A stretch of DNA of 64,000 nucleotides from the NCBI GenBank assembly GCA_017409455.1, contig JAFQSS010000011.1, positions 29,595 to 93,594 on the forward strand, given 5' to 3'. The position numbers and the translations under genes were made by a program. The notes beneath the pieces were generated by a model. The model worked only from the letters and a program-made list of their open reading frames with translations, was not told where the DNA came from and did not search any database. The stretch comes from Clostridia bacterium (GTDB lineage Bacteria > Bacillota > Clostridia > TANB77 > CAG-508). Within the stretch, counting starts at the first letter, position 1; each line of letters begins with the position of its first letter. This document shows positions 1 to 64,000 of the stretch, piece after piece.

Positions 1-66
1 CAAGGTATTGAAGTTTCAGAAGAACAAAAAGAAAATTTATCTAATTCAGGTGTTGTGCTTAATTAA
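1..66 (+). CDS. 3' end of an unidentified CDS entering from upstream of the window
   Basis: Open frame from base 1 to TAA at 64-66 (..QGIEVSEEQKENLSNSGVVLN*), followed by an imperfect hairpin plus T-run at about 73-105. Confidence 0.3.
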   Translation, partial: QGIEVSEEQKENLSNSGVVLN

Positions 67-111
67 AATAATAGAAAAAACAAGCTGCCTCTAAACAGCC
101 TGTTTTTTTAT

Positions 112-1563
112 TTAAAGCATTATATATACCGTATCACCAATAAAAACAAATCTTCTTTCATCAAATAATTCTATATTTTCAAAATTAATATTGGGGAAAT
201 ATTTCTCACTAAAATCTTCTACCTCTACAACCTTTTCTATTATTCTATCTGAGTGTAATAAAAATAAAGCACTACTTATACCTTCTAGACTTCTTCTTCC
301 CTCAATAATAGTCCCATAAATCATTTTATCATATTTTTTATTTAATATATGTAACGTATCCAATATGTCATAATTATCAAAATCTATCTTATAGCAATAC
401 TTCTCTACTTTATTTCCTGTTTGTTCTTCATATTTAGATATTACATTGTCTATGTTGGTTATTATATATTCATCTATATATTGCCCCTTCATATAAAAAT
501 ATGTATATTGTAAATATGTTAATAATACTGTTGCAAAATATATTATCAATATTACTTTAATAGCTTTATCTTTTCTTATCACATCACTTACACACCATAT
601 ATACATAAACATATATCCTATTGCAGCCCCAATTGTAAAAAATATTCTTCCATACTGTGTAGTTACAGGCATAACACCATTTCCTGTAGTAATTAACAAT
701 ATTATATTAACTACTATGGATATAATATATATCCATAGTAAATTTAGTATTTTTATATCTTTGGCAAAGCAATATAATGTAATTATCGCAACAAATGTTA
801 ACTGTAAATATTGTGGATAATGATTGCTACTAGAAAATATTAACATATATAAATTTATTAAAGCATTTTTACAATTTTCTATTAAATCTAAAGTTAATCT
901 GCCAGTCCCTCCAACAATTTCTGTGAAAACATAATTTATTCCAATTGTTATTAAAAGTATTCCCCCTGCCTTTAACATATCTATAATTACTTTTTTATTT
1001 AATCTTTTATTCTCTATTATAGAAATAACAAAAGCAGTTACTATAAACACATTTATTGTACCTTGATAACAAAACATTGCTATTAATGCTAATATAAAGC
1101 TTTTTAATATATTCTTTTCAATAATGTTTTTTGCTGAAATTATAAATAATAAAACACTTATAGCTATAATTGGTAATTCCATAAATTGAAATGCGTCTAT
1201 ATACATAAAATTAAAAATTATTAAATATGATATTATTGTTGGTATTATATTTAGTTTTCCTTCTAACTTTGCATATTTAACTATTAAATTCTTAATATAC
1301 ATGACTGCTATACAAGAAATTAAGACACCTATAATATATAATATAGGTATTACAAATTTCATTGGTAAATCTATTATTAGTTTCAATAAGAGTACAGAAA
1401 AAATTCTACCATCTACTAAAAATTTGCTTTGTATATATGTGTCATATCCATTATTTAGAAATTCTACCGTATCTATAGAATAATGTGGTTTTAAAAAAAA
1501 TATTGTAGAAAGCATTGCTGTGCAAAAAATTGCTATAAATATTAGTACTTCTTTTTTTCTCAT
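112..1563 (-). CDS. Polytopic membrane protein, possibly a GtrII-like (Glucos_trans_II type) membrane glycosyltransferase
   Basis: 483 aa with many hydrophobic helices. The N-terminal HYSIDTVEF..GRIFS pattern is recalled from that family. Not verified by search. Confidence 0.4.
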   Translation of the reverse strand: MRKKEVLIFIAIFCTAMLSTIFFLKPHYSIDTVEFLNNGYDTYIQSKFLVDGRIFSVLLLKLIIDLPMKFVIPILYIIGVLISCIAVMYIKNLIVKYAKLEGKLNIIPTIISYLIIFNFMYIDAFQFMELPIIAISVLLFIISAKNIIEKNILKSFILALIAMFCYQGTINVFIVTAFVISIIENKRLNKKVIIDMLKAGGILLITIGINYVFTEIVGGTGRLTLDLIENCKNALINLYMLIFSSSNHYPQYLQLTFVAIITLYCFAKDIKILNLLWIYIISIVVNIILLITTGNGVMPVTTQYGRIFFTIGAAIGYMFMYIWCVSDVIRKDKAIKVILIIYFATVLLTYLQYTYFYMKGQYIDEYIITNIDNVISKYEEQTGNKVEKYCYKIDFDNYDILDTLHILNKKYDKMIYGTIIEGRRSLEGISSALFLLHSDRIIEKVVEVEDFSEKYFPNINFENIELFDERRFVFIGDTVYIML

Positions 1564-1639
1564 TTGTTTTTCCTCCAGTATTTATATAATTCTAGTATAT
1601 AAAAGTTGTCATATTTTGTCAATGAATTATACAATCCTC

Positions 1640-2710
1640 CTAATTTTCTGATAATTCTCGAATCATTTTATCTGCAAAAACCGCATATCCTGTAGTCGGA
1701 TCATTTATAAAAACATGTGTAATAGCACCACAAAATTTTTCATTTTGTATAATTGGAGAGCCACTCATTCCTTGAATTATTCCTCCTGTTTCATTTAACA
1801 AGTCTTTATCTGTAACTTTTATTAGCATACTTTTATTATCATAATTATTATTATAATATATTTTTTCAATCTCTATATCATATTTCTTAACTTCCCCTGT
1901 CACATTAGATAATATTTGAGCTTTTCCTAGAACAATTTCTTGTCTTGCCGCTACATTCATTTTTTTAGAATAATCTATTTTCAAATTAGATTCATTTTTT
2001 ATTATTCCATATATTCCGAATTCTGTATTTTTATAAATATTCCCTATTATACTATTACTTTTAATAGAGCCTTGTATTTTTCCTGGTTCTTGTGTTACTC
2101 CCTTTACAACTGATATAATATTTACATCATCAATTTCTCCGGAAGAAGTTTTTATAATATCTCCTGTATCAATATCAGTTATTGCATGACCTAATGCAGC
2201 AAAGCTTTGTGTTGTTTCATTATAAAAAGTCACTGTCCCAACTCCTGCTGCACTATCTCTTACCCATAACCCAATTTTATATTCTTGTTGTTTGTTTTTG
2301 ACTGGTTGTATTTCACTTTTCTTTTGCTGATTTTCTCTCATATATGTTATTGTAATTTTTTCCCCATTACACATATTTATTGCATTTATTAATTGACTCG
2401 TATTATTTACTATATTTTCATTAATTGCAATTATAGAATCGCCTTCTTTAATTTCAGTATTTTCAAAAGGTTTGTGCATCGTGCCATCTATACTTTCTAT
2501 CGCAGATGTACCAACTACTAGCACTCCACTTGTATATAGTTTTATTCCTACAATTTCTCCAACAGGTATTACTTGTATATCTGATATTTTTATTTCTTGC
2601 CCTTCTACAGCTATTGTTTCTGGTATATAATTTCTAGATAATACAAATACATATAAAAAAATTAATACAAATAATAAACTTATTTTCTTGAGTGTTTTCA
2701 TTTTTTTCAC
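1640..2710 (-). CDS. spoIVB: SpoIVB-type S55 serine peptidase (signal anchor + PDZ + peptidase)
   Basis: N-terminal TM, PDZ-like segment (EGDSIIAINENIV), LWVRDSAAGVGTVTF and GMSGSPI catalytic-serine motif typical of SpoIVB. Confidence 0.85.
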   Translation of the reverse strand: MKKMKTLKKISLLFVLIFLYVFVLSRNYIPETIAVEGQEIKISDIQVIPVGEIVGIKLYTSGVLVVGTSAIESIDGTMHKPFENTEIKEGDSIIAINENIVNNTSQLINAINMCNGEKITITYMRENQQKKSEIQPVKNKQQEYKIGLWVRDSAAGVGTVTFYNETTQSFAALGHAITDIDTGDIIKTSSGEIDDVNIISVVKGVTQEPGKIQGSIKSNSIIGNIYKNTEFGIYGIIKNESNLKIDYSKKMNVAARQEIVLGKAQILSNVTGEVKKYDIEIEKIYYNNNYDNKSMLIKVTDKDLLNETGGIIQGMSGSPIIQNEKFCGAITHVFINDPTTGYAVFADKMIRELSEN

Positions 2711-2824
2711 TCCTTCAAAATTTATTATTTCTATTAATTAATTTTTTTATTCTAGTTAAATTTTCAAAAAAATTTAAAAAAGAAGATATATTTTTGTATC
2801 ATATATCTTCTAAATAACTTTTAA

Positions 2825-3241
2825 TTATGGGTTTTGTGAAATTAAGATTGATTCTACTAGTTTAGTAGTTGTATTATATGTTAATTCTACAGTATACCTA
2901 TAATTTGTAGACACTTTTGCTGGTGATTTTGATAATGTATTGATATCGTCAATTAGAACTGTGTCTCCATTTTTTACTTCAACACAAGTATCTGTACCTT
3001 CTTGTGCATTATTGTGGCTAAATACTGTTTGAAGTAAAGCATTTACGTCTGCACCGCTTCTGCTATCTCCTTCATATTTTCTAAATTTGTCATTAAATGT
3101 TTGAATTTGGTATTGAGTCAAATCTCCTGCACCTTCTGCTTGTTCAGAAGCTGTATTGAATATACCAATTCCTAAAGATATTATTAAAATTGCTACTAAT
3201 ACTGCAGCTGCAATTAATAATGCTTTTGTTGCGTTCTCCAT
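2825..3241 (-). CDS. Pilin-like protein, MENAxKAL family (paralog of 4578..4997); candidate major pilin with its own promoter
   Basis: MENATKALLIAAAVLVAILIISLGIGIF N-terminal hydrophobic helix, 138 aa. TTGACA-17-TAAAAT on the minus strand in the 3242-3393 spacer. Strong SD (ggaggg). Confidence 0.6.
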   Translation of the reverse strand: MENATKALLIAAAVLVAILIISLGIGIFNTASEQAEGAGDLTQYQIQTFNDKFRKYEGDSRSGADVNALLQTVFSHNNAQEGTDTCVEVKNGDTVLIDDINTLSKSPAKVSTNYRYTVELTYNTTTKLVESILISQNP

Positions 3242-3276
3242 AGTTTATCCCTCCTTTTTCCACTTTTGTTTATTAA
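2975..3276. repeat. 302-bp direct repeat, copy 1 (pairs with 4731..5032)
   Basis: Covers the SD/5' leader plus the first ~88 codons of the pilin gene. Roughly 90% identical by eye to copy 2, with no indels. Confidence 0.85.
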
Positions 3277-3393
3277 CATTTTGCCTTAAATAGACATTTA
3301 TTTACATTTATTTTAACAATAATAATAACTAATGTCAATATTTTTTCATAATAAAAAATGATTATTTACTTTGTAGTTTAAATAATCATTTTT

Positions 3394-3921
3394 CTATCTC
3401 ATTCCATTTATTGCAATTGTTCCAGATGCTGTTGCTGTAATTATTTCAATATCAGAACCAGCAATATTATAATAAAAACTTTTTAATGATTGTGATAATG
3501 TTTTACTACTATTCTTAACTGTTACTGATATTGCATCTCCCTGTTTTAAAATAATTTTTCCATCACTATTATTAGTAGTATTTGTCCCTGATAGTCCCAT
3601 TATGTCTTCAATTTGACTTGTAAAAATTGAATAATATGTATTATTGTCTCCTATTTTAGTTGTATTTTTATCTAAAACTTTTATTTCCATGTCTATTTCA
3701 TACGTATTTCCAGAAGAAGTTAATTCATTAACAAATTTTTGATATGAATCATTCGTTATTTTCCCAGATTTTATAACTTCATTTACAAATTCTGATGTGG
3801 TTGTTTGGACTACTAATTGAGCTATATCATCAGATCTGTCTGCTATTAAAATTAATGGTACCATAAACATCATAATAGAAGCAATTATAATACCTATTAT
3901 TGATACTGTAGTATCCTCCAT
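3394..3921 (-). CDS. Pilus-associated protein with N-terminal hydrophobic helix (minor pilin / pseudopilin candidate)
   Basis: MEDTTVSIIGIIIASIMMFMVPLILIADR start, 175 aa, embedded among pilin-like genes; AT-rich 15-bp hairpin downstream at about 3355-3393. Confidence 0.4.
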   Translation of the reverse strand: MEDTTVSIIGIIIASIMMFMVPLILIADRSDDIAQLVVQTTTSEFVNEVIKSGKITNDSYQKFVNELTSSGNTYEIDMEIKVLDKNTTKIGDNNTYYSIFTSQIEDIMGLSGTNTTNNSDGKIILKQGDAISVTVKNSSKTLSQSLKSFYYNIAGSDIEIITATASGTIAINGMR

Positions 3922-3930
3922 GTTACCTCC

Positions 3931-4539
3931 TTATAGGCTTTGCAATACATATGTTATCACTCTTTTTTTGATTTGACTTGCCCCTTCACCTTCATAATAT
4001 TCTCCTAAATGCTCTGTAAATTGTGCATTTTTTAAATATTTATACAATCCATTAGTGTGTATAAGTTTGTTTATATATTTGTTTTTGACATCTTGCGATT
4101 TTTCTTTTAATACTTTTTCTCCACCTAATATTATATCTAAATGTTCTTGTGCTTGCTCTTTACTTGCAAATCCTTCATTTGAAAGTTCTATGCATGCTAC
4201 TTTTATTGGATTACCTTTATTATCTTTTTTTACCTTTCCAGTAGTTTCTGTATCATAATATAAAGGAAGTGGTGTCCCAGCATCATTCTGCATAAAATAA
4301 ATTACAATATTTTCTTCAAATGCTCTATACATTGATGTTACAACGGTTTCTATTCCTACTGTTCTAGTAAGGTCTTCTGATGGATTAACATATGTATATT
4401 CTGTTTCTCTATCCCTCATATTTGCTATTGATTGTATTGCTGAGCTGGCTTGAGAAAAAGAAGATATACTTAAAGTCAACGCCAATACAAACATCATTAC
4501 TGCAAATGCAATTTTTAATGCTTCAACTGCGTTTTCCAT
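3931..4539 (-). CDS. Pilin-like protein, MENAxKAL family (202 aa)
   Basis: MENAVEALKIAFAVMMFVLALTLSISSF N-terminus; same operon. Confidence 0.5.
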   Translation of the reverse strand: MENAVEALKIAFAVMMFVLALTLSISSFSQASSAIQSIANMRDRETEYTYVNPSEDLTRTVGIETVVTSMYRAFEENIVIYFMQNDAGTPLPLYYDTETTGKVKKDNKGNPIKVACIELSNEGFASKEQAQEHLDIILGGEKVLKEKSQDVKNKYINKLIHTNGLYKYLKNAQFTEHLGEYYEGEGASQIKKRVITYVLQSL

Positions 4540-4577
4540 AAGTATATCTCCTTTCTAATTTTTTTGTAATTTAATTG

Positions 4578-4997
4578 TTATTTTGCTACTGTAATTTTTT
4601 TAATTAATTTAGTAGCAGTATCATATTCACAAGTTACTTTATATCTAGCCCCTAAAGATACTTTTGCTGGTGATGCTGTTATAGAATTGCTTTTAGCTAC
4701 ACCTGTATGACCCTCAACAGCACTTACTTCTACTTCAACACAAGTAGATGTATCTTCTTGTGCATTATTGTGGCTAAATACAGTATCAAGTAAAGCGTTT
4801 ACATCTGAACCCGTTCTGCTATCTCCTTCATATTTTTTAAATTTGTCATTAAATGTTTGAATTTCATATTGAGTCAAATCTCCTGCATTCTCAGCTTGTT
4901 CAGATGCTGTATTAAATATACCAATTCCTAAAGATATAATTAAAATTGCTACTAATACTGCAGCTGCAATTAATAGTGCTTTTGTTGCGTTCTCCAT
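4578..4997 (-). CDS. Pilin-like protein, MENAxKAL family (paralog of 2825..3241)
   Basis: N-terminal ~88 aa nearly identical to 2825..3241; the C-terminal part diverges except for the SPAKVS..RY..TKL motif. Confidence 0.6.
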   Translation of the reverse strand: MENATKALLIAAAVLVAILIISLGIGIFNTASEQAENAGDLTQYEIQTFNDKFKKYEGDSRTGSDVNALLDTVFSHNNAQEDTSTCVEVEVSAVEGHTGVAKSNSITASPAKVSLGARYKVTCEYDTATKLIKKITVAK

Positions 4998-5032
4998 AGT
5001 TTATTCCTCCTTTTTCTACTTTTGTTTATTAA
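4731..5032. repeat. 302-bp direct repeat, copy 2 (pairs with 2975..3276)
   Basis: See copy 1. Confidence 0.85.
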
Positions 5033-5061
5033 AACTTGATAAATCTCTTTACCAAACTTTA

Positions 5062-5499
5062 TTAACTTGTTACGATTTGTTCAAATAATAAATATTTTAT
5101 TTTTCCTGTGTTTTTGTGGTATTCTATTTTTGAACATCTAAATTTTATATTTCCATAATATTGTATAAATTGTCCTATTCCTGCATTATAGAAAGTTTCC
5201 ATTTTATATGTTGTATCATTGTCTTGCATATATATTTCTATCTGTATAGAATTTTGTTCATTTGATATAAATACATCATTATTATCTTTTTCCACTTTAT
5301 TTTTAGCATTTTTATCAATTACTTTATTTATAAGTGTTCCTAATTCTATACCATATATTTCATTTTCTGTATATTCTTCAATTTCAGCTTTTTCTTTAAG
5401 TATTGTATTATACTCATTTTTATATGAAGAATACTTTACAAATATTATTATGACAACAATAATAATAATTGCAAATAATATTAATATTGACTTTTTCAT
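5062..5499 (-). CDS. N-terminally membrane-anchored protein of unknown function in the pilus operon
   Basis: MKKSILILFAIIIIVVIIIFVKY anchor, 145 aa. Confidence 0.35.
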   Translation of the reverse strand: MKKSILILFAIIIIVVIIIFVKYSSYKNEYNTILKEKAEIEEYTENEIYGIELGTLINKVIDKNAKNKVEKDNNDVFISNEQNSIQIEIYMQDNDTTYKMETFYNAGIGQFIQYYGNIKFRCSKIEYHKNTGKIKYLLFEQIVTS

Positions 5500-5561
5500 C
5501 TATATATCCTTATTATAACATTTTTTTCCTATCTTTTCAACTTTTTTCTATTTTTTGATTG

Positions 5562-6017
5562 TTATGGTACTGTATATTCGTGAAAATTTACTTCATAAAC
5601 TCTGTTTGTTGTTGTGTTTATTTTTACATCTGCATAACCACATCTATATTGTTTTCCAAGCTCAGAGGACAATAATTCCGCAGATTTTGAATTTATTTTA
5701 TTTTCTAAATTAGTAATTCCTGACATATTAATTGTAACATAATAATCTGTTTTTAAGTTATTTTCATATGCAGTATTAGCTGCTGTTACGATATCTTGTA
5801 TTGTTAACGTAAATTGGGTTGTTTTTGTATAATCATCATAATTAATAAATCTAGTAAATTGCTCATTAAATTGTTGTGTTCCTTTAATAGCTATTTCATC
5901 TTGTGTTGATTCAACATATTTACTTAAAGAGGTATATAAACTTACACCTAAAGATATAATCATGATTCCTATTAATACACCTGCTGCTATTAACAGTGCT
6001 TTAACTGCATTTTCCAT
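5562..6017 (-). CDS. Pilin-like protein, MENAxKAL family (151 aa)
   Basis: MENAVKALLIAAGVLIGIMIISLGVSLY; QQFNEQF motif after the helix. Confidence 0.5.
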   Translation of the reverse strand: MENAVKALLIAAGVLIGIMIISLGVSLYTSLSKYVESTQDEIAIKGTQQFNEQFTRFINYDDYTKTTQFTLTIQDIVTAANTAYENNLKTDYYVTINMSGITNLENKINSKSAELLSSELGKQYRCGYADVKINTTTNRVYEVNFHEYTVP

Positions 6018-6039
6018 GTTTTTTTCCTTTCAACAAATA

Positions 6040-6876
6040 TTAATCCATTACAGGTTTTTCTTTACCGTTTTCAATTTTGGTTTGAAGTTTAAAATTCATT
6101 TCAACAATTCTATTCGTTTCTGTATCATATTTTACTTCAGTACAATCAAATTTTGCTCTTTTAAATTGCATATATTGATAATATTGGATTGTTATATCTT
6201 TTATCACTTGAAGTCTGTCTGCTGAGAACTTATCTGTAGTCTTACCTGTTTCTTCATTTACTTCTATTATATTTTTTCCTAATAAATCCTCTAACATATA
6301 TGCTCTGTAAAGTCTATCATCTGCGTAGTCAAGGTCCTCTTCATCTGTTACAAATATATTGTAAATTTTTGATGCCAATAGTTGCAACTCTTTATCTGTA
6401 ATCCTTCCTAATTTTGCACTTGCTATCTGGCACATCTCGCTTGGAGTATTAGTAATTGCTATTAATTTTTTATCACTTACCCAATTATCTCCTGTTGTAT
6501 TTGTTATAACTGATGACATCAAATATTGATTTCTTTTCCCTTCATACCCTGTTTTAAACCCTTCTAGCACTTCTTCATTTCCTAAAGTTATTGTTACTTT
6601 AATTCTCTCATAATTAGTTTCATCAAAATATGATTCAGTTGCATTATAGTCGATAATTTTGTTCATAAGAGAAATTAAATCACTTCCTCTTATGTTGTTT
6701 CTATGATAATTTTCAAATTTCGCATTAAATTTTGTTGTTTGCTCTATTAATGTTGCTTCATGTTTTTGAGTATAATATGATGAAATATCATTGTACAACA
6801 CTACTAATAACGATACTATCATAATTGCCAAAAATATTCCTGCTGCAATTAACAGCGCTTTAGATGCATTCTCCAT
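6040..6876 (-). CDS. Large pilin-like protein, MENAxKAL family (278 aa; tip/adhesin candidate)
   Basis: MENASKALLIAAGIFLAIMIVSLLVVLY; TKFNAKFENY motif shared with the smaller pilins. Confidence 0.5.
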   Translation of the reverse strand: MENASKALLIAAGIFLAIMIVSLLVVLYNDISSYYTQKHEATLIEQTTKFNAKFENYHRNNIRGSDLISLMNKIIDYNATESYFDETNYERIKVTITLGNEEVLEGFKTGYEGKRNQYLMSSVITNTTGDNWVSDKKLIAITNTPSEMCQIASAKLGRITDKELQLLASKIYNIFVTDEEDLDYADDRLYRAYMLEDLLGKNIIEVNEETGKTTDKFSADRLQVIKDITIQYYQYMQFKRAKFDCTEVKYDTETNRIVEMNFKLQTKIENGKEKPVMD

Positions 6877-6879
6877 ATT

Positions 6880-8946
6880 TTATCCTCCCATTTGAGAAAA
6901 CGCCCCAGTCATATTTGTTAATCCTATTATTACTAAAGGAATAATTAAATATCCTACAAATAAACATATCATTGGTGCAAACCCCACAGCTTTACCTATT
7001 AATCCTTTTCTAGATATTAGTACATTATTTGCATCTTTTCTTTTTTCTTGATGATATTCTCTATCTGAATCTAATTCATCAAATGCTTCTCTAATAGGTA
7101 TTTTTTCTACTGCTGCTTGTAAGCTCTCTACAATTCTTATCAATTCTGGCTGTGTAACAGAATTTTTTAATTCTTCTAATGCTTCCCATGCACCAGCTTC
7201 GTAGTTATTTACACATCTCGATATTGGCTCTTTAAAAATGTTTGAATAACGTTCCAACCATTCTAAAATCATTTCAACATTAACTCTTTCAATTTTCATT
7301 AACATTAATATAATTGTCTGGAATTGCATTACTTCATTTTCCATTTCCATTTGCCTCATCTTTTTTTGAAATATCATCATCCAAACAGGCCCCATATATG
7401 CGATAATTGCAAATGTTATTGCTAGTAATATTTCAAACCACTGCATTGCCTCTGAATTTACTATTTTTAATTTGTTGTAAATTCTTACAGCATCTGTTTC
7501 TATTTTCTCGTCTCCTTCTTCATAATATGGAGACTTTGGTAATTCTCTTTCTATTTCTTCTACAGTTATTTTCAAATCACCTTTTAATTTGTCCAAAAAA
7601 TAGTTGTCTTGTTTTGTTAATGCATCAGCTTTCTTTTGGTTCTTTTCTGATAATTTTCCTAAAACTACTGTTTCTGTTGTTGGTTCAGTATAAACATAAT
7701 TTATAGCTATTTTATGTAAAAATCCAAATAAAATAATTGAAACTATTAATGTTGCTATTGCTAAAAATATTCTATTTACATATATCCATTCCATTTTTGC
7801 TTTTGAAGCAGAATCTTTCATAAGTTTCTGCATTTTTCTATAATCTTTCGTCCCTTTTTTGGGTACAAAAGCATTTATTGCTTGTTTTAAAATTGGCTTT
7901 TCATATACTTTCTCTTGCCATGGGTGGTCATTTGTTGCAATATCTACTTGTACTCCTCCATTGTCTTTTAATTTTCTTGTCAACATATAAGATATTACTG
8001 TTAATAGTACTATTAATATTTGTACTATCATGCCAACTTTTCCTTCATAAAAGCTAGCTGTAAATGCAAAATTTGAAATTGACCATGCTTTTAATGGTTC
8101 CAATAATAATACTGGTGCTATTGATATAAATGTTAAACTTTGAAATACATAATTTAATTTATCTCGTTTTAATATTTCAATTTGCATTTCTTGTGTAATG
8201 TTTGTGACATTCTTTAAATATAGTGAAACTCCATCTTCTTCTCTATCTCCAAATTCTTGAGTCAAATATGATATACCAGCAAATTCTTTTAAATAACTGT
8301 TTGGTGCTATATCATAATATTTTTCAAGTTCTGTCTCTGGGTCATCTGAACTTAATATTTCATAAATTTTTTCACCCTGTTTTGAAATACTTTTTTCATC
8401 ATCTAATGATACTTGATATATTGCTTCTTCCACCATGTTATATTCATGATATGCATGTCTGATTTCTGCAAAAAAATCTATCTGTTCTTTTAATAATTTA
8501 TTGTCAAGTTTATCAACCATTCCAATTACCAGAGTATCTGCTATAAATAGTTCAAATATTAGTAATATTGCCATTAATAAAAAGTTTCCTTTTGTTATCA
8601 CTATTGTTGCACTGGCTATTACAACAAATATTAACAGTGCTTTTAATAATATCTTTGCAGAATCTTTTCTCGTTACATATTCATCATCTATATTGATAAT
8701 TTCAAGTCTTCTTCTTATTTTGTATAAATATCTTTTTACAAAAGGTGTTTTTATAAGCATTATGTATAATTTTTGATAAAATATATCTAATGAAAAAGTA
8801 TTCGCCTTTGTACCTTCTTGTAACTTTTTCATTTGTTTGTACTCAGACTTTCCCATTTTTTTCATTAATATAAAATATGCAATCATTATTCCAGACAATG
8901 ATAACACAGCAATTAATATTACATATTTCATCATATCCATGTTCAT
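6880..8946 (-). CDS. Polytopic inner-membrane platform protein (TadB/TadC-like, possibly a fusion)
   Basis: 688 aa with several TM clusters separated by cytoplasmic helical regions; lies directly downstream of the secretion ATPase. Family assignment is by context only. Confidence 0.45.
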   Translation of the reverse strand: MNMDMMKYVILIAVLSLSGIMIAYFILMKKMGKSEYKQMKKLQEGTKANTFSLDIFYQKLYIMLIKTPFVKRYLYKIRRRLEIINIDDEYVTRKDSAKILLKALLIFVVIASATIVITKGNFLLMAILLIFELFIADTLVIGMVDKLDNKLLKEQIDFFAEIRHAYHEYNMVEEAIYQVSLDDEKSISKQGEKIYEILSSDDPETELEKYYDIAPNSYLKEFAGISYLTQEFGDREEDGVSLYLKNVTNITQEMQIEILKRDKLNYVFQSLTFISIAPVLLLEPLKAWSISNFAFTASFYEGKVGMIVQILIVLLTVISYMLTRKLKDNGGVQVDIATNDHPWQEKVYEKPILKQAINAFVPKKGTKDYRKMQKLMKDSASKAKMEWIYVNRIFLAIATLIVSIILFGFLHKIAINYVYTEPTTETVVLGKLSEKNQKKADALTKQDNYFLDKLKGDLKITVEEIERELPKSPYYEEGDEKIETDAVRIYNKLKIVNSEAMQWFEILLAITFAIIAYMGPVWMMIFQKKMRQMEMENEVMQFQTIILMLMKIERVNVEMILEWLERYSNIFKEPISRCVNNYEAGAWEALEELKNSVTQPELIRIVESLQAAVEKIPIREAFDELDSDREYHQEKRKDANNVLISRKGLIGKAVGFAPMICLFVGYLIIPLVIIGLTNMTGAFSQMGG

Positions 8947-8975
8947 GTTATAGAAACACCTCCTCTTTACTTTAG

Positions 8976-10895
8976 TTATCCTTCAATTTTTGCTCTTTTT
9001 GTTTTTTTCATTTGTTTTCCCCAATGTTTTTCAATAAATTCATCAAATCCTTCAACATCTGACTCATCCATATTTGCTCTCATGTCTTCTAAGTTTTTAT
9101 CTGATATTTTGTTTGTAATTACATATCCTCCATCAACATATTCTAGAATATTCCTATATTCATATAATTTTTGATCTGTAACTTTTGAAAAATATGTTGT
9201 CGCATTTTGGAAGAATTTTTCCATTTTTCCGTCCATTGTTTTTTCACCTTTGTAGTCATGGTCATATGTTAAATCATCTACAATTGGTATACACTCTGTA
9301 ACCCTTTGTATAAATCTTTTTCCTCTAAAGTCTTTTGATAAGTGAATATCAAAATTTAATACTTGTACTACTTGTTCTTCTGCTGTTTTTTCGTTTCTAA
9401 ATACACCTGCTCTTAACATTGAGTTACGCAATGCAGTTACTAAGTCTGGGAATGTTTTAGCATGGTGAGTAAATAGTGTAAATTTTGATGCAACCTGTGC
9501 AGATTGTATCATCCAAGATGCTACAGGGTCAGTAGCAACCTCACCTATGATGTTTACAGAACCATCTGTTTTCTTTTGAACGTCCAAACATTCTTGTCCT
9601 GCTATTGTATCTGTTTCACGCATTGATAAAATATTTCTTGTTGGATAAACTTTTCTTAAGTGTAACTCGAATGCAGTTTCTGTGATACGCAAGTTCATAG
9701 TTTCATATATATTTTCTATCATACCCATTAGAAGTGTTGTTTTACCACAACCTTGTTCACCAGTTATTGATGTAATTCTTGCACCTTTAACTAGATATTT
9801 TAATAAATCAATTGCTTCCTCTTTACCAGGTGTTTCTCCTGTCCATTGTTCAACTGTAGCTCTTTTTACGTCAAATTTTCTTACGAAAAACGCCCATGTT
9901 TCTGACATACTTGGTCTTACTACAACAACACGAGAGCCGTCTTTCATTTCATTTATTTTATAACCATTTGTATCTGATAATTGTCCTGGGTTATTGTATT
10001 TGTAAATATTTTGACATACCCTTTTTAATTCAGATTCTGTACCAAATGATAAAAATGCCAAACGAATTGATTTACCTTGGAAAAATATCCAAATACTATC
10101 ACATGCTCGAGGTACTTTGTGTTCTGCAACTTGGTCTAAATAGTCTCCATCTGTTTGTGCAACTTGGCTTAAGAAACTTTCTGGTAAACCAGATACACCT
10201 CCAGATACACCATCTATGTTCATATCTCTTATTTCATCTATTGAACTATATCCTTTATAATGTTGGTATATTCTTTGCACAACAACCTCTAATTTATCTT
10301 GAAATGTTAATACTATTTGCTCTTTTTCATATATGTCATTAATCTCATCCTCTGTTATTACATAACATGGTTTTGTTTCCCCAAGAATATATTTCAAAGT
10401 TGCTAAATTATATCTTTTTATTAATTGTGTTAATGCTTCATACCCAAATTCTTTTTTATACACATATATCAAAATGTCAAATTTATCTTGTGATGTAAGT
10501 AATGATGGCATGTCAAATGGTATAGCTGCTGATATATTTGTTTCATCAACACCATATTCTTGTGATAATAAATCTGCAATTAATTCTTTTACATATTTTT
10601 TATCGTTAACATCTCCATATGTACAACCCTTTAAAGCTTTTTTCAATGCATATTTTTTGCTTTTTCTACGCTTTAATTCTTCTTCAGATAATCCTATATC
10701 ATATAAGTTTACTTTTGTTATTTCATCTAATCTTTTTTTAATATAGTCTCTCATTGTTTCAAGAGTATATGTTTTTTCGTCTTTTTCAATTTCTTGTTCA
10801 ACTTCTGCATTTTGGTTTTTGTTTAAAAAGTATGTTAAACCTGCTGCTGCAGATATAATAACAATAAGCATTAACAATATATTTGTTATTGACAT
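8976..10895 (-). CDS. CpaF/TadA/VirB11-family secretion ATPase with N-terminal TM anchor and long N-terminal extension
   Basis: Walker A GEQGCGKTT, followed by ..RITETAFELHL.. and IIGEVATDP..TLFTHHAKT blocks that align to the CpaF pattern; N-terminus MSITNILLMLIVIISAAAGLTYFL is hydrophobic. Confidence 0.8.
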   Translation of the reverse strand: MSITNILLMLIVIISAAAGLTYFLNKNQNAEVEQEIEKDEKTYTLETMRDYIKKRLDEITKVNLYDIGLSEEELKRRKSKKYALKKALKGCTYGDVNDKKYVKELIADLLSQEYGVDETNISAAIPFDMPSLLTSQDKFDILIYVYKKEFGYEALTQLIKRYNLATLKYILGETKPCYVITEDEINDIYEKEQIVLTFQDKLEVVVQRIYQHYKGYSSIDEIRDMNIDGVSGGVSGLPESFLSQVAQTDGDYLDQVAEHKVPRACDSIWIFFQGKSIRLAFLSFGTESELKRVCQNIYKYNNPGQLSDTNGYKINEMKDGSRVVVVRPSMSETWAFFVRKFDVKRATVEQWTGETPGKEEAIDLLKYLVKGARITSITGEQGCGKTTLLMGMIENIYETMNLRITETAFELHLRKVYPTRNILSMRETDTIAGQECLDVQKKTDGSVNIIGEVATDPVASWMIQSAQVASKFTLFTHHAKTFPDLVTALRNSMLRAGVFRNEKTAEEQVVQVLNFDIHLSKDFRGKRFIQRVTECIPIVDDLTYDHDYKGEKTMDGKMEKFFQNATTYFSKVTDQKLYEYRNILEYVDGGYVITNKISDKNLEDMRANMDESDVEGFDEFIEKHWGKQMKKTKRAKIEG

Positions 10896-10899
10896 TTTT

Positions 10900-11766
10900 T
10901 CACCTCATTTTCATTTGCATATCTTGTAACTTTTTAACAATGTTGTTTGTTAAATTTAATGTACATTGCATAAAAATATAGTTTTCGTCTGTTTTATCTT
11001 TAACATTTTTTAATTTTAAAAATAAATCTACCACATCAGCCTCATCTGCTGCAGCCATATATAATAAATTAAATGGTAGCAAATCTAATTCTTGCTTTTG
11101 CCCTAAATATCTAGCTATATTTTTTGAATTATATTTATAATTACTCATGTATTTCCCAATAACTGGTATACATCTAGTCTTAGTCAATTCTGCATTAGCT
11201 TTTCTTAATTCATTATATCTATTTATACTTTCCAATCTTTGTGTAAGTACAAATACATTTACTTGTGATAAATTAAGAATTTCTTCTTGTGTTTTTCTGC
11301 TTATTCTTTTGTCTAAATCTACTATTACTATATCGTAATATTGATTCGCTGTTTTTATTAGTTCTATATAACTAGCCTCTATTTTTCTTAATTCTTCAAC
11401 ACTTGTTTCTGTTGTTCGTATTTTAGCTTCTGAAAAACCTGTAATTACTTCTAATCTGCCCTTAAAAACTACTTTTGTGTAATCTGTAATAATAGAAGGT
11501 GTTAATTTATTACTTGTTATAAGTTTGTATAAACCTTCTATTCCATTTTCAACTGCAATATTGTTATTTTTTCCATTGCTAAAAAATGATGTGTTTTTAC
11601 TAGTATCGCCCCAAAAACAATTTTTCATTGTAGAATCACCAAAACTAGTTGATATTAGCAAAATTTTGCTATTACGTTCTATTGCCATTCTTGTTGCGAC
11701 AGCTACTGATGTCAACGTTCTTCCAGATTGTTCTCTACTATCATTCCAAAAAGTTATTATTGACAT
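10900..11766 (-). CDS. ParA/MinD-like protein with degenerate P-loop (TadZ/CpaE-like)
   Basis: ITFWNDSREQSGRTLTSVAVATRMA..LLISTS, then YDIVIVDLD (Walker B-like); position upstream of the ATPase. Confidence 0.5.
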   Translation of the reverse strand: MSIITFWNDSREQSGRTLTSVAVATRMAIERNSKILLISTSFGDSTMKNCFWGDTSKNTSFFSNGKNNNIAVENGIEGLYKLITSNKLTPSIITDYTKVVFKGRLEVITGFSEAKIRTTETSVEELRKIEASYIELIKTANQYYDIVIVDLDKRISRKTQEEILNLSQVNVFVLTQRLESINRYNELRKANAELTKTRCIPVIGKYMSNYKYNSKNIARYLGQKQELDLLPFNLLYMAAADEADVVDLFLKLKNVKDKTDENYIFMQCTLNLTNNIVKKLQDMQMKMR

Positions 11767-11778
11767 TTTCTAACTCCT

Positions 11779-12465
11779 TTAAAGTTCTTTTATTATATTT
11801 TTAATCGTTTTTTCTCCTATTTCCGGACATATGCTATTTGTTAAAAATTGAATATTATCTCTATATTCATTACTTAAATTTCTAAATTTAATTTTTGAAA
11901 TCCTTTGATTTTCCATTATGGCCGAAAAATCTCCATTTTCTAATGGAAAATATATTTTAGATTCATCCCATATCACCTTTGTGCCTAAGGCCAAATATTC
12001 AAAATAGTTTTCTTCTTCTTTTAACATGTCTTTCGAGAAGAATATTCCGGTTATACGCTTAGGAATGCCTAATTGGCTTAATATTTCAATACCTTTTTTC
12101 AAAGAATATGAATCATAAGATGTTACAAAATATATTTTGTCTGAAGATTGTAATCCAAAAGTAGCAAATCCTTCAAAATTATCTGTATCTATTATAAAAA
12201 AATCATAATCCAAATTTTCATTTTCTTGTAATCCAATATATTGTTTTAATTTTTCTATATTTTCGAATCCAACCGCTACATCTATATCTTCGTAAGTAGT
12301 TATATATGACTTTGTTGGGTTTATAACTGGAACTATATATTTGCATTTTTGAGTTATTGTATTATCTAATATTAGAACTTTCTTATTAACCATTGTCAAA
12401 ATTTTTGCTATACTTAATATTATATCAGTTTTATCATAGGCTCCTACAAACCCTATCTTCTTCAT
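11779..12465 (-). CDS. Second ParA/MinD-like protein with degenerate P-loop
   Basis: MKKIGFVGAYDKTDIILSIAKIL..VLILDNT, DYDFFIIDTD Walker B-like. Confidence 0.45.
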   Translation of the reverse strand: MKKIGFVGAYDKTDIILSIAKILTMVNKKVLILDNTITQKCKYIVPVINPTKSYITTYEDIDVAVGFENIEKLKQYIGLQENENLDYDFFIIDTDNFEGFATFGLQSSDKIYFVTSYDSYSLKKGIEILSQLGIPKRITGIFFSKDMLKEEENYFEYLALGTKVIWDESKIYFPLENGDFSAIMENQRISKIKFRNLSNEYRDNIQFLTNSICPEIGEKTIKNIIKEL

Positions 12466-12540
12466 ATGTTCTTTTCCTTTCTTGCAACTAATTGCATTTG
12501 TTTAAATCTACAGTAAGGGCATATATATGCCCTTATCTGC

Positions 12541-13824
12541 TTAATAATTTAATGATTCTAAATATTCTTGTCTTGTTGAAATTGAATTTCCAATTTCTTC
12601 GTCCATTGAACTTTTTATATTATCGAAATAATTTGTTTCATTATTTATTAATCCTTGTAAATAGTTGTTTCTTAAATTTTTAGCTGCTTCTGTATATCTA
12701 GTTGCCAATTCTTGTTTCGCTATTTCAACAACATTTGGATTTGATTGTATTTGTGCAGTTACAGAAGCATTTGGTACATATGTTGGCAATGCAGCTTCTT
12801 GATTTGCTGGATCAACATATTTAGTTACATATAATTTTGAACCTGCTAATCCATAAGCTTCTACTATTGCACTTGACATTGATAATATTTCATCTTCTCT
12901 TAAATTAACTCTTATAGTATCTGTCACGTATGTTCCATCAGCATTTAATGGTATGTCTACTTGTACTTTTGATACTACAATAAAATCTTGTCCTCCTGGT
13001 GACATTAATCTAATATCTATATAATCATTTGTCATCAAATCCATTGGTAAAACTAACATATTATATTGTTGTTGTCTTACATCATCAGTTATAATTTCAT
13101 CTGATTGTACTATAAATTGTGGTGTAATAACTGTATTCATATTCATATTTACTTTTGCAAGTACTGGTACATTTTTTATTTCTATATATTGTTTTACTCT
13201 TGCTTTTGCACCTGTATTTAAAGTTGATGTATCTAACTTGTATATGTAGAATTCTCCTGTACTATTTTCTTGGTATACTCTTGTTATTTGATCATTCCCT
13301 TGTGTATCAACAAAAAACATTCCATTTTCATCTTGTGTAACACCTTCTGTTGTTTTTACTTTTTCTAAAGTTCCATTTACATCTACATAGTAATCTCCTG
13401 TTGCAACTTTATTACCTTTTGAATCTTCAAACTGGTTGCCTGTATTTTCTATAACTTCTATTATTGTATCTCCTTTATCTAAATACAATCCATATTTACC
13501 AGTATTAATAGGCTCTCCTTCTTTTGTTTGTAAAAACCATGAATCAATCACTTCAAATGTTGCAGTGGCATTACTTGGTACTGTATCTCTATTAACTTGT
13601 TGAAGTGAAAACATGTCTTCAGTTAATATTTGCCCTGCTTTTACATCTTGTGTAAGTGTATATACATTTATTTTAGCTGCTTGTTCAGCTACTAATTGAT
13701 CATTTTTTTGTTTTAACATAAGAAATAGAAGTACAATTACTACTCCTGCAACTAATAAAGTTACTGTTACTCCTAATAAAAATGCATTTCTTGTTTTTCT
13801 TTGCATTGGATTTGATGGCATCAT
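12541..13824 (-). CDS. CpaB/RcpC-like pilus assembly protein (TM anchor + SAF-like domain)
   Basis: N-terminal TM; VKAGQILTEDMF SAF-like segment; C-terminal NDYIDIRLM..IRVNLREDEILSMSSAIVEAYGLAGSKLYV matches the CpaB pattern. Confidence 0.6.
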   Translation of the reverse strand: MMPSNPMQRKTRNAFLLGVTVTLLVAGVVIVLLFLMLKQKNDQLVAEQAAKINVYTLTQDVKAGQILTEDMFSLQQVNRDTVPSNATATFEVIDSWFLQTKEGEPINTGKYGLYLDKGDTIIEVIENTGNQFEDSKGNKVATGDYYVDVNGTLEKVKTTEGVTQDENGMFFVDTQGNDQITRVYQENSTGEFYIYKLDTSTLNTGAKARVKQYIEIKNVPVLAKVNMNMNTVITPQFIVQSDEIITDDVRQQQYNMLVLPMDLMTNDYIDIRLMSPGGQDFIVVSKVQVDIPLNADGTYVTDTIRVNLREDEILSMSSAIVEAYGLAGSKLYVTKYVDPANQEAALPTYVPNASVTAQIQSNPNVVEIAKQELATRYTEAAKNLRNNYLQGLINNETNYFDNIKSSMDEEIGNSISTRQEYLESLNY

Positions 13825-13929
13825 TTTTTATTCCTCCTTGTTTTAGCATTTGTATGCTATCTTTCTTTATTTTACCTCTTTTTAGGACTAAAATCAACAA
13901 AGTTTATTCTTTGTAATAAAAACTTAATA

Positions 13930-14808
13930 TTATTGTAATATTTCTGTAATATTAATCAAAACTTCTGCAACTCCATCTTCATAATTTGGCAATGTTATTA
14001 AATTTGAATTTTCTTTTATTTCAGGATGGCTTTGTCCCATTGCAACTCCCAAACCTGCATTTTGTATCATTTTTTTATCATTAATATTGTCACCAATTGC
14101 AATTATTTCTTCTGTTTTTATATCTAATTTTTCTTGCAAAAATTCAATTGCATTCCATTTATCTACATTTTTTGCAGAAATTTCAGTGTAAAAATATTCA
14201 ATCGGAATTTCTTCTGTACCTTGTCTTATCATTTTTCTTGACATGTGTGATACGTCTAAAACTTCAATATCACTAACTTCTTTCAATTTTCTAATTATAG
14301 AATTAAATATAGCTTGATTACTATCACATATTGTTATTTTAACAATTTTGTCATCTCTATTTGCTATGTAATCATATGCATTTTCAACTATATTTATGTG
14401 TGTTTTATCTTCTTCTGATTTAGTTAAGTTTTCTTTATGATAATACAAAACATTGCATTGTAAACTTTTAGCTATTATTTCTTTTTCAGTATAAATATTA
14501 TAATATATGCTATTTTCTTCACATATTTTTATAATATCAAGCACTTTTTGCTTTTTTAATGTGTTTTCGTATATTATTGCATCATTTGCGATATCATATA
14601 TTATAGCTCCGTTTCCTGATATAAAATATTTTTCGCTTTTTATTTCTTTTGCAATTGTTTTTATTGAATCTATTGGTCTACCAGATGCTATTATTACTTC
14701 TATCCCATTTTCTTGAGCTTTTCGAATTGCTTCTTTTGTTTTTTCCGTTACAATTCCATATTGGTTTAGCATTGTTCCATCTAAATCTATCATAGCTAAT
14801 TTATACAT
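13930..14808 (-). CDS. Cof-type HAD-IIB phosphatase
   Basis: MIDLDGTMLN motif I, SGRP, GDNINDKKM motif IV. Confidence 0.85.
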   Translation of the reverse strand: MYKLAMIDLDGTMLNQYGIVTEKTKEAIRKAQENGIEVIIASGRPIDSIKTIAKEIKSEKYFISGNGAIIYDIANDAIIYENTLKKQKVLDIIKICEENSIYYNIYTEKEIIAKSLQCNVLYYHKENLTKSEEDKTHINIVENAYDYIANRDDKIVKITICDSNQAIFNSIIRKLKEVSDIEVLDVSHMSRKMIRQGTEEIPIEYFYTEISAKNVDKWNAIEFLQEKLDIKTEEIIAIGDNINDKKMIQNAGLGVAMGQSHPEIKENSNLITLPNYEDGVAEVLINITEILQ

Positions 14809-14821
14809 ATTTACCTCCGCT

Positions 14822-14867
14822 AATTTGGGGACGGTCCTTTTTTTCGCGAATTTTGGGACAGTCCTTT
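14822..14867. repeat. 46-bp dyad-symmetric GC-rich element (GGACGGTCC - T-tract - TTCGCGAA - GGACAGTCC); second copy at 61914..61959
   Basis: aatttggggacggtcctttttttcgcgaattttgggacagtccttt; 4 mismatches to the reverse complement of 61914..61959. Confidence 0.8.
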
Positions 14868-14871
14868 GGTG

Positions 14872-14896
14872 AAAAAAGAGACCCCGTCCCTTTTTT
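14872..14896. repeat. Related GC-rich motif (aaaaaagagaccccgtccctttttt)
   Basis: CCGTCCC is complementary to GGGACGG at 14828-14834. Confidence 0.5.
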
Positions 14897-15016
14897 ACTT
14901 TTTTCGATTTTTTTCAAAAAATTTCCTGTTTATTTTCTTTCAAATTGTACATCATATATTTAGAAAAAGCAATAGTTTTTTCTTTAAAATGTTATATATA
15001 ACAGGGGGTGAAAAAC

Positions 15017-15223
15017 ATGGCAAACAACAACAGTAACAAAAAATTAGTTCCAGAAGCTATGAACGCTTTAGATAAATTCAAATATGAAGTTGCTTCAGAA
15101 GTTGGTGTAACTTTAAAAGATGGATATAATGGAGATATATCAGCTAAAGATGCTGGTAAAATCGGTGGAAATATGGTTAGAAAAATGATCCAACAAGTTG
15201 AAAACAACATGATAGGAAGATAG
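15017..15223 (+). CDS. Small acid-soluble spore protein, alpha/beta type
   Basis: MANNNSNKKLVPEAMNALDKFKYEVASEVGV..GGNMVRKMI is a classic SASP signature; SD aggggg is placed correctly upstream of the ATG at 15017. Confidence 0.85.
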   Translation: MANNNSNKKLVPEAMNALDKFKYEVASEVGVTLKDGYNGDISAKDAGKIGGNMVRKMIQQVENNMIGR

Positions 15224-15297
15224 TTTTAACTATAATTAGATTTGGCAGAAGTATTTTTCTTGGTTTTATTTATGTTTTTTTGTTTAGACATACATAA

Positions 15298-15330
15298 AGG
15301 CAGGAGATGTGCTCCTGCCTCTTTATTTTT
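15298..15330. terminator. Bidirectional intrinsic terminator between the SASP and ABC-F genes
   Basis: aggcaggag-atgtg-ctcctgcct flanked by an A-tract and a T-tract. Confidence 0.7.
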
Positions 15331-15333
15331 TTA

Positions 15334-16953
15334 TTATTTATTCATTGTAAAATTATCATAATTCCCATAATATGATTTTACTTTACAGTCTTCTATATTT
15401 AATACTCTATCCGCTAATGCATTTATAAAGAACCTATCATGCGAAACAAATAATAGTGTACCTTTATATTCTTGTAATGCTTCTTCTAATATTTCTCTTG
15501 TATCTATATCAATATGATTTGTAGGCTCATCTAGTATTAAAAAGTTAATATCTTTTTGAATTAATTTCATAAGTATTATTCTAACTTTTTCTCCACCTGA
15601 TAACTTTCCTATTTTTTTAAATACATTTTCTTGTCTAAAACCATATCTTGCAAGCTTATTTCTTGCTTCTGTTTCTGAAAAATTATTTCCTTCTAAAAAA
15701 TAATCTAAAACTGTCTTATTATTATCTTCAAAAATTATGTTTTGAGGAATATATCCCAATTTTATTGAAGTCCCTAATTTAAGCACCCCATCAAACTTAA
15801 TATCTTGACCCAAAATAATATTTATTAATGTGGATTTTCCACTTCCGTTTTCCCCAATTAATGCAACCTTTTCTCCATAATTTAAAATTAAATTTGCATC
15901 TTTAAAAATCACTTTTTGTTCAAATTTCTTTTCCAAGTTTTCGATTTTTAGGACATCATTGCCTGACCTATTTTCCATATTGAATTTTAAATCTAACGAT
16001 TTCTTATTTAAATCTACTTTGTCTAAAACTTCCATTTTTTCCAATCGTTTCTCTATGTTTTTTGCCCTCTTAAAAAACATTTCATTTCCTGCTAATTCAC
16101 CAAATTTTCTTAATGTTGTTATAGATTCTTTCATCTTTTCAATTTGTTTTTGCTGATTTTTATAGTTTTCAAATTTAGCTAAAGTTCTTCTTTCATCTTC
16201 TTTTAGAAAATATGAATAATTTCCGCAATAAATATTCTCTTTGCCATTTTCTAATAATACTGTTTTGTTAATTACCTTATCTAAAAAATATCTGTCATGA
16301 GAAACTATTAAAACAGTTCCTTTATGTTTTGAAATTAATTCTTCCAAAAATTCTAGAGAATGAGTGTCTAGATGATTTGTTGGTTCATCTAATAATAATA
16401 TGTCTGGCTCAGTTAAAAATAATTTTGCAAGATTTATTCTTGTTTTTTCTCCTCCACTTAAAAGATTATAATTCTGTTTTAAAAGTTCTTTATTAATATA
16501 AAACTTAGAACATATTTTATTAAACTTTTCTTGAATTTCATATCCGCCTATTAACAAGAATCTTTCTTGAGTTTTTCCATAATCACTAATCAAGCTTTGT
16601 AGTTTTTTTGTGTCCTGCTCAGTTGACATTTCAATTTCCAATTTATTAAGTTTTTTATCTATTTTAAAAATCTCTTCAAAACTTTCATATAAGAATTCTT
16701 CTACTGAAATCTGTTTTTTCTCATTTTCATAAATTTGATTTAAAATCCCTATTTTTGCTCCATTTCTAATGTTAATAGTTCCACTATCCATACTTTCTTG
16801 TTTTGCAATTATTTTTAAAATCGTAGATTTCCCGCTTCCATTTTGTCCAATTAAGGCAACCTTTTCTCCTGTTTTTAGTTCTAAACTAAATCCATCTAAT
16901 ACATTTCTTAAACCATAATTTTTCTTAATTTTATTTAATTCTATTTCTATCAT
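15334..16953 (-). CDS. ABC-F family ATPase (two ABC domains + charged linker); possible ARE/ribosome-protection type
   Basis: GQNGSGKST and GENGSGKST Walker A; two LSGGEK signatures; no TM domain; interdomain linker KNQQKQIEKMKESITTLRKF. Confidence 0.9.
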   Translation of the reverse strand: MIEIELNKIKKNYGLRNVLDGFSLELKTGEKVALIGQNGSGKSTILKIIAKQESMDSGTINIRNGAKIGILNQIYENEKKQISVEEFLYESFEEIFKIDKKLNKLEIEMSTEQDTKKLQSLISDYGKTQERFLLIGGYEIQEKFNKICSKFYINKELLKQNYNLLSGGEKTRINLAKLFLTEPDILLLDEPTNHLDTHSLEFLEELISKHKGTVLIVSHDRYFLDKVINKTVLLENGKENIYCGNYSYFLKEDERRTLAKFENYKNQQKQIEKMKESITTLRKFGELAGNEMFFKRAKNIEKRLEKMEVLDKVDLNKKSLDLKFNMENRSGNDVLKIENLEKKFEQKVIFKDANLILNYGEKVALIGENGSGKSTLINIILGQDIKFDGVLKLGTSIKLGYIPQNIIFEDNNKTVLDYFLEGNNFSETEARNKLARYGFRQENVFKKIGKLSGGEKVRIILMKLIQKDINFLILDEPTNHIDIDTREILEEALQEYKGTLLFVSHDRFFINALADRVLNIEDCKVKSYYGNYDNFTMNK

Positions 16954-17131
16954 TTCTATATCTCCTTATTATTTAATTTTTATAAATAACGAGATATATT
17001 TGCCATTTAACTATTACAACCTATGGCTTTCTATCTTGTTGTAATAGTTTTACAGGCATAGCTTCTTATCTTTAACCTGCTCTCTAAATCTTTTCTTTTA
17101 TTCATTATAAAACTTCTCCTTTTATTATATT
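16954..17131 (-). promoter_or_regulatory. Leader of the ABC-F gene: 24-codon leader ORF (17105..17031), 10-bp hairpin (17011..17047) and an SD-sequestering pairing (16991-16998 with 16957-16964)
   Basis: SD aaaggag + ATG; MNKRKDLESRLKIRSYACKTITTR*; ctattacaac/gttgtaatag stem overlaps the leader stop; tatatctc pairs with gagatata of the ABC-F SD. Confidence 0.4.
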
Positions 17132-18160
17132 TTATTGTTGATATCCTGTTTTTTTCACGATTTGATCACTTATATTTTTAACTGTTTCACTTACCACATA
17201 ATCAGGTTGTCCTAAAACTTCTTTGTGTAACCTTTCAACATTACTTTCTAATGTAACAGGAACACCATACCATCTATCTAATGTTATTTCTCTTATTTCA
17301 TATGGCCAACCTATGCTTTCTGTTATATTAAGGGCTGTAACAATAGGAATTAATTCCGCTACATCTGATGATGTTATATTTGTACTTATTCTTGGTAAAA
17401 TTGTGTCTATTAATTTATTTAATGAGCTCGCATCTAGTGTTTTGACTTTTGCTAACATAGCATTTATTACTGTTCTCATTCTTTCTGCCCTTTTGTAGTC
17501 TCCACCTTCTGTATATCTTATTCTGGAATATGCTACTGCTTGTACACCATCTAACACTTGTTCTCCAGTATTTGTAATAAGATTTGATTTTACTCCTGTT
17601 GTTGAAGATGTGGATTTTATATAATCATTTATGTATTTTAATTCTGAAGAATCTATGTTTATAGTTACTCCACCCATTGTGTTTACCGCTTCTATTACTG
17701 CATCAAAATTTACTGTTACATATTCTGTTATATTTAAATCTAAATTCGTATTTAATGCTTTTAGTGCATTCTCAGGTCCTCCATATGAATATGCATGTGT
17801 TACTTTATCTAATATTTGTTTTCCATTGCTTTCTACTTGCATATATGTGTCTCTATATACTGATACTAGCTTTATTTCATTTGTATCTTGGTTTAGACTG
17901 GCAATTATTATGCAATCACTTCTATTTCCTAAACCATAATCATCTTTTCTGCTGTCTATTCCAAATAATGCTATGTTTCTGTATCCTTTAAGTTCTTTTT
18001 CTACTTCTTCAGTTATTCCTACAGCTGTTTTATCAATTTCTTCTACATTTATTTTTGATAATTTGCTTTTTACATAGCTTGTCCCTATTGCAAGAGTAAT
18101 GCCTATTATTACTATTAATATTAACAATATTATTCCTATTATTTTTAATGTTTTCTTCAT
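17132..18160 (-). CDS. LytR-CpsA-Psr (LCP) family glycopolymer transferase
   Basis: TM anchor; NIALFGIDSR..RSDCIIIASLN..VSVYRDT pattern. Confidence 0.85.
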   Translation of the reverse strand: MKKTLKIIGIILLILIVIIGITLAIGTSYVKSKLSKINVEEIDKTAVGITEEVEKELKGYRNIALFGIDSRKDDYGLGNRSDCIIIASLNQDTNEIKLVSVYRDTYMQVESNGKQILDKVTHAYSYGGPENALKALNTNLDLNITEYVTVNFDAVIEAVNTMGGVTINIDSSELKYINDYIKSTSSTTGVKSNLITNTGEQVLDGVQAVAYSRIRYTEGGDYKRAERMRTVINAMLAKVKTLDASSLNKLIDTILPRISTNITSSDVAELIPIVTALNITESIGWPYEIREITLDRWYGVPVTLESNVERLHKEVLGQPDYVVSETVKNISDQIVKKTGYQQ

Positions 18161-18161
18161 G

Positions 18162-19265
18162 TTATACCTCTTTTCTTACCATTTCCAAAGCAGCTTTTAT
18201 GACCTTATCCATATCATAATATTTATAATTTCCAAGTCTTCCTCCAAATATAACTTTTTCTTCTTTATCTGCCAATTCTTTATATTTAGCATACAAATCG
18301 TTATTTTTTTCATCATTTACTGGATAATATGCTTCATCTCCAATTTGCCACTTTTTGGGGTATTCTTTTGTTATTACTGTTCCTTTGCATTTGTTAAATT
18401 CAAAATGTTTATGTTCAATTATTCTTGTATATTTTTCATCATGACTTGTATAATTTACAACAGCATTCCCTTGATAATTATCTACGTTTTCATAGATTTG
18501 ATTTTCAAATTTTAATGAACGCCATTCTAATTGTCCATATTGATAGTCGTAATATTCATCAATCATCCCCGTATATACAATTTTTTCTGCTAATTTGTTA
18601 TATTTTTCTTTGTTCTTCAAATAGTCTACTCCTAATTCAACAGTTGAACCATTAAGCATGTTTTCAATAATTATATTATATCCACCTATTGGAACTCCTT
18701 GATATATATCATTAAAGTAATTATTGTCATAGGTAAATCTTACTGGCAACCTTTTAATTATAAATGCTGGCAAGTCTTTGCAATCTTTGCCCCATTGTTT
18801 TTCTGTATATTCTTTAACCAATTTCAAATAAATGTCTTTTCCAACAAGCGATATCGCTTGTTCTTCTAAATTTTGTGGTTCTTTTATATTAAATTCTTTT
18901 TTCTGTTGTTCTATTTTTTCTTCCGCTTCTTTAGGTGTTACAATTCCCCATAGCTTAGAAAATGTATTCATATTAAATGGCAAATTATATATTTCTCCTT
19001 TATAATTTGCTATTGGTGAATTTATATAATTATTGAATTCTGCAAATTGATTTACATATTCCCATATTTCTTTGTCACTTGTATGAAATATGTGTGCACC
19101 ATATTTATGCACATTGATATTATTTATTTTTTCACAATAGACATTTCCTCCTATATGATTTCTTCTGTCTATTACTAAACATTTTTTTCCTTTTTTATTT
19201 AATTCATATGCTACTGTTGCGCCAAATAAGCCAGCTCCAACAATTAGATAATCATATTTTCTCAT
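18162..19265 (-). CDS. glf: UDP-galactopyranose mutase
   Basis: YDYLIVGAGLFGA FAD fold; GAHIFHT; RLGNYKYYDMDKVI C-terminus. Confidence 0.9.
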   Translation of the reverse strand: MRKYDYLIVGAGLFGATVAYELNKKGKKCLVIDRRNHIGGNVYCEKINNINVHKYGAHIFHTSDKEIWEYVNQFAEFNNYINSPIANYKGEIYNLPFNMNTFSKLWGIVTPKEAEEKIEQQKKEFNIKEPQNLEEQAISLVGKDIYLKLVKEYTEKQWGKDCKDLPAFIIKRLPVRFTYDNNYFNDIYQGVPIGGYNIIIENMLNGSTVELGVDYLKNKEKYNKLAEKIVYTGMIDEYYDYQYGQLEWRSLKFENQIYENVDNYQGNAVVNYTSHDEKYTRIIEHKHFEFNKCKGTVITKEYPKKWQIGDEAYYPVNDEKNNDLYAKYKELADKEEKVIFGGRLGNYKYYDMDKVIKAALEMVRKEV

Positions 19266-19281
19266 ATTTTCTCCTTTTTCT

Positions 19282-20817
19282 TTATATACAAATTTTATTT
19301 GTATATAATTTACGCTTTATCCTGTCCAATATATATCTAAATTCTCTGGTCCTACAATATTTAATTATCATTATTACGTTAGGTACTAATAAACAAATTA
19401 TCATCTTAACACCCAAATTTAAAATCTTATTTTTAATTAAAATATACGAGCAAATTTTTTGGTTTAGGAATACAATGACAACTAACAATAGAAATTCTAA
19501 TACACATTTTATATAATATTTATATACTTTTTCATTAAAATAATTTTTAAATAAAAGATAAGGTTCATACCATATATTAGTCAATAGTCTAGCCAATGCC
19601 GTTGCTATAAAAATCCCATTTATTCCCCATTTTATACCTAATCCGATAGACAAAACAATATTAATTATTGATGCTATAATCATTAAATATTTAGTAGATT
19701 TAAATAAATTTGTTGTATTTCTAAAGCAATATATCGGATACAATAGTCCTGTTAAATAAAAGTTAAATACTATTATAAATAAAGTCGATTTTTCTAACAA
19801 ATACTGGTTACCTATCCATAATCCTATAAAGTCTTGTGTTAAAGTTATAAAGCATACACTTGAAAATCCATATATCCAATAAAATATCATCTCTAAAATT
19901 CTAAATAAAAAACTTCTTTCTTTATAACTACTTTCAATATTAAAATCTCCTATACTAGATAACATAGATGTAAAAATCAAGGAAGTGAAAGATGATATAG
20001 TTGTAACTAACATAGAATAATTAGAATATATTCCAACTACCACTGTGTCAACAATTATAGAGATCATGATATTATCTGTATTATTAAGTATTACTCCTCC
20101 TACTTGATATGAAAACATTGACTTAATATTGTTCCAAATATTCTTTTTTTCTTCATCTTCTATATCATTTTTTTCTTTAATTAAGTCATACATCTTTTCA
20201 GCCTTTTTAGACATCGCATAATTCATCAATATAGAAAATGTTATTTGAATGATTAAATATAACAAATAGTTCTTAAATATCAGCAAAGTAATTAATTGTA
20301 AAATTAGTTTGCTAATAGTAAATACTACACTAATTTTTTTCAAAACATATTCTTTCTGATCAGCAATTACTATAGATGTTTTATAAATCATAAAATAAGA
20401 AGATACTGTATTTATTAAAAATAATATATAATATAAAGTTATATATGGAATTTCTTCTTGCAAATTTAATATATTCTTCAAAAATGGTATTAACAATATT
20501 CCTAGTAATAATATTATAATTCCTATTCTATTATACAGTTTTTTATAATATGTAATCAATGAACTTAATTTTGCCTTATTTTTTTCTTTCAATGGCTTAT
20601 ACATATTATAAACAATCGCATTTCCTATTCCAAGCTCAGCTAAAGATAAAACAGAAAGAATATTTGTAAACAAACCATTTATCCCCAAATATTCTGCTGA
20701 TAACATTTTTATAAATACTGTCCTTACTATAAAATTAACAATTGTGTTAATAAATTGATATATTACACTGGCACTTATATTAATCATTGAATTTTTCATT
20801 CTTGAATTATTTTTCAT
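19282..20817 (-). CDS. Oligosaccharide flippase (Wzx/MOP family)
   Basis: 511 aa, ~12-14 TM, in the polysaccharide locus. Confidence 0.7.
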   Translation of the reverse strand: MKNNSRMKNSMINISASVIYQFINTIVNFIVRTVFIKMLSAEYLGINGLFTNILSVLSLAELGIGNAIVYNMYKPLKEKNKAKLSSLITYYKKLYNRIGIIILLLGILLIPFLKNILNLQEEIPYITLYYILFLINTVSSYFMIYKTSIVIADQKEYVLKKISVVFTISKLILQLITLLIFKNYLLYLIIQITFSILMNYAMSKKAEKMYDLIKEKNDIEDEEKKNIWNNIKSMFSYQVGGVILNNTDNIMISIIVDTVVVGIYSNYSMLVTTISSFTSLIFTSMLSSIGDFNIESSYKERSFLFRILEMIFYWIYGFSSVCFITLTQDFIGLWIGNQYLLEKSTLFIIVFNFYLTGLLYPIYCFRNTTNLFKSTKYLMIIASIINIVLSIGLGIKWGINGIFIATALARLLTNIWYEPYLLFKNYFNEKVYKYYIKCVLEFLLLVVIVFLNQKICSYILIKNKILNLGVKMIICLLVPNVIMIIKYCRTREFRYILDRIKRKLYTNKICI

Positions 20818-21910
20818 TTTTTAAAATTTCCCTTAATTTATTTCTAATTTTGTTTCTGAATTTTACTGGTTTATATACTAAATTAGTATAATTTTTTTTA
20901 AGTTTTGAATATTCTTTGTTAGATTCATTTAGTTTTGAATCTAAAAATATTTTCATTTCATCATTATACCATTTTGCCTCTTCTCTATCTCTTAAATTTG
21001 CATATGTTGGCGTTTCTATTTCAGGCACTATTCCCAAACTCATAAAATGACTTGAATTCACGCAATACCTACATTTACAATTATTCCCTATTGCCCCAAA
21101 ACTTATAGGTTTTTCTATATCTTCATAGATATTTTGATGTTCTGGTTCAGCATAGCATTTCCTTATATCACCTGTTTGAAGATTTAATAAAAGACTCCAA
21201 TCACCTGCATAACAAAATTCTTTTCTTTTTACCAAAAAGTTTTTCATTGTAAAATCAAAAAGTGGTGATTCAAATTTTTGTCCTTGTTTTACATACTCTT
21301 CATTTTGTAAATTTGTATGTAATTGTATTTTCATATCTTGTTCTGAAAGTTGTTCTTTTCTTGTTGCAGCTATTTGAGGAAATGCACCTATTTCATTAAA
21401 ACATTTATCTTTAATTTCATCTATAAGCAAAATATATTCATCATATAGATTTAGTTGTACTAGGAATGAACATCCTGCATTTTTTACCATTTTTACATTA
21501 TCAAAAAAAACATCTAAATTGTTTGTTTTATTAAGTTCAATATAATGCAAAGAAAAAGCAAAATGTAATCTTTTTAGCAAATCTTTCGGTATTGATGTTA
21601 TTTCTTTAAATCTTTGAGTTAAAGTCCCATTTGTTGTAACATTAACGTAGTGACCTTGTTTTAGTATTTCTTCAATTATTTTAGGCATTTCTTTTGGAAT
21701 TAATGTTTCTCCAGCACCACAAATACTAATATACGAGGTTCCTCCTAATCTTTTTTTATTTAAAGCTTTTCCTATATGTTCTGGCGAATATCTAAATTTA
21801 GGGATTTCATCAGTTCTTCTTCCTTCTTGCATCACATAACAATATTCACATCTTAGATTGCATGCTGTAACAGGAACCAAACACTCCAAAAATCTTTTTA
21901 TTTTCTCCAA
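20807..21910 (-). CDS. Radical SAM enzyme
   Basis: CNLRCEYC (CxxxCxxC) at residues ~17-24; additional C-terminal Cys cluster CKCRYC. Confidence 0.8.
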   Translation of the reverse strand: MEKIKRFLECLVPVTACNLRCEYCYVMQEGRRTDEIPKFRYSPEHIGKALNKKRLGGTSYISICGAGETLIPKEMPKIIEEILKQGHYVNVTTNGTLTQRFKEITSIPKDLLKRLHFAFSLHYIELNKTNNLDVFFDNVKMVKNAGCSFLVQLNLYDEYILLIDEIKDKCFNEIGAFPQIAATRKEQLSEQDMKIQLHTNLQNEEYVKQGQKFESPLFDFTMKNFLVKRKEFCYAGDWSLLLNLQTGDIRKCYAEPEHQNIYEDIEKPISFGAIGNNCKCRYCVNSSHFMSLGIVPEIETPTYANLRDREEAKWYNDEMKIFLDSKLNESNKEYSKLKKNYTNLVYKPVKFRNKIRNKLREILKNEK

Positions 21911-21926
21911 TCTTCTCTTCCTTTCA

Positions 21927-23924
21927 TTATATAATCTCCCTTAAACTCTCTTTCATATTTTTGTTATTATATTCATATTTCTTATCTAAATCTATTTCAT
22001 TTATTACCTTTTCAAATTCATCTATAGAATTAACAAAATAGATATAATTATTTTCTCTTTTTAGCCACTCATATACACCTTTTACTTTTCCGCTAGTATT
22101 TGGGAATGTAATACATGGCGTTGATGTTATTGCTGCAAATATCATTGCATGTAATCTGTCTGTTACAATAAGCTTTGATTTTGAAATTTGTTGTACAAGT
22201 TTTATTAATTGTTTTTTCCCCTTTTTTAAATTATATCTTCCTTTACAAACTGTTGAAAATTTATTTATTTTTTCATCTGGATATTTTTCTCTTATTGTTT
22301 CAATTATATTTTCCACTTCATTTTGGGATGTAGTCTTTTCAACATCTTTTCTAAAGCAAACTCCTATACCAGTTCTATTCATAGATTCTTTTACAAAATC
22401 ATTTAAATATGTAACCACATCTGTTGTTAGTTTAATTTCCTGATTTCTAAACGTTTTAACACAGAAATCATAAGTTCTTTTCTCCCTACAACAAATTGTT
22501 AAATTTTTGCATGAATCATAAATTCCTCTATCTCTTTCAATTGAAAAAGCGCCGTGCATATCATCTGAGTAAAATATAGTTTGTGGAAAAATAACTATTT
22601 TATTATTTTTAAATTTATTAATAATTCCGTTAGCTCTTATTTGTTCATGTTCCCAAATTGTCCCAAAATTTCCTCCACCAGTTATCATTATTATGTCTTG
22701 CCCATTTATATCTTTAGCTAAATTATTAAGGAAATATTCCGTATCATGTGATAATATAGAAAAACAATCTATCCCTTTATCTTCTAAAATTTTTTGTTCT
22801 GCTACTATTATTGCATGGTCTCCTAAATTCCCATGGTTTGGAGCATTAAAGATGATATATTGTATTTTGCCTTGTTTTTTTACTTTTTGTTTATAGTCTT
22901 TATATTTATTTTTTAATATTTTATTTGATTTTTTTACATAAATATTTTCTATTATTTTATCATACTTTTTCTTTGATTTTAGCAAAATATAATATAGCAT
23001 TTTAGAAAAAGAAAATAATTTATATTTAAATTTTCGCTTTTTACTAGAAAATCTATATTCTTTTAATAATTTTTTCATTGTTTTAAAATATTTCTTATAC
23101 AATTCCCTCGGGTATTGCTTTGTTTCTGTAAATTTACAGTATAATTCTATAAATCGATTTACATATACATCTATTGTTCCATAATACACTTTACTGTCTT
23201 TCATATTTTTCTTTTCCAAAAATTTCACTCTATCATATACAAAATCCAATTCATCTAATAAAGCCACTTTAGAAATATTCATAATACTATTTGTTCTTTG
23301 ATAATAAAAATATAATTGTAAATTCGTTATTACGATTTTTGTGGTTTTATCAATTAAATAGTGAATAATAGCTGAATCTTCTATTAATTTTCCTACAGGA
23401 TATCTTAATTCTGAAAACATCTCTCTTTTATAAAGTTTATTCCATGCAACTACTGTTAATAAATAGTCATCATACATATGATTAAACATTTCTTCTTTAT
23501 TATAGACTATTATTTTCTCGTCCAGACTCGCATCTACAATTTCATCTTCACTTTCAAATTTGTAATAATTTGCAATAGCTATATCTGAATTTGTTTCTTT
23601 AATGTTTTTATATAGCACTTCATACATATTTGTAGCAATAAAGTCATCACTATCGACAAATGCTATATATTCTCCTTTAGCTATATCAATTCCTGCATTT
23701 CTAGCGTCAGACAGCCCCCCGTTTTCTTTATGAATCACCTTTATTCTTGCATCTTTTTCAGCATATTCATCACATATTTTCCCACAATTATCCGGTGATC
23801 CATCATCAACTAGAATAATTTCTAAATTAGTATATGTTTGATTTATAATACTATCTATACATCTTTTCACATATTTTTCGACATTATAAATTGGTACAAT
23901 TACGCTAATTAATCCTTTTTCCAT
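21927..23924 (-). CDS. Fusion protein: GT2 glycosyltransferase (N-terminal) + polysaccharide pyruvyl transferase (C-terminal)
   Basis: N-terminal VIVPIYNVEKYV..LVDDGSPD..DSDD; C-terminal HGNLGDHAII..TDRLHAMIFA pyruvyl-transferase-like motifs. Confidence 0.75.
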   Translation of the reverse strand: MEKGLISVIVPIYNVEKYVKRCIDSIINQTYTNLEIILVDDGSPDNCGKICDEYAEKDARIKVIHKENGGLSDARNAGIDIAKGEYIAFVDSDDFIATNMYEVLYKNIKETNSDIAIANYYKFESEDEIVDASLDEKIIVYNKEEMFNHMYDDYLLTVVAWNKLYKREMFSELRYPVGKLIEDSAIIHYLIDKTTKIVITNLQLYFYYQRTNSIMNISKVALLDELDFVYDRVKFLEKKNMKDSKVYYGTIDVYVNRFIELYCKFTETKQYPRELYKKYFKTMKKLLKEYRFSSKKRKFKYKLFSFSKMLYYILLKSKKKYDKIIENIYVKKSNKILKNKYKDYKQKVKKQGKIQYIIFNAPNHGNLGDHAIIVAEQKILEDKGIDCFSILSHDTEYFLNNLAKDINGQDIIMITGGGNFGTIWEHEQIRANGIINKFKNNKIVIFPQTIFYSDDMHGAFSIERDRGIYDSCKNLTICCREKRTYDFCVKTFRNQEIKLTTDVVTYLNDFVKESMNRTGIGVCFRKDVEKTTSQNEVENIIETIREKYPDEKINKFSTVCKGRYNLKKGKKQLIKLVQQISKSKLIVTDRLHAMIFAAITSTPCITFPNTSGKVKGVYEWLKRENNYIYFVNSIDEFEKVINEIDLDKKYEYNNKNMKESLREII

Positions 23925-23943
23925 TTGTTTACTTCCTTATAAA

Positions 23944-24948
23944 TTAATATCTTACCTCAGCAATTTTTTTCATATACAATTTTGATACTATATTTGTTAA
24001 CAAATATCTTGAATATATTATCAAAAAAGCCTTTTTGTTCTTTTTATATCTTTCATATATATCATTGCTCTTATTTTTTAGTTCCATATTAAATTTTTTA
24101 ATTTTTCCTAATCTTTCTTTTTTATCATCATATGTTAAATATGTTGATAACTGATTTGCAGCCACAAGAGCAATACGATTTCTAATATAAATTAATACAT
24201 TTTTATCTACATTTTCTTTCTTTTTATTTTCGTAAAAATCAATTAATCTATTTAGCACAAAATCATGCATTTTAATATTTTTTCTCATACTTTGTGCACT
24301 TACGCTTTGATTTGCTTGTGCAACAAGATAAACATATAAATCAAGATTTATATATGAAAATGTTTTTATAAATTCACTTGGCAACAAAACATATTCTGTA
24401 TCAGTATAAAATCCATTATCTAAAATTATATTGTTTTCTTGTAAAATAGTTGTTTTAAACATAACTGCATGCATACCTAAATCTAAACTTTTGCAATAGT
24501 CTTTAAAATTTAATTCTTTGTTTGTCGGTAACTTAAATGTACAATTTTTAATTACTTGATTATCTTTATTACTAAACACTTGATAATTAGTTATTACCAT
24601 ATCCACATTAGTTTTTTCTAAATATTCAATAATATCTTTTAAGTTTTCTGTTACAACCCAATCATCACCATCAACCATTTTAAAGTATTTACCTGTAGCA
24701 TGTTTTATACCACTATTAACTGTTGAACCTGGTCCTGCATTTTTTTGTTTAATTAGTCTTACTATTCCAGGATATTTGTTTTCATATTGTTCAACAATCT
24801 TAGCAGTATTATCCTTAGATTCATCATCTGTAACAATTATTTCTATTTTTTCTCTTACCTCAGAATTAATAAAAGATTCTATATTTTTGTATATTAATTT
24901 TTCCAAATCATATGCCGCAACACTAATAGATAATATTTTATCACTCAT
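23944..24948 (-). CDS. GT2 glycosyltransferase
   Basis: ISVAAYD..VTDDESKD..DGDD. Confidence 0.8.
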   Translation of the reverse strand: MSDKILSISVAAYDLEKLIYKNIESFINSEVREKIEIIVTDDESKDNTAKIVEQYENKYPGIVRLIKQKNAGPGSTVNSGIKHATGKYFKMVDGDDWVVTENLKDIIEYLEKTNVDMVITNYQVFSNKDNQVIKNCTFKLPTNKELNFKDYCKSLDLGMHAVMFKTTILQENNIILDNGFYTDTEYVLLPSEFIKTFSYINLDLYVYLVAQANQSVSAQSMRKNIKMHDFVLNRLIDFYENKKKENVDKNVLIYIRNRIALVAANQLSTYLTYDDKKERLGKIKKFNMELKNKSNDIYERYKKNKKAFLIIYSRYLLTNIVSKLYMKKIAEVRY

Positions 24949-26092
24949 ATCTTTCCTCCAACATTTTTACATCTTCTTGGTTATCATCTTCATTTAGTAC
25001 TAACATAAAAAATGTTAAATATAGCCAATAGCTATATAATCCTGCACCTAAAATTATACTATATAAAAATATCGCAATATATAGCAAGAAATTATTTTTA
25101 TTAATAAGTTTTTCTAAAATAAAATGTGTATAAATAGTCTCTACTATAGAAAAAAGACCATACATTCTTAAATGTGAGAAAAACAAATTATGTGGTTCTA
25201 TATTTTTCCATGGCACACCCATATTCCAAAAAATCCTTGGCCTTACCCATCCATATTGGTAATCTGTTAATCCTGTTATTAACAAATGAGGATATTTTAA
25301 AAACATAATTACTAATGACACCAATGTAAAAAATCTATAAAAATTCGAATAATCTAGCAAATTATATAATCTATTTGAAACCTCATCTCCCCAAAATATA
25401 TTTCCTGCTTGAAATTGATAATAATAAAATATTCCTAATCCAACCAATGCAACACTAGAAATAATTGTTAAGTTAATATAGTTGCACAATTTTATTAGTA
25501 TATCTTTTATAAAATATTTTTTCACAAATTTTATTTTAGATATAATATATACTGCTAATGCTAAATAATAAGACCTAGATATTGTTAATAATCCAAATGC
25601 CAAAGTAGCAATACCTACTTTTTTATTTTTGACCATTAACATTACACCTAAGCAAAATATTGCCAATCCTGATTGATTTATTTCTCCTATTGCTGTAAAA
25701 GCATATCTTCCTTTTGTCCCAAAAAATATTATTGAATATATTAAAGTTGCTCCTAAACAAATATATAGAATATTTGATTCTTTTAGATATTTTTTTATAT
25801 ATTCTTTATATTCTACAATCTTGTCAAGAAAAATTATTGGTAAAAATATTATATATTTTGGATTTTGAGTAACTAATATTAGCCCTATGAGTATTATCAT
25901 AAATACAATTTCTTTTATATGTACTTTTTTCAAAGTCAATAAATACAAACATATCATAGGAATCACAAATAATATTTTTGCTATCGAATATTTTGTTTCA
26001 ATCAATCCTGATGGAACTATATATGTACATGCTAATACAACCCAAACTACGATTTTCATCATTTTTTCAGGTGTTAATTTCAGTCTTTCCAT
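24941..26092 (-). CDS. Wzy-like polysaccharide polymerase / O-antigen-ligase-like membrane protein
   Basis: 383 aa, ~10 TM, in the locus; assignment is contextual. Confidence 0.5.
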   Translation of the reverse strand: MERLKLTPEKMMKIVVWVVLACTYIVPSGLIETKYSIAKILFVIPMICLYLLTLKKVHIKEIVFMIILIGLILVTQNPKYIIFLPIIFLDKIVEYKEYIKKYLKESNILYICLGATLIYSIIFFGTKGRYAFTAIGEINQSGLAIFCLGVMLMVKNKKVGIATLAFGLLTISRSYYLALAVYIISKIKFVKKYFIKDILIKLCNYINLTIISSVALVGLGIFYYYQFQAGNIFWGDEVSNRLYNLLDYSNFYRFFTLVSLVIMFLKYPHLLITGLTDYQYGWVRPRIFWNMGVPWKNIEPHNLFFSHLRMYGLFSIVETIYTHFILEKLINKNNFLLYIAIFLYSIILGAGLYSYWLYLTFFMLVLNEDDNQEDVKMLEERYE

Positions 26093-26100
26093 TCTTCCCC

Positions 26101-27078
26101 CTAATACTTTAATTTACAATAAATTTTCCAAGAAAAGGCAAAAATACCTTTTCCCATCATAAGTGTTATTAATGCAATTTTGTCTCTTTTACTCATTTTA
26201 TTATTTTTTAATATTTGTGTTTTTCTTTGTTTTATATATTTTACTATTTCTTTTTCTAATGCTTTTTCCTGTTCATTTAATTTCGATACTGCCATTTGGC
26301 GTAACACACTAAATCTTGATGTTATTCTTTTTTTATCAGTACTATCTTTTAAGTTGGGATATTTAGCATCAATCTCATCACACATCTTATCTGTCAATTC
26401 AACTAAGTCCATTTTCCTTAAATTAAATTTAGATGTTGTTATTGAATTTTGTCTTTTGTAATAATTATAAATACTTTTATTTCCATAAGCAATTTTGTCA
26501 CATTGCAAAATTAATTTATATGTTGTTCCATTATCCTCATTTAATTTTCCTATGGAAAATCTAACTCCATTAAACAAATCTTTACTATATAGCTTTGCCC
26601 ATGCAGATATTGAAAAACCTTTATCACATAAAATTCTATCCAAACATTCTTCAGTTGTTAATACTTTTTCTGTATATCCATTTCCCCAATTTGTTTTTTT
26701 TTGGTTAGAAACTACTGTATGTGTTGCAATTGACATTTTTGTGTTGTTTTTTCTTAATAATTCATATAAATATTTAATATACTCACTTGATACATCATCA
26801 TCTGAATCAATAAATGTGATATATTTCCCATTTGCCGCTTCTATTCCTGTATTCCTAGCATCAGATAATCCACCATTTTCTTGGTGTATCACCTTTATTC
26901 TTGAATCCTTTTTTGCATATTCATCACAAATATCGGGGCATGTATCTGGTGAGCCATCATCAACAAGTATTATTTCAATGTTTTTATATGTTTGTGCAAG
27001 TACACTGTCTATGCAATTTCTTAAATATTTTTCTACATTATACACAGGTATAATTATACTAATTAAATCTTTTTCCAT
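26101..27078 (-). CDS. GT2 glycosyltransferase
   Basis: IIIPVYNVEKYL..LVDDGSPD..DSDD; N-terminus closely parallels 21927..23924. Confidence 0.85.
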   Translation of the reverse strand: MEKDLISIIIPVYNVEKYLRNCIDSVLAQTYKNIEIILVDDGSPDTCPDICDEYAKKDSRIKVIHQENGGLSDARNTGIEAANGKYITFIDSDDDVSSEYIKYLYELLRKNNTKMSIATHTVVSNQKKTNWGNGYTEKVLTTEECLDRILCDKGFSISAWAKLYSKDLFNGVRFSIGKLNEDNGTTYKLILQCDKIAYGNKSIYNYYKRQNSITTSKFNLRKMDLVELTDKMCDEIDAKYPNLKDSTDKKRITSRFSVLRQMAVSKLNEQEKALEKEIVKYIKQRKTQILKNNKMSKRDKIALITLMMGKGIFAFSWKIYCKLKY

Positions 27079-27086
27079 TTCTTCTC

Positions 27087-27932
27087 CTAAGATATTTTTC
27101 CCATCATCATCCCAATAAATCTTGCAGCCATATTTGGTATAAATTGTATAAGTGCTGGAATGTTTTTATCTTGTATAGCCCTTTTTAATATATATATAGC
27201 CATTCCTCCTCCTGTTTGATTTACTTTGTATTTATTTAAATAGCTATTTTGTTTTAAAAATACTCCTGTATCATAATATCTTTTATATAATTGTTTTAAT
27301 GTAAACTTATGCGAATGTTCTACAACAGAATCAGCACAATATTTTATTTTATATCCATTTGTAATTAATTTAAATGCAAAATACATATCTTCATTTGTAG
27401 GTAGATTTTTTCCATCATATCCATTTAATTTAACAAAAGTCTCTCTTTTTATTGCAGATGATGCATCTGAGAAGAAAAATGTTTGTAAGCCTTTATTATC
27501 GATATCGTCTTTTGAAACAATAAATGATTCTTTTGTATAATTTCTTTCTCTTGTATATTTTTCTATTGTGTTATTTGAACAAGTTTGCTTACTATAAGAA
27601 GCTTCGCATTCCCCATTTTGTATACATTTTGTTAAATTCGCCAACCAATCTTCTCGCTCAATAATAATATCTTGGGTAATAAATACCAAAACATCTGCAT
27701 TACTCTTCATAGCAGCCTTTTCTCTTGTCAAACTATGTGAAAATTCTTGTTTTTCTATAACTTCATATTTGCAATCTAGTTGTTCTAATATTTTTTCTGT
27801 ATTATCGTTTCCTTTTGTTAATATATAATTAATATTTTTTATTTCCACATCTTTTTGTTTTTTTAAGTTTTGATGTAAATTATTTATATATTTTTCCGCA
27901 TTATATAAAGGACATATTATATCAATTGTCAT
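27087..27932 (-). CDS. GT2-like glycosyltransferase (rhamnosyltransferase-like)
   Basis: IICPLYNAEKYI..FITQD..NEDMYF. Confidence 0.65.
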   Translation of the reverse strand: MTIDIICPLYNAEKYINNLHQNLKKQKDVEIKNINYILTKGNDNTEKILEQLDCKYEVIEKQEFSHSLTREKAAMKSNADVLVFITQDIIIEREDWLANLTKCIQNGECEASYSKQTCSNNTIEKYTRERNYTKESFIVSKDDIDNKGLQTFFFSDASSAIKRETFVKLNGYDGKNLPTNEDMYFAFKLITNGYKIKYCADSVVEHSHKFTLKQLYKRYYDTGVFLKQNSYLNKYKVNQTGGGMAIYILKRAIQDKNIPALIQFIPNMAARFIGMMMGKIS

Positions 27933-28715
27933 TTAAACAGCTCCTTCTCTTTTTATAACTGTTTCTATTGTTTTAAAAAATATCTTTAAATCCAGTTTAA
28001 AAGATATATTATCCACATAAAAAAGTTCCATTTCCATTCTTTGTTTATAGCTTGTACAACTTCTACCATTTGCTGCCCAATTCCCTGTAAGACCTGGTGT
28101 AACACTTAAAAATTTTCTTGCATTATCACCATATTTTTTAAGTTCTTCTTCAACAACTGGTCTAGGACCTATTATAGACAAATCTCCTTTTATGATATTT
28201 ATAAGTTGTGGTAATTCATCTAAACTAGCTCTTCTTAAAATTTTACCAACTTTTGTGATTCTTGGGTCATTTGATAATTTATAATTTTCTTTATATTCTT
28301 TCATTTGCTCTGGTGCAAAATTCTTTATTAAATCTTCTGCATTATCAACCATTGATCTAAATTTATATATTTTTATAATTTTACCATTTTTTCCTATTCG
28401 AGTATGTTTGAAAAATACTGGACCTTTTGATTCTATTTTAATAGCTAATGCAATTATAGCAAAAACTGGTAATAATATTATTAAGCCTATTGCTGCCAAT
28501 ACCACATCTATTATTCTTTTTACTTTTATATATACATTATTACTACTTAAAATTGTATTATATCTTTTTACAGATATCTCTGGAACATTTGTAGCAATAC
28601 TTTCATTTGTTATATTAGTATTCACTTTATTCCCCTCCAAGACATTTTCATGTCGAATTTTTTCATACAAATCTAATATATCATTACTAACAGATTTTAT
28701 CAAGGTTTTTCGCAT
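27933..28715 (-). CDS. Initiating phosphoglycosyl (bacterial sugar) transferase
   Basis: KRIIDVVLA..PVFFKHTRIGKNGK..FRSM..DELPQLINI..G.LSIIGPRP motifs. Confidence 0.85.
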   Translation of the reverse strand: MRKTLIKSVSNDILDLYEKIRHENVLEGNKVNTNITNESIATNVPEISVKRYNTILSSNNVYIKVKRIIDVVLAAIGLIILLPVFAIIALAIKIESKGPVFFKHTRIGKNGKIIKIYKFRSMVDNAEDLIKNFAPEQMKEYKENYKLSNDPRITKVGKILRRASLDELPQLINIIKGDLSIIGPRPVVEEELKKYGDNARKFLSVTPGLTGNWAANGRSCTSYKQRMEMELFYVDNISFKLDLKIFFKTIETVIKREGAV

Positions 28716-28740
28716 AAAAAAACCCTGACTTTCGTCAGGG
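28716..28740 (-). terminator. Hairpin + U-run downstream of hpf, abutting the start codon of the sugar transferase
   Basis: ccctgac-gaaa-gtcaggg-ttttttt read on the minus strand. There is no room for a separate promoter or a good SD before the ATG at 28715. Confidence 0.5.
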
Positions 28741-28754
28741 AATTTCTTCTAATT

Positions 28755-29279
28755 CTATGCTTCTGGTTCTATTAAACCATAGTTTTTATTATCTTTTAAT
28801 CTATGTATTACATTTACTTTTCCAGTTTCAACATTTACAAATGTTAAAAATGTATTAGTAGGTCTTTCTTGTAATTTTAATTTTGCATCTTCTGGTGTCA
28901 TAGGTTTTATTTCATAATATGATGTTTTAACGATTTCATCACTTACTTCATGTTCTGGCACTTCAACTTCTAATACTTTTAATGTTGAATCTTTTAACAT
29001 TCTTTCTTTTTTAGTTTTGAATTTTCTAATTTGTCCTTCTAATATATCTATATCTTTATCTATAGATGCATATAAATCCTTATCTTCTGTTACTGCTCTA
29101 AATACTTCCCCATTTGCTGATACTTTAATTTCTGCAATTTGTAAAGCTTTTTCTACTTTAATTACTACATCAGCTTCTGCATTTTCAAAGTATTTGTCAA
29201 TTCTCTCCATTTTTCTTTCTACATAATCGTTTATTGCTTCTGTTACCTTTAGTTCCTTTCCTGTTATTTTTATTTGCAT
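28755..29279 (-). CDS. hpf: Ribosome hibernation-promoting factor (long form)
   Basis: MQIKITGKELKVTEAINDYVERK.. plus C-terminal dimerisation domain. Confidence 0.9.
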   Translation of the reverse strand: MQIKITGKELKVTEAINDYVERKMERIDKYFENAEADVVIKVEKALQIAEIKVSANGEVFRAVTEDKDLYASIDKDIDILEGQIRKFKTKKERMLKDSTLKVLEVEVPEHEVSDEIVKTSYYEIKPMTPEDAKLKLQERPTNTFLTFVNVETGKVNVIHRLKDNKNYGLIEPEA

Positions 29280-29323
29280 AAAAATCTCTCCTCTCTTTTT
29301 CGGTTTATATTTTCTAAGTATAC

Positions 29324-31123
29324 CTATATTATAACCTTAATTCCTTTTTTTGGCAAGTATTTACTTAAAACTTTTACCTCGTTTACCACGGGGACGGAGA
29401 TAATGGTAAATTTTAGCGGAAGCCTCCGGCCACCTCCGCCTCCTCCAAAGGAACCACCTCCGCCTCCTCCAGAAGAGAATCCTCCTCCTCCAGCCGAATA
29501 GCTTTCAGCTCTTGATTTAGCGATTTTTGCAGCACTTATACCTTTATGAGAACTCATATGTACAAACATTATATAATCATAAGATGTAAAGTTTGATTGT
29601 TCGATTATTTCTGGATATATATCTTTAAATTGTTTTGCAACTTTTTTAGCAATTCCCATAATTTGTGCAAAAATCAAATATTCTTCAAATAACTGAACTT
29701 CAACCGCTTCTCTTTCTTTTATAAGTGTATATTCATTTAAATACCTTTTCAATCCTGCTAGTTCAAGTGCTTCTTGTTTTAGTTCGGGTGTTGCAACATA
29801 TACTTTACTTTTAAATATTTTAAGGTTAACTTTTTCTTTAACTTCTATCAAACCTTGTTCTATTAATTTATTTTGTTCGGCAGATATAATTGTATCAAAC
29901 CAAGAAAGAACTTTTGAATAACTATGTTCACACCATTTTTCAAATTCTTTACTTTCCAAATATCCATCTTTACTTGCTGTATATAGCATTTTAAACAATT
30001 CTTTTTCTTTAGGCTCTAAAAATATTTCAGGATTTGTTTCTTTTAAAACAATAACTGTATTTTCTTTTTTGAATATTAATCCAGTTTCTTTTTGTTCTAT
30101 TCTAATTACACCATCTTTAAGCCACTTCAAAATTATAGCCCCTAAAATGTCCGTCTTTTTTTCTATTACGTTATATTTATATCCTATATAATATGCTCTA
30201 AATATATCTTTTTGACATGGTATATCTCTAAAGTATGGAACATCTTTTGGAATCTTCTTTCCTACAGTTCCATATTCAAATTTAGTTTCAACACTTGCTA
30301 TTCCTGCAGATATTCCTATAATAGCAAAAAACATTATCATTCCAAATGTAGTAACAATAGCTATCACATCTACATCATCTAATGAAGATTGTGTATATGT
30401 TTCTGAACCTTCTTCAGCCATATCATAATAATATTCAAAATTATCATTTAATTTATTAGTTGTATCAAAAGTCCCAAGAGGAAATTTTACTAAAATAGTC
30501 ATATATTCATCAGTTGCTAATCTTCCATCTGACTGCATTTCAATATATCCATCATACACATATGCTGTTCCACCATAATTTCCATATCCCCAAACATCAA
30601 TTGTATCTTGGATTTTAAAATTAGTATAAATTTTAATATACATATTCCCTATTGATGTTGAAAAATCATATGGAATTAAAGTCCAATATATAATTTGTGA
30701 ATCTGTTGTTTCAGACACAAAATTAGTAATCGTATATTTTGCAGTATAAGTATGTGAGCCATATTTACTTATTCCCCAACAAAGTTCAACTCCATTAGAA
30801 ATTTTGTTTATTCCACATTTATTTGATTTACTTGCTAATGTTCCAGATGTATTCCAACTTGATAATGTTGTATACTGTGTATTTCCATCTTTAACAGTCA
30901 AATCTTTTATTTCGGAATTTCCCAAATTATAATATGGATGATAAACCTCTGTTCCTTGTGTTACATTGCATTTCCAAGTTTCTGTAACATATGCATCACC
31001 ATTGTCATCAACAAATATATCCATAGATATACTTTGTATTGAATTTGCTTCTACTATATTTCCAATTGAAAACACAATAAATGCAAATATATAAATACCT
31101 AATATTTTTAATGTTTTTCTCAT
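29324..31123 (-). CDS. DUF2207-type membrane protein with C-terminal Gly-rich tail
   Basis: Signal peptide, large extracytoplasmic domain, TM helices, C-terminal GGGGFSSGGGGGGSFGGGGGG; the last ~30 aa are read from the inverted-repeat element and the hpf promoter region. Confidence 0.7.
   Translation of the reverse strand: MRKTLKILGIYIFAFIVFSIGNIVEANSIQSISMDIFVDDNGDAYVTETWKCNVTQGTEVYHPYYNLGNSEIKDLTVKDGNTQYTTLSSWNTSGTLASKSNKCGINKISNGVELCWGISKYGSHTYTAKYTITNFVSETTDSQIIYWTLIPYDFSTSIGNMYIKIYTNFKIQDTIDVWGYGNYGGTAYVYDGYIEMQSDGRLATDEYMTILVKFPLGTFDTTNKLNDNFEYYYDMAEEGSETYTQSSLDDVDVIAIVTTFGMIMFFAIIGISAGIASVETKFEYGTVGKKIPKDVPYFRDIPCQKDIFRAYYIGYKYNVIEKKTDILGAIILKWLKDGVIRIEQKETGLIFKKENTVIVLKETNPEIFLEPKEKELFKMLYTASKDGYLESKEFEKWCEHSYSKVLSWFDTIISAEQNKLIEQGLIEVKEKVNLKIFKSKVYVATPELKQEALELAGLKRYLNEYTLIKEREAVEVQLFEEYLIFAQIMGIAKKVAKQFKDIYPEIIEQSNFTSYDYIMFVHMSSHKGISAAKIAKSRAESYSAGGGGFSSGGGGGGSFGGGGGGRRLPLKFTIISVPVVNEVKVLSKYLPKKGIKVII
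29328..29356 (-). promoter_or_regulatory. Putative sigma-A promoter of hpf (TTGCCA-17-TATAAT)
   Basis: Hexamers at 29351-29356 and 29328-29333 on the minus strand; lies inside the 3' tail of the DUF2207 ORF. Confidence 0.5.
29382..29413. repeat. 32-bp inverted repeat, left copy
   Basis: tttaccacggggacggagataatggtaaattt is the exact reverse complement of 31187..31218. Confidence 0.95.
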
Positions 31124-31186
31124 ACTTATCCCCCTTTTTTCAAAATAATTATCTCACAACACAAAAAATTTAGCAATACTCACAAA

Positions 31187-31218
31187 AAATTTACCATTAT
31201 CTCCGTCCCCGTGGTAAA
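31187..31218. repeat. 32-bp inverted repeat, right copy
   Basis: aaatttaccattatctccgtccccgtggtaaa; 10-bp self-complementary arms around a 15-nt asymmetric core. Confidence 0.95.
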
Positions 31219-31274
31219 TTTCAGTTGAAATTCTAGCATTTTTATGGCATAATATATATGTTCGGAGGTTTATT

Positions 31275-33641
31275 ATGAACAATAATTTAATGAAATTAGA
31301 ATTTAATAAAATATTAGATGCAATATCAAATTATTGCAAAACATATATAGGTAAAAAATATGTTTCTGAGCTTCGCCCTTCACAAGTTCGTGAAGAAGTT
31401 CAAAAAATGCTTAATGAAACAAGTCAAGGAGTAATTCTTATTCAAAGAAACAGTACCCCACCACTTGGTTCAATAGCAGATATAACTGTATATATAAAAA
31501 CATTAGATGGATGTGGCACACTTAGTATTAAAGCATTATTAGAATTACAAAACATTTTACAAATGTCTGCAAATTTAAAAGATTATTTTGCAAAAGACCA
31601 TCTTGCAACGTCAGATTTTTCAGCAATAGAACAATATTTTAATGATTTATATGTAAATCCTAGTATTGTTTCTACTTTTGCTAAATCGATTATCGATGAA
31701 GAAACAATTGCAGATTCCGCTTCATCTAAATTACAAGATATTCGTAGACGTCAAAGAAAAATTGAACAAGATATCCGTTCAAAACTTAACACAATTCTAC
31801 ATTCTTCAACTTATTCAAAATATATGAGAGAAAATCTTGTTACAATTAGAAATGGTCGTTTTGTAATTCCTGTAAAAGAAGAATATCGCGGTGCAGTAAA
31901 AGGTTTTATACATGATATGTCAAGTAGTGGTTCAACAGTATTTATAGAGCCAATTTCAGTATTTGACTTAAATAATGAATTATCTAATTTGCACATTGAA
32001 GAAAGTCTTGAAATAGAAAGAATTTTACAAAACTTAAGTGGATTATTATACCCATACACAAAAGAACTTCAAAATAATGTTGAAATTATTGGAAAACTTG
32101 ACTTTATTTTTGCCAAAGCACATTATTCATTACAATTGCATTGTACAACTCCTGTTTTAAATGATGACAAAATAATCAATTTAAAAAATGCTCGTCATCC
32201 TTTAATCTCACCTGAACATGTTGTTCCAAGTACAATTGAATTAGGAAAAGATTTTTCAACTTTAATAATTACAGGACCAAATACAGGTGGTAAAACTGTC
32301 ACATTAAAAACAATTGGTTTATTAACTGTTATGGCATGTAGTGGATTAAATATTCCTGCAGATGAACCTTCTAGCATATATGTATTTGACAATGTTTTCG
32401 CAGATATTGGGGATGAACAAAGTATTAGTGAATCTTTAAGTACATTTTCATCACATATGAGTAACATTGTTGGAATCACTCGTAGTGCATCTACTGATAG
32501 CCTTATTCTTGTAGATGAATTAGGTTCTGGAACAGATCCACTTGAAGGAGCACATCTTGCAATAAGTATTTTACAACATTTCACTGAGCTTGGAACAATT
32601 ACTGTTGCAACATCACATTATCAAGAATTAAAAAAATACGCATTGGTTACTCCTGGATTCAAAAATGCAAGTGTTGAATTTGACATAGAAAACTTAAGAC
32701 CAACTTATCGTTTATTAGTTGGAATTCCTGGAAAAAGTAATGCTTTTGCTATAAGTAGAAAATTAGGTCTAGCTGAAACAATTATTGAACGTGCATCTTC
32801 TATGATAGATAAAGAGACTGTAAATTTAGAAGATTTATTAAAAAGTATTTATGACAAAAAATCACAAATTGAAGATGAAAAAGCTCGTACAGCTATTGTA
32901 TTGCAAGAAGCTGAAGAATTAAAGAAAAATTTAAAACATCAAAATACAGATGTATTAAACAAAGAAAAAGAATTAATAGCTAATGCTAAACAAGAAGCTA
33001 AACAAATTTTACTTGATGCTAAAGAAACTGCAAATTCTTTAATAAAAGATATTGGAAATAGCACTTCCGCTTCTCAGGCAAATAAACTTAGAAATAAATT
33101 AAATGAGGAAATTTCTTCTATCAACAAAACAAACATAGAAGATGTTGAAATAGCTCATCCTATTTCAAGAGAAGATATAAAAGTTGGATTAGATGTTTTT
33201 GTTGCTAATTTGAAATCTGAAGGTAAAGTAATATCTAATATTTCAAAAGATGATACTGTTCAAGTTCAAATAGGTGTTATGAAATTAAAAGTTGATATAA
33301 AACAATTACAAGAAATTACTAAATCAAATAAACCTTCTGATGATAAAATAACTAATTATAACTATTCAGGTCGTTCATCATTAAAATCACAACATGTTAG
33401 TCCTGAAATCAATTTAATTGGTTTAACTGTTGATGAGGCAATTCCTATTATAGATAAATATTTAGATGATTGCTATATGGCAAAACTTTCATCTGCCCGC
33501 ATTGTTCACGGCAAAGGTACTGGTGCTTTACGAAATGGTATCCATCGTTATTTAAAAACAAATAAGCTTGTTGATACTTTTAGATTAGGCACTTTTGGCG
33601 AAGGTGAAATGGGTGTTACTATTGTTAGTTTAAAATTTTAG
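31275..33641 (+). CDS. mutS2: Endonuclease MutS2 (MutS-II ATPase + Smr domain)
   Basis: GPNTGGKT Walker A, DELGSGTDP, C-terminal Smr (IVHGKGTGALR). Confidence 0.95.
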   Translation: MNNNLMKLEFNKILDAISNYCKTYIGKKYVSELRPSQVREEVQKMLNETSQGVILIQRNSTPPLGSIADITVYIKTLDGCGTLSIKALLELQNILQMSANLKDYFAKDHLATSDFSAIEQYFNDLYVNPSIVSTFAKSIIDEETIADSASSKLQDIRRRQRKIEQDIRSKLNTILHSSTYSKYMRENLVTIRNGRFVIPVKEEYRGAVKGFIHDMSSSGSTVFIEPISVFDLNNELSNLHIEESLEIERILQNLSGLLYPYTKELQNNVEIIGKLDFIFAKAHYSLQLHCTTPVLNDDKIINLKNARHPLISPEHVVPSTIELGKDFSTLIITGPNTGGKTVTLKTIGLLTVMACSGLNIPADEPSSIYVFDNVFADIGDEQSISESLSTFSSHMSNIVGITRSASTDSLILVDELGSGTDPLEGAHLAISILQHFTELGTITVATSHYQELKKYALVTPGFKNASVEFDIENLRPTYRLLVGIPGKSNAFAISRKLGLAETIIERASSMIDKETVNLEDLLKSIYDKKSQIEDEKARTAIVLQEAEELKKNLKHQNTDVLNKEKELIANAKQEAKQILLDAKETANSLIKDIGNSTSASQANKLRNKLNEEISSINKTNIEDVEIAHPISREDIKVGLDVFVANLKSEGKVISNISKDDTVQVQIGVMKLKVDIKQLQEITKSNKPSDDKITNYNYSGRSSLKSQHVSPEINLIGLTVDEAIPIIDKYLDDCYMAKLSSARIVHGKGTGALRNGIHRYLKTNKLVDTFRLGTFGEGEMGVTIVSLKF

Positions 33642-33653
33642 TAACTAGAAATT

Positions 33654-33693
33654 GGGGCCATGTTCGCGGTGCTAGCATCGCGAACATGGCCCC
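33654..33693. repeat. 40-nt GC-rich near-perfect palindrome between the convergent mutS2 and spoVT genes
   Basis: ggggccatgttcgcg-gtgctagcat-cgcgaacatggcccc; 15-bp perfect arms, no adjacent T-run. Confidence 0.8.
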
Positions 33694-33703
33694 AGCTGCT
33701 AGT

Positions 33704-34258
33704 TTATATTTCCATCTGACTTCCTAAGAATGCTGCTGCTGATTGAGCTACTTTTTTCTCTACTTCATTCATTTTTGTATTAGATTCTTTAGATAATAAA
33801 ATTACTGTTCCTATTGTATCTCCATTTGATATTATTGGATATACAACTTGTGCATTATATTTTCTTTGACTATTATCATTTTTTGTTATAGGCATTGAAA
33901 CATCACTGTTCTCTTTACTTGTATAAATTTCTTTATCTTCCATTAATTGTTCTAATTCTTCACTTATATTTTGTTCTAAGTATTCTTTTTTAGAACCTCC
34001 TGATACTGCAATTACTGTGTCTTTATCAGTTATACAAGCAATATGTCCTGTTGTTTTTGATAATGTTTCTGCATATCCTGTTGCAAATTCTGATAGTTCT
34101 CCTATTGGTGAATATTTTTTTAATATTACTTGACCTTCTCTATCTGTAAATATTTCTAGAGGTTCTCCTTCTTTTATTCTTAATGTTTTTCTTATTTCTT
34201 TTGGTATTACAACTCTACCTAAATCATCTATTCTTCTTACAACTCCAGTTGCTTTCAT
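33704..34258 (-). CDS. spoVT: Stage V sporulation protein T (AbrB-type N-terminal domain + GAF-like domain)
   Basis: MKATGVVRRIDDLGRVVIPKEIRKTLRIKEGEPLEIF; 184 aa. Confidence 0.85.
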   Translation of the reverse strand: MKATGVVRRIDDLGRVVIPKEIRKTLRIKEGEPLEIFTDREGQVILKKYSPIGELSEFATGYAETLSKTTGHIACITDKDTVIAVSGGSKKEYLEQNISEELEQLMEDKEIYTSKENSDVSMPITKNDNSQRKYNAQVVYPIISNGDTIGTVILLSKESNTKMNEVEKKVAQSAAAFLGSQMEI

Positions 34259-34338
34259 TAATCTTCCTCCTTTTTGTTTTTCTAAGTATATTCTTATTAT
34301 GACAAAAAAGGAAAAAAATATACATTTAATTTAAAAAA

Positions 34339-34367
34339 CGCAAAAAAGGACCAGGTCCCTTTTTACG
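34339..34367. repeat. GGGACCNGGTCCC-family palindrome (degenerate copy)
   Basis: cgcaaaaaaggaccaggtccctttttacg. Confidence 0.7.
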
Positions 34368-34415
34368 TTTTTTGTTGCAAAATTTTTTTAAATATATTAT
34401 AATATATAAGTATAT

Positions 34416-34766
34416 GGGGATGTAATGGTTTCGACATTACATTTGAAGCATGAATAGCGAGTAGTGGATTCTCGTTAGCCACTATAAAAACGGGAAATTT
34501 AAATATAAACGCTGATAATAGAGAATTAGCATTTGCTGCTTAGTTGCGGCAACGCCTGTTAAAATATCCCCACATATTTTAATTTGGTGTCATTTAGTGG
34601 GAAACAAAGCTGTTTGTTCTACGAAAACAGTGGGTATTTAGTAGATATATTTGATAGTCGTTTGTTTATTAATGATTATTAAATGAATTTTAATAATAAA
34701 CTGCACTCGGAGAAGTTTGTGTGAATTGTGTTATGGACAGGAGTTCGACTCTCCTCATCTCCACCA
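34416..34766 (+). ncRNA. ssrA: tmRNA (SsrA)
   Basis: 5' GGGGATGTAATGGTTTCGAC..; 3' GGAGTTCGACTCTCCTCATCTCCACCA; tag ORF gct gat aat aga gaa tta gca ttt gct gct tag (ADNRELAFAA if translation resumes at GCU); TTGCAA-17-TATAAT upstream. Confidence 0.9.
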
Positions 34767-34773
34767 AATTTTA

Positions 34774-34810
34774 AAAAACCAGCATTTCGCTGGTTTTCTT
34801 TTATTTTCTC
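34774..34810 (+). repeat. 37-bp direct repeat, copy 1 (contains the tmRNA terminator hairpin)
   Basis: aaaaaccagcatttcgctggttttcttttattttctc, identical at 37396..37432. Confidence 0.9.
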
Positions 34811-34892
34811 TCATAGTTGTCATTTCAAGGGTTTTCAAACTTTCTAAAAATTTGCATTTCTTTCATATTTTCTCATTTTTTGTTACTTTCTG

Positions 34893-34924
34893 TTTTCTAC
34901 TGCACACCTAATTGCACACTTTTT
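34893..34924 (+). repeat. Direct repeat R2, copy 1 (two TGCACAC half-sites)
   Basis: ttttctactgcacacctaattgcacactttt; copy 2 at 35822..35851 differs by a 1-nt deletion. Confidence 0.8.
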
Positions 34925-35125
34925 TCTTCCTTATTTTTCCATTTAAATCTTATCTCTTCAACCATTTTATAAAAAAATACAAAATAAAAAATGATATAAA
35001 TTTATAAATTCACTTGTAAATTAGTTGAATTTATAGTATAGTTTAATGTAGGGAATAAGAATAATTGCAGATGTGGTTGCCACTTTTAATCCACAGCTTT
35101 ATGTTGTGAGAATGGAGGTGGTGCT

Positions 35126-35236
35126 ATGATAGAAGCTATTTTATTAGAGATAATATATTTACTTTTATTTGCATTAGTTGTCGAAACTATTATAGTATTT
35201 GCCTTAATTATATTCATCGTATTTTTAAGCAAATAG
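35126..35236 (+). CDS. 36-aa hydrophobic peptide, candidate type I toxin (module 1)
   Basis: SD ggaggtgg 5 nt before the ATG; MIEAILLEIIYLLLFALVVETIIVFALIIFIVFLSK*; TTGTAA-17-TATAGT at 35014-35042; terminator 35242-35282. Confidence 0.55.
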   Translation: MIEAILLEIIYLLLFALVVETIIVFALIIFIVFLSK

Positions 35237-35237
35237 A

Positions 35238-35323
35238 CAATAAAAAACACATCTGTACTTTGCTGGTCTGATGTGTTTTTTATACATATTCACGGCAACC
35301 ACGTTTGTGGTTACTTATTTCCT
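35238..35323 (-). ncRNA. Candidate antisense antitoxin sRNA (module 1)
   Basis: TTGACA-17-TATAAT on the minus strand (35353-35358 / 35330-35335); hairpin taaccacaaacgtggtt; ends at the bidirectional terminator shared with the toxin mRNA. Confidence 0.5.
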
Positions 35324-35384
35324 ACTATTATTATACTTAATTTTCTCAACTTTGTCAAATATTTTTTAGATATATATGATATAA

Positions 35385-35721
35385 TTACTTATGTATTAAT
35401 TGTAAAATTTTATCTTTACATTTGAATATTATAAAAATTACAATATTTATTATTAAACATGTGATTAATTCTAAAGACTCTATTTCTAATTCAAATTTAA
35501 ATATTTTCAAAATAACTGATATAATTAATCCAATAAAACAAAACGCAAACAAGTTACTATATTTAAAATTTTGTTTTGCACACGTTTTTAATATAAATTT
35601 TGCCAATACAATTGATGCAATATTAAGTATCATCCAAAATAAATATCCATCTAATCCGTATTTCCAATATACCTTTTATAAAAATTGCTGTATTTTCTAT
35701 AAACCATCTAATACTTCTCAT
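35385..35721 (-). pseudogene. Small membrane protein gene split by a +1 frameshift
   Basis: SD ggaggg + ATG at 35721 gives 32 codons (MRSIRWFIENTAIFIKGILEIRIRWIFILDDT*). This overlaps the 82-aa ORF 35385..35633 in another frame. Confidence 0.35.
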
Positions 35722-35821
35722 AATTTTCCCTCCTATTTTCTATTATAATATAAATTACATAAAAATACTATAATTTTTGTCTTAAAATTAGTCTTTTGTA
35801 TACTCTTATTTTTCCACATAT

Positions 35822-35851
35822 TTTTCTACTGCACACCAATTGCACACTTTT
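35822..35851 (+). repeat. Direct repeat R2, copy 2
   Basis: ttttctactgcacaccaattgcacactttt. Confidence 0.8.
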
Positions 35852-36284
35852 ACAAAAATGTAATTTTCACCCCCTTGTAATATCAAGCCTTTCAAAAGTT
35901 CCTTTTGGTCCATCTCCACCAATAAAGAATCTGTTCGAACTACAGATACAAAAATCAATCAGTAAAATGGTTGATTTTTTTGTTTGTAAAAAATCATATT
36001 CTATGTTAGTGTGTATTGCCTCGCTGCCCACCTGAGTTTTGATATGCAATGTCAAAACTCATAGGAGGTTAGGACTTATGACAGAGTCAAAGTCCTATAC
36101 TAAAAGACATTGATGAACAAGTAGCATTGTATTTGTTTAATCTTATATAAAATCTCACAAATACGTTGAAAATCAGGCAAAAAAGTGATATAATTGCCAA
36201 GCAAGAACATTTTGTAATACCTTTGAAAGTATTAAAAACTATTCGGAGGTATGAACCTCCGAATGATTATGAGGAGGAAATAAA

Positions 36285-36530
36285 ATGGAAACGGTAAAGT
36301 TAATTGAACCGACTTATGGAAGAATGGTTACCTTGCAGGTACTCAAAGAAGAACCCCTTCTTCATATGATTATCGGCATCTTAACTGCTGTAGCAGACGA
36401 AGAAAAAATTAAATCTAAGGTGTCTGGTAACACAGTCACTCTTACTTTTTCTGACGTTGCCTCTGCAGATGCTTACAAAGCGGCATTTAGGCTTAACCAG
36501 AAAAAAAGTCTTAAAGGAGAAAAGAAATAA
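36285..36530 (+). CDS. Hypothetical 81-aa protein (higher-GC cassette A)
   Basis: TTGAAA-17-TATAAT at 36166-36194; 10-bp 5'UTR hairpin 36241-36264; SD gaggagg; terminator 36827-36856 after ~300 nt of frame-broken sequence. Confidence 0.55.
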   Translation: METVKLIEPTYGRMVTLQVLKEEPLLHMIIGILTAVADEEKIKSKVSGNTVTLTFSDVASADAYKAAFRLNQKKSLKGEKK

Positions 36531-36922
36531 AAAATTCAAGGTAGGAAAATTAATCATTGCTAAAAAGATTAAATATTTAGCTGAGCTGACCCAAAAAGGT
36601 TATATAAAGAAAGGGGACTATTTTTGAAAACACATTCCAGAATACTAAGAGGCTATAACAATAACAAATTCTGTAATCGGTCTGATGAAAGAAATACAGC
36701 TCCCAGTGCAAGAAGGTGCAAGACTAATCGGAAGAAGAATATAGAATCCACGTTCTCGAAACCTTCTCTATATGCGCTTCCACCGGTATACAGTTCTAAA
36801 AAGAAGTGATAAGTTTTAAGACTTTACAAAAGGCACGGAAAATTTCCGTGCCTTTTGCTTAAAAAATATGGTATTCAAAAATTTTATTTGACATTTCCTA
36901 ATTATCTGTGTATAATAGATAT

Positions 36923-37020
36923 AGGAAATGAATAACCGCAGTGAATGCGGTTACCACTACATAAAAGTATAACAACACATTCGCAATATTGGCATACTGG
37001 AATGTGTTGTTATTTTTATT
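36923..37020 (+). ncRNA. Candidate antisense antitoxin sRNA (module 2)
   Basis: TTGACA-17-TATAAT at 36888-36916; hairpin taaccgcagtgaatgcggtta; terminator aacaacacattc..gaatgtgttgtt + T-run; 5' part homologous to the module 1 sRNA. Confidence 0.5.
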
Positions 37021-37129
37021 CCTTATCTATAATTGAATTTACATATTTTATGTATAAAATCGTTAATAAGGTTACGTTTATTGTTGCTAATACCATTAAG
37101 GCATATATTAAAAAAAGTATAAAACTCAT
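37016..37129 (-). CDS. 37-aa hydrophobic peptide, candidate type I toxin (module 2)
   Basis: SD gaggtggtg; MSFILFLIYALMVLATINVTLLTILYIKYVNSIIDKE*; TTGATT-17-TATACT at 37216-37244 on the minus strand. Confidence 0.5.
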   Translation of the reverse strand: MSFILFLIYALMVLATINVTLLTILYIKYVNSIIDKE

Positions 37130-37395
37130 AAACACCACCTCACTTTCTGATAACAAAAGTTATCGAGTGCAGTGGCAATACATATCTACTACTATGTTCA
37201 TTTCCTATGTCAGCTAGTATAACATACAATTTACAATAAATCAATATAAAACAAACGAGTTTTTGTATTTTGATAAAATTACTAAATTTTCATTAAAAAA
37301 TTTGGTAATTTATATATAAATTGATTGATATTTGTATCAATCGTTATGAGAGCCAAAAAAGTTGTAGATAACTACTTCGACGGCACCACTATAGT

Positions 37396-37432
37396 AAAAA
37401 CCAGCATTTCGCTGGTTTTCTTTTATTTTCTC
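37396..37432 (+). repeat. 37-bp direct repeat, copy 2
   Basis: Identical to 34774..34810. Confidence 0.9.
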
Positions 37433-37817
37433 GTACAATCCTTGTATCAAAAAGGTTTCGGCTTTTCTTCAAATTTTATTTTTCTCAATTTGTAAGAGAT
37501 ACTATTATTTTTTATTTTACTTATATCTATATATTATCAATTTATTATTTTCATATTTTTCTTATATCCTATCTCCTTCTAATGCATTTATAATATTATT
37601 ATTTTTATCAAAACCTTTATATATTATACAAAAATATTTTTTTAATATTTCATATACGAAATAAGTTTTTTTATATATAAAAATCTAATTTTGATAATAT
37701 TTGTACTATACTATTGTAGTATTATTTGTTTAAGGCAAATACATCTGCAAAAAGAAATTTCTTTTTGCGTGTGTATATAACACAAAGAGCTCCATCAACA
37801 GAAAGTGAGGCTACTTT

Positions 37818-38270
37818 ATGAAACGCTTTTTTACATTACTTATGGCATTGTGCCTTTGTGTAATCTCTCCTCTGACCGCTTTCGCCGCTGAGGTTGAAAC
37901 ACTCCCTGCCGCCGAAACACTTTACGTTCAGAACGAAATTACACCCGCATCTGCCAGAGCATTGACCTACAACCAGGTATGGATTGATGCTGGTAAGTAT
38001 TCCAATGGTTCTTTTACTGTTGAGAATCCCCACACTTTTATTTTCACAACTACCAATGGTACTTTGAAGATTGAATCCAACAATCCTAACGCTCAGGTCC
38101 ACATTGTCGTTCATGATGGCATCAATGTCATCCTCAACCGTACTCTTGGTCCTGGCGATGGTGAAGTGTATTTTTCCTCTCAGAGTAACTCTGCTCAATA
38201 CGCTGTGAGTTACTTTGTCTACAGTACCAACAACACCAATGGTATCAGAGTGAATTGTTGGCTGTATTAA
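37818..38270 (+). CDS. Secreted hypothetical protein (higher-GC cassette B)
   Basis: Signal peptide MKRFFTLLMALCLCVISPLTAFA|AE; SD agtgagg; terminator 38330-38358. Confidence 0.6.
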   Translation: MKRFFTLLMALCLCVISPLTAFAAEVETLPAAETLYVQNEITPASARALTYNQVWIDAGKYSNGSFTVENPHTFIFTTTNGTLKIESNNPNAQVHIVVHDGINVILNRTLGPGDGEVYFSSQSNSAQYAVSYFVYSTNNTNGIRVNCWLY

Positions 38271-38390
38271 GTTACAGTACAATTCCTCAAATTTTACTAA
38301 CTAATTGAATTTTCGCTCTTTGTGTTCAGGGAAGATGTGTTTACACATCTTCCTTTTTATATAAAATAAAAAAGCCGATTTCTCGACTTT

Positions 38391-38606
38391 TTATTTATTA
38401 ACTTCAGCTTCTAAAGCTTTAAAATCAACATTTTGTAATTCAGGATAATCTCTAATTAGTAGAGTTATCTTACTTTCAGATTTTAAATACATATCTAAAT
38501 TTTCCTGTGCAATCTTTTTCATGTTAAAGTATGAAGAAATCAATATTCCCAATGCAATTACTAATATAATAATTATCCCCAAAAATAGTTTACTCAATTT
38601 ATTCAT
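38391..38606 (-). CDS. Small N-terminally anchored protein
   Basis: 71 aa, one TM, AT-rich host-like composition, SD aggagtg. Confidence 0.45.
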   Translation of the reverse strand: MNKLSKLFLGIIIILVIALGILISSYFNMKKIAQENLDMYLKSESKITLLIRDYPELQNVDFKALEAEVNK

Positions 38607-38820
38607 AATAACTCACTCCTTTCTTCTGTACAAAATATACCTGTCTATTATTTATATTATAACACAAATCACCATTTTATGCAAATCCCCCTATTGATAA
38701 TCATGAAAATTTGCATAATTTACTAAAATGTGCTATAATGTTTAAGCAATTTTTTGCAATCCTTTTTACTTATTAATATATAGACATTTTTATAAAATAA
38801 TTATTTTAAGGAGGCCTTTT

Positions 38821-39558
38821 ATGTTAGAACTATTAAAATCTAAAGAATGGGAAATAGAACAATCTTCTTTGGCAAAAATATCCAAGGATGAAATATCATA
38901 TGAGCAGTGCCGGAGCTTTGCTTGTGAAGATATTTCCCGTAGCTTAACTCATCTAGGAGACGATTTACCATTTATCGTAGAAATACCTGAAAATACAGAA
39001 TTTCATTTTATTGGACGTGTAGATACAACTTTTGGCAATAATACTTCTTCTCCATATTATAAGAGTTTTGAAGATAGAACTTTTATATCTTTCACTACGA
39101 TAAATAATAGAAATATATCTCGGTATAAAGGAAGAATATTTTTTGCTTATAATATTATTCCAGAAGATATTGTTCATATATTTCCAATGGATAGTGATAC
39201 AAGCACAGATGCAAACTGCGAAGAAGATCTCACTCCCCTCCCCAGTTTGTGGTTAACACTACGAGAATTAGAAGATCTAACAGCAGAGTTAGGAGTTTAT
39301 AACCAAATCACGTGTAACACCAAAAGATATGGTCAAATATTGAAGCCTTTCGCAATTATTGCTTTTAATGAACTTGATGAATATACTCAAAAAGTTGCTA
39401 AAGAATTTGGCATCAGCTGTATTATTGTTCATCCTGATAAAGAAGCAATACAGTACGATAAAGACTTGTTACATGACTATTTCCAGCTCAAATATGTTTC
39501 TTCTAAAATGAAGGAAAAGTATGACTTAGAGGATAGTCGATACCTGTTTGATTATTGA
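38821..39558 (+). CDS. Hypothetical 245-aa protein (cassette C)
   Basis: TTGCAT-17-TATAAT with TGn at 38711-38739; SD aaggagg; imperfect hairpin 39585-39617. Confidence 0.6.
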   Translation: MLELLKSKEWEIEQSSLAKISKDEISYEQCRSFACEDISRSLTHLGDDLPFIVEIPENTEFHFIGRVDTTFGNNTSSPYYKSFEDRTFISFTTINNRNISRYKGRIFFAYNIIPEDIVHIFPMDSDTSTDANCEEDLTPLPSLWLTLRELEDLTAELGVYNQITCNTKRYGQILKPFAIIAFNELDEYTQKVAKEFGISCIIVHPDKEAIQYDKDLLHDYFQLKYVSSKMKEKYDLEDSRYLFDY

Positions 39559-39641
39559 TTTTAATTTTTAGTAACTAATGAAAAACCACCGTCGAAATTA
39601 ATTTTTCGCATGGTGGTCTTTCTTCTTTATGTGAATAGTTT

Positions 39642-40100
39642 TTATCTATTCAAAAGATAAATTGATAAATTCAAGTATGATGCAAACAATGCCCATAATA
39701 AATACGGAATCTGAAGTAAACCTGCCACATTATCTTTATTGTAAAACTTGATTATCATCATAACAATTAACAGAATAAGTATTAAAAGCCATATAAATGC
39801 AAACAATCTCCATTCAAAAGTAAAGAAAATAATTGACCACATGCTATTTACAAAAAGTTGTAAATAATAAATAAAATTAATTTCTGTGTCCACTAGGGAT
39901 TTACTCTCAAGTATCCCATAAGATACACCCATTAGTACATAAAGAATTGTCCAAACTATTGGAAATAGTATACTTGGCGGTGCCAAAACTGGCTGAATTA
40001 ATGTATTGTACTCCATTGAACTTGATGTAATTGCCCCAATTAATAAACCTACAGCAACTGGGATAAATATAGATTTAGCATATATTTTAAATTTTGACAT
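39642..40100 (-). CDS. tspO: TspO/MBR family tryptophan-rich sensory protein
   Basis: Five TM; PPSILFPIVWTILYVLMG and WSIIFF motifs; start moved to MSKFKIY (AGGAGG 6 nt upstream). Confidence 0.8.
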   Translation of the reverse strand: MSKFKIYAKSIFIPVAVGLLIGAITSSSMEYNTLIQPVLAPPSILFPIVWTILYVLMGVSYGILESKSLVDTEINFIYYLQLFVNSMWSIIFFTFEWRLFAFIWLLILILLIVMMIIKFYNKDNVAGLLQIPYLLWALFASYLNLSIYLLNR

Positions 40101-40241
40101 AGCTAACCTCCTTTTTATCATTTTATTAGCTGAATTTTAAAATATACAACATAAAAGATATTTTTAACATATTTTTTACTTTTTTCATATAATACCACAG
40201 TTTATTATGGTATTTTTAAGAAATGCCGGATAGGAGTTTTA

Positions 40242-41147
40242 ATGGAAGATTTTATTTTTAGTTCTGATGTAGTATATGGAAATTTAAATGCATTACGAAC
40301 AACATATCCTTTTATAGAAATAGGTTCTGCTGGAAGAAGTATTTTAGGAAAAAATATTCCATATGTACGTGTTGGTCGTGGTCAAAAAGAAGTTTTTTAT
40401 TCTGCTGCAATCCATGCAAATGAATGGATTACATCTCTTATACTTTTAGAATTTTTACATGAATATTGTAATGCAATTCAAAATAATTCTACTATTTGGG
40501 GATTTTCTGCAAGACGTCTATTTGAATCTGTTTCTATTTATATTATGCCTATTGTTAATCCTGACGGTGTTGATTTAGTTACTGGTGCTATTTTACCTTC
40601 TTCTGCAGCTTATAAACAAGCTCAAGAGATATCTAACAATTTCCCAGATGTGCCTTTTGTTGAAGGATGGAAAGCTAATATTAGAGGTGTGGATTTAAAT
40701 TTACAATTTCCAGCAGGATGGCAAAATGCACGAGATATAAAATATGCACAAGGCTTTAATGAACCTGCACCTCGTGATTTTGTTGGATTTGGACCTCTTA
40801 CAGAACCAGAATCACTTGCAATTTATAACTTTACTCTTCAGCATAATTTTAGACTTGTATTAGCTTATCATTCACAAGGAGAAGTAATTTTCTGGCAATT
40901 CCAAAATTACAATCCACCTGGCGCCTTTTTTATAGGTAATCAATTAGCTAATGTTAGTGGATATACTCTTGAATCTACACCTTTTAATTCAAGTTTTGCA
41001 GGTTATAAAGATTGGTTTATCCAAAACTACAATAGGCCCGGATACACAATTGAAGTAGGACTTGGTATTAACCCTCTACCTCTTTCTCAGTTTGATCAAA
41101 TCTATAGAGATAATTTAGGGATTTTAGTCTTAAGCGCCATATTGTAA
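40242..41147 (+). CDS. M14-family zinc carboxypeptidase-like enzyme (gamma-D-glutamyl-diamino acid endopeptidase I-like)
   Basis: HANEWIT (HxxE zinc site), NPDG, later H ligand region (AYHSQGE). Confidence 0.75.
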   Translation: MEDFIFSSDVVYGNLNALRTTYPFIEIGSAGRSILGKNIPYVRVGRGQKEVFYSAAIHANEWITSLILLEFLHEYCNAIQNNSTIWGFSARRLFESVSIYIMPIVNPDGVDLVTGAILPSSAAYKQAQEISNNFPDVPFVEGWKANIRGVDLNLQFPAGWQNARDIKYAQGFNEPAPRDFVGFGPLTEPESLAIYNFTLQHNFRLVLAYHSQGEVIFWQFQNYNPPGAFFIGNQLANVSGYTLESTPFNSSFAGYKDWFIQNYNRPGYTIEVGLGINPLPLSQFDQIYRDNLGILVLSAIL

Positions 41148-41217
41148 TATCGTTTGACATAATATAGACTTTATGGTATAATTATCATATCAAAAATTTA
41201 TAAATGGAGGGTTTATT

Positions 41218-42147
41218 ATGGCCATCAACAACAATGCAATCAACTTCCGCACTAAATTTTCCAAGCACATTCAGACTGATATTGAGCACGAAGTTTTCGT
41301 TTCAGCTTTTGAAAAGTTCATCAATCTGGATGAACAAACCGCAATCGATATTCTTTGGCGGTTAACGTATAACCCCTATTCTGAAGCTTTATGGACAATC
41401 AAACTGGATCCTGAAACCATCCCTTCGGAAATGACTGCAGCCTTAAGAAATGAGCTACGGTATCAGTACTCTCAGTGTCATTCCAATTTTCTGACTGTTG
41501 AAGTACCTGAAGAGTACAAGGAAGCCTATTCCCTCGTCTCTTCTAATACTGATTCCATTACAGCTTATATCGTATATAAGAACTGTAATTCTATTTTGTA
41601 TTTGGATGAAACCAGTGTACAGCGTATCCTGTTCCTTTTAAGTAGCGATAAGGAAAATCACTACTTCGGCGGTCTCCGTTCTCTGGACTTCAATGTCGGA
41701 GAAGCAGAATATCTGAAGCCCTATAAAGCGCAAATTTATACTCTGTTTAATGTGATGTATGAACTGCACAAAAGTGAGGGCAGATATAATTCCAACCATA
41801 CTCCTTTCCAAGAGTTAGGAGCTATGATTCAAGAAACAGGTAACGATCTTCCTTTCACTTTTGGAGATGAAGCAGTAGAGGCTACGGAAACAACCGCTAT
41901 GGAAGAACCTCTGCACGAGGAAATCTCTTTCCAAGCAGAAGAATCGGTTCAGAAGATTGATGTGTTCAATGCAATCACAGCAGAAAAGGTACTTGAACAC
42001 AAGGATGTATTCTTTGCATTCGCGATTACTCGCGATATGTCTTGCTTAGTAGAACTAAGCAAGCTTGGCTTCGACCTAAATCAGGTTGTTGCAAAAGAAA
42101 AGGCAATCAGCGACTTTATTCAAGCTGCTGAAGCCCTGAGTGTGTGA
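41218..42147 (+). CDS. Hypothetical 309-aa protein (higher-GC cassette D)
   Basis: TTGACA-17-TATAAT at 41154-41182; SD ggaggg; terminator gaaagcggtgg..ccaccgctttc 42159-42187. Confidence 0.6.
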   Translation: MAINNNAINFRTKFSKHIQTDIEHEVFVSAFEKFINLDEQTAIDILWRLTYNPYSEALWTIKLDPETIPSEMTAALRNELRYQYSQCHSNFLTVEVPEEYKEAYSLVSSNTDSITAYIVYKNCNSILYLDETSVQRILFLLSSDKENHYFGGLRSLDFNVGEAEYLKPYKAQIYTLFNVMYELHKSEGRYNSNHTPFQELGAMIQETGNDLPFTFGDEAVEATETTAMEEPLHEEISFQAEESVQKIDVFNAITAEKVLEHKDVFFAFAITRDMSCLVELSKLGFDLNQVVAKEKAISDFIQAAEALSV

Positions 42148-42194
42148 GCAAAACCCTCGAAAGCGGTGGAAAAATTCCACCGCTTTCTTCATAA

Positions 42195-42221
42195 GGAAAA
42201 AGGGACCTGGTCCCTTTTTCC
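42195..42221. repeat. GGGACCNGGTCCC-family palindrome
   Basis: ggaaaaagggacctggtccctttttcc, 6 nt downstream of the thrS stop. Confidence 0.8.
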
Positions 42222-42226
42222 CTTTT

Positions 42227-44017
42227 CTATATTGCTTTTGTTTCTATTTCTTCTTGAATTTTATTTGTAAATTCCTCAACTGACATTTGACCAATATCTC
42301 CTGCTTTTCTTGCTCGAACAGCAACAGCATTTGCTTCTGCCTCTTTAGCCCCCATAACTAACATATATGGGACTTTTTCAAGTTGAGCTTTTCTAATTTT
42401 ATATCCAATTTTCTCATTTGAATCATCTACTTCAACTCTGATACCTTTTGCTTTTAATTTTGATTCAACTTCTCTAGCAAATCCAAGTTGATCATCTGTA
42501 ATTGGTAATATTTTTGCTTGAACTGGTGATAGCCAAACTGGAAATGCACCTTTTGTTTCTTCAATTAAGAATGATATAAATCTATCAAATGTTCCAAGAA
42601 TTGCTCTATGTATTACTACTGGTGTATGTTCTTTATTATCTTCACCTATGTACGATAATTCAAATCTACGTGGTAACAAAAAGTCTAATTGACATGTTGA
42701 TATTGTCACATCATGTCCTAATGCTGTTTTTATTTGAACATCTAGTTTTGGTCCATAGAATGCTGCTTCTCCTTCTGCTTCATAGAAGTTTAAATTTAAT
42801 TCTGTTAAAATTTGTCTTAATTGACTTTCTGCGCTTTCCCACATTTCATCATCATCAAAATATTTCTTTTTATCATTAGGATCTCTTAATGATAATCTAA
42901 ATGTATAATCATTAAATCCAAAGTCTTTATATACTGATAATATTAATTCAACAACTTTTCCAACTTCTTGTTTTATTTGTTCTGGAGTTACAAATAAATG
43001 AGCATCATTTTGGCACATTTCTCTTACTCTCTCTAAACCACAAACGTTTCCACTATTTTCATATCTAAAGTCATGTGCTAATTCTCCTATACGAATTGGT
43101 AAATCTCTATATGAACGTGTTTTATTTTTGAATATTAACATATGATGTGGACAGTTCATAGGTCTTAATACCATTTCTTCATTATCTAGTTTCATTGGTG
43201 GGAACATGTCCTCTTTGTAATGATCCCAATGTCCACTTGTTTTATATAATTCAACATTTGCTAATGAAGGGGTATAAACATGACTATATCCTAATGCAAT
43301 TTCTTTATCAGCTATGTATCTTTCTAGCAACATTCTTATTTTTCCACCATTTGGTAAATATAAAGGTAGTCCTGAACCTACTAATTCATGTGTCATAAAT
43401 AATTCAAGTTCTTTTCCTATTTTTCTATGGTCTCTTTGTTTTGCTTCTTCCAATAATCTTAAATGTTCTTCTAATTGGCTTGCTTTTGGGAAAGATACAC
43501 CATAAATTCTTTGCATTGAATCATTTTCTTGGTTTCCTTTCCAATATGCAGCTGATGTTGATAATATTTTTATAGCTTTTACTTTACCTGTTCTGTTTAT
43601 ATGTGGTCCTGCACATAAATCAATAAATTCACCTTGTTTGAAGAATGAAATTTCTTCTCCTTCTGGTAATTCTTCAATCAATTGAACTTTATATGGTTCA
43701 TCTTTTTCTTTCATTAATTTGATTGCTTCTTCTCTTGATAAAGTGCTTCTTTCAAGTGGTAAATCTTCTTTGATTATTTTTTTCATTTCTTCTTCTATTT
43801 TATTTATATCTTCTTCTGTCAATGGTTTTTCCACTCTGAAATCATAATAAAATCCATTTTCAATGGCTGGCCCTATTCCTAATTTTGTATTTGGATACAA
43901 TCTTTTTACTGCTTGTGCTAATATGTGTGATGTTGTATGCCAAAATATTTTGTTTAACTCCTCATTATTTTCTTCTAAATCTAAGATACTTCCGTCTTTT
44001 TGTATTGTTCTTATCAT
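42227..44017 (-). CDS. thrS: Threonine--tRNA ligase
   Basis: Class II motifs and HTTSHILAQAV editing-domain motif; start set at MIRTIQ (SD aaggagg). The upstream 30 codons of the listed ORF belong to the leader. Confidence 0.95.
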   Translation of the reverse strand: MIRTIQKDGSILDLEENNEELNKIFWHTTSHILAQAVKRLYPNTKLGIGPAIENGFYYDFRVEKPLTEEDINKIEEEMKKIIKEDLPLERSTLSREEAIKLMKEKDEPYKVQLIEELPEGEEISFFKQGEFIDLCAGPHINRTGKVKAIKILSTSAAYWKGNQENDSMQRIYGVSFPKASQLEEHLRLLEEAKQRDHRKIGKELELFMTHELVGSGLPLYLPNGGKIRMLLERYIADKEIALGYSHVYTPSLANVELYKTSGHWDHYKEDMFPPMKLDNEEMVLRPMNCPHHMLIFKNKTRSYRDLPIRIGELAHDFRYENSGNVCGLERVREMCQNDAHLFVTPEQIKQEVGKVVELILSVYKDFGFNDYTFRLSLRDPNDKKKYFDDDEMWESAESQLRQILTELNLNFYEAEGEAAFYGPKLDVQIKTALGHDVTISTCQLDFLLPRRFELSYIGEDNKEHTPVVIHRAILGTFDRFISFLIEETKGAFPVWLSPVQAKILPITDDQLGFAREVESKLKAKGIRVEVDDSNEKIGYKIRKAQLEKVPYMLVMGAKEAEANAVAVRARKAGDIGQMSVEEFTNKIQEEIETKAI

Positions 44018-44029
44018 ATAAATTCCTCC

Positions 44030-44255
44030 TTTATATTTTGTGGTCTGAAACACAAAATGCACCCCTATAGACTTTCGGTCTATAGGAGTGCTATTACACG
44101 GTTCCATCCCATTTTTTACTTAATTTGATTTAACGCATCTTACACGTCTAGCTTATTCACTAGAAACTTAAAGAGTTAGTTTTTCAAATATGTTTTCTTA
44201 AATCAGCTCTCAACCTTTGACTGATTTTCTCTGTTAGAAACCTTTATTTTACTTT
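44030..44255 (-). promoter_or_regulatory. T-box leader of thrS
   Basis: On the minus strand: AGAGA box, T-box-like AAAAUGGGAUGGAACCGUG, then terminator cctatagac-cgaaa-gtctatagg followed by a U-rich tract. Confidence 0.65.
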
Positions 44256-44260
44256 GTCTC

Positions 44261-44602
44261 TTATATGTTTTGATATTCATTAACTTTTCTATATGCAAAT
44301 ATAGCAGCAATTACTAATCCTACTATTGTAACTACCATCATTGTATCTTCAGCAATTCCTGCATCTGGTAATGTTTCTTCAGGTTCTGAAGTTGTTGGTG
44401 TACTTGGTGTTGACGGTGTTGGTTCTGGAGTTGTAGTTGGAGTTTCTGTTGGTGTATCTCCTCCAAGATCCTCTTTACTCCCCTGATCTTCCCAGAAACT
44501 ATCAAGATCAGTAGCTTCTGCATATACATTTACTGACATTGTAAATAACATACATATCATTGTTAATACTAAAATTATTTTTAAAATTGTTTCTCTTTTC
44601 AT
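44261..44602 (-). CDS. Small secreted Pro/Thr-rich protein with LPDAG + TM + basic tail (sortase-substrate-like)
   Basis: Signal peptide, PTETPTTTPEPTPSTPSTPTT, then LPDAG..hydrophobic..YRK. Confidence 0.5.
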   Translation of the reverse strand: MKRETILKIILVLTMICMLFTMSVNVYAEATDLDSFWEDQGSKEDLGGDTPTETPTTTPEPTPSTPSTPTTSEPEETLPDAGIAEDTMMVVTIVGLVIAAIFAYRKVNEYQNI

Positions 44603-44710
44603 TTAAATTCCTCTTTCTTATTACTTTTATCTATAGTATTATTCCCTTCTATATATTTATACTACATTTTTTCAACAATTGCAAGCATTTTTCTATAATT
44701 TTTTATAATT

Positions 44711-45802
44711 TTAAACATTAAATTTAAATAATACTATATCCCCATCTTGCATTATGTATTCTTTTCCCTCTTGTCTAACTAATCCCTTTTCTTTTGCAGC
44801 TACCATTGAACCTTCTCTTATTAAATCATCATATGATACAATTTCTGCTTTTATGAATCCTCTTTCTATATCTGAATGAATTTTTCCAGCAGCTTTAGGA
44901 GCTTTTGTTCCTTTTTTTATTGTCCATGCTCTTACTTCTGGCTCTCCAGCTGTTAAGAATGACATTAATCCTAATAAGTCATAACTTTTTTTAATTAATT
45001 TGTCTAATCCAGATTCATCTAATCCTAATGCTTCTAGCATTTCTTTTTTATCTTGTTCTTCAAGCCCTGATAATTCTTCTTCTATTTTTACACATAATGG
45101 TATTACTTCTGCGTTTTCTTTTTGAGCATATTCTTTAACATCATTTACCATTGGTTCATTTTCTGCATTTCCTATTTGTTCTTCTGATATGTTTGCAATA
45201 TATATTATTGGTTTTGATGTTAATAAAAACATTTCTTTTACAATTTCTTGCTCGTCTTCATTATATTCAACTGCTCTTGCAGATATTCCTTTTTCTAAAT
45301 TTGCTTTTATTTTTTCTATTAAATCAATTTCTGCTTGATATTTTTTGTCTGCTTTTAAATTTTTCTTTGCTTTGTCTAATCTTTTTTCTAGTGTTTCCAT
45401 ATCTGCAAATATTAATTCCAAATTTATTGTTTCAATATCTCTTAATGGATTTACATTTCCATCTACATGTATTACATTTGTGTCTTCAAAACATCTTACT
45501 ACTTGGCATATTGCATCTACCTCACGGATGTGTGATAAGAATTTATTTCCAAGACCTTCTCCTTTACTAGCTCCTTTTACTAATCCTGCAATATCTACAA
45601 ATTCTACTACTGCTTTTGTTACTTTTTGAGGATTGTACATTTCTGCTAATTTATCTACTCTTTCATCTGGAACAGCTACTACTCCTACATTTGGTTCTAT
45701 CGTACAGAACGGATAATTCGCACATTCTGCTCCTGCTTTTGTTATACTGTTAAACATTGTACTTTTTCCTACATTTGGTAATCCTACTATTCCTATTTTC
45801 AT
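44711..45802 (-). CDS. ychF: Redox-regulated ATPase YchF
   Basis: GIVGLPNVGKST, full-length 363 aa. Confidence 0.95.
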   Translation of the reverse strand: MKIGIVGLPNVGKSTMFNSITKAGAECANYPFCTIEPNVGVVAVPDERVDKLAEMYNPQKVTKAVVEFVDIAGLVKGASKGEGLGNKFLSHIREVDAICQVVRCFEDTNVIHVDGNVNPLRDIETINLELIFADMETLEKRLDKAKKNLKADKKYQAEIDLIEKIKANLEKGISARAVEYNEDEQEIVKEMFLLTSKPIIYIANISEEQIGNAENEPMVNDVKEYAQKENAEVIPLCVKIEEELSGLEEQDKKEMLEALGLDESGLDKLIKKSYDLLGLMSFLTAGEPEVRAWTIKKGTKAPKAAGKIHSDIERGFIKAEIVSYDDLIREGSMVAAKEKGLVRQEGKEYIMQDGDIVLFKFNV

Positions 45803-45982
45803 TTTTTATTTCCTTTCTTTTCTTGTAATTTCTATATTCATATCATTTCTGAACTATTATAACAGATATTCTGCTATTTATAAAGAGTTTTTCAAAATTT
45901 TAATAAAAATTGGAAAAGTAAAAGTGAATTTTTTATATTTTATTAAAAACGGAGAGAATTTTTTAGTTCTCTCCGCTTTTTA

Positions 45983-46579
45983 TTACTTTATATCCTTAAT
46001 AGTTACTTTATTTACTAAACCATTTGTGCCATAGTCTAAAATAACTTCATAATATTTTCCTTCTTCAAAAGATGGTTTTAATTCAACGATTTCATTTGGG
46101 TCTGTTGTTGTTGTTTCATTATATATAACTGTTATAATTTTATCACTATTTTTCTTATTATTTGTAACTACATTGTCTAATAATGTTGTTACGAATAGTC
46201 TAGAACTTGTTCCACTGTATCTTTCAAAATCTATATTAAAAGAATCTACTTCTTGTTGATTAACTTGACTTTGAATTTGTGATTCTATACTACCTATAAA
46301 ACCTCCTACACCATCTGTTTGACTACCAAAATTATCAATTTGTTTATCAACAGTTTTTCCTACCTTAAAAATAAAACTTCCTGCAAAAATAAAACTACCT
46401 ATAAATATAACAAGAAAAATTACTATAAAAACTAAATAACCTATTCCAAAGCCTTTAGCTACTTTTTTTATTGTTTTTTTAGTTTCTTCTTTATTTCCTA
46501 ATAAAGATTCATCTACATATCTTTCATTTTCTGGTACAAATTTTTCATCTGCTCCAACATATTCACTATTTTTTTTCAT
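45983..46579 (-). CDS. Membrane-anchored hypothetical protein
   Basis: 198 aa, central TM segment. Confidence 0.4.
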   Translation of the reverse strand: MKKNSEYVGADEKFVPENERYVDESLLGNKEETKKTIKKVAKGFGIGYLVFIVIFLVIFIGSFIFAGSFIFKVGKTVDKQIDNFGSQTDGVGGFIGSIESQIQSQVNQQEVDSFNIDFERYSGTSSRLFVTTLLDNVVTNNKKNSDKIITVIYNETTTTDPNEIVELKPSFEEGKYYEVILDYGTNGLVNKVTIKDIK

Positions 46580-46600
46580 AACATTATTCTCCCTTCTATT

Positions 46601-46921
46601 TTACTCTATAACTACTGCAGTTCCTGATGCCACAACCATAAGCATCGAACCATTTTGTCCAATAGTTTCATAATCTACTTTTGTTCCAATTATTGCATTA
46701 GCTCCTATTTTTTCTGCTCTTTTTATCATTTCATTCAAAGCCTCAGCTCTTGTGTCTATTAGTTCTTCTTCATATTCTGTTGCTCTACCACCTAATACAT
46801 TAGTAATACCTGCTGTAAAATCTCTAATGAAGTTTACACCATTTATTACTTCTCCAAATACTACACCTCTGTATTCTTTTATTGTTTTCCCTTCTATTGA
46901 TGAAGTTGTTGAAATTAGCAT
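46601..46921 (-). CDS. YbjQ/UPF0145 family protein
   Basis: MLISTTSSIEGKTIKEYRGVV..GANAIIG..; start at the ATG with SD ggaggtg. Confidence 0.8.
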   Translation of the reverse strand: MLISTTSSIEGKTIKEYRGVVFGEVINGVNFIRDFTAGITNVLGGRATEYEEELIDTRAEALNEMIKRAEKIGANAIIGTKVDYETIGQNGSMLMVVASGTAVVIE

Positions 46922-47150
46922 GCCTTTCACCTCCAATTTTTACATTATATAACTATATATTTTTTTCAGCATGTTTAGAACATTTTGTTAGTAATTGTGC
47001 GTGAAACTTAACGCATAATTTAATTATTATGCATTTTTAAACTTACTTGTCAATAGTTGTGCGTTAAATTTCACGTATATTTTAATTTTATATTTGCTAT
47101 ACTAATTTTATTAATTATTGTATAGGAGGGAAATATTATGACTTTGCTAG

Positions 47151-47375
47151 ATGCTACAAAAAAAAAGAATAGATGAACTTTGCAAAACAAACAATATGAA
47201 TGTAAATCAATTAGCAATAGCTTCTGGAATTAATCCCTCTACCATTAGAAGTATCTTTAAAGTAATAACAAAATCGCCTTCTTCTGAAACTATTTATTAT
47301 ATTTGCATTGGATTTGGCATATCTTTAAAAGATTTTTATGATAGTCCTCTATTTGAGGAATTAGATGATGATTAA
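47151..47375 (+). CDS. XRE-family HTH regulator. The SD-proximal ATG at 47138 is out of frame across an A9 tract
   Basis: NVNQLAIASGINPSTIRSIF helix-turn-helix; GGAGGG at 47125-47130 serves the ATG at 47138, not 47151. Confidence 0.65.
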   Translation: MLQKKRIDELCKTNNMNVNQLAIASGINPSTIRSIFKVITKSPSSETIYYICIGFGISLKDFYDSPLFEELDDD

Positions 47376-47437
47376 AAGAGAATGATAAAATATTAAAATT
47401 TTACCATTCTCTTTTAGTTTACACATCTATTTTTCAA

Positions 47438-47977
47438 TTATTTAAAATCTATTAATATATCTTCTAACGACTTATTATCATAATTATTGCTAAAAATATA
47501 ATCATATTCAAGTCCACTATAATCTACTTTAACCATTGAAACACATCCATCATATTGTTCTTCTGTAACTAGTTTATTATTTATTGCATTACTTCTTCTC
47601 AATTCTTCATCTACTTTAATTAAAATTTTTGTATCACACTCTTGCCATATTTTTAAATAAGGTAAAAACATCCATTCAACAATAATAGTATCATTTTCTT
47701 TTGATATTTTATTTATTTCTGTTTCTACCATATTATTTAGTAACACACTTATTCCACTATCTAAATTTTCTAAATTATCAATTAACAATTTAAAATATTC
47801 TAGTTTCATTTTTATAACTTGAGGAGTTCTATCTTCTTTAGCAATAGATTCACTATTTAATATAACTTTGTCTATATCTAAAAAAGGACACTTTAATTTT
47901 TCACTTAATCTTAATGCTAGTGTTGATTTTCCTACTCCAGAATCTCCAGTTATTCCTATTAACTTCAAATCAATCAC
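47438..47977 (-). CDS. P-loop kinase-like protein (dephospho-CoA kinase / nucleoside kinase fold)
   Basis: GITGDSGVGKST Walker A at the N-terminus, 179 aa. Confidence 0.55.
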   Translation of the reverse strand: MIDLKLIGITGDSGVGKSTLALRLSEKLKCPFLDIDKVILNSESIAKEDRTPQVIKMKLEYFKLLIDNLENLDSGISVLLNNMVETEINKISKENDTIIVEWMFLPYLKIWQECDTKILIKVDEELRRSNAINNKLVTEEQYDGCVSMVKVDYSGLEYDYIFSNNYDNKSLEDILIDFK

Positions 47978-47980
47978 CTC

Positions 47981-49000
47981 TTATAAATCTTTTAATCTCT
48001 TTTCTATTTCTTCTGGTGAAGGTAACAAATTTTTCATTTGCTCTGGTAAAGTATCTCTTATTTGATAAGAGGCTACACCGATTGGTTTGTAACTATCATT
48101 TAAAGCATACTCTACAATTGTTCTATTTTTATTTTTACATATTATAATTCCTATTGATGGGTTTTCATGTTCCATTTTAACTTGTTTATCTAATGCAGTT
48201 AAATAAAATTGAAGTTGTCCTACAAATTCAGGCTTAAAATCGCCTATTTTCAATTCAATAGCAACTAAACTTTTTAAACTTCTATGATATAGTAATAAAT
48301 CAATATAAAAATCATCTCCACCAACATTTATATGATATTGATTTCCCATAAAAGCAAAATTCCCACCCATTTCTTCAAGAAATGCTCTTATGTTATTTAA
48401 TAAACTTTCTTCTAACTCTCTTTCTGAATGTTTGTCAGAAAGTTCCATAAAATCAAAAATATACTCATCTTTAACTGCTAATTTTGCTTGATTTACATAT
48501 TTTTCTGGCAATGTTTCATCAAAATTAGTTTGGTTAAGTAAATATTTTTCATAAGACTTATTTTCAATATGATTAATTAACACATCTTTTGTCCAACCAT
48601 ATTTTTTAGTCATTTTTATATAAAATTCTCTTTCAAGTTGTTCTTTGCATTTCTCCATTATGGCGATATTTTTGCTCCAGCTAATTTCTCGCACTAATGG
48701 TGCGAGATTTTCAGCATTACTATATGTAACATAAAAATTTCTCATTCTCCATAAATTACTTGAAGAAAATCCTTTAACGCCGGGGAACTCTTTTTGAATT
48801 TCTTTTGCTAACACTTCAACTATTGATTTTCCCCAACCTTTTTCATTTTGTTGATTATATATTTCTTGTCCAATACCCCAATATAAGCTTATTAAAGTCT
48901 GATTTACTGCTTTCATAGCTTCATATTGGCTATTTCTAATTTTATTTTTTATTTCTCCTATAAAATTTTTGTAATCTTCACTTATCAAATCATTCTCCAT
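47981..49000 (-). CDS. YhcG/DUF1016-family PDDEXK nuclease
   Basis: N-terminal YWGIGQEI..GWGKSIVE..FS.SNLWRMRNFY and C-terminal D..ELK nuclease core pattern. Confidence 0.75.
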   Translation of the reverse strand: MENDLISEDYKNFIGEIKNKIRNSQYEAMKAVNQTLISLYWGIGQEIYNQQNEKGWGKSIVEVLAKEIQKEFPGVKGFSSSNLWRMRNFYVTYSNAENLAPLVREISWSKNIAIMEKCKEQLEREFYIKMTKKYGWTKDVLINHIENKSYEKYLLNQTNFDETLPEKYVNQAKLAVKDEYIFDFMELSDKHSERELEESLLNNIRAFLEEMGGNFAFMGNQYHINVGGDDFYIDLLLYHRSLKSLVAIELKIGDFKPEFVGQLQFYLTALDKQVKMEHENPSIGIIICKNKNRTIVEYALNDSYKPIGVASYQIRDTLPEQMKNLLPSPEEIEKRLKDL

Positions 49001-49224
49001 AAATAAAAATCCTCCTTTTTTTAATTATGCCACAATTAGTGGCACAATTAGTTTTATTTATTTTTACATAATTTACATTATACGCTACTTTCATATTAGA
49101 ACAAAAAAAATAAAAGTATACTTGAATAAATGCATGGCATATTTAACAAATCAAACTGAAACATAAACTAAATTTAGAGTTATAAATAATGTATTATCAA
49201 AATTATTAATTTACACAATATTTC

Positions 49225-49299
49225 TGGCTGGGGCACTGTGATTCGAACACAGGAATGTCGGAGTCAGAGTCCGATGCCTTACCGCTTGGCGATGCCCCA
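49225..49299 (-). tRNA. tRNA-Gln (anticodon CTG), CCA encoded
   Basis: Hand-folded cloverleaf: 7-bp acceptor, anticodon loop cuCUGac, T-arm ctgtg-ttcgaat-cacag. Confidence 0.9.
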
Positions 49300-49378
49300 A
49301 TTTAATACTCATTTATATTACCATAATTAATAAAAATTTGCAACTAAATAGCTGCAAATTTCAGACTAACTATAAATA

Positions 49379-50062
49379 TTAAAATTCATAGTTTTGTATT
49401 TCTCTTTCATATTTTTTATATTCTGGAATATGTTTTTCTATTATTTCGTAAAATCTTTTTCCATGTGTTTTATATTTTAAGTGGCAAAATTCATGTGCTA
49501 TAACATATTGTATTATTTCTTTTTTGAATTGCATTAATTCTGGATTTATTGTTATTTTTCCATTAACGCATTTACCTAATGTATCTTTCATTTTTGTTAC
49601 TGTATATTCTTCTGGTGCCATTCCTAACATTTTTCTTGCATTTTCCATTAAGCTTTCTATTTCATTTTTTGCGATTTGTTCATACATTTTGTCTATTGAT
49701 ATTTTTAGTATTTGTTCATTTCCCATTTTTTTATATTTATTTGGTAATACAATTTCTATTTTGTAATTTTGTTCTAAACTTAATTCTGGCATTTTTATAT
49801 TTTTGTATCTTACTTGTATATCGTAATTTTTTCCAAATATTTTTACAGATTGCATATTTGGTAGATTTTCTTCATATTCTTGCATTTTGCTTAATATCCA
49901 GTTCTTCTTTTCTTGTACCATTTGTTGAATTTTATTTGAAGTAAAATACCAAGGGGCATTTACTACAACTTCACCATTTTGAACTGTTATATACATGTTT
50001 GTATTTACCGCCTTATTTACTGTATATGTTATTACATTATCTTTTCTTCCAAATATACTCAT
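49379..50062 (-). CDS. YgjP-like (DUF45, M48 clan) metal-dependent hydrolase
   Basis: HEFCH zinc motif near the C-terminus, 227 aa. Confidence 0.7.
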   Translation of the reverse strand: MSIFGRKDNVITYTVNKAVNTNMYITVQNGEVVVNAPWYFTSNKIQQMVQEKKNWILSKMQEYEENLPNMQSVKIFGKNYDIQVRYKNIKMPELSLEQNYKIEIVLPNKYKKMGNEQILKISIDKMYEQIAKNEIESLMENARKMLGMAPEEYTVTKMKDTLGKCVNGKITINPELMQFKKEIIQYVIAHEFCHLKYKTHGKRFYEIIEKHIPEYKKYEREIQNYEF

Positions 50063-50225
50063 CCTATTTTCCTCCTTGTTTTGTTATTGCGAATTATTGT
50101 TCGCTTTTGTTGTTTTTATTTTACATCCTTATTTTTATTTTGTCAATACTTTTTTTAAATTTTTTCGAACATTTTTTTGTTTTAATATTTATGCTTGTTT
50201 TGCATATATTTTACGGAGGTGTACT

Positions 50226-51266
50226 ATGAAATTTTATGTATTTAAAATGAAACAATTAATTTTTCCTTTAATGTTTATAGCATTTATAATATGTCTTATT
50301 CTGTTTTCTAATAGTAATTTGTCTTCTGCTAAAAATGGACTTGTTTTATGGGCAAATTCAATTATCCCTGTACTATTTCCGTTTTTTGTAGCAACAGAAC
50401 TGCTTTCACATACAAATTTTACATATTATTTAGGAAAAATTTTAAATAGATTTATGAAGCCACTTTTTAATGTTCGTGGAGAAGGAAGTTTTGCCTTTAT
50501 TATGGGAATTATTAGTGGGTACCCTATTGGTGCCAAAATTGCAGCAAACTTTAGAGAAAATAATATTTGTTCAAAAGAAGAATGTGAACGCCTTTTAAGT
50601 TTTACTAACAACTCCGGTCCTTTATTTATTATTGGAACTGTTGGAATTACTATGTTTGGAAATTCTACAATTGGATTTTTATTATTAATTACTCATCTAC
50701 TTGCCTCTCTTACAGTAGGCATAATTTTTAGATTTTGGAAGGCTAATTTGAAATATACTTCAAATGACCCTAATTCATACTTGGATTCCAAAGACAATAT
50801 TTCTTTATCTAATTTAGGAGGAATTATAGGTGATAGTATTTCCAGTTCAATTAATACCATTTTACTAATTGGTGGTTTTGTTGTACTGTTTTCTGTTATA
50901 ATTTCTATTTTACAGACAAGTCAGTTACTTAATCTATTGTCTAATTTTATTAGACCTTTATTTAATTTACTAAAAATCCCCTCAGAATTTGCCAGTGGCA
51001 TTATATCTGGTTTTTTAGAATTGACTAATGGATTAAATGTTATATGTAATATACCTAATAAAAAATTGTCTCTTAATATAATTATAGCTTCTTTTTTACT
51101 TGGTTTAGGTGGCATTTCAATCCTTCTTCAAGTTTGGAGTACTATTGCCAAAACTGATTTGTCTATAAAACCTTATATTTTAGGAAAATTATTACATGGT
51201 TGTATCTCTGCTCTATATACTTTTCTTTTTTTGCAAAACTTTGCATTTTTTAATTTCGATCTATAA
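50226..51266 (+). CDS. ylbJ: Sporulation integral membrane protein YlbJ (nucleoside-recognition domain)
   Basis: GLVLWANSIIPVLFPFF..GIISGYPIGAK..TNNSGPLFIIG; start at MKFYVF with SD ggaggtg. Confidence 0.8.
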   Translation: MKFYVFKMKQLIFPLMFIAFIICLILFSNSNLSSAKNGLVLWANSIIPVLFPFFVATELLSHTNFTYYLGKILNRFMKPLFNVRGEGSFAFIMGIISGYPIGAKIAANFRENNICSKEECERLLSFTNNSGPLFIIGTVGITMFGNSTIGFLLLITHLLASLTVGIIFRFWKANLKYTSNDPNSYLDSKDNISLSNLGGIIGDSISSSINTILLIGGFVVLFSVIISILQTSQLLNLLSNFIRPLFNLLKIPSEFASGIISGFLELTNGLNVICNIPNKKLSLNIIIASFLLGLGGISILLQVWSTIAKTDLSIKPYILGKLLHGCISALYTFLFLQNFAFFNFDL

Positions 51267-51268
51267 AA

Positions 51269-51297
51269 CGTAAAAAGGGACCAGGTCCCTTTTTACG
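51269..51297. repeat. GGGACCNGGTCCC-family palindrome (29 nt, perfect 14-bp arms); partial second copy at 51304..51321
   Basis: cgtaaaaagggaccaggtccctttttacg. Confidence 0.9.
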
Positions 51298-51301
51298 CAA
51301 T

Positions 51302-51958
51302 TTAGGACCTGGTCCCTTTTTCACTTTTTACTTCTTGAATTTTTAAAAGTTTTGCTGTAATATTATCAGGCGTATTTTCCATAACTATTTTAATTACATT
51401 ATTTGTATTATTTTTAAATTTAAAATCATAAGTCCCATATGCAATGGCAGCATCATTACCTGATTGGATATATGGTACATGTCCACTATGTTCATGTCTT
51501 TCAACAACTTCTAATTCCGGCACTTGCAAAACTGCATTATATAAAGTTGTACTTACTTGGCACATTCCACCACCTAATCCCTGTTCTTTTTTTCCATCTA
51601 CATATATATCAGCTTCTTCATATCCTTTAGTATGTGTTGCTTTTCCTACTGTATCACAAAAAGAAAACGTCTCTCCTGGTTGTATTTCTTTTGTTGATAA
51701 TGTTTGACATGTAATTGTTATATTATTTTGCCTTTCTTCATCTTTGTTATAAATATTTGTTGAAAAGCTTGCTATTTCAACTTCTTGTTTAGTGACTGTA
51801 GTTTCATAGTTTATATTAGTATAACTTCTTTCGCTTTGATAATTGGATGTATCATTCTTTGCTTGTGGTATTTCCTCTGTTTTAGTTGAGTTATACCACC
51901 ATATTCCTCCACCTATTAGTCCAATAATTACAGTTAAAACTATTAGCGCTTTTTTCAT
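51302..51958 (-). CDS. VanW family protein
   Basis: GETFSF..G.GGGMCQVSTTLYNA..HSGHVPYI motifs; the last 7 codons are read from the palindromic element. Confidence 0.85.
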   Translation of the reverse strand: MKKALIVLTVIIGLIGGGIWWYNSTKTEEIPQAKNDTSNYQSERSYTNINYETTVTKQEVEIASFSTNIYNKDEERQNNITITCQTLSTKEIQPGETFSFCDTVGKATHTKGYEEADIYVDGKKEQGLGGGMCQVSTTLYNAVLQVPELEVVERHEHSGHVPYIQSGNDAAIAYGTYDFKFKNNTNNVIKIVMENTPDNITAKLLKIQEVKSEKGTRS

Positions 51959-52086
51959 CTTTTCATCTATCCTTCCTTTAAATCAAATTCATTTTCAAAT
52001 ATTTTACCCAAAATCCTAAATATTATTGACAAATTAACACTAAATATAGTATAATATTTCTGTATAAATTTTTGGAGGAGATTGTT

Positions 52087-52248
52087 ATGTTAGCTAAGTA
52101 TTGGAAAAAAATAGGTTTATTTATTTTAATAGTTGCATGTGTATTTAATGTTATGACTAAATTCATAAATAAATTATCTTTAGAAAACGAATTAGAAGCT
52201 TCAGCAACATATGTAAATCAAGAAGATGATGAAAATTTAGACAAATAA
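52087..52248 (+). CDS. 53-aa small membrane protein (not in the ORF track)
   Basis: TTGACA-17-TATAAT at ~52027-52055; SD ggaggag; MLAKYWKKIGLFILIVACVFNV.. Confidence 0.4.
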   Translation: MLAKYWKKIGLFILIVACVFNVMTKFINKLSLENELEASATYVNQEDDENLDK

Positions 52249-52323
52249 CTTGAAAAAAAATTACAAATATGTTAATATAATATTTGGCAAAAATTACTAT
52301 TCTTGGAAAGAGGTGAATTTCAC

Positions 52324-52524
52324 ATGAAAGACGGATTACATCCAGCATATAACCAAACAACTATTACATGTGCATGTGGTAATGTTTTAGAAGTTGGTTC
52401 AACAAAAAAAGATTTAAAAGTAGATGTTTGCTCAAAATGTCATCCATATTGGACAGGTAACTTAAGACTTGATACAAAAGGTGGAAGAGCAGATAGATTT
52501 AAAAAGAAATATGGTATTCAATAA
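52324..52524 (+). CDS. rpmE: 50S ribosomal protein L31
   Basis: MKDGLHP..C.CG..CSKCHPYWTG; hairpin terminator tggcttc-aaac-gaagcca. Confidence 0.95.
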   Translation: MKDGLHPAYNQTTITCACGNVLEVGSTKKDLKVDVCSKCHPYWTGNLRLDTKGGRADRFKKKYGIQ

Positions 52525-52559
52525 AAAAATGGCTTTCAAACGAAGCCACTTTTTTTATG

Positions 52560-52588
52560 CATAAAAAGGGACCCGGTCCCTTTTTACG
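52560..52588. repeat. GGGACCNGGTCCC-family palindrome
   Basis: cataaaaagggacccggtccctttttacg. Confidence 0.85.
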
Positions 52589-52596
52589 TTTTTCTC

Positions 52597-53184
52597 TTAT
52601 AGCCCTTCCCCATCAGCATTTATGAATTTGCTTTTTTCATCATTTGCAACTTGTTTTTCATTTTCCATCACTTTTTGCTCTTGACCTCTAACTTCTGGGC
52701 TTTTAGGTTTATTAGTACTAGAATTATTTCTATTTTTCATTTCATTAATGATTTTTTTAGTCCTATCTTCTTTTTGTTGAAGAGTTTTATTATACATTTG
52801 ATTCATTTTTTGCATTAAATCTGGTATATAATCTAGCAATTTATCCAAACAAGAATCATGGTCAACAGGCATTAATTTAACATTTCCACCTTGTACTACC
52901 AAAAATGCAACCGGATGTATTGAAACTCCTGCTCCTGCTCCTCCACCAAATGGTAATTTATATTCTATTTCTTCATTATTATCTTTTTTATTATATTCTT
53001 TTAATGTTTCCCCATTAAATTCACTTCCACCAGCAGCAAAACCAAAGCATACTTTTGAAATAGGAATTATCGTTATACCATTTGTTGTTTCTATAGGCTC
53101 TCCTATTATAGTATTTACATCTACCATATCTTGAATACTAGTCATTGCAGTCATCATAAGATTTTCTATTGGATGTTCACTCAT
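52597..53184 (-). CDS. ytfJ: Sporulation protein YtfJ/GerW
   Basis: HPIENLMMTAM..DVNTIIGEPIET..IIPISKVCFGFAAGGSEF. Confidence 0.85.
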   Translation of the reverse strand: MSEHPIENLMMTAMTSIQDMVDVNTIIGEPIETTNGITIIPISKVCFGFAAGGSEFNGETLKEYNKKDNNEEIEYKLPFGGGAGAGVSIHPVAFLVVQGGNVKLMPVDHDSCLDKLLDYIPDLMQKMNQMYNKTLQQKEDRTKKIINEMKNRNNSSTNKPKSPEVRGQEQKVMENEKQVANDEKSKFINADGEGL

Positions 53185-53185
53185 T

Positions 53186-53740
53186 TCATACCTCCACTTT
53201 CTTATTTAGGTTCTTATTTCCTAAATCTTTTAATTTACTTGATATTAATTTATATATATATTGTGTTAAATTAATAGAAATTATACAATTTAGCTGAATT
53301 TTTAAAAAGTTTTTGTTAGAGAAAATTGGTATTATTTCATATTTAGGTTTTTTTAAAATCACACCAAGACCTGCGCCTATTATTCCTGTTAAAACTGCAG
53401 TAAGCGACGCATCTTCTGTTCCTAATTGTACATTTAAATCAATTTTTTTAATATTAATACTTTTTAATAGTTCTTTGTAATCTATTTGTAGATCTTTGTT
53501 TTTTAAAAGTTTTATATCCAAATCTCTATTTTGTAATTTCATATTTTTTCTGTCTTTTTTCAATATTTTGAACTTTTTAAATATAAGAATATATACAAAA
53601 ATTTTACTATCTTTGTTGATTTTTTCACCTTTTGGCTTTTCTGTGTCTATTTTTAAATTCTGAATTTCTATCTCCACTTTACTTGTATAAACTGCGATAG
53701 CCAAAATTAATAAAATTATAAAAATAAAAAGAAAAAACAA
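53186..53740 (-). CDS. DUF2953-like (YtfI-like) sporulation membrane protein
   Basis: Position upstream of ytfJ, N-terminal TM, 184 aa. Confidence 0.5.
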   Translation of the reverse strand: MFFLFIFIILLILAIAVYTSKVEIEIQNLKIDTEKPKGEKINKDSKIFVYILIFKKFKILKKDRKNMKLQNRDLDIKLLKNKDLQIDYKELLKSINIKKIDLNVQLGTEDASLTAVLTGIIGAGLGVILKKPKYEIIPIFSNKNFLKIQLNCIISINLTQYIYKLISSKLKDLGNKNLNKKVEV

Positions 53741-53781
53741 TATTATCGCCCTCTTTGCTTTAATATTATTTTTTCCATTTT

Positions 53782-54543
53782 CTATTTTCTTAAACTTTTT
53801 TCTACTTCAATATCTCCAAATAATTCTTCTTGTTGTGTCATTACCTTATTTCTTCTAGACATTTCTAACAATCCAGAAAAAGCTGTAACTACTTCTGTTT
53901 TGTTTTTCTTTTTTATTGAAAATAATTTGTTAAAAGTAAATTTTTTAAATTTTACTAATGCTCTATACATTTCTTTTACAGTATCTCCAACTGAATATGT
54001 TTCAGTTATTGCAATCTTTTCTATGTTTGATGCATTTTCATTTATTTTATCTACACTTCTGTGTAATAAGTTTCTATAAATATCAGGAATAGTTTCACTG
54101 TTATATTCTTCTTCAATTTCTTGTTTTGGTAATCTTATTTCTTCTGTCATTTTGTAAAATCTTTTTGAATACATTAAAAAATTTTCTTTTAATTTATTTG
54201 TTATTTCTTTATATTTTTTATATTCAATAATTCTGCGTATTAGTTCTTCTTCAGTTATTTCCTCTTCATCTTCTTCATTTTTTGGTAATAAATGTTTTGA
54301 TTTTAAATATAATAAAGTTGATGACATTACTAAAAATTCGCTTGTTACATCTAAATTCATTTCTTCCATTTGTTTTATGAAATCTATATATTGATCTGTT
54401 ATTTCACTTAAATTGATGTCATATATATCCATTTTATTTTTATCAATTAAGTGGCATAATAAATCTAGTGGTCCTTCAAAATTTTCTGTTTTTATTGAAT
54501 ATTTTTTAGTTTCAAGTGTTAATACATTTTGCATATTAGTCAC
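53782..54543 (-). CDS. scpA: Segregation and condensation protein A
   Basis: FEGPLDLLCHLIDKNKMDIYDI. Confidence 0.85.
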   Translation of the reverse strand: MTNMQNVLTLETKKYSIKTENFEGPLDLLCHLIDKNKMDIYDINLSEITDQYIDFIKQMEEMNLDVTSEFLVMSSTLLYLKSKHLLPKNEEDEEEITEEELIRRIIEYKKYKEITNKLKENFLMYSKRFYKMTEEIRLPKQEIEEEYNSETIPDIYRNLLHRSVDKINENASNIEKIAITETYSVGDTVKEMYRALVKFKKFTFNKLFSIKKKNKTEVVTAFSGLLEMSRRNKVMTQQEELFGDIEVEKSLRK

Positions 54544-54991
54544 ATTTATATCCTTTCCTATATAAGTATTGTTCTATCTGCTGTTCATCCATTGTTCCTG
54601 CTTTTTTGATTTTGATTTTTTCAATACATCTTTGTTCATATTCTTTCAATTCTTCATAATTATTATCAATATATTTTTCTATTAGCTTTCTGTCTAGTCC
54701 TTTTGTTGATAATTTATATTTTATTTCTGTTATTGATAATGTTTTTAAATTCATATATTCTCTAACTTGTTTTTCAATAAATTCATAATCATCTAGATAT
54801 TTAGCTTCTTTTAAATAATCTATAATTTCATCTAGCATTTCTTCTTCTATTTCTCCTCTGAATTTATTTCTAACTTCTTGCTCTGTTCTTTTTTTATATG
54901 TTATATATTTAAATACTTTTGTTTTTTGCTCATCAAATTGTTTTAATTTTTCAAAATTTATTGTACTTTCAAAATTTTCAATAATTTTCAT
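54536..54991 (-). CDS. RecX-like regulatory protein
   Basis: Three-repeat helical pattern, EQEVRNKF..YLDDYEF..; 151 aa. Confidence 0.5.
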   Translation of the reverse strand: MKIIENFESTINFEKLKQFDEQKTKVFKYITYKKRTEQEVRNKFRGEIEEEMLDEIIDYLKEAKYLDDYEFIEKQVREYMNLKTLSITEIKYKLSTKGLDRKLIEKYIDNNYEELKEYEQRCIEKIKIKKAGTMDEQQIEQYLYRKGYKCD

Positions 54992-55119
54992 TTTTTACCT
55001 CTTTCGAAGTACATTTTACACGATTTTGCAATATTTTTCAAGTATATTTTGTTGTAAAAAAATAATACTATAAATAAGTTTTATTTTGTATAAAACTTTA
55101 TTTTTAAGGAGGTTTTATT

Positions 55120-55641
55120 ATGAGTAAGAAATTGATTTTTATGACTCTTTTACTAATTGTTAGTGTTCTTACATTTGGTGTTACTTTTACTTTTGCAGCA
55201 AATGATAACAATATGCTTAATAATGCCGCTGATGGTGCTCGTAATATGGTTAATAATGCTGAAAACACTGTAGAAGGTGCTGTTAAAGATATGGGTAATA
55301 CAGTAACAGATTCTGCTGATAAAGCTGGGAATTCTGTAAATAATGCAGGTAATGCTCTTGACAATAGCAATAATAACAATGATAACAACAACAATGGTAA
55401 TGTTAATACAGCTACAACTAGGGAGACTAATACAGCTGATAATACAAACTACACAGCTAACAGAACTAATACAGCTACAACGAGAGCCGCTGGAACAGAT
55501 ACAACTGGTACATTTTTAGGTATGACATCTACAACATGGACTTGGGTTATTCTAGCTATTGCTGCTGTTGCTATAGTTGCTTTAGTTTGGTATTATTCAA
55601 ATCAAGTTACTAATACTAGAAGATATGATGATGGTGAATAA
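55120..55641 (+). CDS. Asn/Thr-rich secreted protein with C-terminal TM anchor
   Basis: Signal peptide, repeated NNA..N.V units, C-terminal WTWVILAIAAVAIVALVWYY. Confidence 0.5.
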   Translation: MSKKLIFMTLLLIVSVLTFGVTFTFAANDNNMLNNAADGARNMVNNAENTVEGAVKDMGNTVTDSADKAGNSVNNAGNALDNSNNNNDNNNNGNVNTATTRETNTADNTNYTANRTNTATTRAAGTDTTGTFLGMTSTTWTWVILAIAAVAIVALVWYYSNQVTNTRRYDDGE

Positions 55642-55708
55642 TTGGTAATTTATTCTTGTTTTAACCTCTTTTCTATGTTATAATATTTTCATAGAAAAGA
55701 GGTTTTTT

Positions 55709-56158
55709 ATGAATACTAAATTAATTGCAAAAAATCCAGTTGCATACCATAATTACAATATTGAAGATACTTTTGAAGCAGGTATTGTTTTAACTGGTAC
55801 TGAAATAAAATCTATTAGAGCTGGTAAAGTAAATTTAAAAGATAGTTATGCCGGTTTTAAAAATGGTGAATGTTATGCTTATTCTATACATATAAGTCCT
55901 TATGAACATGGAAATATTTTTAACAAGGATCCTTTACGTGATAGAAAATTGCTTTTAAGCAAAAGAGAGATTAATAAACTTTTTGGAAAAGTTAAACAAG
56001 ATGGATATAGTCTAGTTCCTATTAGTTTATATTTTAAAGGTAGTTTTGTTAAACTTGAACTTGGACTTGGTAAAGGTAAAAAGTTGTATGATAAGCGTCA
56101 AGATATTGCCAAAAAAGATGCTGAACGCAGGATGCAAAAAGCTTTGAAAGCTCACTAA
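55709..56158 (+). CDS. smpB: SsrA-binding protein
   Basis: [23 protein letters not shown]. Confidence 0.95.
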
Positions 56159-56221
56159 ATTTGACTAATTTTACATAATATGATATAATATAATTGATTA
56201 CATTTTTAGGAGGTATTCTCT

Positions 56222-56512
56222 ATGAGTAACTGTCATTATTCCCTGCAAAGGCCCGAAATCGATGAGATGGGACATGAGCTTATGAATGCTCATTACCGGT
56301 TTCTGGAGAATTTCGAAGCCTGCGAACTGCCCACTGGATGTGTCATCCATATCTACGATTTGGTAAGCAAGAAGTTTTCTACAGGCAAGGTCCACTCTTT
56401 TAAGTATAAGGATGTTCTGAATTATCAGATATCTCATTCCGAAAAAGGGTGGGAGGGAATGACGTGTATATCTGCACGTCTTGCGCGTTGCCTTATTAAG
56501 GTAGTAGCGTGA
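56222..56512 (+). CDS. Hypothetical 96-aa Cys/His-rich protein (higher-GC cassette E)
   Basis: TTGACT-17-TATAAT 56161-56189; AGGAGG 8 nt before the ATG. Confidence 0.6.
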   Translation: MSNCHYSLQRPEIDEMGHELMNAHYRFLENFEACELPTGCVIHIYDLVSKKFSTGKVHSFKYKDVLNYQISHSEKGWEGMTCISARLARCLIKVVA

Positions 56513-56519
56513 AACAAAG

Positions 56520-56555
56520 GAGCGTCACACTAGTGTATAGTGTTGACGCTCTTTT
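56520..56555 (+). terminator. Intrinsic terminator of cassette E
   Basis: gagcgtcacacta-gtgta-tagtgttgacgctc-tttt (13 bp with a 1-nt bulge). Confidence 0.75.
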
Positions 56556-56633
56556 CTATATCTTGGTACAAAAATTGACATATTTTACATAATATGATAA
56601 AATGTTACTATCATCTAAAAGGAGGAATTTCCT

Positions 56634-56936
56634 ATGTATAAACATCTGTGTCTCCCGTTTGTCAATGGCCAATCTGATATTGAGAAATTACCAAAATTTC
56701 TTGCGCATATTGGGTTTCGGCCACTGAGCACCGCAACTCCTGACAATTTTCCCGCAGGCGCTCTCGTTGTTTTGTACAATAGCCAAACTTTCACTTTTGA
56801 TACTGTTCTTGTTAACGGTTTGAGCAATGGTATCTTATTTTACTCCCATCAATGTGGCCGTAGCTCCGAGAGTTGGTGCAATACATTTTCTAGAGACAAT
56901 GGCTATGATAATTATCTTTTTAAGGTAATCTCGTAA
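56634..56936 (+). CDS. Hypothetical 100-aa protein (higher-GC cassette F)
   Basis: TTGACA-17-TAAAAT 56575-56603; AGGAGG 8 nt before the ATG. Confidence 0.6.
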   Translation: MYKHLCLPFVNGQSDIEKLPKFLAHIGFRPLSTATPDNFPAGALVVLYNSQTFTFDTVLVNGLSNGILFYSHQCGRSSESWCNTFSRDNGYDNYLFKVIS

Positions 56937-56946
56937 ACAGTAAAAA

Positions 56947-56985
56947 GGGCATCACACTAGTTTATAGTGTTGATGCTCTTTTTTT
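56947..56985. terminator. Terminator of cassette F; also placed to terminate fba (bidirectional)
   Basis: gggcatcacacta-gttta-tagtgttgatgctc-ttttttt, with an A-tract on the other side. Confidence 0.75.
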
Positions 56986-56989
56986 ATTT

Positions 56990-57922
56990 CTATGCTTTAT
57001 TTGATGAACCAAATACATTTTTTATTTTATGTGCAACTGTTTCTTTTACTAAATCTCTAGCTGGTGTTAAATATTTTCTTGGGTCAAAAGCACTTGGATC
57101 TTCTGCAAATACTTTTCTAATTCCTGCTGTCATAGCAAGTCTTAAATCTGTATCTACATTTATTTTAGAAACTCCTGATATACTTGCTTCGTGTAATATT
57201 TCATCCGGAACGCCTTTTGCTCCTGGAATATTTCCTCCAAATTGATTGCATGTATCAACTAATTCTGGTATTACTGTTGATGCACCATGTAATACAATTG
57301 GTGTGTTTGGAATTCTCTCTTTAATTTCTTTTAAAATATCAAATCTTAATTTAGCTTCCCCTTTAAATTTGTAAGCTCCATGGCTTGTTCCAATAGCTAT
57401 TGCTAATGAATCAACACCTGTTCTTCTAACAAATTCTTCAGCTTGCGCTGGATCTGTATATTTAGCTTCATCTGCTGCCACATTAACATCATCTTCTATT
57501 CCAGCTAATTTTCCCAATTCTGCTTCAACTACTACACCATGAGCATGCGCATAATCTACTACTTCTTTTGTTAATCTGATATTTTCTTCAAAATCATATT
57601 TTGAACCATCAAACATTACTGATGTAAATCCTGCATCCACACATTTTTTACAAGTTTCAAAATCTGGGCCATGGTCTAAATGTATGGCAATTGGAACATT
57701 TGGATGTTCCTCTACTGCTGCTTCTATCATTTTCATTAAATAATTAATTCTTGCATATTTTATTGCACTTGATGATGCTTGTAATATTACAGGAGAATTA
57801 TTTTCTGCAGCTGCATCTACTATTCCTTGGATTAATTCCATATTATTTACATTAAATGCACCTATTGCAAAACCTTCTCTCATTGATTTTTCAAACATTT
57901 CTTTTGTCGTTACTAATGACAT
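56990..57922 (-). CDS. fba: Class II fructose-1,6-bisphosphate aldolase
   Basis: AIGAFNVNN..PVILQ..HLDHG..LHGAS. Confidence 0.95.
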   Translation of the reverse strand: MSLVTTKEMFEKSMREGFAIGAFNVNNMELIQGIVDAAAENNSPVILQASSSAIKYARINYLMKMIEAAVEEHPNVPIAIHLDHGPDFETCKKCVDAGFTSVMFDGSKYDFEENIRLTKEVVDYAHAHGVVVEAELGKLAGIEDDVNVAADEAKYTDPAQAEEFVRRTGVDSLAIAIGTSHGAYKFKGEAKLRFDILKEIKERIPNTPIVLHGASTVIPELVDTCNQFGGNIPGAKGVPDEILHEASISGVSKINVDTDLRLAMTAGIRKVFAEDPSAFDPRKYLTPARDLVKETVAHKIKNVFGSSNKA

Positions 57923-58008
57923 ATTAAATCACTCCTTCTTTTTATTGACTTCATTTTATTGCTTAATCATAGTTTTGTCAATGGGCAATTGTGATATTTA
58001 ATATATTT

Positions 58009-58176
58009 TTATTTACTGTCATATTCATAACTTCCACACATCGATTCATCAGTTTCCCTTGTTTTTACATCTGTTGTTGGCATTACATTTATTGCTTGTA
58101 AAGTACATCTTCTATTTTCTCTATCTTGATAAACACAGCTTTCAACTGTACAATTTATTTTTTGATTTTCTTCCAT
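58009..58176 (-). CDS. DUF1540-like small Cys-rich protein (not in the ORF track)
   Basis: SD ggagga; MEENQKINCTVESCVYQDRENRRCTLQAINV.. Confidence 0.55.
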   Translation of the reverse strand: MEENQKINCTVESCVYQDRENRRCTLQAINVMPTTDVKTRETDESMCGSYEYDSK

Positions 58177-58272
58177 AATTTTGTCCTCCTATTTTATTGT
58201 TACCTTTATTTTCACTTTTATTCTACAGTATATTTTAAAACTTTTTCCACATACTATATTTGTGGAGGTTTT

Positions 58273-58554
58273 ATGAAAGCAAAAGTTATATTATTTAGTG
58301 GTAAATCTGATGAAATTAACAATTTTTTAAATAAATTTTATTCAACAAAATCTGACCACGGTGATTCTACATCATGGCAAAAGGAATTTCCAAATCCTGT
58401 TGAAATCACAGAATTTATTGCTGCATTTGCAGATAATAGCAATTCTTTTGATTTGACAATGTGGGTTTCTCTCGATAAAGATGTTTTTATTAAAATTTCT
58501 CCATCTAATTCTGAGCATATAATTAAATATTTATTTGAACGATATCCATATTAA
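58273..58554 (+). CDS. Hypothetical 93-aa protein
   Basis: SD ggagg + ATG at 58273 (MKAKVILFSG..); the upstream part of the listed ORF is low-complexity. Confidence 0.5.
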   Translation: MKAKVILFSGKSDEINNFLNKFYSTKSDHGDSTSWQKEFPNPVEITEFIAAFADNSNSFDLTMWVSLDKDVFIKISPSNSEHIIKYLFERYPY

Positions 58555-60179
58555 GCAACATTTTTTCTTAAATCATTAGCATATTGTAGTGTTACCTCAT
58601 TAACTTCTCCTGAAGAAATACGTGCAATTTCTTGTAATACTTCCTGTTCATCTAATAATTTTACATTTGTACAAGTTCTTCCATTTTCTACTTTTTTGCT
58701 TATATAATAATTACTATTTGCTGATGCTGCAATAGCTGCTAAATGTGATATACATAGAATTTGATGATTTTTAGAAATGCTTTTTAATTTGCTCGCAACC
58801 GATTTGGCCGCTTTTCCACTTATTCCTGTATCTATTTCGTCAAATATCATTATTGGCATTTCATCAACTTCAGCTAATACCTTTTTTATTGCTAACATTA
58901 TTCTTGACATTTCTCCACCTGATGCTATTTTTGTTAATTGATTTTCATTTTCGCCTATATTAGTTTTTATAAATATTTCAACTTGGTCTTTTCCATCTTC
59001 ATAAAATTCATTTGCTCTATAATCTACTTTTACATTTATTTTTGCATTTTTCATTTCTAGGTCTATTAATTCTTGATTTATTTTTTCATTTAAATTTTGT
59101 GCATATTTTTTTCTTATTTCACTTATTTTATGTGCTATTTCAGTCATCTGTTGTTGTATTTGCTGTTGCTCTTTCTTCAATTTATTATTATATTCATCTA
59201 CATTTTCTATTTTCTTTATTTCTTCATCTACTTCATCTGCATATTTTAATATTTCTTCTATATTGTTTCCATATTTTCTTTTTAAATTATATATTGTGTC
59301 TAATCTTTCTTCTATTTCTTCTCGCTCTTGTTCATCAAATTCCACATCTTCTAAGTAACTGCTGATATCTCTTGATATTTCTTGTATTTGATAATAACTA
59401 TCTTTTAGGCTTACCACTGTCTCTTGATATCTTTTATCTATATCTTCTATTTTTTCTAAAGCTCTTATTGCTGTTCCTATAATATCAATTGTATTTTCTC
59501 CTATTGCCATATCAGCTTCTGATAGATTTTTAGCAATTTTTTCTGAGTTCATAAAAATATTTCTTTTTTCATCAATTTTTTCTTCTTCTCCTGGTTTTAG
59601 TTTAGCTTCTTGAATTTCGTTTAATTGATATCTTAATAAATCTAATTTTCTTTGTTTCTCTTTTTCATCTCCATAGTTTTCTCTTAGCTCTCTTTTGATT
59701 TCATTATATCTTATATATTTTTGTTTATATTCTTTCTTTAATTCAAAGATTTCTTCTCCAATAAAGTTGTCCAAATATTTTATGTGTGTCCTACTGTCTA
59801 GTAATTGTTGATTATCATTTTGTCCGTGAATTTCTATATAATTACTCATAAAACTATTTAATTCTGCAACTGTTACTAATCTCCCATTTATTTTGCACAT
59901 ATTACGACCATTTGCATATATTTCCCTTGTTACTATTATATCTCCATCTACAGAGTTTATATCTTCAGGTGAATACATACTTATTTCTACATATGAATGA
60001 TTTTCTCCTTTTCTTATCATTTCTTTAGAAAATCTGCCTCCACATATTATTCCTAATGAATCTATAATAAGTGTTTTTCCCGCCCCCGTTTCTCCTGTTA
60101 ATACATTCATTCCTTTATTTAGATTTATTTCTAAATCATCTATTATTCCTATGTTTTTTATGTGTAAATTTGTTATCAT
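58551..60179 (-). CDS. recN: DNA repair protein RecN
   Basis: GETGAGKT Walker A, long coiled coil, C-terminal ASGGE and DEIDTG. Confidence 0.95.
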   Translation of the reverse strand: MITNLHIKNIGIIDDLEINLNKGMNVLTGETGAGKTLIIDSLGIICGGRFSKEMIRKGENHSYVEISMYSPEDINSVDGDIIVTREIYANGRNMCKINGRLVTVAELNSFMSNYIEIHGQNDNQQLLDSRTHIKYLDNFIGEEIFELKKEYKQKYIRYNEIKRELRENYGDEKEKQRKLDLLRYQLNEIQEAKLKPGEEEKIDEKRNIFMNSEKIAKNLSEADMAIGENTIDIIGTAIRALEKIEDIDKRYQETVVSLKDSYYQIQEISRDISSYLEDVEFDEQEREEIEERLDTIYNLKRKYGNNIEEILKYADEVDEEIKKIENVDEYNNKLKKEQQQIQQQMTEIAHKISEIRKKYAQNLNEKINQELIDLEMKNAKINVKVDYRANEFYEDGKDQVEIFIKTNIGENENQLTKIASGGEMSRIMLAIKKVLAEVDEMPIMIFDEIDTGISGKAAKSVASKLKSISKNHQILCISHLAAIAASANSNYYISKKVENGRTCTNVKLLDEQEVLQEIARISSGEVNEVTLQYANDLRKNVA

Positions 60180-60265
60180 GATTTACCTCCTTAGCGAACA
60201 TCTGTGCTCATTATATCAAGTTTTATTTTTTTGTCAATAGTTTTTCGAACTTTTTTTCGTTTTTA

Positions 60266-61321
60266 TTATCCAACTTCTTTTCTTATTTTTTCAATTTCTT
60301 CTTTATTGGCTCCTGTCGCTTGTTTTATAAAGTCATCCTCTAAGTTCATTTTTATCATTCTTTCTATTGTTTGTTTTATTGCTTGTGCTAATCCCTCTGC
60401 TAATCCCTCTGCTCTCCCTTCGCTTCTCGCAATTCTTTTATTTCTTCTAAATTCTGCACCTATTCTTTCTTGTATTGTACTCATTTCTTCTTCACACTCA
60501 CTTTCTTCAAATATTTTAATAATTTCTTTTTTAATTTCTTCTTCAATTTCTTCATATAGATATAAAATAATTCTTTTCAATTTTTCGATATCTTTACTTT
60601 TACTATTTTTTATTATTATTTTTAAATTCTCGAGAACTTCTTCATTATTTTTACATTTTTCTAATATAATAACATTTCCAAGTAAAGCTTTACATTGTAA
60701 TAATGCTTCTATTTCATACTTGTTTACATCAATTAGTTTATAACTTAAGTCTATTATTTCATCTTCATATCCTTCTTTATGGATTTGGCTCATTGCAAAT
60801 GAATTACTAGCTTTCCATTTTATCTCTCCTGTATATAAAACTATAGGAACTACTTTGGGATATCGATACGTTGAATTATTTATTTGTTGTTCTTCTACTA
60901 CTCTTCTTATTATTTCAACACAATAATTTAAAATTCTATATGGCATTGAATAATCTACTTTTGTTTGATGTTCTACTAGAAAATATATTTCTTGTCCTTT
61001 TATTTTATATACAATGTCTGCTTGTTTATATTTAAAGTCTTTTGTTATGTAGTTTTCAGTATAATTTTCTAATTCATCTACATTGACTTTATGTTTCGTA
61101 AAATTGTTTATAAACTGAGCCATTTCTTTTGGATTTTGTAAAATTTCTTTGAAGATTTTATCATGCTTTTTATCTCCTGTTTTTTTCTTACTTTCTTCTG
61201 TTGTGTATGCTACACTTTCTTCTTTAGCGCATAAAGTATCTTTTGAGTCATAACAATATAAACTATCGCAATAGTTTAAGTAATCCTCATATGTAAATTC
61301 ATATTTTTCGATAAGCAACAC
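60266..61321 (-). CDS. Rpn/YhgA-like recombination-promoting nuclease (PDDEXK, transposase_31-like)
   Basis: HDKIFKEIL..ADIVYK..YFLVEHQ..MPYRILNY..PIVLYTG pattern; start codon uncertain (TTG/GTG). Confidence 0.75.
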   Translation of the reverse strand: MLLIEKYEFTYEDYLNYCDSLYCYDSKDTLCAKEESVAYTTEESKKKTGDKKHDKIFKEILQNPKEMAQFINNFTKHKVNVDELENYTENYITKDFKYKQADIVYKIKGQEIYFLVEHQTKVDYSMPYRILNYCVEIIRRVVEEQQINNSTYRYPKVVPIVLYTGEIKWKASNSFAMSQIHKEGYEDEIIDLSYKLIDVNKYEIEALLQCKALLGNVIILEKCKNNEEVLENLKIIIKNSKSKDIEKLKRIILYLYEEIEEEIKKEIIKIFEESECEEEMSTIQERIGAEFRRNKRIARSEGRAEGLAEGLAQAIKQTIERMIKMNLEDDFIKQATGANKEEIEKIRKEVG

Positions 61322-61562
61322 TCCTTTTCTTTGATTTTTTCTTAATTAATAGACTTAAATTCGAATTAATTATTTGATATCTTAAAAATTTTAGAAATTG
61401 AATTTTTTACTAAAGCAAGAAAAGCTTTAGATTTAAATTATGTAATTATAATAGCATATCCGTTTTTCTTTTTCAAGTAGTTTAGTTAAATTTGACAATT
61501 ATGTTGATTTTATGTATAATATATATGCTTAATTTTTGAAAAAACAACAGGAGGTTTTCATT

Positions 61563-61862
61563 ATGAAAGAAGAAATTACCCAAGTAAAATTCAGCAAGGA
61601 ATATGATGGAAAAGAGGTTTCAGTCGTCTGCACCCGCGATCAGCTGTATTCTTGGATCTGGAAATGCAATTTCAACAAAATATCTTTGTTGAACATCGCA
61701 CACATTGTGTTCGAATTGTTTAATTCTTCAATTTTAGGCGACGCCAAGCTTTTACAGCTGCATGTCAACGACAACTATCGTTTCTCCGTGGAAAAGTCTA
61801 CAGAAAACAACACTTTTACACATTATTTGGAAGAAATTGCTTCTAAATGGTACGTTGGGTAA
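61563..61862 (+). CDS. Hypothetical 99-aa protein (higher-GC cassette G)
   Basis: TTGACA-17-TATAAT 61492-61520; SD aggagg; terminator aaggatgatata..tatatcatcctt 61867-61906. Confidence 0.6.
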   Translation: MKEEITQVKFSKEYDGKEVSVVCTRDQLYSWIWKCNFNKISLLNIAHIVFELFNSSILGDAKLLQLHVNDNYRFSVEKSTENNTFTHYLEEIASKWYVG

Positions 61863-61913
61863 TGCCAAAAGGATGATATAAGTAAAATTTTACTATATCA
61901 TCCTTTCAATTTT

Positions 61914-61959
61914 AAAGGACTGTCCCGAGTTTCGCGAAGAAAAGGACCGTCCCCAAATT
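61914..61959. repeat. Second copy of the 46-bp dyad-symmetric GC-rich element
   Basis: aaaggactgtcccgagtttcgcgaagaaaaggaccgtccccaaatt; abuts the uvrA stop codon. Confidence 0.8.
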
Positions 61960-64000
61960 TACAAATATTTCTTCAAAAATTCCCCTGTATGACTTCTTTC
62001 ATTTTTACAAATCTGTTCAGGAGTACCAACTGCAACAACTTCACCACCATTGTCTCCACCTTCTGGACCTAAATCTATAATATGGTCAGCAGTTTTAATT
62101 AAATCTAAATTGTGTTCAATTACAATTATTGTATTCCCTGTATCTACAAGTCTTTGTAGGATATCAACTAATCTGTGAACATCTGCTATATGAAGTCCTG
62201 TTGTTGGCTCATCTAAGATATATAATGTTTTTCCTGTTGGTCTTTTTGATAGCTCTGTTGCCAGTTTAACACGTTGTGCTTCTCCACCAGATAATGTTGT
62301 TGATGGTTGACCTAATTTGATATATCCTAATCCAACATCATATAATGTTTGTATTTTTTGTTTTATTTTTGGTATATTTTCGAAGAATTCTAATGCTTCT
62401 TCTACTGTCATATCTAATACATCTGCAATATTTTTACCTTTATATTTTACTTCAAGTGTTTCCCTATTATATCTCTTTCCTTTACATACTTCACAAGGTA
62501 CATATACATCTGGTAAGAAATGCATCTCGATTCTGTGAACTCCATCACCTGAACAGCTTTCACATCTTCCTCCTGATACATTAAAACTAAATCTTCCTTT
62601 TTCATATCCGCGGATTTTAGATTCATTTGTTCCTGCAAATATGTCTCTTATTAAATCAAATGCTCCTGTATATGTTGCTGGGTTTGAACGTGGTGTTCTT
62701 CCTATTGGTGATTGGTCTATATTTATTATTTTGTCTATATTGTCTAATCCTTTGATTTGTTTACATTTTCCTGGTTTTTCACTTGCACCATTTAATTGTT
62801 GGGCTATATTTTTATATAATACTTCATTTATTAATGTACTTTTACCTGAACCAGATACACCTGTAACACATATAAATTCTCCTAATGGAAATTTTACACT
62901 TATATTTTTTAAGTTGTTTTCTGTTGCTTCAACAACTTCTATATTCTTTTTGTTTCCTTTTCTCCTAGTAGTAGGTACATGAATTTTCTTTCTTCCACTT
63001 AAGTAATCTCCTGTTATCGAACCTTGAATATTTTTGATTTCTTCTGCAGTTCCTTGTGCAATTACTTGTCCTCCATGTACACCTGGTCCTGGTCCAATGT
63101 CTATAATTTGGTCTGCTGCATACATTGTATCTTCATCATGTTCTACTACTAAAAGCGTATTTCCTAAATCTCTTAGTTTTTTTAGTGTTGCTATTAGTTT
63201 CTCATTATCTCTTTGATGTAATCCAATACTTGGCTCATCTAAGATGTATAAAACTCCTGTCAGTCCCGAACCTATTTGTGTTGCTAATCTTATACGTTGA
63301 GCTTCTCCTCCTGATAGTGTTCCTGCACTTCTTGATAATGTTAAATATTCTAATCCTACATCTATTAAGAATTGTAATCTAGCATCTATTTCTTTTAGAA
63401 TCATATCTGCTATTATTTTTTGTGACTCTGTAAGTTCTAAACTGTTTAAAAATTCTTGTAATTGCCTTATAGACATATCTGTCATTTCATTTATGTTTTT
63501 TCCACCTACACGTATACATAGAATTTCTTTTTTCAATCTTGCCCCATGACATTCATCACAATGCATATTACTCATATAAATCTCGTAGAAGTCTCTCATC
63601 CCTTGTGATTTTGTTTCACTATGACGTCTCTCTAATGTTGGTAATACTCCTTCAAATGGTTGCTTGAATTTTCTTACTCCATATGGTGATGCAAATTCAA
63701 AATCTATTTCTTCAGTTCCTGTACCATATAATATTTTTTCTAAAAAGTCTCTTGGTAAATCTTTTATTTTTTTGCCTTTAATATCTACACCATAATGTCT
63801 TCCAACACTTTCGAAATACATTTTTGCCATTGTGTCACCTTTTTTCATTGTGCTTGACCCAAAGGCTTTTACTCCATCATATAGTGTTTTTGTTTTGTCT
63901 GGGATTATCAAATCTTCATCCATTTTCATTAAAAATCCTATTCCAGAACATTTTGGACAAGCTCCATATGGATTGTTAAATGAAAACATTCTTGGTGATA
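61959..64000 (-). CDS. uvrA: Excinuclease ABC subunit A (C-terminal ~680 aa; the 5' end lies beyond the window)
   Basis: Zinc-finger CPKCSG / CDECHG / CESCSGDG, two ABC signature [17 protein letters not shown]. Confidence 0.95.

Follow-up and report, generated by a model that had tools for sequence, protein, structure and literature searches.

A putative Tad-like pilus cluster of the TANB77 Clostridia and the conserved, non-canonical N-terminus of its pilin-like proteins

The cluster and its relatives

The stretch of DNA analysed here (the window, 64 kb) contains a Tad-like pilus cluster made up of twelve ORFs, all of them on the minus strand from position 13824 to position 2825 and separated by intergenic gaps of 3-152 nt. 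The coordinates were re-checked, and each of the twelve co-directional genes proposed in the first-pass annotation was found in its place. In the order of the cluster, the products have 427, 228, 288, 639, 688, 278, 151, 145, 139, 202, 175 and 138 aa. The features are as follows:

13869..13897, minus strand: candidate sigma-70-like promoter, weak, preceding the first gene (consensus match only: TTGATT-17-TAAAAT, 9 of 12)
12541..13824, minus strand: CpaB/RcpC-like SAF-domain protein, 427 aa, with an N-terminal transmembrane (TM) anchor (Pfam SAF, hhalign)
11779..12465, minus strand: ParA/MinD-fold protein 1, 228 aa, degenerate P-loop GAYDKTD (Pfam, hhalign)
10900..11766, minus strand: TadZ/CpaE-like ParA-fold protein 2, 288 aa, degenerate P-loop (SGRT) (hhalign)
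8976..10895, minus strand: membrane-anchored CpaF/TadA-like secretion ATPase, 639 aa (phmmer, AF2, Foldseek)
6880..8946, minus strand: platform protein, 688 aa, two fused TadB/TadC-like (T2SSF-like) modules in tandem (hhalign)
6040..6876, minus strand: class A pilin-like protein, 278 aa, MENASKAL..., with a big insertion in the globular domain (alignment; hhalign 99.7% against the 139-aa family)
5562..6017, minus strand: class A pilin-like protein, 151 aa, MENAVKAL... (alignment; hhalign 99.8% against the 139-aa family)
5062..5499, minus strand: class A paralogue, 145 aa, MKK plus a hydrophobic signal/anchor replacing MENA (C-terminal motif, hhalign)
4578..4997, minus strand: class A pilin-like protein, 139 aa, candidate major subunit (1126 homologues)
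3931..4539, minus strand: class B pilin-like protein, 202 aa, MENAVEALKIA..., candidate minor subunit (orthologue alignment, hhalign)
3394..3921, minus strand: class C protein, 175 aa, MEDTT...FMVP22L...DRSDD, candidate minor subunit (hhalign)
2825..3241, minus strand: class A, 138 aa, second copy of the candidate major subunit (direct repeat, 71% identity to the 139-aa protein)

Kim et al. (2024; Nat Commun 15:10726; PMC11680825) have described the same cluster as the putative Tad-like pilus of TANB77, an uncultured order of gut Clostridia in which the pilus has so far not been seen, and reported its conservation in 122 of 129 TANB77 species. Their Table 1 gives core proteins of 358, 231, 280, 640 and 693 aa (427, 228, 288, 639 and 688 aa here), one TM helix on the ATPase, eight on the platform and seven pilin-like genes. 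The identity of both clusters is established because gene order, sizes and assignments agree and all 80 species-level TANB77 loci compared are syntenic with that of the window. The novelty implied in the first-pass annotation is therefore limited: the architecture is already published, whereas the N-terminal motif of the small proteins is outside that description. In the same way, the locus matches a published cluster as regards its architecture but not its N-terminal motif, and that cluster is a putative rather than an established pilus. Neither the absence of a prepilin cleavage signal nor that of a nearby prepilin peptidase is discussed in PMC11680825.

Related loci were found in the genomes of Clostridium sp. 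CAG:780, Ca. Merdicola and Ca. Scatovivens, and cultured Bacillales and Clostridia have full-length relatives (34-56% ATPase identity) on large plasmids. Carriers of family members include Lysinibacillus sphaericus C3-41 (pBsph), Thermobacillus composti KWC4 (pTHECO01), Alkalihalophilus pseudofirmus OF4 (pBpOF4-01) and Butyrivibrio proteoclasticus B316 (pCY360). The entire system, together with its pilin-like proteins, is part of a wider Firmicutes family, a point that goes beyond the published account. In nearly all TANB77 species the cluster is flanked by sporulation-related genes (SASP and SpoIVB).

The assembly core

With the exception of Pfam SAF, all family-specific HMM scores obtained in the cluster with Pfam and NCBIfam are below the curated cutoffs. 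The CpaB-like SAF protein of the first-pass annotation is borne out by Pfam SAF (24.3 bits, cutoff 21) and by the alignment of its family profile with canonical CpaB (hhalign 94.8%, E 5e-8); TIGR03177 CpaB gives 27 bits, under its own cutoff. Two ParA/MinD-like proteins with degenerate P-loops had also been proposed, and the translations agree (GAYDKTD in the first; NDSREQSGRT in the second). The 288-aa protein, for which Pfam and NCBIfam matches are all under cutoff, aligns with the ATPase domain of canonical TadZ/CpaE (hhalign 95.9%, E 5.6e-9). The 228-aa protein reaches just 15 bits with Pfam AAA_31 and 15% in hhalign with TadZ/CpaE, against 62% (E 7.5e-5) with the 288-aa family; from these profiles it is read as a diverged paralogue of the 288-aa protein, and its gene is kept in all related loci.

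The 639-aa protein consists of a TM helix (residues 3-29), a helical N-terminal region up to about residue 260 and an ATPase core (268-547), in which the Walker A motif GEQGCGKTT of the first-pass annotation occupies residues 379-387. Pfam T2SSE gives a mere 18 bits, and the protein is closest to CpaF both by sequence (8rkd, E 4.7e-9, phmmer against PDB) and by fold (AF2 model with pLDDT 75; top Foldseek match TadA/CpaF 8rjf_A, E 6e-16, TMt 0.59), which supports the proposal of a Tad/type IVc-like machinery. G384, K385, E410, E452, H478 and R527 are invariant among relatives at 31-48% identity, and the hydrophobic N-terminal anchor is kept across the whole family. The protein is a CpaF-like ATPase with intact catalytic residues that is tethered to the membrane, unusually, by its own N-terminal helix.

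The platform protein has eight hydrophobic segments (about 8 TM segments). Pfam T2SSF matched none of 27 platform orthologues, and a profile search of the PDB found nothing. When a 27-sequence profile was aligned with 10 canonical TadB/TadC proteins, residues 1-330 (hhalign 93.7%, E 1.9e-7) and 385-678 (87.3%, E 3.8e-6) each matched TadB/TadC. The suspected fusion is consequently well founded, with TadC-like and TadB-like modules in a single polypeptide.

The pilin-like proteins

The seven downstream genes code for bitopic proteins of three classes: A (five, including the 145-aa paralogue), B and C (one each). In classes A and B the tail is six residues long (MENAxK) and is followed by a hydrophobic helix of ~22 residues and an extracellular globular domain; in class C a similarly short tail precedes a hydrophobic helix. 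As the first-pass annotation had stated, five of the seven (those of 278, 151, 139, 202 and 138 aa) begin with MENA[STV][KE]AL[LK]IA in the translations, and neither the G|FTLIE (type IVa) nor the G|xxxxEY (Flp) signature is present. The same annotation had taken the small proteins as one family of very different sizes. Alignment and hhalign agree with this and add the 145-aa protein, which shares the C-terminal Y.C..Y(D/N)T.T (hhalign probability 95.6%); class C is unrelated to classes A and B. The class B protein is acidic at position 6 and has Lys 9, its orthologues carry D/E6 and K9, and hhalign relates it to plasmid class B (93.3%) and to class A (97.6%). Class C of TANB77 aligns with plasmid and distant class C (99.9%, E 7e-34), Pro22 being invariant. 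Distant relatives have the same short tails and four subunit classes (hhalign: class A 99.4%, class C 99.9%, class B 93%); the fourth class, '938', is missing from the window genome.

In each MENA gene no other start is possible between the preceding in-frame stop and the ATG, which has a GGAGG-type ribosome-binding site 6-9 nt before it; therefore no longer leader is hidden upstream. A MEN start is found in 290 of 319 paralogous ORFs from 80 species-level relatives, with conservation of 100% for M1 and E2, 97% for N3, 93% for A4, 97% for A7 and 94% for L8. Chance is thus far from explaining the motif. The 139-aa protein was also compared with 40 homologues: M1, E2, N3, A4, K6, A7, L8, I10 and A11-13 do not vary, nor do N50, K52, F53 and Y56 of the FNxKF..Y motif, and a hypervariable stretch lies around residues 88-108.

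The AF2 model of the 139-aa protein (pLDDT 85.6) shows a helix (residues 2-36), a low-confidence linker (32-38) and an alpha/beta globular domain. In classical type IV pilins the helix is packed against the sheet, whereas here it is joined to the head through the linker. The model has no structural neighbour in the PDB (best E 1.7), and hhalign detected no homology of the pilin-like proteins to Flp, TadE or DUF4320 (0.6% and 6% for class C against the last two). The label of pilin is presumed from gene context and topology only. Between the window and the 80 loci, the ATPase is 76-89% identical, the platform 57-79%, CpaB 33-60% and most subunit genes 24-53%; this slow ATPase and fast subunit divergence resembles the evolutionary-rate pattern typical of pili.

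The 138- and 139-aa gene regions form a direct repeat of 300 nt (2972-3271 and 4728-5027, 92% identical). A strong sigma-70-like promoter is predicted upstream of the 145-aa gene (TTGAAA-17-TATAAT, 5540-5512) and a strong promoter is predicted for the 138-aa gene (TTGACA-17-TAAAAT, 3338-3310), in both cases with TG abutting the -10 hexamer upstream.

Processing, proposed mechanism and alternatives

No A24 peptidase is encoded in the 64-kb window, as originally claimed: every real polytopic ORF (the platform, GtrII, a Wzx-like flippase, a polymerase-like protein, TspO and a Gate/YlbJ-like protein) was assigned by Pfam, translation or position, and the G.GD[VIALFMY][KR] motif is absent from all six frames. 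A six-frame jackhmmer search of 87 family loci (about 10 kb around each; 1.77 Mb including the window) found none either, in an insensitive test in which the two control peptidases missed each other, and there is none in the Pfam- or RefSeq-annotated flanks of relatives. This absence from the window and about 90 related loci, together with an N-terminus that, in 80 species, hardly varies from the first residue onwards and does not constitute a consistent class III signal peptide, adds to the published description. The locus is probably a chromosomal, vertically inherited Tad-like filament cluster of TANB77 whose subunits are assembled without canonical prepilin processing. A divergent type IVc-like fibre machine is the most likely identity, and assembly without that processing is the step that we infer.

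Prepilin peptidases are frequently unlinked to pilus loci, and an unlinked A24 enzyme (e.g. a ComC/PilD or TadV homologue) could cut classes A and B after Ala7 (MENAxKA|L), like the class III signal peptides of archaea or Gram-positive bacteria, giving a divergent but normal type IV filament. Most class A proteins, even distant ones, have K at -2, A/G at -1 and a hydrophobic residue at +1 (MSTNASKA|L, MGENARKA|L, MDDNATKG|L), and the N-A-x-K-[A/G]-L core, with KG|L in Butyrivibrio, would suit a permissive enzyme; in the comparison set, two of five canonical Tad loci have an A24 peptidase nearby and three have none within 9 kb, the search here having covered the loci and the 64-kb window. Nevertheless, a basic residue at -2 is a known requirement, and class B orthologues carry D/E there (MENAADA|LKM); in other relatives, positions -2/-1 are occupied by S, T, N or K (MGNAQSAL, MKESTSTAL, MSEPSSNF, MDSPVVKKI). 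The acidic residue at +5 is missing, and class C starts with M[GSE]D[TS] and has no small residue before the hydrophobic run. True prepilin leaders are poorly conserved, whereas the supposed leader M-E-N-A is the most conserved segment (100/100/97/93%). The earlier analogy with archaeal class III signal peptides is weak. Some members conform to K(-2)A(-1)L(+1), but the 202-aa class and the relatives just cited do not, and no part of the protein is better conserved than the segment that cleavage would take away. With no A24 gene in any of the about 90 loci, this explanation seems unlikely.

In the preferred reading, the ATPase and the platform would pull the subunits out of the membrane and build a surface fibre by polymerising them. 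The role of major subunit would fall to the 139/138-aa protein, which is duplicated, has a separate promoter and is surface-variable; classes B and C would, on the model of minor pilins, make up a priming or tip complex. Use of the subunits without canonical A24 processing, with the very short tail (charged only at E2 and K6) standing in for the cleaved mature N-terminus, is the most speculative part. In TANB77 the fibre would likely help the cells to adhere to the gut surface or colonise it; for relatives on plasmids the role may instead be cell-cell contact in conjugation.

Related to this, the TANB77 cluster itself might be a conjugation or mating-pair remnant of a mobile element fixed in the chromosome, acting in cell-cell contact for DNA transfer or uptake and not in host adhesion. 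Plasmid relatives adjoin VirD4-like coupling proteins, replication-relaxation proteins and cell-wall hydrolases, and the best NCBIfam match of the ATPase is TIGR03819 'TadA family conjugal transfer-associated ATPase' (37.6 bits, far under cutoff). However, 80 TANB77 species have one copy of the locus each, at a syntenic position between housekeeping genes, with no relaxase, coupling protein or integrase near it, and pBsph, the plasmid of Lysinibacillus sphaericus C3-41, was not transferable in the reported assays (PMC4363355). This improbable origin concerns the role of the machine rather than its nature, and is compatible with the mechanism above.

There is also little likelihood that the core drives export, cell-wall or spore-envelope assembly or a pseudopilus piston (cf. 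type II secretion), with the MENA proteins remaining as membrane-anchored surface proteins: the flexible TM-head linker (not a pilin lollipop), the lack of a pilin-like structural neighbour, the position between SASP and SpoIVB and the large SLH/CWB-anchored and DUF5704 proteins downstream of plasmid relatives, as possible cargo, agree with it, but the combination of CpaF-type ATPase, TadB/C platform, TadZ and CpaB is, to our knowledge, known solely from filament assembly, the subunit set is pilin-like (major-plus-minor organisation, gene duplication, conserved N-terminus and variable surface) and the SpoIVB linkage is absent outside the TANB77 lineage. The next gene downstream does encode an S55 SpoIVB peptidase (Pfam 271 bits), as first annotated. 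Its adjacency, which had been suspected to be coincidental, is indeed so: it is a lineage-specific synteny, conserved only within TANB77 and absent in all distant and plasmid relatives.

A published putative pilus cluster of TANB77

The pilus locus of this window, whose GC content is low (about 27%), is the cluster published by Kim et al. 2024 (Nat Commun 15:10726, PMC11680825), and it is therefore already known. These authors described a cluster of 10-14 genes that is conserved in the uncultured gut order TANB77 (122 of 129 species) and proposed a Tad-like pilus from gene context, topology and Foldseek comparisons; the pilus itself was never observed. The novelty implied by the first-pass annotation is consequently not sustained, as the same architecture appears in that work. 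Its layout of twelve co-directional ORFs, on the other hand, proved exact:

2825-13824, minus strand: twelve ORFs spaced by 3-152 nt, encoding from 13824 to 2825 proteins of 427 (SAF domain), 228 and 288 (ParA-like), 639 (ATPase), 688 (platform), 278, 151, 145, 139, 202, 175 and 138 aa
3394-3921, minus strand: the 175-aa protein
2972-3271 and 4728-5027: 300-nt direct repeat, 92% identical, spanning in each of the 138- and 139-aa genes the ribosome-binding site and the 5' half

The small proteins fall into class A (278, 151, 139 and 138 aa, with the 145-aa paralogue), class B (202 aa) and class C (175 aa).

In the published cluster (genes 927-938 of HRGM_Genome_2725), 927 is CpaB, 928 TadZ, 929 CpaE and 930 a TadA/CpaF of 640 aa with one TMH, and 931 (693 aa, 8 TMH) is TadC in its first half and TadB in its second; 932-938 are called 'pilin-like' and have no detectable homology, 938 alone showing a partial structural match to TadE/PilV (PMC11680825). 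The word 'prepilin' occurs 0 times in that paper, which mentions neither a prepilin peptidase nor an N-terminal motif. The five machinery genes and the 932-937-like genes match those of the window in order and size; the published table also lists seven single-TM pilin-like proteins, some of the genes having their own promoters, and the hosts are likewise low-GC, small-genome uncultured gut Clostridia. The two loci differ in that the window genome and its closest relatives (L001-L008 and L010) have no 938, the window genome carrying instead a second copy of the 935-like (139-aa) gene. Five 938-like queries gave no tblastn match at E<=1 in the window, whose stretch 2825-3393 compares with L009-L073, whereas a TANB77 938-like query found a homologue in 64 of 80 related loci, and the plasmid relatives have one too. 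The abundance of TANB77 and of the pilin-like genes was reported to track the response to checkpoint-blockade immunotherapy, and 938 activated dendritic cells via TLR4 (PMC11680825); for these reasons the surface product of the locus matters for microbiome-based therapy.

The 80 loci come from species-level TANB77 relatives of human and animal guts, named Clostridium sp. CAG:780, Ca. Merdicola (Clostridia incertae sedis in NCBI), Ca. Scatovivens or 'uncultured Clostridia'. All 80 have the same gene order: HAD, CpaB, ParA, ParA, ATPase, platform, 278, 151, 145, 139 (1-2 copies), 202, 175, (938), SpoIVB. The ATPases of these loci are 76-89% identical to that of the window, the platforms 57-79%, the CpaB proteins 33-60% and most of the subunits 24-53%, a gradient that would be expected of a conserved motor driving exposed, fast-evolving subunits. 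A functional tie to the S55 SpoIVB peptidase gene directly downstream was rejected because its adjacency is lineage-specific synteny, present only within the lineage of the window and not in the distant or plasmid relatives; the adjacency had been suspected from the start of being coincidental. Literature searches on the TANB77 Tad system, the pBsph pilus, leaderless pilins and DUF5704 gave nothing on the family beyond Kim et al. 2024.

Assembly machinery

The reading of the machinery as Tad-like was largely right. As in the Tad/Flp (type IVc) pilus of Aggregatibacter, Caulobacter (Cpa) and Pseudomonas, there are a CpaF/TadA ATPase, a TadB/TadC platform, TadZ/CpaE and CpaB/RcpC proteins, and the machinery genes precede those of the subunits in an operon. 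Profile searches (Pfam and NCBIfam), suggested in the first-pass annotation, were run on all twelve proteins, and only the SAF domain of the 427-aa protein exceeded a curated cutoff (24.3 bits against 21 in Pfam), TIGR03177 CpaB staying below its own at 27 bits; the platform and all subunits had no match in either collection. Profile-profile comparison (hhalign) related the SAF protein to canonical CpaB (94.8%) and the 288-aa protein to canonical TadZ/CpaE (95.9%, E 5.6e-9). The 228-aa protein reached 15% against TadZ/CpaE and 62% against the 288-aa family, and is best read from these comparisons as a diverged paralogue of the 288-aa protein.

The 639-aa ATPase scored under the cutoffs of T2SSE (18 bits against 24.9) and TIGR03819 (37.6 against 373). 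Its residues 268-547 match CpaF in the PDB (phmmer, E 4.7e-9), and TadA/CpaF 8rjf_A is the top Foldseek match of its AF2 model (pLDDT 75; E 6e-16), followed by archaeal GspE and FlaI, which is a likeness to archaeal systems, and by VirB11 and PilB/T. It thereby qualifies as a CpaF/TadA-family ATPase with Walker A, Asp-box, Walker B and His-box motifs, and its catalytic residues (K385, E410, E452, H478) do not vary among relatives of 31-48% identity. This ATPase departs from the Tad/Flp enzymes in carrying a TM anchor of its own and ~260 additional N-terminal aa: canonical CpaF aligns only with residues 266-535, at ~26% identity, and the N-terminal TM helix is kept across the whole of a distinct family that counts 366 clusters (50% identity, E<1e-30).

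The platform differs from that of Tad/Flp in the fusion of its modules. Against ten canonical TadB/TadC proteins (from Rhizobium, Streptomyces, Thermoanaerobacterium, Alicyclobacillus and C. botulinum plasmids), residues 1-330 of a 27-sequence profile reached 93.7% and residues 385-678 reached 87.3% (hhalign). The TadB/TadC assignment holds only at this profile-profile level, as a fusion, because Pfam T2SSF matched none of the 27 orthologues at E<=1; neither the single sequence nor the profile of the platform had a PDB sequence match. A further difference from Tad/Flp is that there is no secretin, as expected in a monoderm. No c-di-GMP or other riboswitch was found upstream of the locus (Rfam, window).

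Subunit N-termini and processing

The divergence from Tad/Flp is greatest in the subunits, which have 130-280 aa and a folded head instead of being helices of ~50 aa, and sequence comparison detects neither a G|xxxxEY Flp pilin nor TadV or TadE/TadF in the locus. As first remarked, neither G-x4-EY nor G|FTLIE occurs in any subunit. There was no Flp/Fap Pfam match, and hhalign gave 1.4% for class A against the small genes at the Flp position, 0.6% for class C against TadE and 0.5% for class A against TadE. Kinship of the subunit classes with Flp, TadE or DUF4320 was rejected, no relationship being detected by hhalign against five canonical Tad loci.

What these proteins do have in common is their start. 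Five of the seven small downstream proteins begin with MENA[STV][KE]AL[LK]IA followed by a hydrophobic stretch of ~22 residues, much as the first-pass annotation had it. Every MENA start is the first possible start codon past an in-frame stop and has a GGAGG-type ribosome-binding site upstream, so a longer leader is impossible. The paralogues, including the 145-aa protein that starts MKK, share a C-terminal hairpin motif, Y.C..Y(D/N)T.T(K/N). The 139-aa protein has >1,100 homologues; in 40 of them (53-83% identity) M1, E2, N3, A4, K6, A7, L8, I10 and A11-13 are invariant, and a hypervariable region with indels lies at about residues 88-108. A MEN start is found in 290 of 319 paralogous ORFs of the 80 species-level genomes; judged by this conservation, the MENA motif is not due to chance. 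Family-wide, the class A core is N-A-x-K-[A/G]-L after only 1-3 residues (ME, MD, MST, MGE, MDD). Class B orthologues have D/E in place of K6 and a K at position 9, and those of class C start with M[G/S/E]D[T/S]. In class C, R-x-D-D is conserved directly past the N-terminal hydrophobic helix and an invariant proline lies inside it at residue 22, where classical type IVa pilins have their conserved helix-kinking proline; this match may be a coincidence.

Within class A, the 3' halves of the 138- and 139-aa genes are divergent, unlike the 5' halves covered by the direct repeat, and the second 139-like copy (138 aa) is preceded by a strong promoter of its own, TTGACA-17-TAAAAT, in which TG directly adjoins the -10 hexamer on its upstream side. 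Recombination across the two repeat copies would remove the 202- and 175-aa genes, and the repeat may play a part in subunit variation.

To our knowledge, all accepted type IV filaments use subunits matured by an A24 prepilin peptidase. The absence of such an enzyme from the 64-kb window, already noticed at first reading, was confirmed by accounting for every real polytopic ORF (Pfam, translation, locus position), and no GxGD-K motif was present in the six frames of the window. No TadV/CpaA peptidase was found within ~10 kb of each of 87 family loci in a profile search that is insensitive (jackhmmer from two seed peptidases), complemented with GxGD scans over 1.77 Mb, the first pattern of which missed the GFGD control; none is annotated in the flanks of the relatives. 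An A24 peptidase lies nearby in both the Rhizobium and the Streptomyces Tad control loci. Gram-positive tad-like loci without any protein with a prepilin signal peptide were mentioned by Imam et al. 2011 (PMC3244431), a remark beyond which the literature search gave nothing on a peptidase-free variant; however, tadV is reportedly part of those loci, which come from C. kluyveri, C. cellulolyticum, C. bolteae and D. hafniense (PMC3244431).

The analogy with archaeal class III signal peptides, also drawn at the outset, is weak. The subunits resemble the archaeal class III pilins (Epd, Aap and archaellins, with EppA, PibD or FlaK) in that a hydrophobic helix follows a short N-terminal segment often ending in K plus A/G, that position +5 is not acidic and that the folded head does not pack against the helix. 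They differ in that positions -2/-1 are not consistently basic/small, where archaeal proteins have K/R at -2 and G/A/S at -1, and in that the putative leader is the best-conserved segment. No FlaK/PibD/EppA-type peptidase was found in the window, and archaeal pilins showed no sequence or fold match to the subunits.

The superfamily as a whole is said, in criteria attributed to Denise et al. in 2019 and to Berry and Pelicic in 2015, to be recognised by a charged leader, G/A at -1, a hydrophobic alpha1 and usually E at +5. The hydrophobic N-terminal helix is present in the subunits; E at +5 is not, and -2/-1 are inconsistent across classes and relatives. An unlinked peptidase could also process the proteins as ordinary prepilins, with K-A|L or K-G|L acting in principle as a permissive class III cleavage site, but an acidic residue (D/E) occupies -2 in class B, S, T, N or K is found at -2/-1 elsewhere in the family, the acidic +5 residue is absent and the segment to be discarded would be the best-conserved part of the protein. 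We lean towards subunits that are used unprocessed, although this is far from certain.

We infer that the small proteins are pilins. Gene context favours this reading, as do the N-in bitopic topology with a very short tail, the N-terminal helix followed by a head, the conserved N-terminus with a variable surface, and the duplication of the candidate major subunit with separate promoters. Structure prediction, recommended in the first-pass annotation, gave for the 139-aa protein a helix and a globular head but no structural neighbour: the AF2 model has an N-terminal helix of ~35 residues and a confident alpha/beta head (pLDDT 85.6) joined by a low-confidence linker, without the classical packing. 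Its best PDB match (Foldseek, E 1.7) was only weak NTF2-like noise, so the protein is not assignable to any fold, in a search that used the full-length model and may have been handicapped by the freely oriented helix. The 139-aa protein and the class C profile had no match in PDB sequence searches either. The lack of Flp/TadE/DUF4320 homology and of a PDB neighbour, together with the low-confidence linker, disfavours the pilin reading, and an envelope machine that forms no fibre was considered as an alternative to it.

Relatives on plasmids and a proposed assembly mechanism

Kim et al. 2024 reported no or few homologues of the subunits outside TANB77, whereas profile comparison finds them here in other Firmicutes and on plasmids. 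Full-length relatives of the ATPase (34-56% identity) with the same neighbours occur in the metagenomic Clostridia loci L082 and L083 and on large plasmids that cultured Firmicutes carry, among them Thermobacillus composti pTHECO01, Lysinibacillus sphaericus pBsph and Alkalihalophilus pseudofirmus pBpOF4-01, with further plasmid copies in Paenibacillus, Cohnella, Sporosarcina, Clostridium argentinense, C. botulinum and Butyrivibrio proteoclasticus pCY360. The uncharacterised systems on the plasmids compared (pTHECO01, pBsph, pBpOF4-01, pRSJ17_1, pFWSKR40E1, pCY360, pART37 and pSP10-266k) share with the window the SAF protein, two ParA-like proteins, the anchored ATPase, the fused platform of ~690 aa and subunits of classes A, B and C, with profile homology of 93-99.9%. 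When TANB77 subunits were aligned with outside ones by hhalign, class A reached 99.4%, class B 93% and class C 99.9%, and a 938-like protein is shared as well. Because the subunits are homologous across the family, its core set is one class A protein plus class B, class C and 938-like proteins, which recalls the one-major-plus-several-minor organisation of type IV filaments; class A has expanded in TANB77.

The plasmid relatives differ in having one class A gene, against four or five in the window locus, and in the residues preceding N-A-x-K-[AG]-L (MST, MGE or MDD, against ME). They also differ in their surroundings, usually with SLH/CWB-anchored and DUF5704 giant proteins and a GGDEF cyclase downstream. 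In seven plasmid loci (L084-L087 and L095-L097) an SLH/cell-wall-binding-repeat protein of ~400 aa regularly follows the subunit genes, and several of them have a giant protein of ~880-1,200 aa (annotated as DUF5704 in four) and a GGDEF diguanylate cyclase; the metagenomic locus L083 has an HD/HDOD protein. These neighbours suggest c-di-GMP control and an associated surface adhesin.

As another difference from the window, conjugation-type genes often adjoin the plasmid copies. VirD4-like coupling-protein and replication-relaxation genes are adjacent in L084 (1-72 and 2695-3603), L094 (16258-19062) and L096 (1-273), so the family may be part of Gram-positive conjugation modules, and a domesticated conjugation apparatus was considered as an origin of the locus; pBsph has been reported to be non-transferable (PMC4363355). 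Taken together, the coupling proteins, relaxases, cell-wall hydrolases, GGDEF cyclases and SLH/DUF5704 giants point to cell-cell contact or aggregation. In TANB77 the system probably serves gut adhesion or colonisation.

If the small proteins are pilins, a membrane-tethered CpaF-like hexamer would dock on the fused TadC-TadB platform, in a complex positioned by the TadZ-like pair and CpaB. The docked ATPase would draw class A subunits out of the membrane and polymerise them through the N-terminal helices to give a surface fibre; classes B and C would prime it, as would 938 where present. The six-residue tail, with E2 and K6 one helical turn apart, would take the place of the cleaved mature N-terminus.

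What could be new, as a hypothesis rather than a demonstrated new class, is the lack of a canonical prepilin signal and peptidase together with a broader family, in Firmicutes and on plasmids, whose hosts can be cultivated. That the TANB77 cluster and these relatives form a distinct type IV filament-like class, with neither cleavable leader nor prepilin peptidase and with a co-adapted N-A-x-K-A-L tail, tethered ATPase and fused platform, is a tentative proposal to which we give somewhat less than even chances. If correct, it would give the type IV filament superfamily its first branch independent of the peptidase; so widespread a branch would change the definition of the superfamily, and motif-based pilin finders would miss such systems. 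As TANB77 is uncultured, the plasmid homologues in cultivable Bacillales and Clostridia offer an experimental route, missing from the published work, to the biology of this putative pilus.

Some other features of the window were recorded:

17132-28715, upstream of the pilus locus: cell-surface polysaccharide cluster
34416-34766, plus strand: tmRNA gene, tag ADNRELAFAA
34800-42200: region past the tmRNA gene
1640-2710, 15008-15223, 33704-34258, 49995-51266 and 52597-53740: sporulation-type genes

The polysaccharide cluster comprises LytR-CpsA-Psr, the only member with Pfam support (LytR_cpsA_psr), and, named by eye, a UDP-galactopyranose-mutase-like protein, a Wzx-like flippase, several GT2 glycosyltransferases, a polymerase-like membrane protein and an initiating sugar transferase. 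The tmRNA gene is followed by ~3 kb without any ORF >108 aa, and GC climbs to 0.30-0.34 in the region beyond it, against about 0.27 elsewhere; 34800-42200 has the look of a decayed island that inserted at the tmRNA gene. Among the sporulation-type genes, SpoIVB is confirmed by Pfam and the SASP-, SpoVT-, YlbJ- and YtfJ-like ORFs were recognised by eye; their spread along the window suggests that this uncultured gut lineage, with its small genome, forms spores.

Follow-up and report, generated by a model that had tools for sequence, protein, structure and literature searches.

A perfect inverted repeat around a clostridial DUF2207 gene as the probable outcome of two insertions of a small, low-copy palindromic element

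Genes and repeats at the DUF2207 locus

We have analyzed a stretch of 64,000 nucleotides from a Clostridia bacterium (GCA_017409455.1 JAFQSS010000011.1:29595-93594), which we call the window throughout. It contains a gene for a membrane protein of the DUF2207 type, encoded on the minus strand between hpf (28755-29279, minus strand) and mutS2 (31275-33641, plus strand), the latter being followed by spoVT and tmRNA. A GC-skew switch of the origin type is found at 31.2 kb. It is merely a local change of gene orientation, since minus-strand genes resume past 42 kb. Promoters were predicted for all three genes by a promoter scan (Table 1), and the one for DUF2207 is that proposed in a preliminary description of this DNA. 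It is kept in relatives both with and without the repeats described below. The terminator scan did not call a terminator between DUF2207 and hpf. The host genome has a stereotyped terminator, AAAAAGGGACCNGGTCCCTTTTT, which is quite unlike the repeated element.

The DUF2207 gene and its promoter are bracketed by a perfect inverted repeat. A repeat search of the 64-kb window returned two copies of 33 nt, one base longer than the 32 nt first described, which are 100% complementary and lie 1771 nt apart. The 32-mer and its 15-nt core occur twice each in the window, even when up to three mismatches are allowed, and two matches were found in none of 100 shuffled windows. Each copy is itself a hairpin-type palindrome around a 15-nt loop with 60% G+C. 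The arms measure 7 bp in the left copy and 10 bp in the right copy (AAATTTACCA/TGGTAAATTT), and the arm-core-arm layout noticed before, with arms of 7-10 bp and a G+C-rich core of 15 nt, is seen in both. The left copy has the ancestral DUF2207 stop on one side and the hpf promoter on the other, and its translation in the extended reading frame is KFTIISVPVVN; the right copy sits inside the spacer of about 48 nt between the -35 boxes of the divergently oriented DUF2207 and mutS2 promoters. The paired arrangement is not an assembly artefact, because it recurs in independent assemblies of other lineages (loci L003 and L060).

Table 1. Positions of the features at the DUF2207 locus, counted from the first nucleotide of the window
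Feature	Position	Strand	Details
DUF2207 open frame	29324..31123	-	599 aa, PF09972 + PF20990; includes 33-aa read-through tail
Predicted hpf promoter	29328..29356	-	TTGCCA-17-TATAAT; promoter scan; 25 nt from left copy
Left (downstream) copy of the palindromic element	29382..29414	.	arms TTTACCA/TGGTAAA; + strand core CGGGGACGGAGATAA
Ancestral DUF2207 stop TAA	29413..29415	-	..GGGGGGGGFR*; out of frame here; 2-nt overlap with inner end of left repeat
Site of 1-nt insertion shifting the frame	29428..29432	-	GGTGGCCGGAGG here vs GGCGG-TGGTGG in L004/L005 (DNA alignment)
Predicted DUF2207 promoter	31148..31176	-	TTGCTA-17-GATAAT with TG; promoter scan; within bracketed segment
Right (upstream) copy	31186..31218	.	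exact reverse complement of left copy; 10-bp arms 31187-31221
Predicted mutS2 promoter	31225..31253	+	TTGAAA-17-CATAAT with TG; promoter scan; 6 nt from right copy

The reading frame of DUF2207 has no stop at its normal-looking end. As stated in the preliminary description and confirmed here by translation, it runs through the left copy and ends in ..KFTIISVPVVNEVKVLSKYLPKKGIKVII*. The shift of frame is caused by an insertion of 1 nt, located 12-15 nt before the ancestral TAA and common to a large clade that includes repeat-free members. We collected the 120 best homologues, which are 70-100% identical and all metagenome or MAG sequences of uncultured Clostridia. Their C-termini fall into two classes, ..SFGGGGGGGGFR* vs ..SFGGGGGGRRLPLK plus a variable tail (0-35 residues); in the protein P0069 (782 aa) the tail extends into hpf. 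The frameshift is also carried by the repeat-free sequences P0002, P0017, P0107/L057 and those of the P0043 type; the read-through thus predates the repeat and does not depend on it. The missing stop stems from the older 1-nt insertion and not from the repeat.

The DUF2207 gene is mosaic, with breakpoints at around 30450 and around 29500. Both fall within the gene and not at the repeats, and cassette exchange at the repeats was therefore rejected. The C-terminal half of the gene is variable. A diversity-generating retroelement was considered and rejected, as the repeat searches found no template repeat and Pfam (E <= 1e-5) no reverse-transcriptase family.

Distribution of the element in relatives and at other loci

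Eleven related loci were compared for synteny and for the presence of the element, a comparison that had been proposed before. Order and orientation proved constant and the repeats variable. The gene order spoVT-mutS2-DUF2207-hpf and the orientation of DUF2207 are identical in 11 of 11 loci. Both copies of the element are missing in two lineages, namely L004/L005, with a DUF2207 protein 88% identical to that of the window, and L057; the downstream site also appears to be empty in P0002. Orthologous downstream copies are present in L002, L003, L041, L053 and L059-L062, and in L059, L061 and L062 the downstream copy stands alone. L002, L003 and L060 share the position of the upstream copy, which is absent from L004, L005, L057 and L061. 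In L059 and L062 the upstream spacer between mutS2 and DUF2207 is filled by an unrelated fold-back element of about 300 nt, and hence this spacer tolerates insertions. The downstream copy is thus the more widespread and probably the older one, with the upstream copy confined to a subset of lineages.

The degree of matching between the two copies differs from lineage to lineage. In L060, which has GTTAAT where the window has GATAAT, they form a perfect inverted repeat of 35 nt; in L003 they are one mismatch apart; in L002 they have diverged from each other by one indel and several substitutions. The two copies thus do not appear to be maintained as a matched pair across relatives. The loci L054-L056 have identical arms around different cores, GTGGGGACACTCATTTT upstream and ATAAACCCGCCTACA downstream of DUF2207, and additionally contain nested or partial copies. 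In L053 the core of the downstream copy is reverse-complemented at the same site. Altogether, the arms TTTACCA/TGGTAAA are common to copies with three different cores.

The element also occurs away from DUF2207. The 18-mer TTTACCAYGGGGACGGAG had one relevant match among 185,579 species, each represented by one genome. In the MAG JAZSAX01 (L013) the element lies 2 nt past the stop of an nrdG-like radical-SAM activase gene and precedes the rpsU promoter by about 20 nt; the DUF2207 locus of this MAG (L057) is empty although the element is present at the nrdG-like gene. A looser pattern had two relevant matches, L041 and L047, in 241 million metagenome records. In L041 the element is located upstream of hpf, with a different gene at the position of DUF2207, and in L047 it lies 8 nt past the stop of a vanW-like gene. 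The vanW orthologue in the window (69% identical) has no copy. The family is thus present at no fewer than four different intergenic sites of the clade, always at very low copy number, and all copies are intergenic once the ancestral reading frames are taken as reference. One or two copies were seen per genome or window. A phage or plasmid origin was rejected, as blastn of a 36-mer against phage and plasmid records gave chance partial matches alone, and so was a viral origin, since a pattern scan of IMG/VR gave three chance matches on contigs of 52-67% G+C.

Interpretation of the repeat pair

We consider it reasonably likely that the pair around DUF2207 represents two insertions of a tiny, clade-restricted and low-copy palindromic element of the REP or MITE kind, and not a switch. 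Such an element would comprise about 25-35 bp, conserved in its arms, (A)TTTACCA / TGGTAAA(T), and asymmetric and G+C-rich in its core of 13-17 nt, and its family would be confined to a clade of uncultured Clostridia of about 27% G+C, with one to few copies per genome. Copies would settle in permissive A/T-rich spacers, either just past stop codons or between promoters. Conserved arms together with interchangeable cores suggest a trans-acting enzyme that recognizes the arms, and duplication would most likely proceed by such an activity or by hairpin-mediated template switching. Once inserted, the element might drift and decay without serving a function, and its core could take either orientation at the same site; the flipped core of L053 suggests a re-insertion or a hairpin-mediated inversion of the loop. 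The inverted pair would then be a by-product of two insertions, and the reading of the DUF2207 frame into the left copy a by-product of the older 1-nt frameshift. The preliminary description had named two copies of a hairpin-forming, REP-like or mobile element as its alternative. The comparative data fit this alternative, save for the many dispersed copies that were expected with it: single copies at other loci exist, but in the databases scanned they are few.

Several observations count against two insertions. The copies are mutually inverted in all four lineages that have both. Classical REP or MITE families reach far higher copy numbers, and Pfam scans of the 64-kb window identified no transposase or RAYT for the element. 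When filled and empty sites were compared, the flanks were A/T-rich (TAAA-type) and no consistent target-site duplication could be defined. In addition, L041, L059 and L060 agree in all 29 nt of the element despite indel differences in the immediate flanks, which could reflect constraint.

Alternatively, the element might be a cis-regulatory site, bound by a dimeric regulator at the dyad TTTACCA-N15-TGGTAAA upstream of the hpf, rpsU, DUF2207 and mutS2 promoters, so that the pair would represent two operators of one regulon. We regard this as unlikely. It is true that predicted sigma-70-type promoters (hpf, rpsU, DUF2207, mutS2) follow most copies at a short distance, that hpf and rpsU are both ribosome-associated, and that the arms are conserved even where the cores differ, as in L054. 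However, the gap between element and -35 box is not fixed and amounts to 6, 13, 16, 24, 25, 27 or 37 nt among the copies; the close relatives L004 and L057 have the same promoters without the element; and the copy in L047 has no convincing downstream promoter. At unrelated loci, the element presents itself as a separate insert of about 25-33 bp whose asymmetric G+C-rich core is identical, which speaks for copy-paste rather than for evolution of an operator in situ. Greater conservation of the element than of its flanks was not significant between the window and L003 (Fisher p = 0.15), and the reverse holds for L002, where 8 of 58 element positions and 18 of 260 flanking positions are changed relative to the window, as counted by eye. 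The element thus decays in L002 at least as fast as its flanks, and on these alignments constraint on it does not appear to be detectable. The architecture was also compared by eye with that of a dif/Xer-like site, a DnaA box, a Fur box, a CtsR box and the BirA operator, and appears to fit none of them.

The preliminary description had put forward an invertible segment. In that case the two 33-bp sites would be substrates of a tyrosine or serine recombinase whose gene lies elsewhere in the genome, and programmed recombination between them would turn DUF2207 around along with its promoter; DUF2207 would be a whole-gene invertible cassette, and the lone copies at other loci orphan or decayed sites. 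We hold this to be quite improbable. Were it true, flipping would exchange the C-terminal tail (22 aa past the repeat vs FS*) and choose between hpf, with its role in ribosome hibernation, and mutS2 as the target of read-through; orientation could matter in this respect, as there is no terminator between DUF2207 and hpf. Inversion of 29415-31185 in silico reproduced the predicted exit and left an open frame of 583 aa ending in ..PVVNFS*. The perfect 33-nt repeat of the window, its perfect 35-nt counterpart in L060 and the single mismatch in L003 are in line with such a mechanism. So is position 19 of the element, which agrees within genomes: the window and L003 have A in their two copies, whereas L060 and L002 have T in theirs, as does every single copy. 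This concerted difference is the reason why we still grant inversion a slim chance. It would require just one conversion between the copies or one parallel change, and it carries little weight because the locus is mosaic and recombining and just one site is concerned. That the window's two copies are perfectly identical is not remarkable in itself either, since the flank divergence of about 6% between the window and L003 predicts roughly two differences by our estimate.

The claim of an invertible segment found no support in assembled sequences, where an inversion of low frequency could go unseen. One orientation is found in all assemblies, that is in 7 of 7 recorded contigs with identical DUF2207 and hpf proteins, and likewise at all 11 related loci. 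An assembly with DUF2207 on the other strand was sought by means of the exact hpf protein, and the same arrangement alone was returned. Among the 120 best homologues, not one terminates in the predicted flipped tail ..VVNFS*, and P0001, P0026 and P0009 are each the sole sequence of their 90% cluster. As had been noted before, the window encodes no tyrosine or serine recombinase, here judged by Pfam scans of all ORFs of at least 90 aa in the 64 kb; just two mobility-related matches were obtained, a YhgA-like Transposase_31 (60266-61321) and a YhcG PDDEXK nuclease (47981-49000). The pair does not appear to be kept matched in relatives, with diverged copies in L002 and unrelated cores in L054, many lineages have one copy or none, and lone copies sit at other loci. 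Promoter and gene would moreover flip jointly, which offers no obvious switching logic, and we know of no recombinase site in which arms of 7-10 bp surround an asymmetric core of 15 nt.

Least probable is that the element works as a hairpin in the RNA, terminating the transcripts of DUF2207 and other genes or stabilizing their 3' ends: it does lie 0-10 nt past the stop at three loci (DUF2207 in its ancestral frame, the nrdG-like gene and vanW) and the right copy folds better than shuffles (z = -2.3 to -2.8), but the left copy is indistinguishable from them (z = -0.3), the stem is A/U-rich with a 15-nt loop, differs from the stereotyped terminator of the genome (AAAAAGGGACCNGGTCCCTTTTT) and is not called as an intrinsic terminator by the scan, and the upstream copy is placed between divergent promoters, where transcripts should not end. 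Selection on the hairpin was rejected as well, as none of 7 arm pairs across 14 copies contains a compensatory change and all departures break the pairing. A search of Rfam 15 gave no match at the element, either at the gathering threshold or at E <= 10.

A gene flanked by a perfect inverted repeat is what inverton predictors seek, and the locus calls for caution in this respect, as comparative genomics favors two insertions. The element itself would represent an unusually short (about 30 bp), low-copy family of uncultured low-G+C Clostridia, with A/T-rich arms and interchangeable G+C-rich cores.

Relation to known systems

Single genes between short inverted sites are known from the pdif modules of Acinetobacter plasmids, in which genes are bracketed by inverted XerC/XerD sites. 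The DUF2207 locus resembles them in having one gene between inverted sites of about 30 bp. Unlike pdif, the site is not of the 11-6-11 type with inner dyad symmetry, it is chromosomal, and the gene occupies the same locus in relatives that are free of the sites. A second parallel comes from plastids, where minute hairpin-loop inversions in non-coding DNA were reportedly described by Kelchner and Wendel in 1996. There, too, the loop takes either orientation at a given orthologous site, as it does here when L053 is compared with the window, L060 and others. However, kingdom and replication context are different, and re-insertion in the opposite orientation explains L053 equally well.

Invertons of the 'partial intergenic' type recode gene ends (PhaseFinder/PhaVa; bioRxiv 10.1101/2023.03.11.532203). 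The locus shares with them a perfect inverted repeat around a segment of about 1.8 kb, an arm that overlaps the end of an ORF, and a tail that inversion would change. It differs in that no second orientation is seen among assemblies, no invertase is present in the 64 kb, relatives do not appear to conserve the two copies as a pair, single copies are found at other loci, and inversion would carry along the entire gene and its promoter.

Further likenesses are found among mobile elements. As in MITEs, terminal inverted arms are conserved over subfamilies with different interiors, and there is insertion polymorphism as well as nested insertion (L054). In contrast to MITEs, no clear target-site duplication was seen, and we know of no parent IS whose ends would match; at 25-35 bp, the element is several-fold smaller than any MITE known to us.

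REP/RAYT systems known so far are mainly proteobacterial, and the spacer of a REPIN is short, tens of bases. REP, BIME and REPIN are repetitive extragenic palindromes mobilized by RAYT transposases (PMC3116915, PMC3337134), a REPIN consisting of two inverted REPs with a spacer between them (PMC3337134). The element of the DUF2207 locus differs from REP in its one or two copies per window or genome, compared with tens to hundreds, in its A/T-rich conserved arms around a G+C-rich loop where REP has a G+C-rich stem, and in that no RAYT (an IS200/IS605-like Y1 transposase) was seen in the 64 kb. Unlike in a REPIN, its inverted copies are 1771 bp apart. Like REP, it is an imperfect palindrome of about 30 bp that is strictly extragenic and often located just past stops, occurs in both orientations, is sometimes clustered (L054), and is polymorphic for presence and absence among relatives. 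If an enzyme recognizing the arms were found, REP-like systems would extend to the Clostridia.

Reading frame and mosaic structure of the DUF2207 gene

The ancestral stop codon of the DUF2207 gene is bypassed through a 1-nt insertion near its 3' end (window 29413-29432), and comparison of the 120 best protein homologues (P0001-P0120) shows that this insertion is common to a large clade. The tails that follow the bypassed stop comprise 0-35 residues and are translated intergenic DNA. In one case (P0069, 782 aa) the DUF2207 protein is fused to hpf.

The gene is also a mosaic, as seen when window 29423-30450 is compared with the related loci L003 and L004. Its C-terminal half is nearest to L004, a locus without the 33-nt palindromic element and with the stop in frame, and the flanks together with hpf are nearest to the related loci L002, L003 and L057. 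This split in sequence affinity indicates that allelic recombination took place inside the gene.

Further repeat families

Several other repeats were found in the window and in related loci. The copies of a second small family are 91% complementary and lie 47 kb apart in the window; the octamer GGGGACGG occurs both in this family and in the core of the 33-nt element. Tandem relatives of this repeat are located in the spoVT-mutS2 interval of L004 (3440-3517) and of L005, a further locus without the 33-nt element. A larger fold-back element has no match in Rfam. In the related loci L059 and L062 it is positioned within the mutS2-DUF2207 spacer, where the window has the 33-nt element, and a third copy lies directly 3' of the 33-nt element in the metagenome locus L047. 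The inner arms of this fold-back are conserved, whereas the outer arms of about 44 nt are wholly different between L059 and L062. The window furthermore contains a palindromic terminator whose six copies are strongly stereotyped, and such uniformity points to a family of repeats, not to terminators of independent origin.

Coordinates of repeats and genes
Feature	Location	Remarks
46-nt repeat AATTTGGGGACGGTCCTTTTTTTCGCGAATTTTGGGACAGTCCTTT	window 14822-14867, 61914-61959	inverted pair
37-nt repeat AAAAACCAGCATTTCGCTGGTTTTCTTTTATTTTCTC	window 34774-34810, 37396-37432	perfect direct repeat
tmRNA gene (ssrA)	window 34416-34766	
Large serine recombinase	L005 299-1891	530 aa; Resolvase and Recombinase domains
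~300-nt fold-back element	L059 ~2640-2940; L062 ~1010-1300; L047 ~960-1260	MITE-like; folds over whole length
Terminator AAAAAGGGACCNGGTCCCTTTTT	window 34348, 42203, 51278, 51305, 52569; 14879	palindromic; variant at 14879

Variable regions and an ORF cluster

In L005 the large serine recombinase lies about 4 kb from the DUF2207 locus, which lacks the 33-nt element, and stands in place of the TspO-region genes present in L004. The tmRNA-proximal side of this locus is a variable island site. In the window, the 37-nt direct repeat starts 8 nt past the end of the tmRNA gene, and the 2.6 kb between its copies hold no ORF longer than 108 aa and no Pfam match. The repeat looks like an att-type duplication, the putative remnant of an element that inserted at ssrA and has since degenerated.

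Eleven consecutive ORFs on the minus strand (138-688 aa; window 2825-13824) have no Pfam match at E <= 1e-5. Four of them have a 5' segment of about 96 nt in common that codes for a hydrophobic N-terminus, and the group may represent a cluster of pilin-like or other secreted proteins.

Follow-up and report, generated by a model that had tools for sequence, protein, structure and literature searches.

Background

[quoted passage not shown] Many of the C. difficile and B. subtilis modules are located in prophages or prophage-like elements, where they occur in several copies and are thought to be stabilising (PMC6563280). [quoted passage not shown]

The window (the whole 64-kb stretch of DNA that was analysed) contains two loci that are members of a large, hitherto unannotated family of TA-like cassettes of uncultured gut Clostridia. 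Judging from sequence, each module is probably a type I TA cassette of a previously undescribed family, with a peptide predicted to be toxic. The mode of action is best read by analogy with par/Fst or SprA1; the cassettes are members of neither and lack both the Fst motif and the complementarity of DRa/DRb. Both loci have a hydrophobic peptide ORF of less than 60 aa (36 and 37 aa) with its own Shine-Dalgarno sequence (SD) and promoter, and an RNA gene with its own predicted promoter, whose predicted transcript is complementary to the toxin mRNA.

Organisation of the two modules

In the common layout, the gene for a predicted membrane peptide of 33-38 residues lies opposite a gene for a small structured antisense RNA, with a terminator between them (Table 1). 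All modules follow the same order: a weak toxin promoter, a leader of ~75 nt, an intact hydrophobic ORF, a bidirectional terminator and a near-consensus convergent promoter. At the family loci the antisense RNA is predicted to measure ~90-100 nt and to start at AUAGGAAAU.

The initial annotation described two paralogous, oppositely oriented modules, each with a hydrophobic peptide, a convergent small RNA (sRNA) and a common terminator. All its features were found in place when the sequence was read again, and this description is strongly supported by comparative data. The homology claimed between the modules was confirmed, the alignment spanning the whole length of both; the blocks in common are both RNA 5' ends, TTGCCACT, GAGGTGGTG, the terminator and the sRNA promoter.

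Table 1. Positions in the window of the predicted elements of both modules and of the surrounding island
Feature	Position	Strand	Evidence or remark
ssrA (tmRNA gene)	34416..34766	+	ARAGORN; Rfam RF00023, 150 bits
37-bp exact direct repeat, left copy	34774..34810	+	ssrA terminator and downstream sequence
Module 1 toxin promoter, TTGTAA-17-TATAGT	35014..35042	+	Promoter scan; weak, non-consensus
Module 1 toxin mRNA leader	35048..35125	+	5' GUAGGGAAUAAG, anti-SD, inner hairpin, SD
Module 1 anti-SD UUGCCACUUUU	35077-35087	+	In toxin leader
Module 1 leader inner hairpin	35092-35108	+	Compensatory changes in the family
Module 1 SD GGAGGTGGTG, also written GGAGGUGGUG	35114-35123	+	
Module 1 peptide ORF, 36 aa, MIEAILLEIIYLLLFALVVETIIVFALIIFIVFLSK	35126..35236	+	Class A; 35 class A peptides of the same length elsewhere
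Module 1 common bidirectional terminator	35242..35281	both	Fold and covariation; abuts toxin stop codon
Module 1 antisense RNA, ~87-92 nt	35234..35325	-	CM match 71 bits, E 3e-10; fold z -5.25
Module 1 antisense RNA hairpin	35296-35315	-	After the 5' tail; followed by UUGCCG linker and terminator
Module 1 antisense RNA promoter, perfect TTGACA-17-TATAAT	35330..35358	-	Promoter scan
Degenerate ssrA 3' end (..CCATCTCCACCA)	35895..35921	+	Alignment; end of islet 1 (module 1)
Module 2 antisense RNA promoter, perfect TTGACA-17-TATAAT	36888..36916	+	Promoter scan
Module 2 antisense RNA, ~96-100 nt	36921..37021	+	CM match 80 bits, E 1e-11; fold z -4.66; 5' AUAGGAAAUGAA
Module 2 antisense RNA hairpin	36933-36953	+	
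Module 2 antisense RNA CCACU	36954-36958	+	
Module 2 antisense RNA terminator	36970-37012	+	
Module 2 peptide ORF, 37 aa, MSFILFLIYALMVLATINVTLLTILYIKYVNSIIDKE	37016..37129	-	Class B; 63 distinct class B peptides
Module 2 SD GAGGUGGUG	37141-37133	-	
Module 2 leader inner hairpin	37164-37149	-	
Module 2 anti-SD UUGCCACU	37178-37171	-	
Module 2 leader 5' AUAGGAAAUGAAC	start ~37208	-	
Module 2 toxin mRNA leader	37130..37209	-	Fold z -2.37, SD paired; family leader alignment
Module 2 toxin promoter, TTGATT-17-TATACT, TG extension	37216..37244	-	Promoter scan
Degenerate ssrA 3' end, second (..TTCGACGGCACCA)	37363..37390	+	Alignment; end of islet 2
37-bp exact direct repeat, right copy	37396..37432	+	

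The tmRNA gene is the integration site of an island that follows it and carries both modules, within the 2.6 kb between the copies of the 37-bp repeat. Islet 2 consists of an 81-aa ORF and module 2, and a junction of its type was found downstream of a phage endolysin at locus L004.

In the 3.6 kb scanned for promoters, the two sRNA promoters were the only matches at 12 of 12 positions. The covariance model (CM) of the antisense RNA detected exactly two copies in the window (80 and 71 bits), the next match scoring 33 bits; a weak CM match at 56892-57025 was rejected, being just the bidirectional terminator that separates two convergent genes. In both sRNAs the predicted fold consists of a 5' tail followed by a hairpin, then a linker and the terminator. 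The common terminators of both modules were missing from the output of a simple terminator scan because their apical regions are 13-21 nt long; in the window they are supported by folding and covariation instead.

The SD is strong and located 5-6 nt upstream of the ATG, in the window ORFs as in the family. For module 2, a 46-aa ORF from an upstream TTG start was rejected because the SD falls inside the extension and the ATG has ideal spacing; this TTG-extended frame had served as query in the protein homologue search for module 2.

Family size, promoters and genomic setting

Pattern and CM searches retrieved ~200 modules (201) with 144 peptide variants. They come from prophage contigs and from the genomes of uncultured, very low-GC gut Clostridia of human and animal origin, at least 98 of them at species level. 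The core reading of the locus draws on the retention, across these modules, of the ORF, both promoters, the SD-sequestering leader and the structured antisense RNA, with compensatory changes. That the window modules are chance matches, or passive attachment-site or terminator remnants beside ssrA, would suit an AT-rich (27.7% GC), decayed island in which promoter-like matches (28) do not exceed those in shuffles (23.8 +/- 4.7), but it is already refuted, because homologous modules in many unrelated contexts keep every element and have undergone compensatory base changes.

A sense promoter of the type TTGnnn-17-TATA[CG]T, followed after 5-7 nt by RTAGGAAAT, was present in 127 of the 155 distinct upstream regions of the family; the type found in module 2 is the commonest (27 upstream regions). 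This promoter is nearly always non-consensus, only about 2 of the 127 matched regions reaching 11 of the 12 consensus positions. On the opposite side, TTGAC[AT]-16..18-TAnnnT occurs at the position of the antisense promoter in 176 of 184 complete modules. Three of the 184 have lost the sRNA promoter and kept the ORF intact; with a potent toxin this would be surprising, short of cross-protection by another copy, and it counts against the type I reading.

On prophage contigs the cassette lies at lysis-lysogeny junctions, beside endolysin and recombinase, and 34 of 199 modules are within 300 nt of a tRNA or tmRNA gene. Many copies stand alone among housekeeping genes, not obviously on mobile elements, and this too is counted against a TA function. 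The first viral scans, with the sRNA 5' motif TAGGAAATRARTAACC as query, returned chance matches only and were uninformative because the motif is too specific; blastn of the whole window island against a phage collection gave nothing useful.

Peptides

The 144 distinct peptides form four classes with lengths of 33, 34, 36 or 37 aa, bridged by a TINVALL / TIIVFAL core. The ORF is intact in ~96% of the modules despite 20-30% nucleotide divergence; conservation extends to the ORFs and not to the hairpins alone. Values of pN/pS range from 0.40 to 0.74 across the family (0.40 in class A, 0.60 in class B), which indicates only moderate constraint and counts against the TA reading.

The peptides end in NKE, SK or IDKE, and those of class A have three Glu within the hydrophobic stretch. 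A Lys/Arg-rich or strongly charged C-terminal tail, as is typical of characterised Gram-positive type I toxins, is absent, a further point against that reading, and the peptide alignment contains no Pro-x3-Gly (PXXXG) motif of Fst.

Comparison with known toxin families, which the initial annotation had proposed, gave no match for 43 family peptides in Pfam or NCBIfam, and no significant match in PHROG (sub-threshold phrog_920, a holin family, E 0.6, for 2 of the 43). The peptides are almost absent from protein databases. An exact look-up in a collection of 15 billion proteins was empty because the ORFs are not called, and a profile search of 1.84 billion representatives yielded 32 clusters only; the ten matches read at its weakest end all belonged to the cassette family, and relatives of C. 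difficile CD0956.2 were not among them. Class B peptides have few database copies, none of them carrying a name. A literature search found no paper on this family. In Rfam, only the tmRNA and one tRNA reach the threshold in the window, and nothing relevant appears at E <= 10 in 34770-37500.

RNA structures and RNA-RNA pairing

In the family fold of the toxin leader, the segment GCCACUUU is paired with the SD GGAGGUGGU around a hairpin that covaries, with compensatory changes in 6 of its 7 pairs in the leader alignment. The SD:anti-SD pairing belongs to the minimum free energy (MFE) fold of every representative leader inspected (about 30, from all four classes, out of 119 distinct ones that were folded); in module 1, GCCACUUUU is paired with GGAGGUGGU (z -2.57), a fold identical to that of the whole family. 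Since the search pattern of the main module set fixed both strands of this helix, it is beyond a covariation test in that set; 5 modules retrieved by the sRNA model alone retain the helix, the changes in it being consistent (GCCACC:GGGUGG, UUACCUUU:GGAGGU).

Both sRNA helices covary, 16 of 18 pairs showing double-sided changes; 94% of the cells are paired, none of 500 shuffles being as good, and slid controls reached 36-53%. For the terminator helix, covariation concerns 9 of 11 pairs. RNAalifold on a MAFFT alignment recovered the terminator alone because hairpin 1 was misaligned between classes, and CM realignment brought hairpin 1 as well. The apical loops of the terminators measure 13-21 nt, with YUUG in 72% of the toxin-strand loops against 22% of shuffled loops. 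Because both predicted RNAs end in one bidirectional terminator, their 3' 44-54 nt (~44 nt in module 1) are perfectly complementary, an overlap that includes the toxin stop codon and the large apical loop.

At the 5' side, the initial annotation had proposed that the sRNA segment GUAACCAC pairs with GUGGUUGC in the toxin leader. This interaction is not supported. It would occupy the 5' arm of a hairpin that covaries within the sRNA itself, and it is present in class A and D modules and absent from class B including module 2 (sRNA AACCGC, mRNA AUGUAUUGCC). RNAduplex energies for the first 46-48 nt of the sRNA, with either the whole leader or the initiation region as partner, were no better than those of shuffles (z -0.2 to -0.8) and lend no statistical support to a trans contact at the ribosome binding site (RBS). 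The sole conserved sRNA:RBS match is the 5-bp UU(G/A)CC:GGUGG, which is statistically unsupported. For the conserved single-stranded UU(G/A)CCA, pairing with GGUGG is feasible, at an energy not above that of shuffles.

The inverted duplication of the promoter-proximal arms, noted earlier in module 1, was found again: the 5' regions of toxin mRNA and sRNA are inverted repeats, and both RNAs are thus identical, not complementary, at their 5' ends. The 5' part of the antisense RNA is an inverted copy of the toxin leader, a near-invariant dodecamer AUAGGAAAUGA(G/A) begins both RNAs, and the anti-SD segment GUGGUU(U)GCCAC is common to them. There are rare variants, and an indel, that the two leaders of one module have in common.

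Proposed mechanism and alternative readings

The following scheme joins the observed anatomy and its conservation, the RNA structures and the complementarity with toxicity, RNA half-lives, a kissing start, a decay or translational outcome and a stabilisation role, all of which we infer. The weak sigma-A-type promoter would produce an mRNA of ~235-245 nt for a single-helix membrane peptide of 33-38 residues, in whose leader (U)UGCCACUUU would pair with the SD GGAGGUGGU around the small hairpin; the primary transcript would therefore be poorly translatable. The near-consensus convergent promoter would yield an abundant RNA of ~90-100 nt, composed of a single-stranded 5' AUAGGAAAUGA, one hairpin, a single-stranded UU(G/A)CCA(C) and the terminator. 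Pairing would probably start by loop-loop contact at the terminators, as in par, and could be followed by duplex-dependent decay or by trapping of the mRNA in an inactive complex. With the anti-SD motif of the toxin leader in its leader-like part, the sRNA may additionally clamp the RBS in trans. If the locus were lost, the labile sRNA would disappear and peptide synthesis would be allowed; retention of prophage ends and tRNA/tmRNA islands, the home of many copies, would thereby be favoured.

It is possible, if rather doubtful, that the antitoxin RNA is an inverted paralogue and mimic of the toxin leader, that is, a trans-acting copy of the anti-SD tethered via the terminator. Such a logic would be distinct both from par, where direct repeats provide the complementarity, and from a plain antisense overlap. 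The common dodecamer might also be recognised in both RNAs by a nuclease, by the ribosome or by a regulator, and their fates would then be linked.

A small membrane peptide tuned by antisense RNA could also be something other than an addiction-type toxin, with an accessory role for the mobile element in superinfection exclusion or abortive infection, as a holin- or antiholin-like modulator of lysis timing or as a membrane regulator. The position beside endolysin and recombinase, a classical moron/lysis region, would fit such a role, as would the missing charged tail, the weak PHROG matches that include a holin family, and the many chromosomal copies without a mobile element to stabilise. This alternative is considered unlikely: a very strong constitutive antisense promoter opposed to a weak sense promoter, a translationally locked leader, several copies per genome and, as in the window, persistence in decayed islets devoid of phage genes together make up the specific signature of type I TA loci and not of holins, which are co-transcribed with lysis genes. 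The PHROG matches are below significance. Both readings can hold at once, as abortive infection is a possible action of a type I TA.

Far less probable is a purely non-coding pair of convergent structured RNAs, such as a cis-antisense pair that controls its partner or genes nearby, the short ORF being untranslated and open by accident of an AT-rich sequence with hydrophobic codons. Its appeal is that the best-conserved stretches are RNA elements (5' dodecamer, anti-SD, SD, terminator), that pN/pS is not very low and that the ORF is almost never called by gene callers; yet an open frame of 111 nt would decay fast in AT-rich DNA, the 144 distinct peptides keep frame, length class, start codon, a strong SD at ideal spacing, hydrophobicity and core, and a dedicated SD-sequestering structure makes sense only for a translated ORF.

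The family to which the type I TA reading applies escapes gene callers, Pfam, NCBIfam, PHROGs and Rfam, and a CM and a peptide profile are ready for its annotation. In these genomes the cassettes are a marker for prophage ends and tRNA/tmRNA islands. Their cognate RNA pairs, which vary in a compensatory way, are a natural series in which target recognition by 3'-overlapping antitoxins can be studied, and a leader-mimic antitoxin would possibly be a new regulatory logic. Should the peptides be toxic, they would be candidates for counter-selection in gut anaerobes that are genetically intractable.

Comparison with known systems

Convergent, 3'-overlapping antisense RNAs are shared with other Firmicute type I modules, among them CD2517.1-RCd8, CD0956.2-RCd10 and CD0977.1-RCd11 of C. 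difficile and txpA/RatA and bsrG/SR4 of B. subtilis. These modules have no sequence similarity to the cassette family; their toxins, of 34-59 aa, carry a C-terminus that is Lys-rich or charged in another way, and their overlaps exceed those of the cassettes in length. Sigma-B promoters and CRISPR association are further features of the C. difficile loci.

With SprA1/SprA1AS and SprA2/SprA2AS of Staphylococcus aureus, the cassettes share convergent genes, a 3' overlap and multiple paralogous copies in islands, and the non-overlapping 5' domain of the antitoxin could likewise reach the toxin RBS (PMC6393315). The SprA antitoxins are encoded in cis and act in trans; binding of their 5' domain to the RBS has been demonstrated, and they can almost do without the 3' overlap. 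There is no peptide or RNA sequence similarity to SprA1, and no Rfam match at E <= 10.

The equation with par made in the initial annotation holds in part: convergent promoters, the common terminator and an SD-sequestering stem-loop are present, and DRa/DRb and the Fst peptide motif are missing. Instead of direct repeats, the 5' parts of the cassettes are inverted repeats that form no significant 5' duplex, and the antisense RNA is longer, with its own 5' hairpin. The peptide differs from Fst/Ldr in having neither PXXXG nor a long charged tail, and matches no Fst or Ldr model. As in par, convergent promoters lead into one bidirectional intrinsic terminator with complementary stem-loops (PMC7472228), and an intramolecular stem-loop sequesters the SD, analogous in function and unrelated in sequence. 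The likeness to par extends to a peptide of ~33 aa with one hydrophobic helix, to a toxin mRNA of ~235-245 nt, and to a location often on mobile elements and also on chromosomes (PMC7472228).

The two modules and their position at ssrA

The region that holds both modules starts directly 3' of the tmRNA gene ssrA, and 2.6 kb of it are flanked by the two copies of an exact direct repeat (see table). The insert consists of two tandem islets, delimited by two degenerate copies of the ssrA 3' end; each islet carries one module and terminates in such a degenerate end together with a terminator. No integrase or phage genes remain in the ssrA islets of the window, which look like the product of serial integration at the tmRNA gene followed by decay that left only the toxin-antitoxin (TA)-like cassettes and some small ORFs.

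The elements proposed in the initial annotation were all recovered where it had placed them: two weak toxin promoters, Shine-Dalgarno sequences (SDs), hydrophobic ORFs of 36 and 37 codons and common terminators. Opposite each ORF lies a perfect TTGACA-17-TATAAT promoter for the predicted antisense RNA (sRNA), and these are the sole two 12/12 matches in the 3.6 kb scanned. Modules 1 and 2 can be aligned over their full length, with conservation of both RNA starts, TTGCCACT, GAGGTGGTG, the terminator and the sRNA promoter.

Coordinates of the modules and of neighbouring or related features (window positions unless a locus is named)
Feature	Position	Strand	Remark
tmRNA gene ssrA	34416-34766		ARAGORN; Rfam RF00023, 150 bits
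ssrA and both islets	34416-37432
Exact 37-bp direct repeat	34774-34810; 37396-37432		Spans the ssrA terminator and sequence beyond it
Degenerate ssrA 3' ends	~35895-35921; 37363-37390		Split the insert into two islets
Module 1, peptide ORF	35126-35236	+	36 aa
Module 1, sRNA	35234-35325	-
Module 1, terminator	35242-35281		Common to both RNAs
Module 2, peptide ORF	37016-37129	-	37 aa
Module 2, sRNA	36921-37021	+
Dodecamer (A/G)UAGGAAAUGA(G/A)	35048-35060; 36921-36932	+	RNA 5' ends
Dodecamer (A/G)UAGGAAAUGA(G/A)	35325-35313; 37208-37197	-	RNA 5' ends
Candidate ORF, 82 aa	35385-35633	-	Between module 1 and the first pseudo-ssrA end
Hairpin pair	35990-36100; L004 1925-2030		Upstream of the 81-aa cassette
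Small-ORF leader	36166-36530; L004 2200-2569, 3490-3730		Joined to unrelated small ORFs
Protein with signal peptide, 150 aa	37818-38270	+	Just beyond the island
Divergent module	L381 4463-4900		Toxin side
Interrupted toxin ORF	L376 5950-6040 region		Premature stop

Other small features were observed in and around the island. The very hydrophobic 82-aa candidate ORF is absent from a 15-billion-protein collection and gave sub-threshold profile matches only; the 150-aa protein has no Pfam match on record and is alone in its 90% cluster. Two adjoining conserved hairpins, GAGTTTTGATATGCAATGTCAAAACTC and AGGACTTATGACAGAGTCAAAGTCCT, have no Rfam match. A conserved expression leader (promoter TTGAAA-17-TGnTATAAT, about 60 nt, the perfect hairpin TTCGGAGGTATGA(A/G)CCTCCGAA, which includes GGAGG and its complement, then an SD) precedes an 81-aa ORF both in the window and on a second contig (L004), where it is used again before a 40-aa peptide, MIWAVLVSSIVSEAIAAFVAYKKGYKDGYKRGSYGTIDLC, with a hydrophobic N-terminus and a K/Y/G-rich tail. 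This leader with its ORF looks like a modular moron cassette. For the 81-aa protein Pfam gave no match, and its cluster numbers 5 members only.

Distribution of related modules

Relatives were sought with the leader-block pattern TTGCCACT-N25-35-GAGGTGGTG followed by ATG, in metagenomes and in one genome per GTDB species; all counts are lower bounds: at least 97 true modules among the 120 metagenome loci listed, at least 98 among the 119 genome loci listed, and overall at least 201 modules with at least 144 distinct peptides. Among the 80 of 119 genome records for which titles were shown, almost all bear titles of metagenome-assembled genomes (MAGs) of uncultured Clostridia, Clostridium, Clostridiales, Eubacteriales or Lachnospiraceae, from human, rabbit, sheep, goat and chicken gut and including Clostridium sp. 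CAG:567; one is a bin labelled Bacteroidaceae (L314). The GC content of module-bearing records is 21-35% (mean 27.7%, as in the window).

A tRNA or tmRNA gene lies within 300 nt of 34 of 199 modules (13 tmRNA, 10 tRNA-Leu) and within 1 kb of 48, on a background of 0.064 such genes per kb in the same loci. With the two leader blocks alone, three true modules were recovered from IMG/VR prophage contigs, where an endolysin gene lies on one side and a serine recombinase gene on the other. In prophage contigs the cassette occupies the lysis and recombinase end; on L004, module 2 and the 81-aa ORF follow a phage Amidase_2 endolysin and precede the same pseudo-ssrA end as in the window. Further copies are lone insertions amid housekeeping genes or adjoin a DDE transposase. 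More than one copy per genome occurs in the window itself, in CANAQC01 and in CAZAZX01, and second copies are present in L281, L371, L376, L377 and L381.

The peptide gene

The peptides fall into classes A (36 aa, module 1 type), B (37 aa, module 2 type), C (33 aa) and D (34 aa), linked in the alignment by intermediates and by the common core TINVALL / TIIVFAL. Frame, start codon and length class are maintained in about 96% of copies, a few having premature stops, and pN/pS of the ORF is 0.40-0.74. We consider the putative toxin gene to be real.

Neither window peptide matches Pfam or NCBIfam or occurs exactly in the 15-billion-protein collection. When 43 diverse peptides were compared with Pfam, PHROGs and NCBIfam, nothing was significant, including the Fst, Ldr, TxpA and BsrG models named in the initial annotation and those of Hok and holin-like toxins. 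Among 5.8 billion proteins, a word-indexed search gave 23 clusters, none named; among 1.84 billion representatives, a full HMM search gave 32. The ten weakest-end matches considered are all members of this peptide family, several of them as over-extended calls; the family is therefore essentially unannotated.

Single modules in which one partner is damaged were also seen: a premature stop in the toxin ORF with sRNA gene and promoter intact (L376, L221, L267) and, conversely, a kept ORF with the sRNA promoter lost by rearrangement (L230, L286, L363).

The antisense RNA gene

An opposite-strand TTGAC[AT]-16..18-TAnnnT followed by AGGAAA is present in 176 of 184 complete modules, 101 having the perfect TTGACA-17-TATAAT; of the eight exceptions three have lost this promoter by rearrangement, and most of the other five retain the -10 box. 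The toxin promoter is nearly always sub-consensus (TTGnnn-17-TATA[CG]T), an asymmetry between strong sRNA and weak toxin promoter that is expected of type I TA loci.

A covariance model (CM) of the sRNA, built from 49 representatives, finds exactly the two sRNA copies of the window and, across 100 sources, 106 distinct ones. In the alignment, which was fitted to the CM, 94% of cells are paired, both-sided changes occur in 16/18 pairs (hairpin 1, 7/7; terminator, 9/11, a result also obtained on an unfitted MAFFT alignment), and 0/500 shuffles attain any of five measures; sliding the partners lowers pairing to 36-53%. The 5' unpaired 12 nt, AUAG(G/A)AAAUGA, are almost invariant, and the segment 3' of hairpin 1 is UU(G/A)CCA(C). 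Rfam returned tmRNA and one tRNA only in the window at gathering thresholds, and nothing relevant in 34770-37500 at E <= 10. On this comparative basis the antisense RNA gene is judged real.

The toxin leader and its copy in the antitoxin

In the predicted fold of the toxin leader, (U)GCCACUUU(U/AC) pairs with (GUG/GG)AGGUGGU and would sequester the SD around an inner hairpin; 119 distinct leaders were folded, and each of the roughly 30 representative folds inspected, from all four classes, has this form. The window leaders fold with z of -2.57 and -2.37. In a MAFFT alignment of the leaders, not fitted to any model, 6/7 pairs of the inner hairpin show compensatory changes; in the outer helix the lack of variation arises by construction, both strands having been fixed in the search pattern, and is uninformative on covariation. 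Five extra modules are free of this bias because they were found only through the sRNA model, and in them consistent changes preserve the pairing (GCCACC with GGGUGG, UUACCUUU with GGAGGU). The divergent module of L381 has a longer leader, a 57-nt spacer, a 38-aa peptide (MVETALLVIIKLLFYELVGITIINFALLIIICFLLHRQ) and, besides UUGCCACC, a second, perfect anti-SD, CCUCCAC; this leader may form two alternative SD-sequestering structures.

Over its first ~45 nt the sRNA repeats the toxin leader in inverted orientation, with the same 5' dodecamer and the same GUGGUU(U)GCCAC segment, and the sRNA therefore bears the leader's anti-SD motif. The UU/UUU indel agrees within modules, rare 5' variants co-occur in both leaders of one module, and cognate leaders are more alike than non-cognate ones (11.8/14 vs 10.9/14, permutation p < 0.0002); such matched variants reflect concerted evolution or shared constraint. 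The dodecamer opens both RNAs in almost every module. It may act as a 5' stabiliser, as a site for a nuclease or the ribosome, or as an operator that overlaps +1, or it may have arisen by gene conversion. This shared leader, with its near-invariant dodecamer and the anti-SD copy in the antitoxin, is the one unexplained feature of the family.

Contact between the two RNAs

By construction, the two RNAs are perfectly complementary over the common terminator (~44 nt in module 1, ~54 nt in module 2), an overlap that extends to the toxin stop codon. The apical regions of the terminators are unusually large (13-21 nt), with CAA(A/G) conserved on the sRNA strand; its toxin-strand counterpart, YUUG, is found in 72% of toxin-strand loops vs 22% of shuffled loops. 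Pairing that begins by loop-loop contact, as it does in par, would fit such loops.

The second contact put forward in the initial annotation, GUAACCAC with GUGGUUGC in the leader or ACCAC with the SD, found no support: the complementarity is present in classes A and D, is bulged in C and is absent from B, including module 2, and the sRNA segment is the 5' arm of the sRNA's own covarying hairpin. Duplex energies of the sRNA 5' part against the leader or initiation region are no better than those of shuffles.

Comparison with known systems

No description turned up in full-text searches on the peptide motifs and on type I TAs, whether of Clostridia or of ssrA islands; most subscription journals, and databases such as T1TAdb, lay outside their coverage, and an earlier mention is possible. 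The type I TA-like reading is supported as far as sequence analysis reaches. The proposed likeness to par stands for the convergent promoters, the common bidirectional terminator, the SD-sequestering stem-loop and a peptide near the ~33 aa of par (PMC7472228), and the layout also resembles SprA1/SprA2 (PMC6393315). An equation with par is not supported, DRa/DRb complementarity and the PXXXG motif being absent; a Lys-rich tail and any profile or Rfam match are likewise missing, and the modules belong to none of the known systems compared. Within a known kind of system, they appear to form a new family that is large and clearly delimited.
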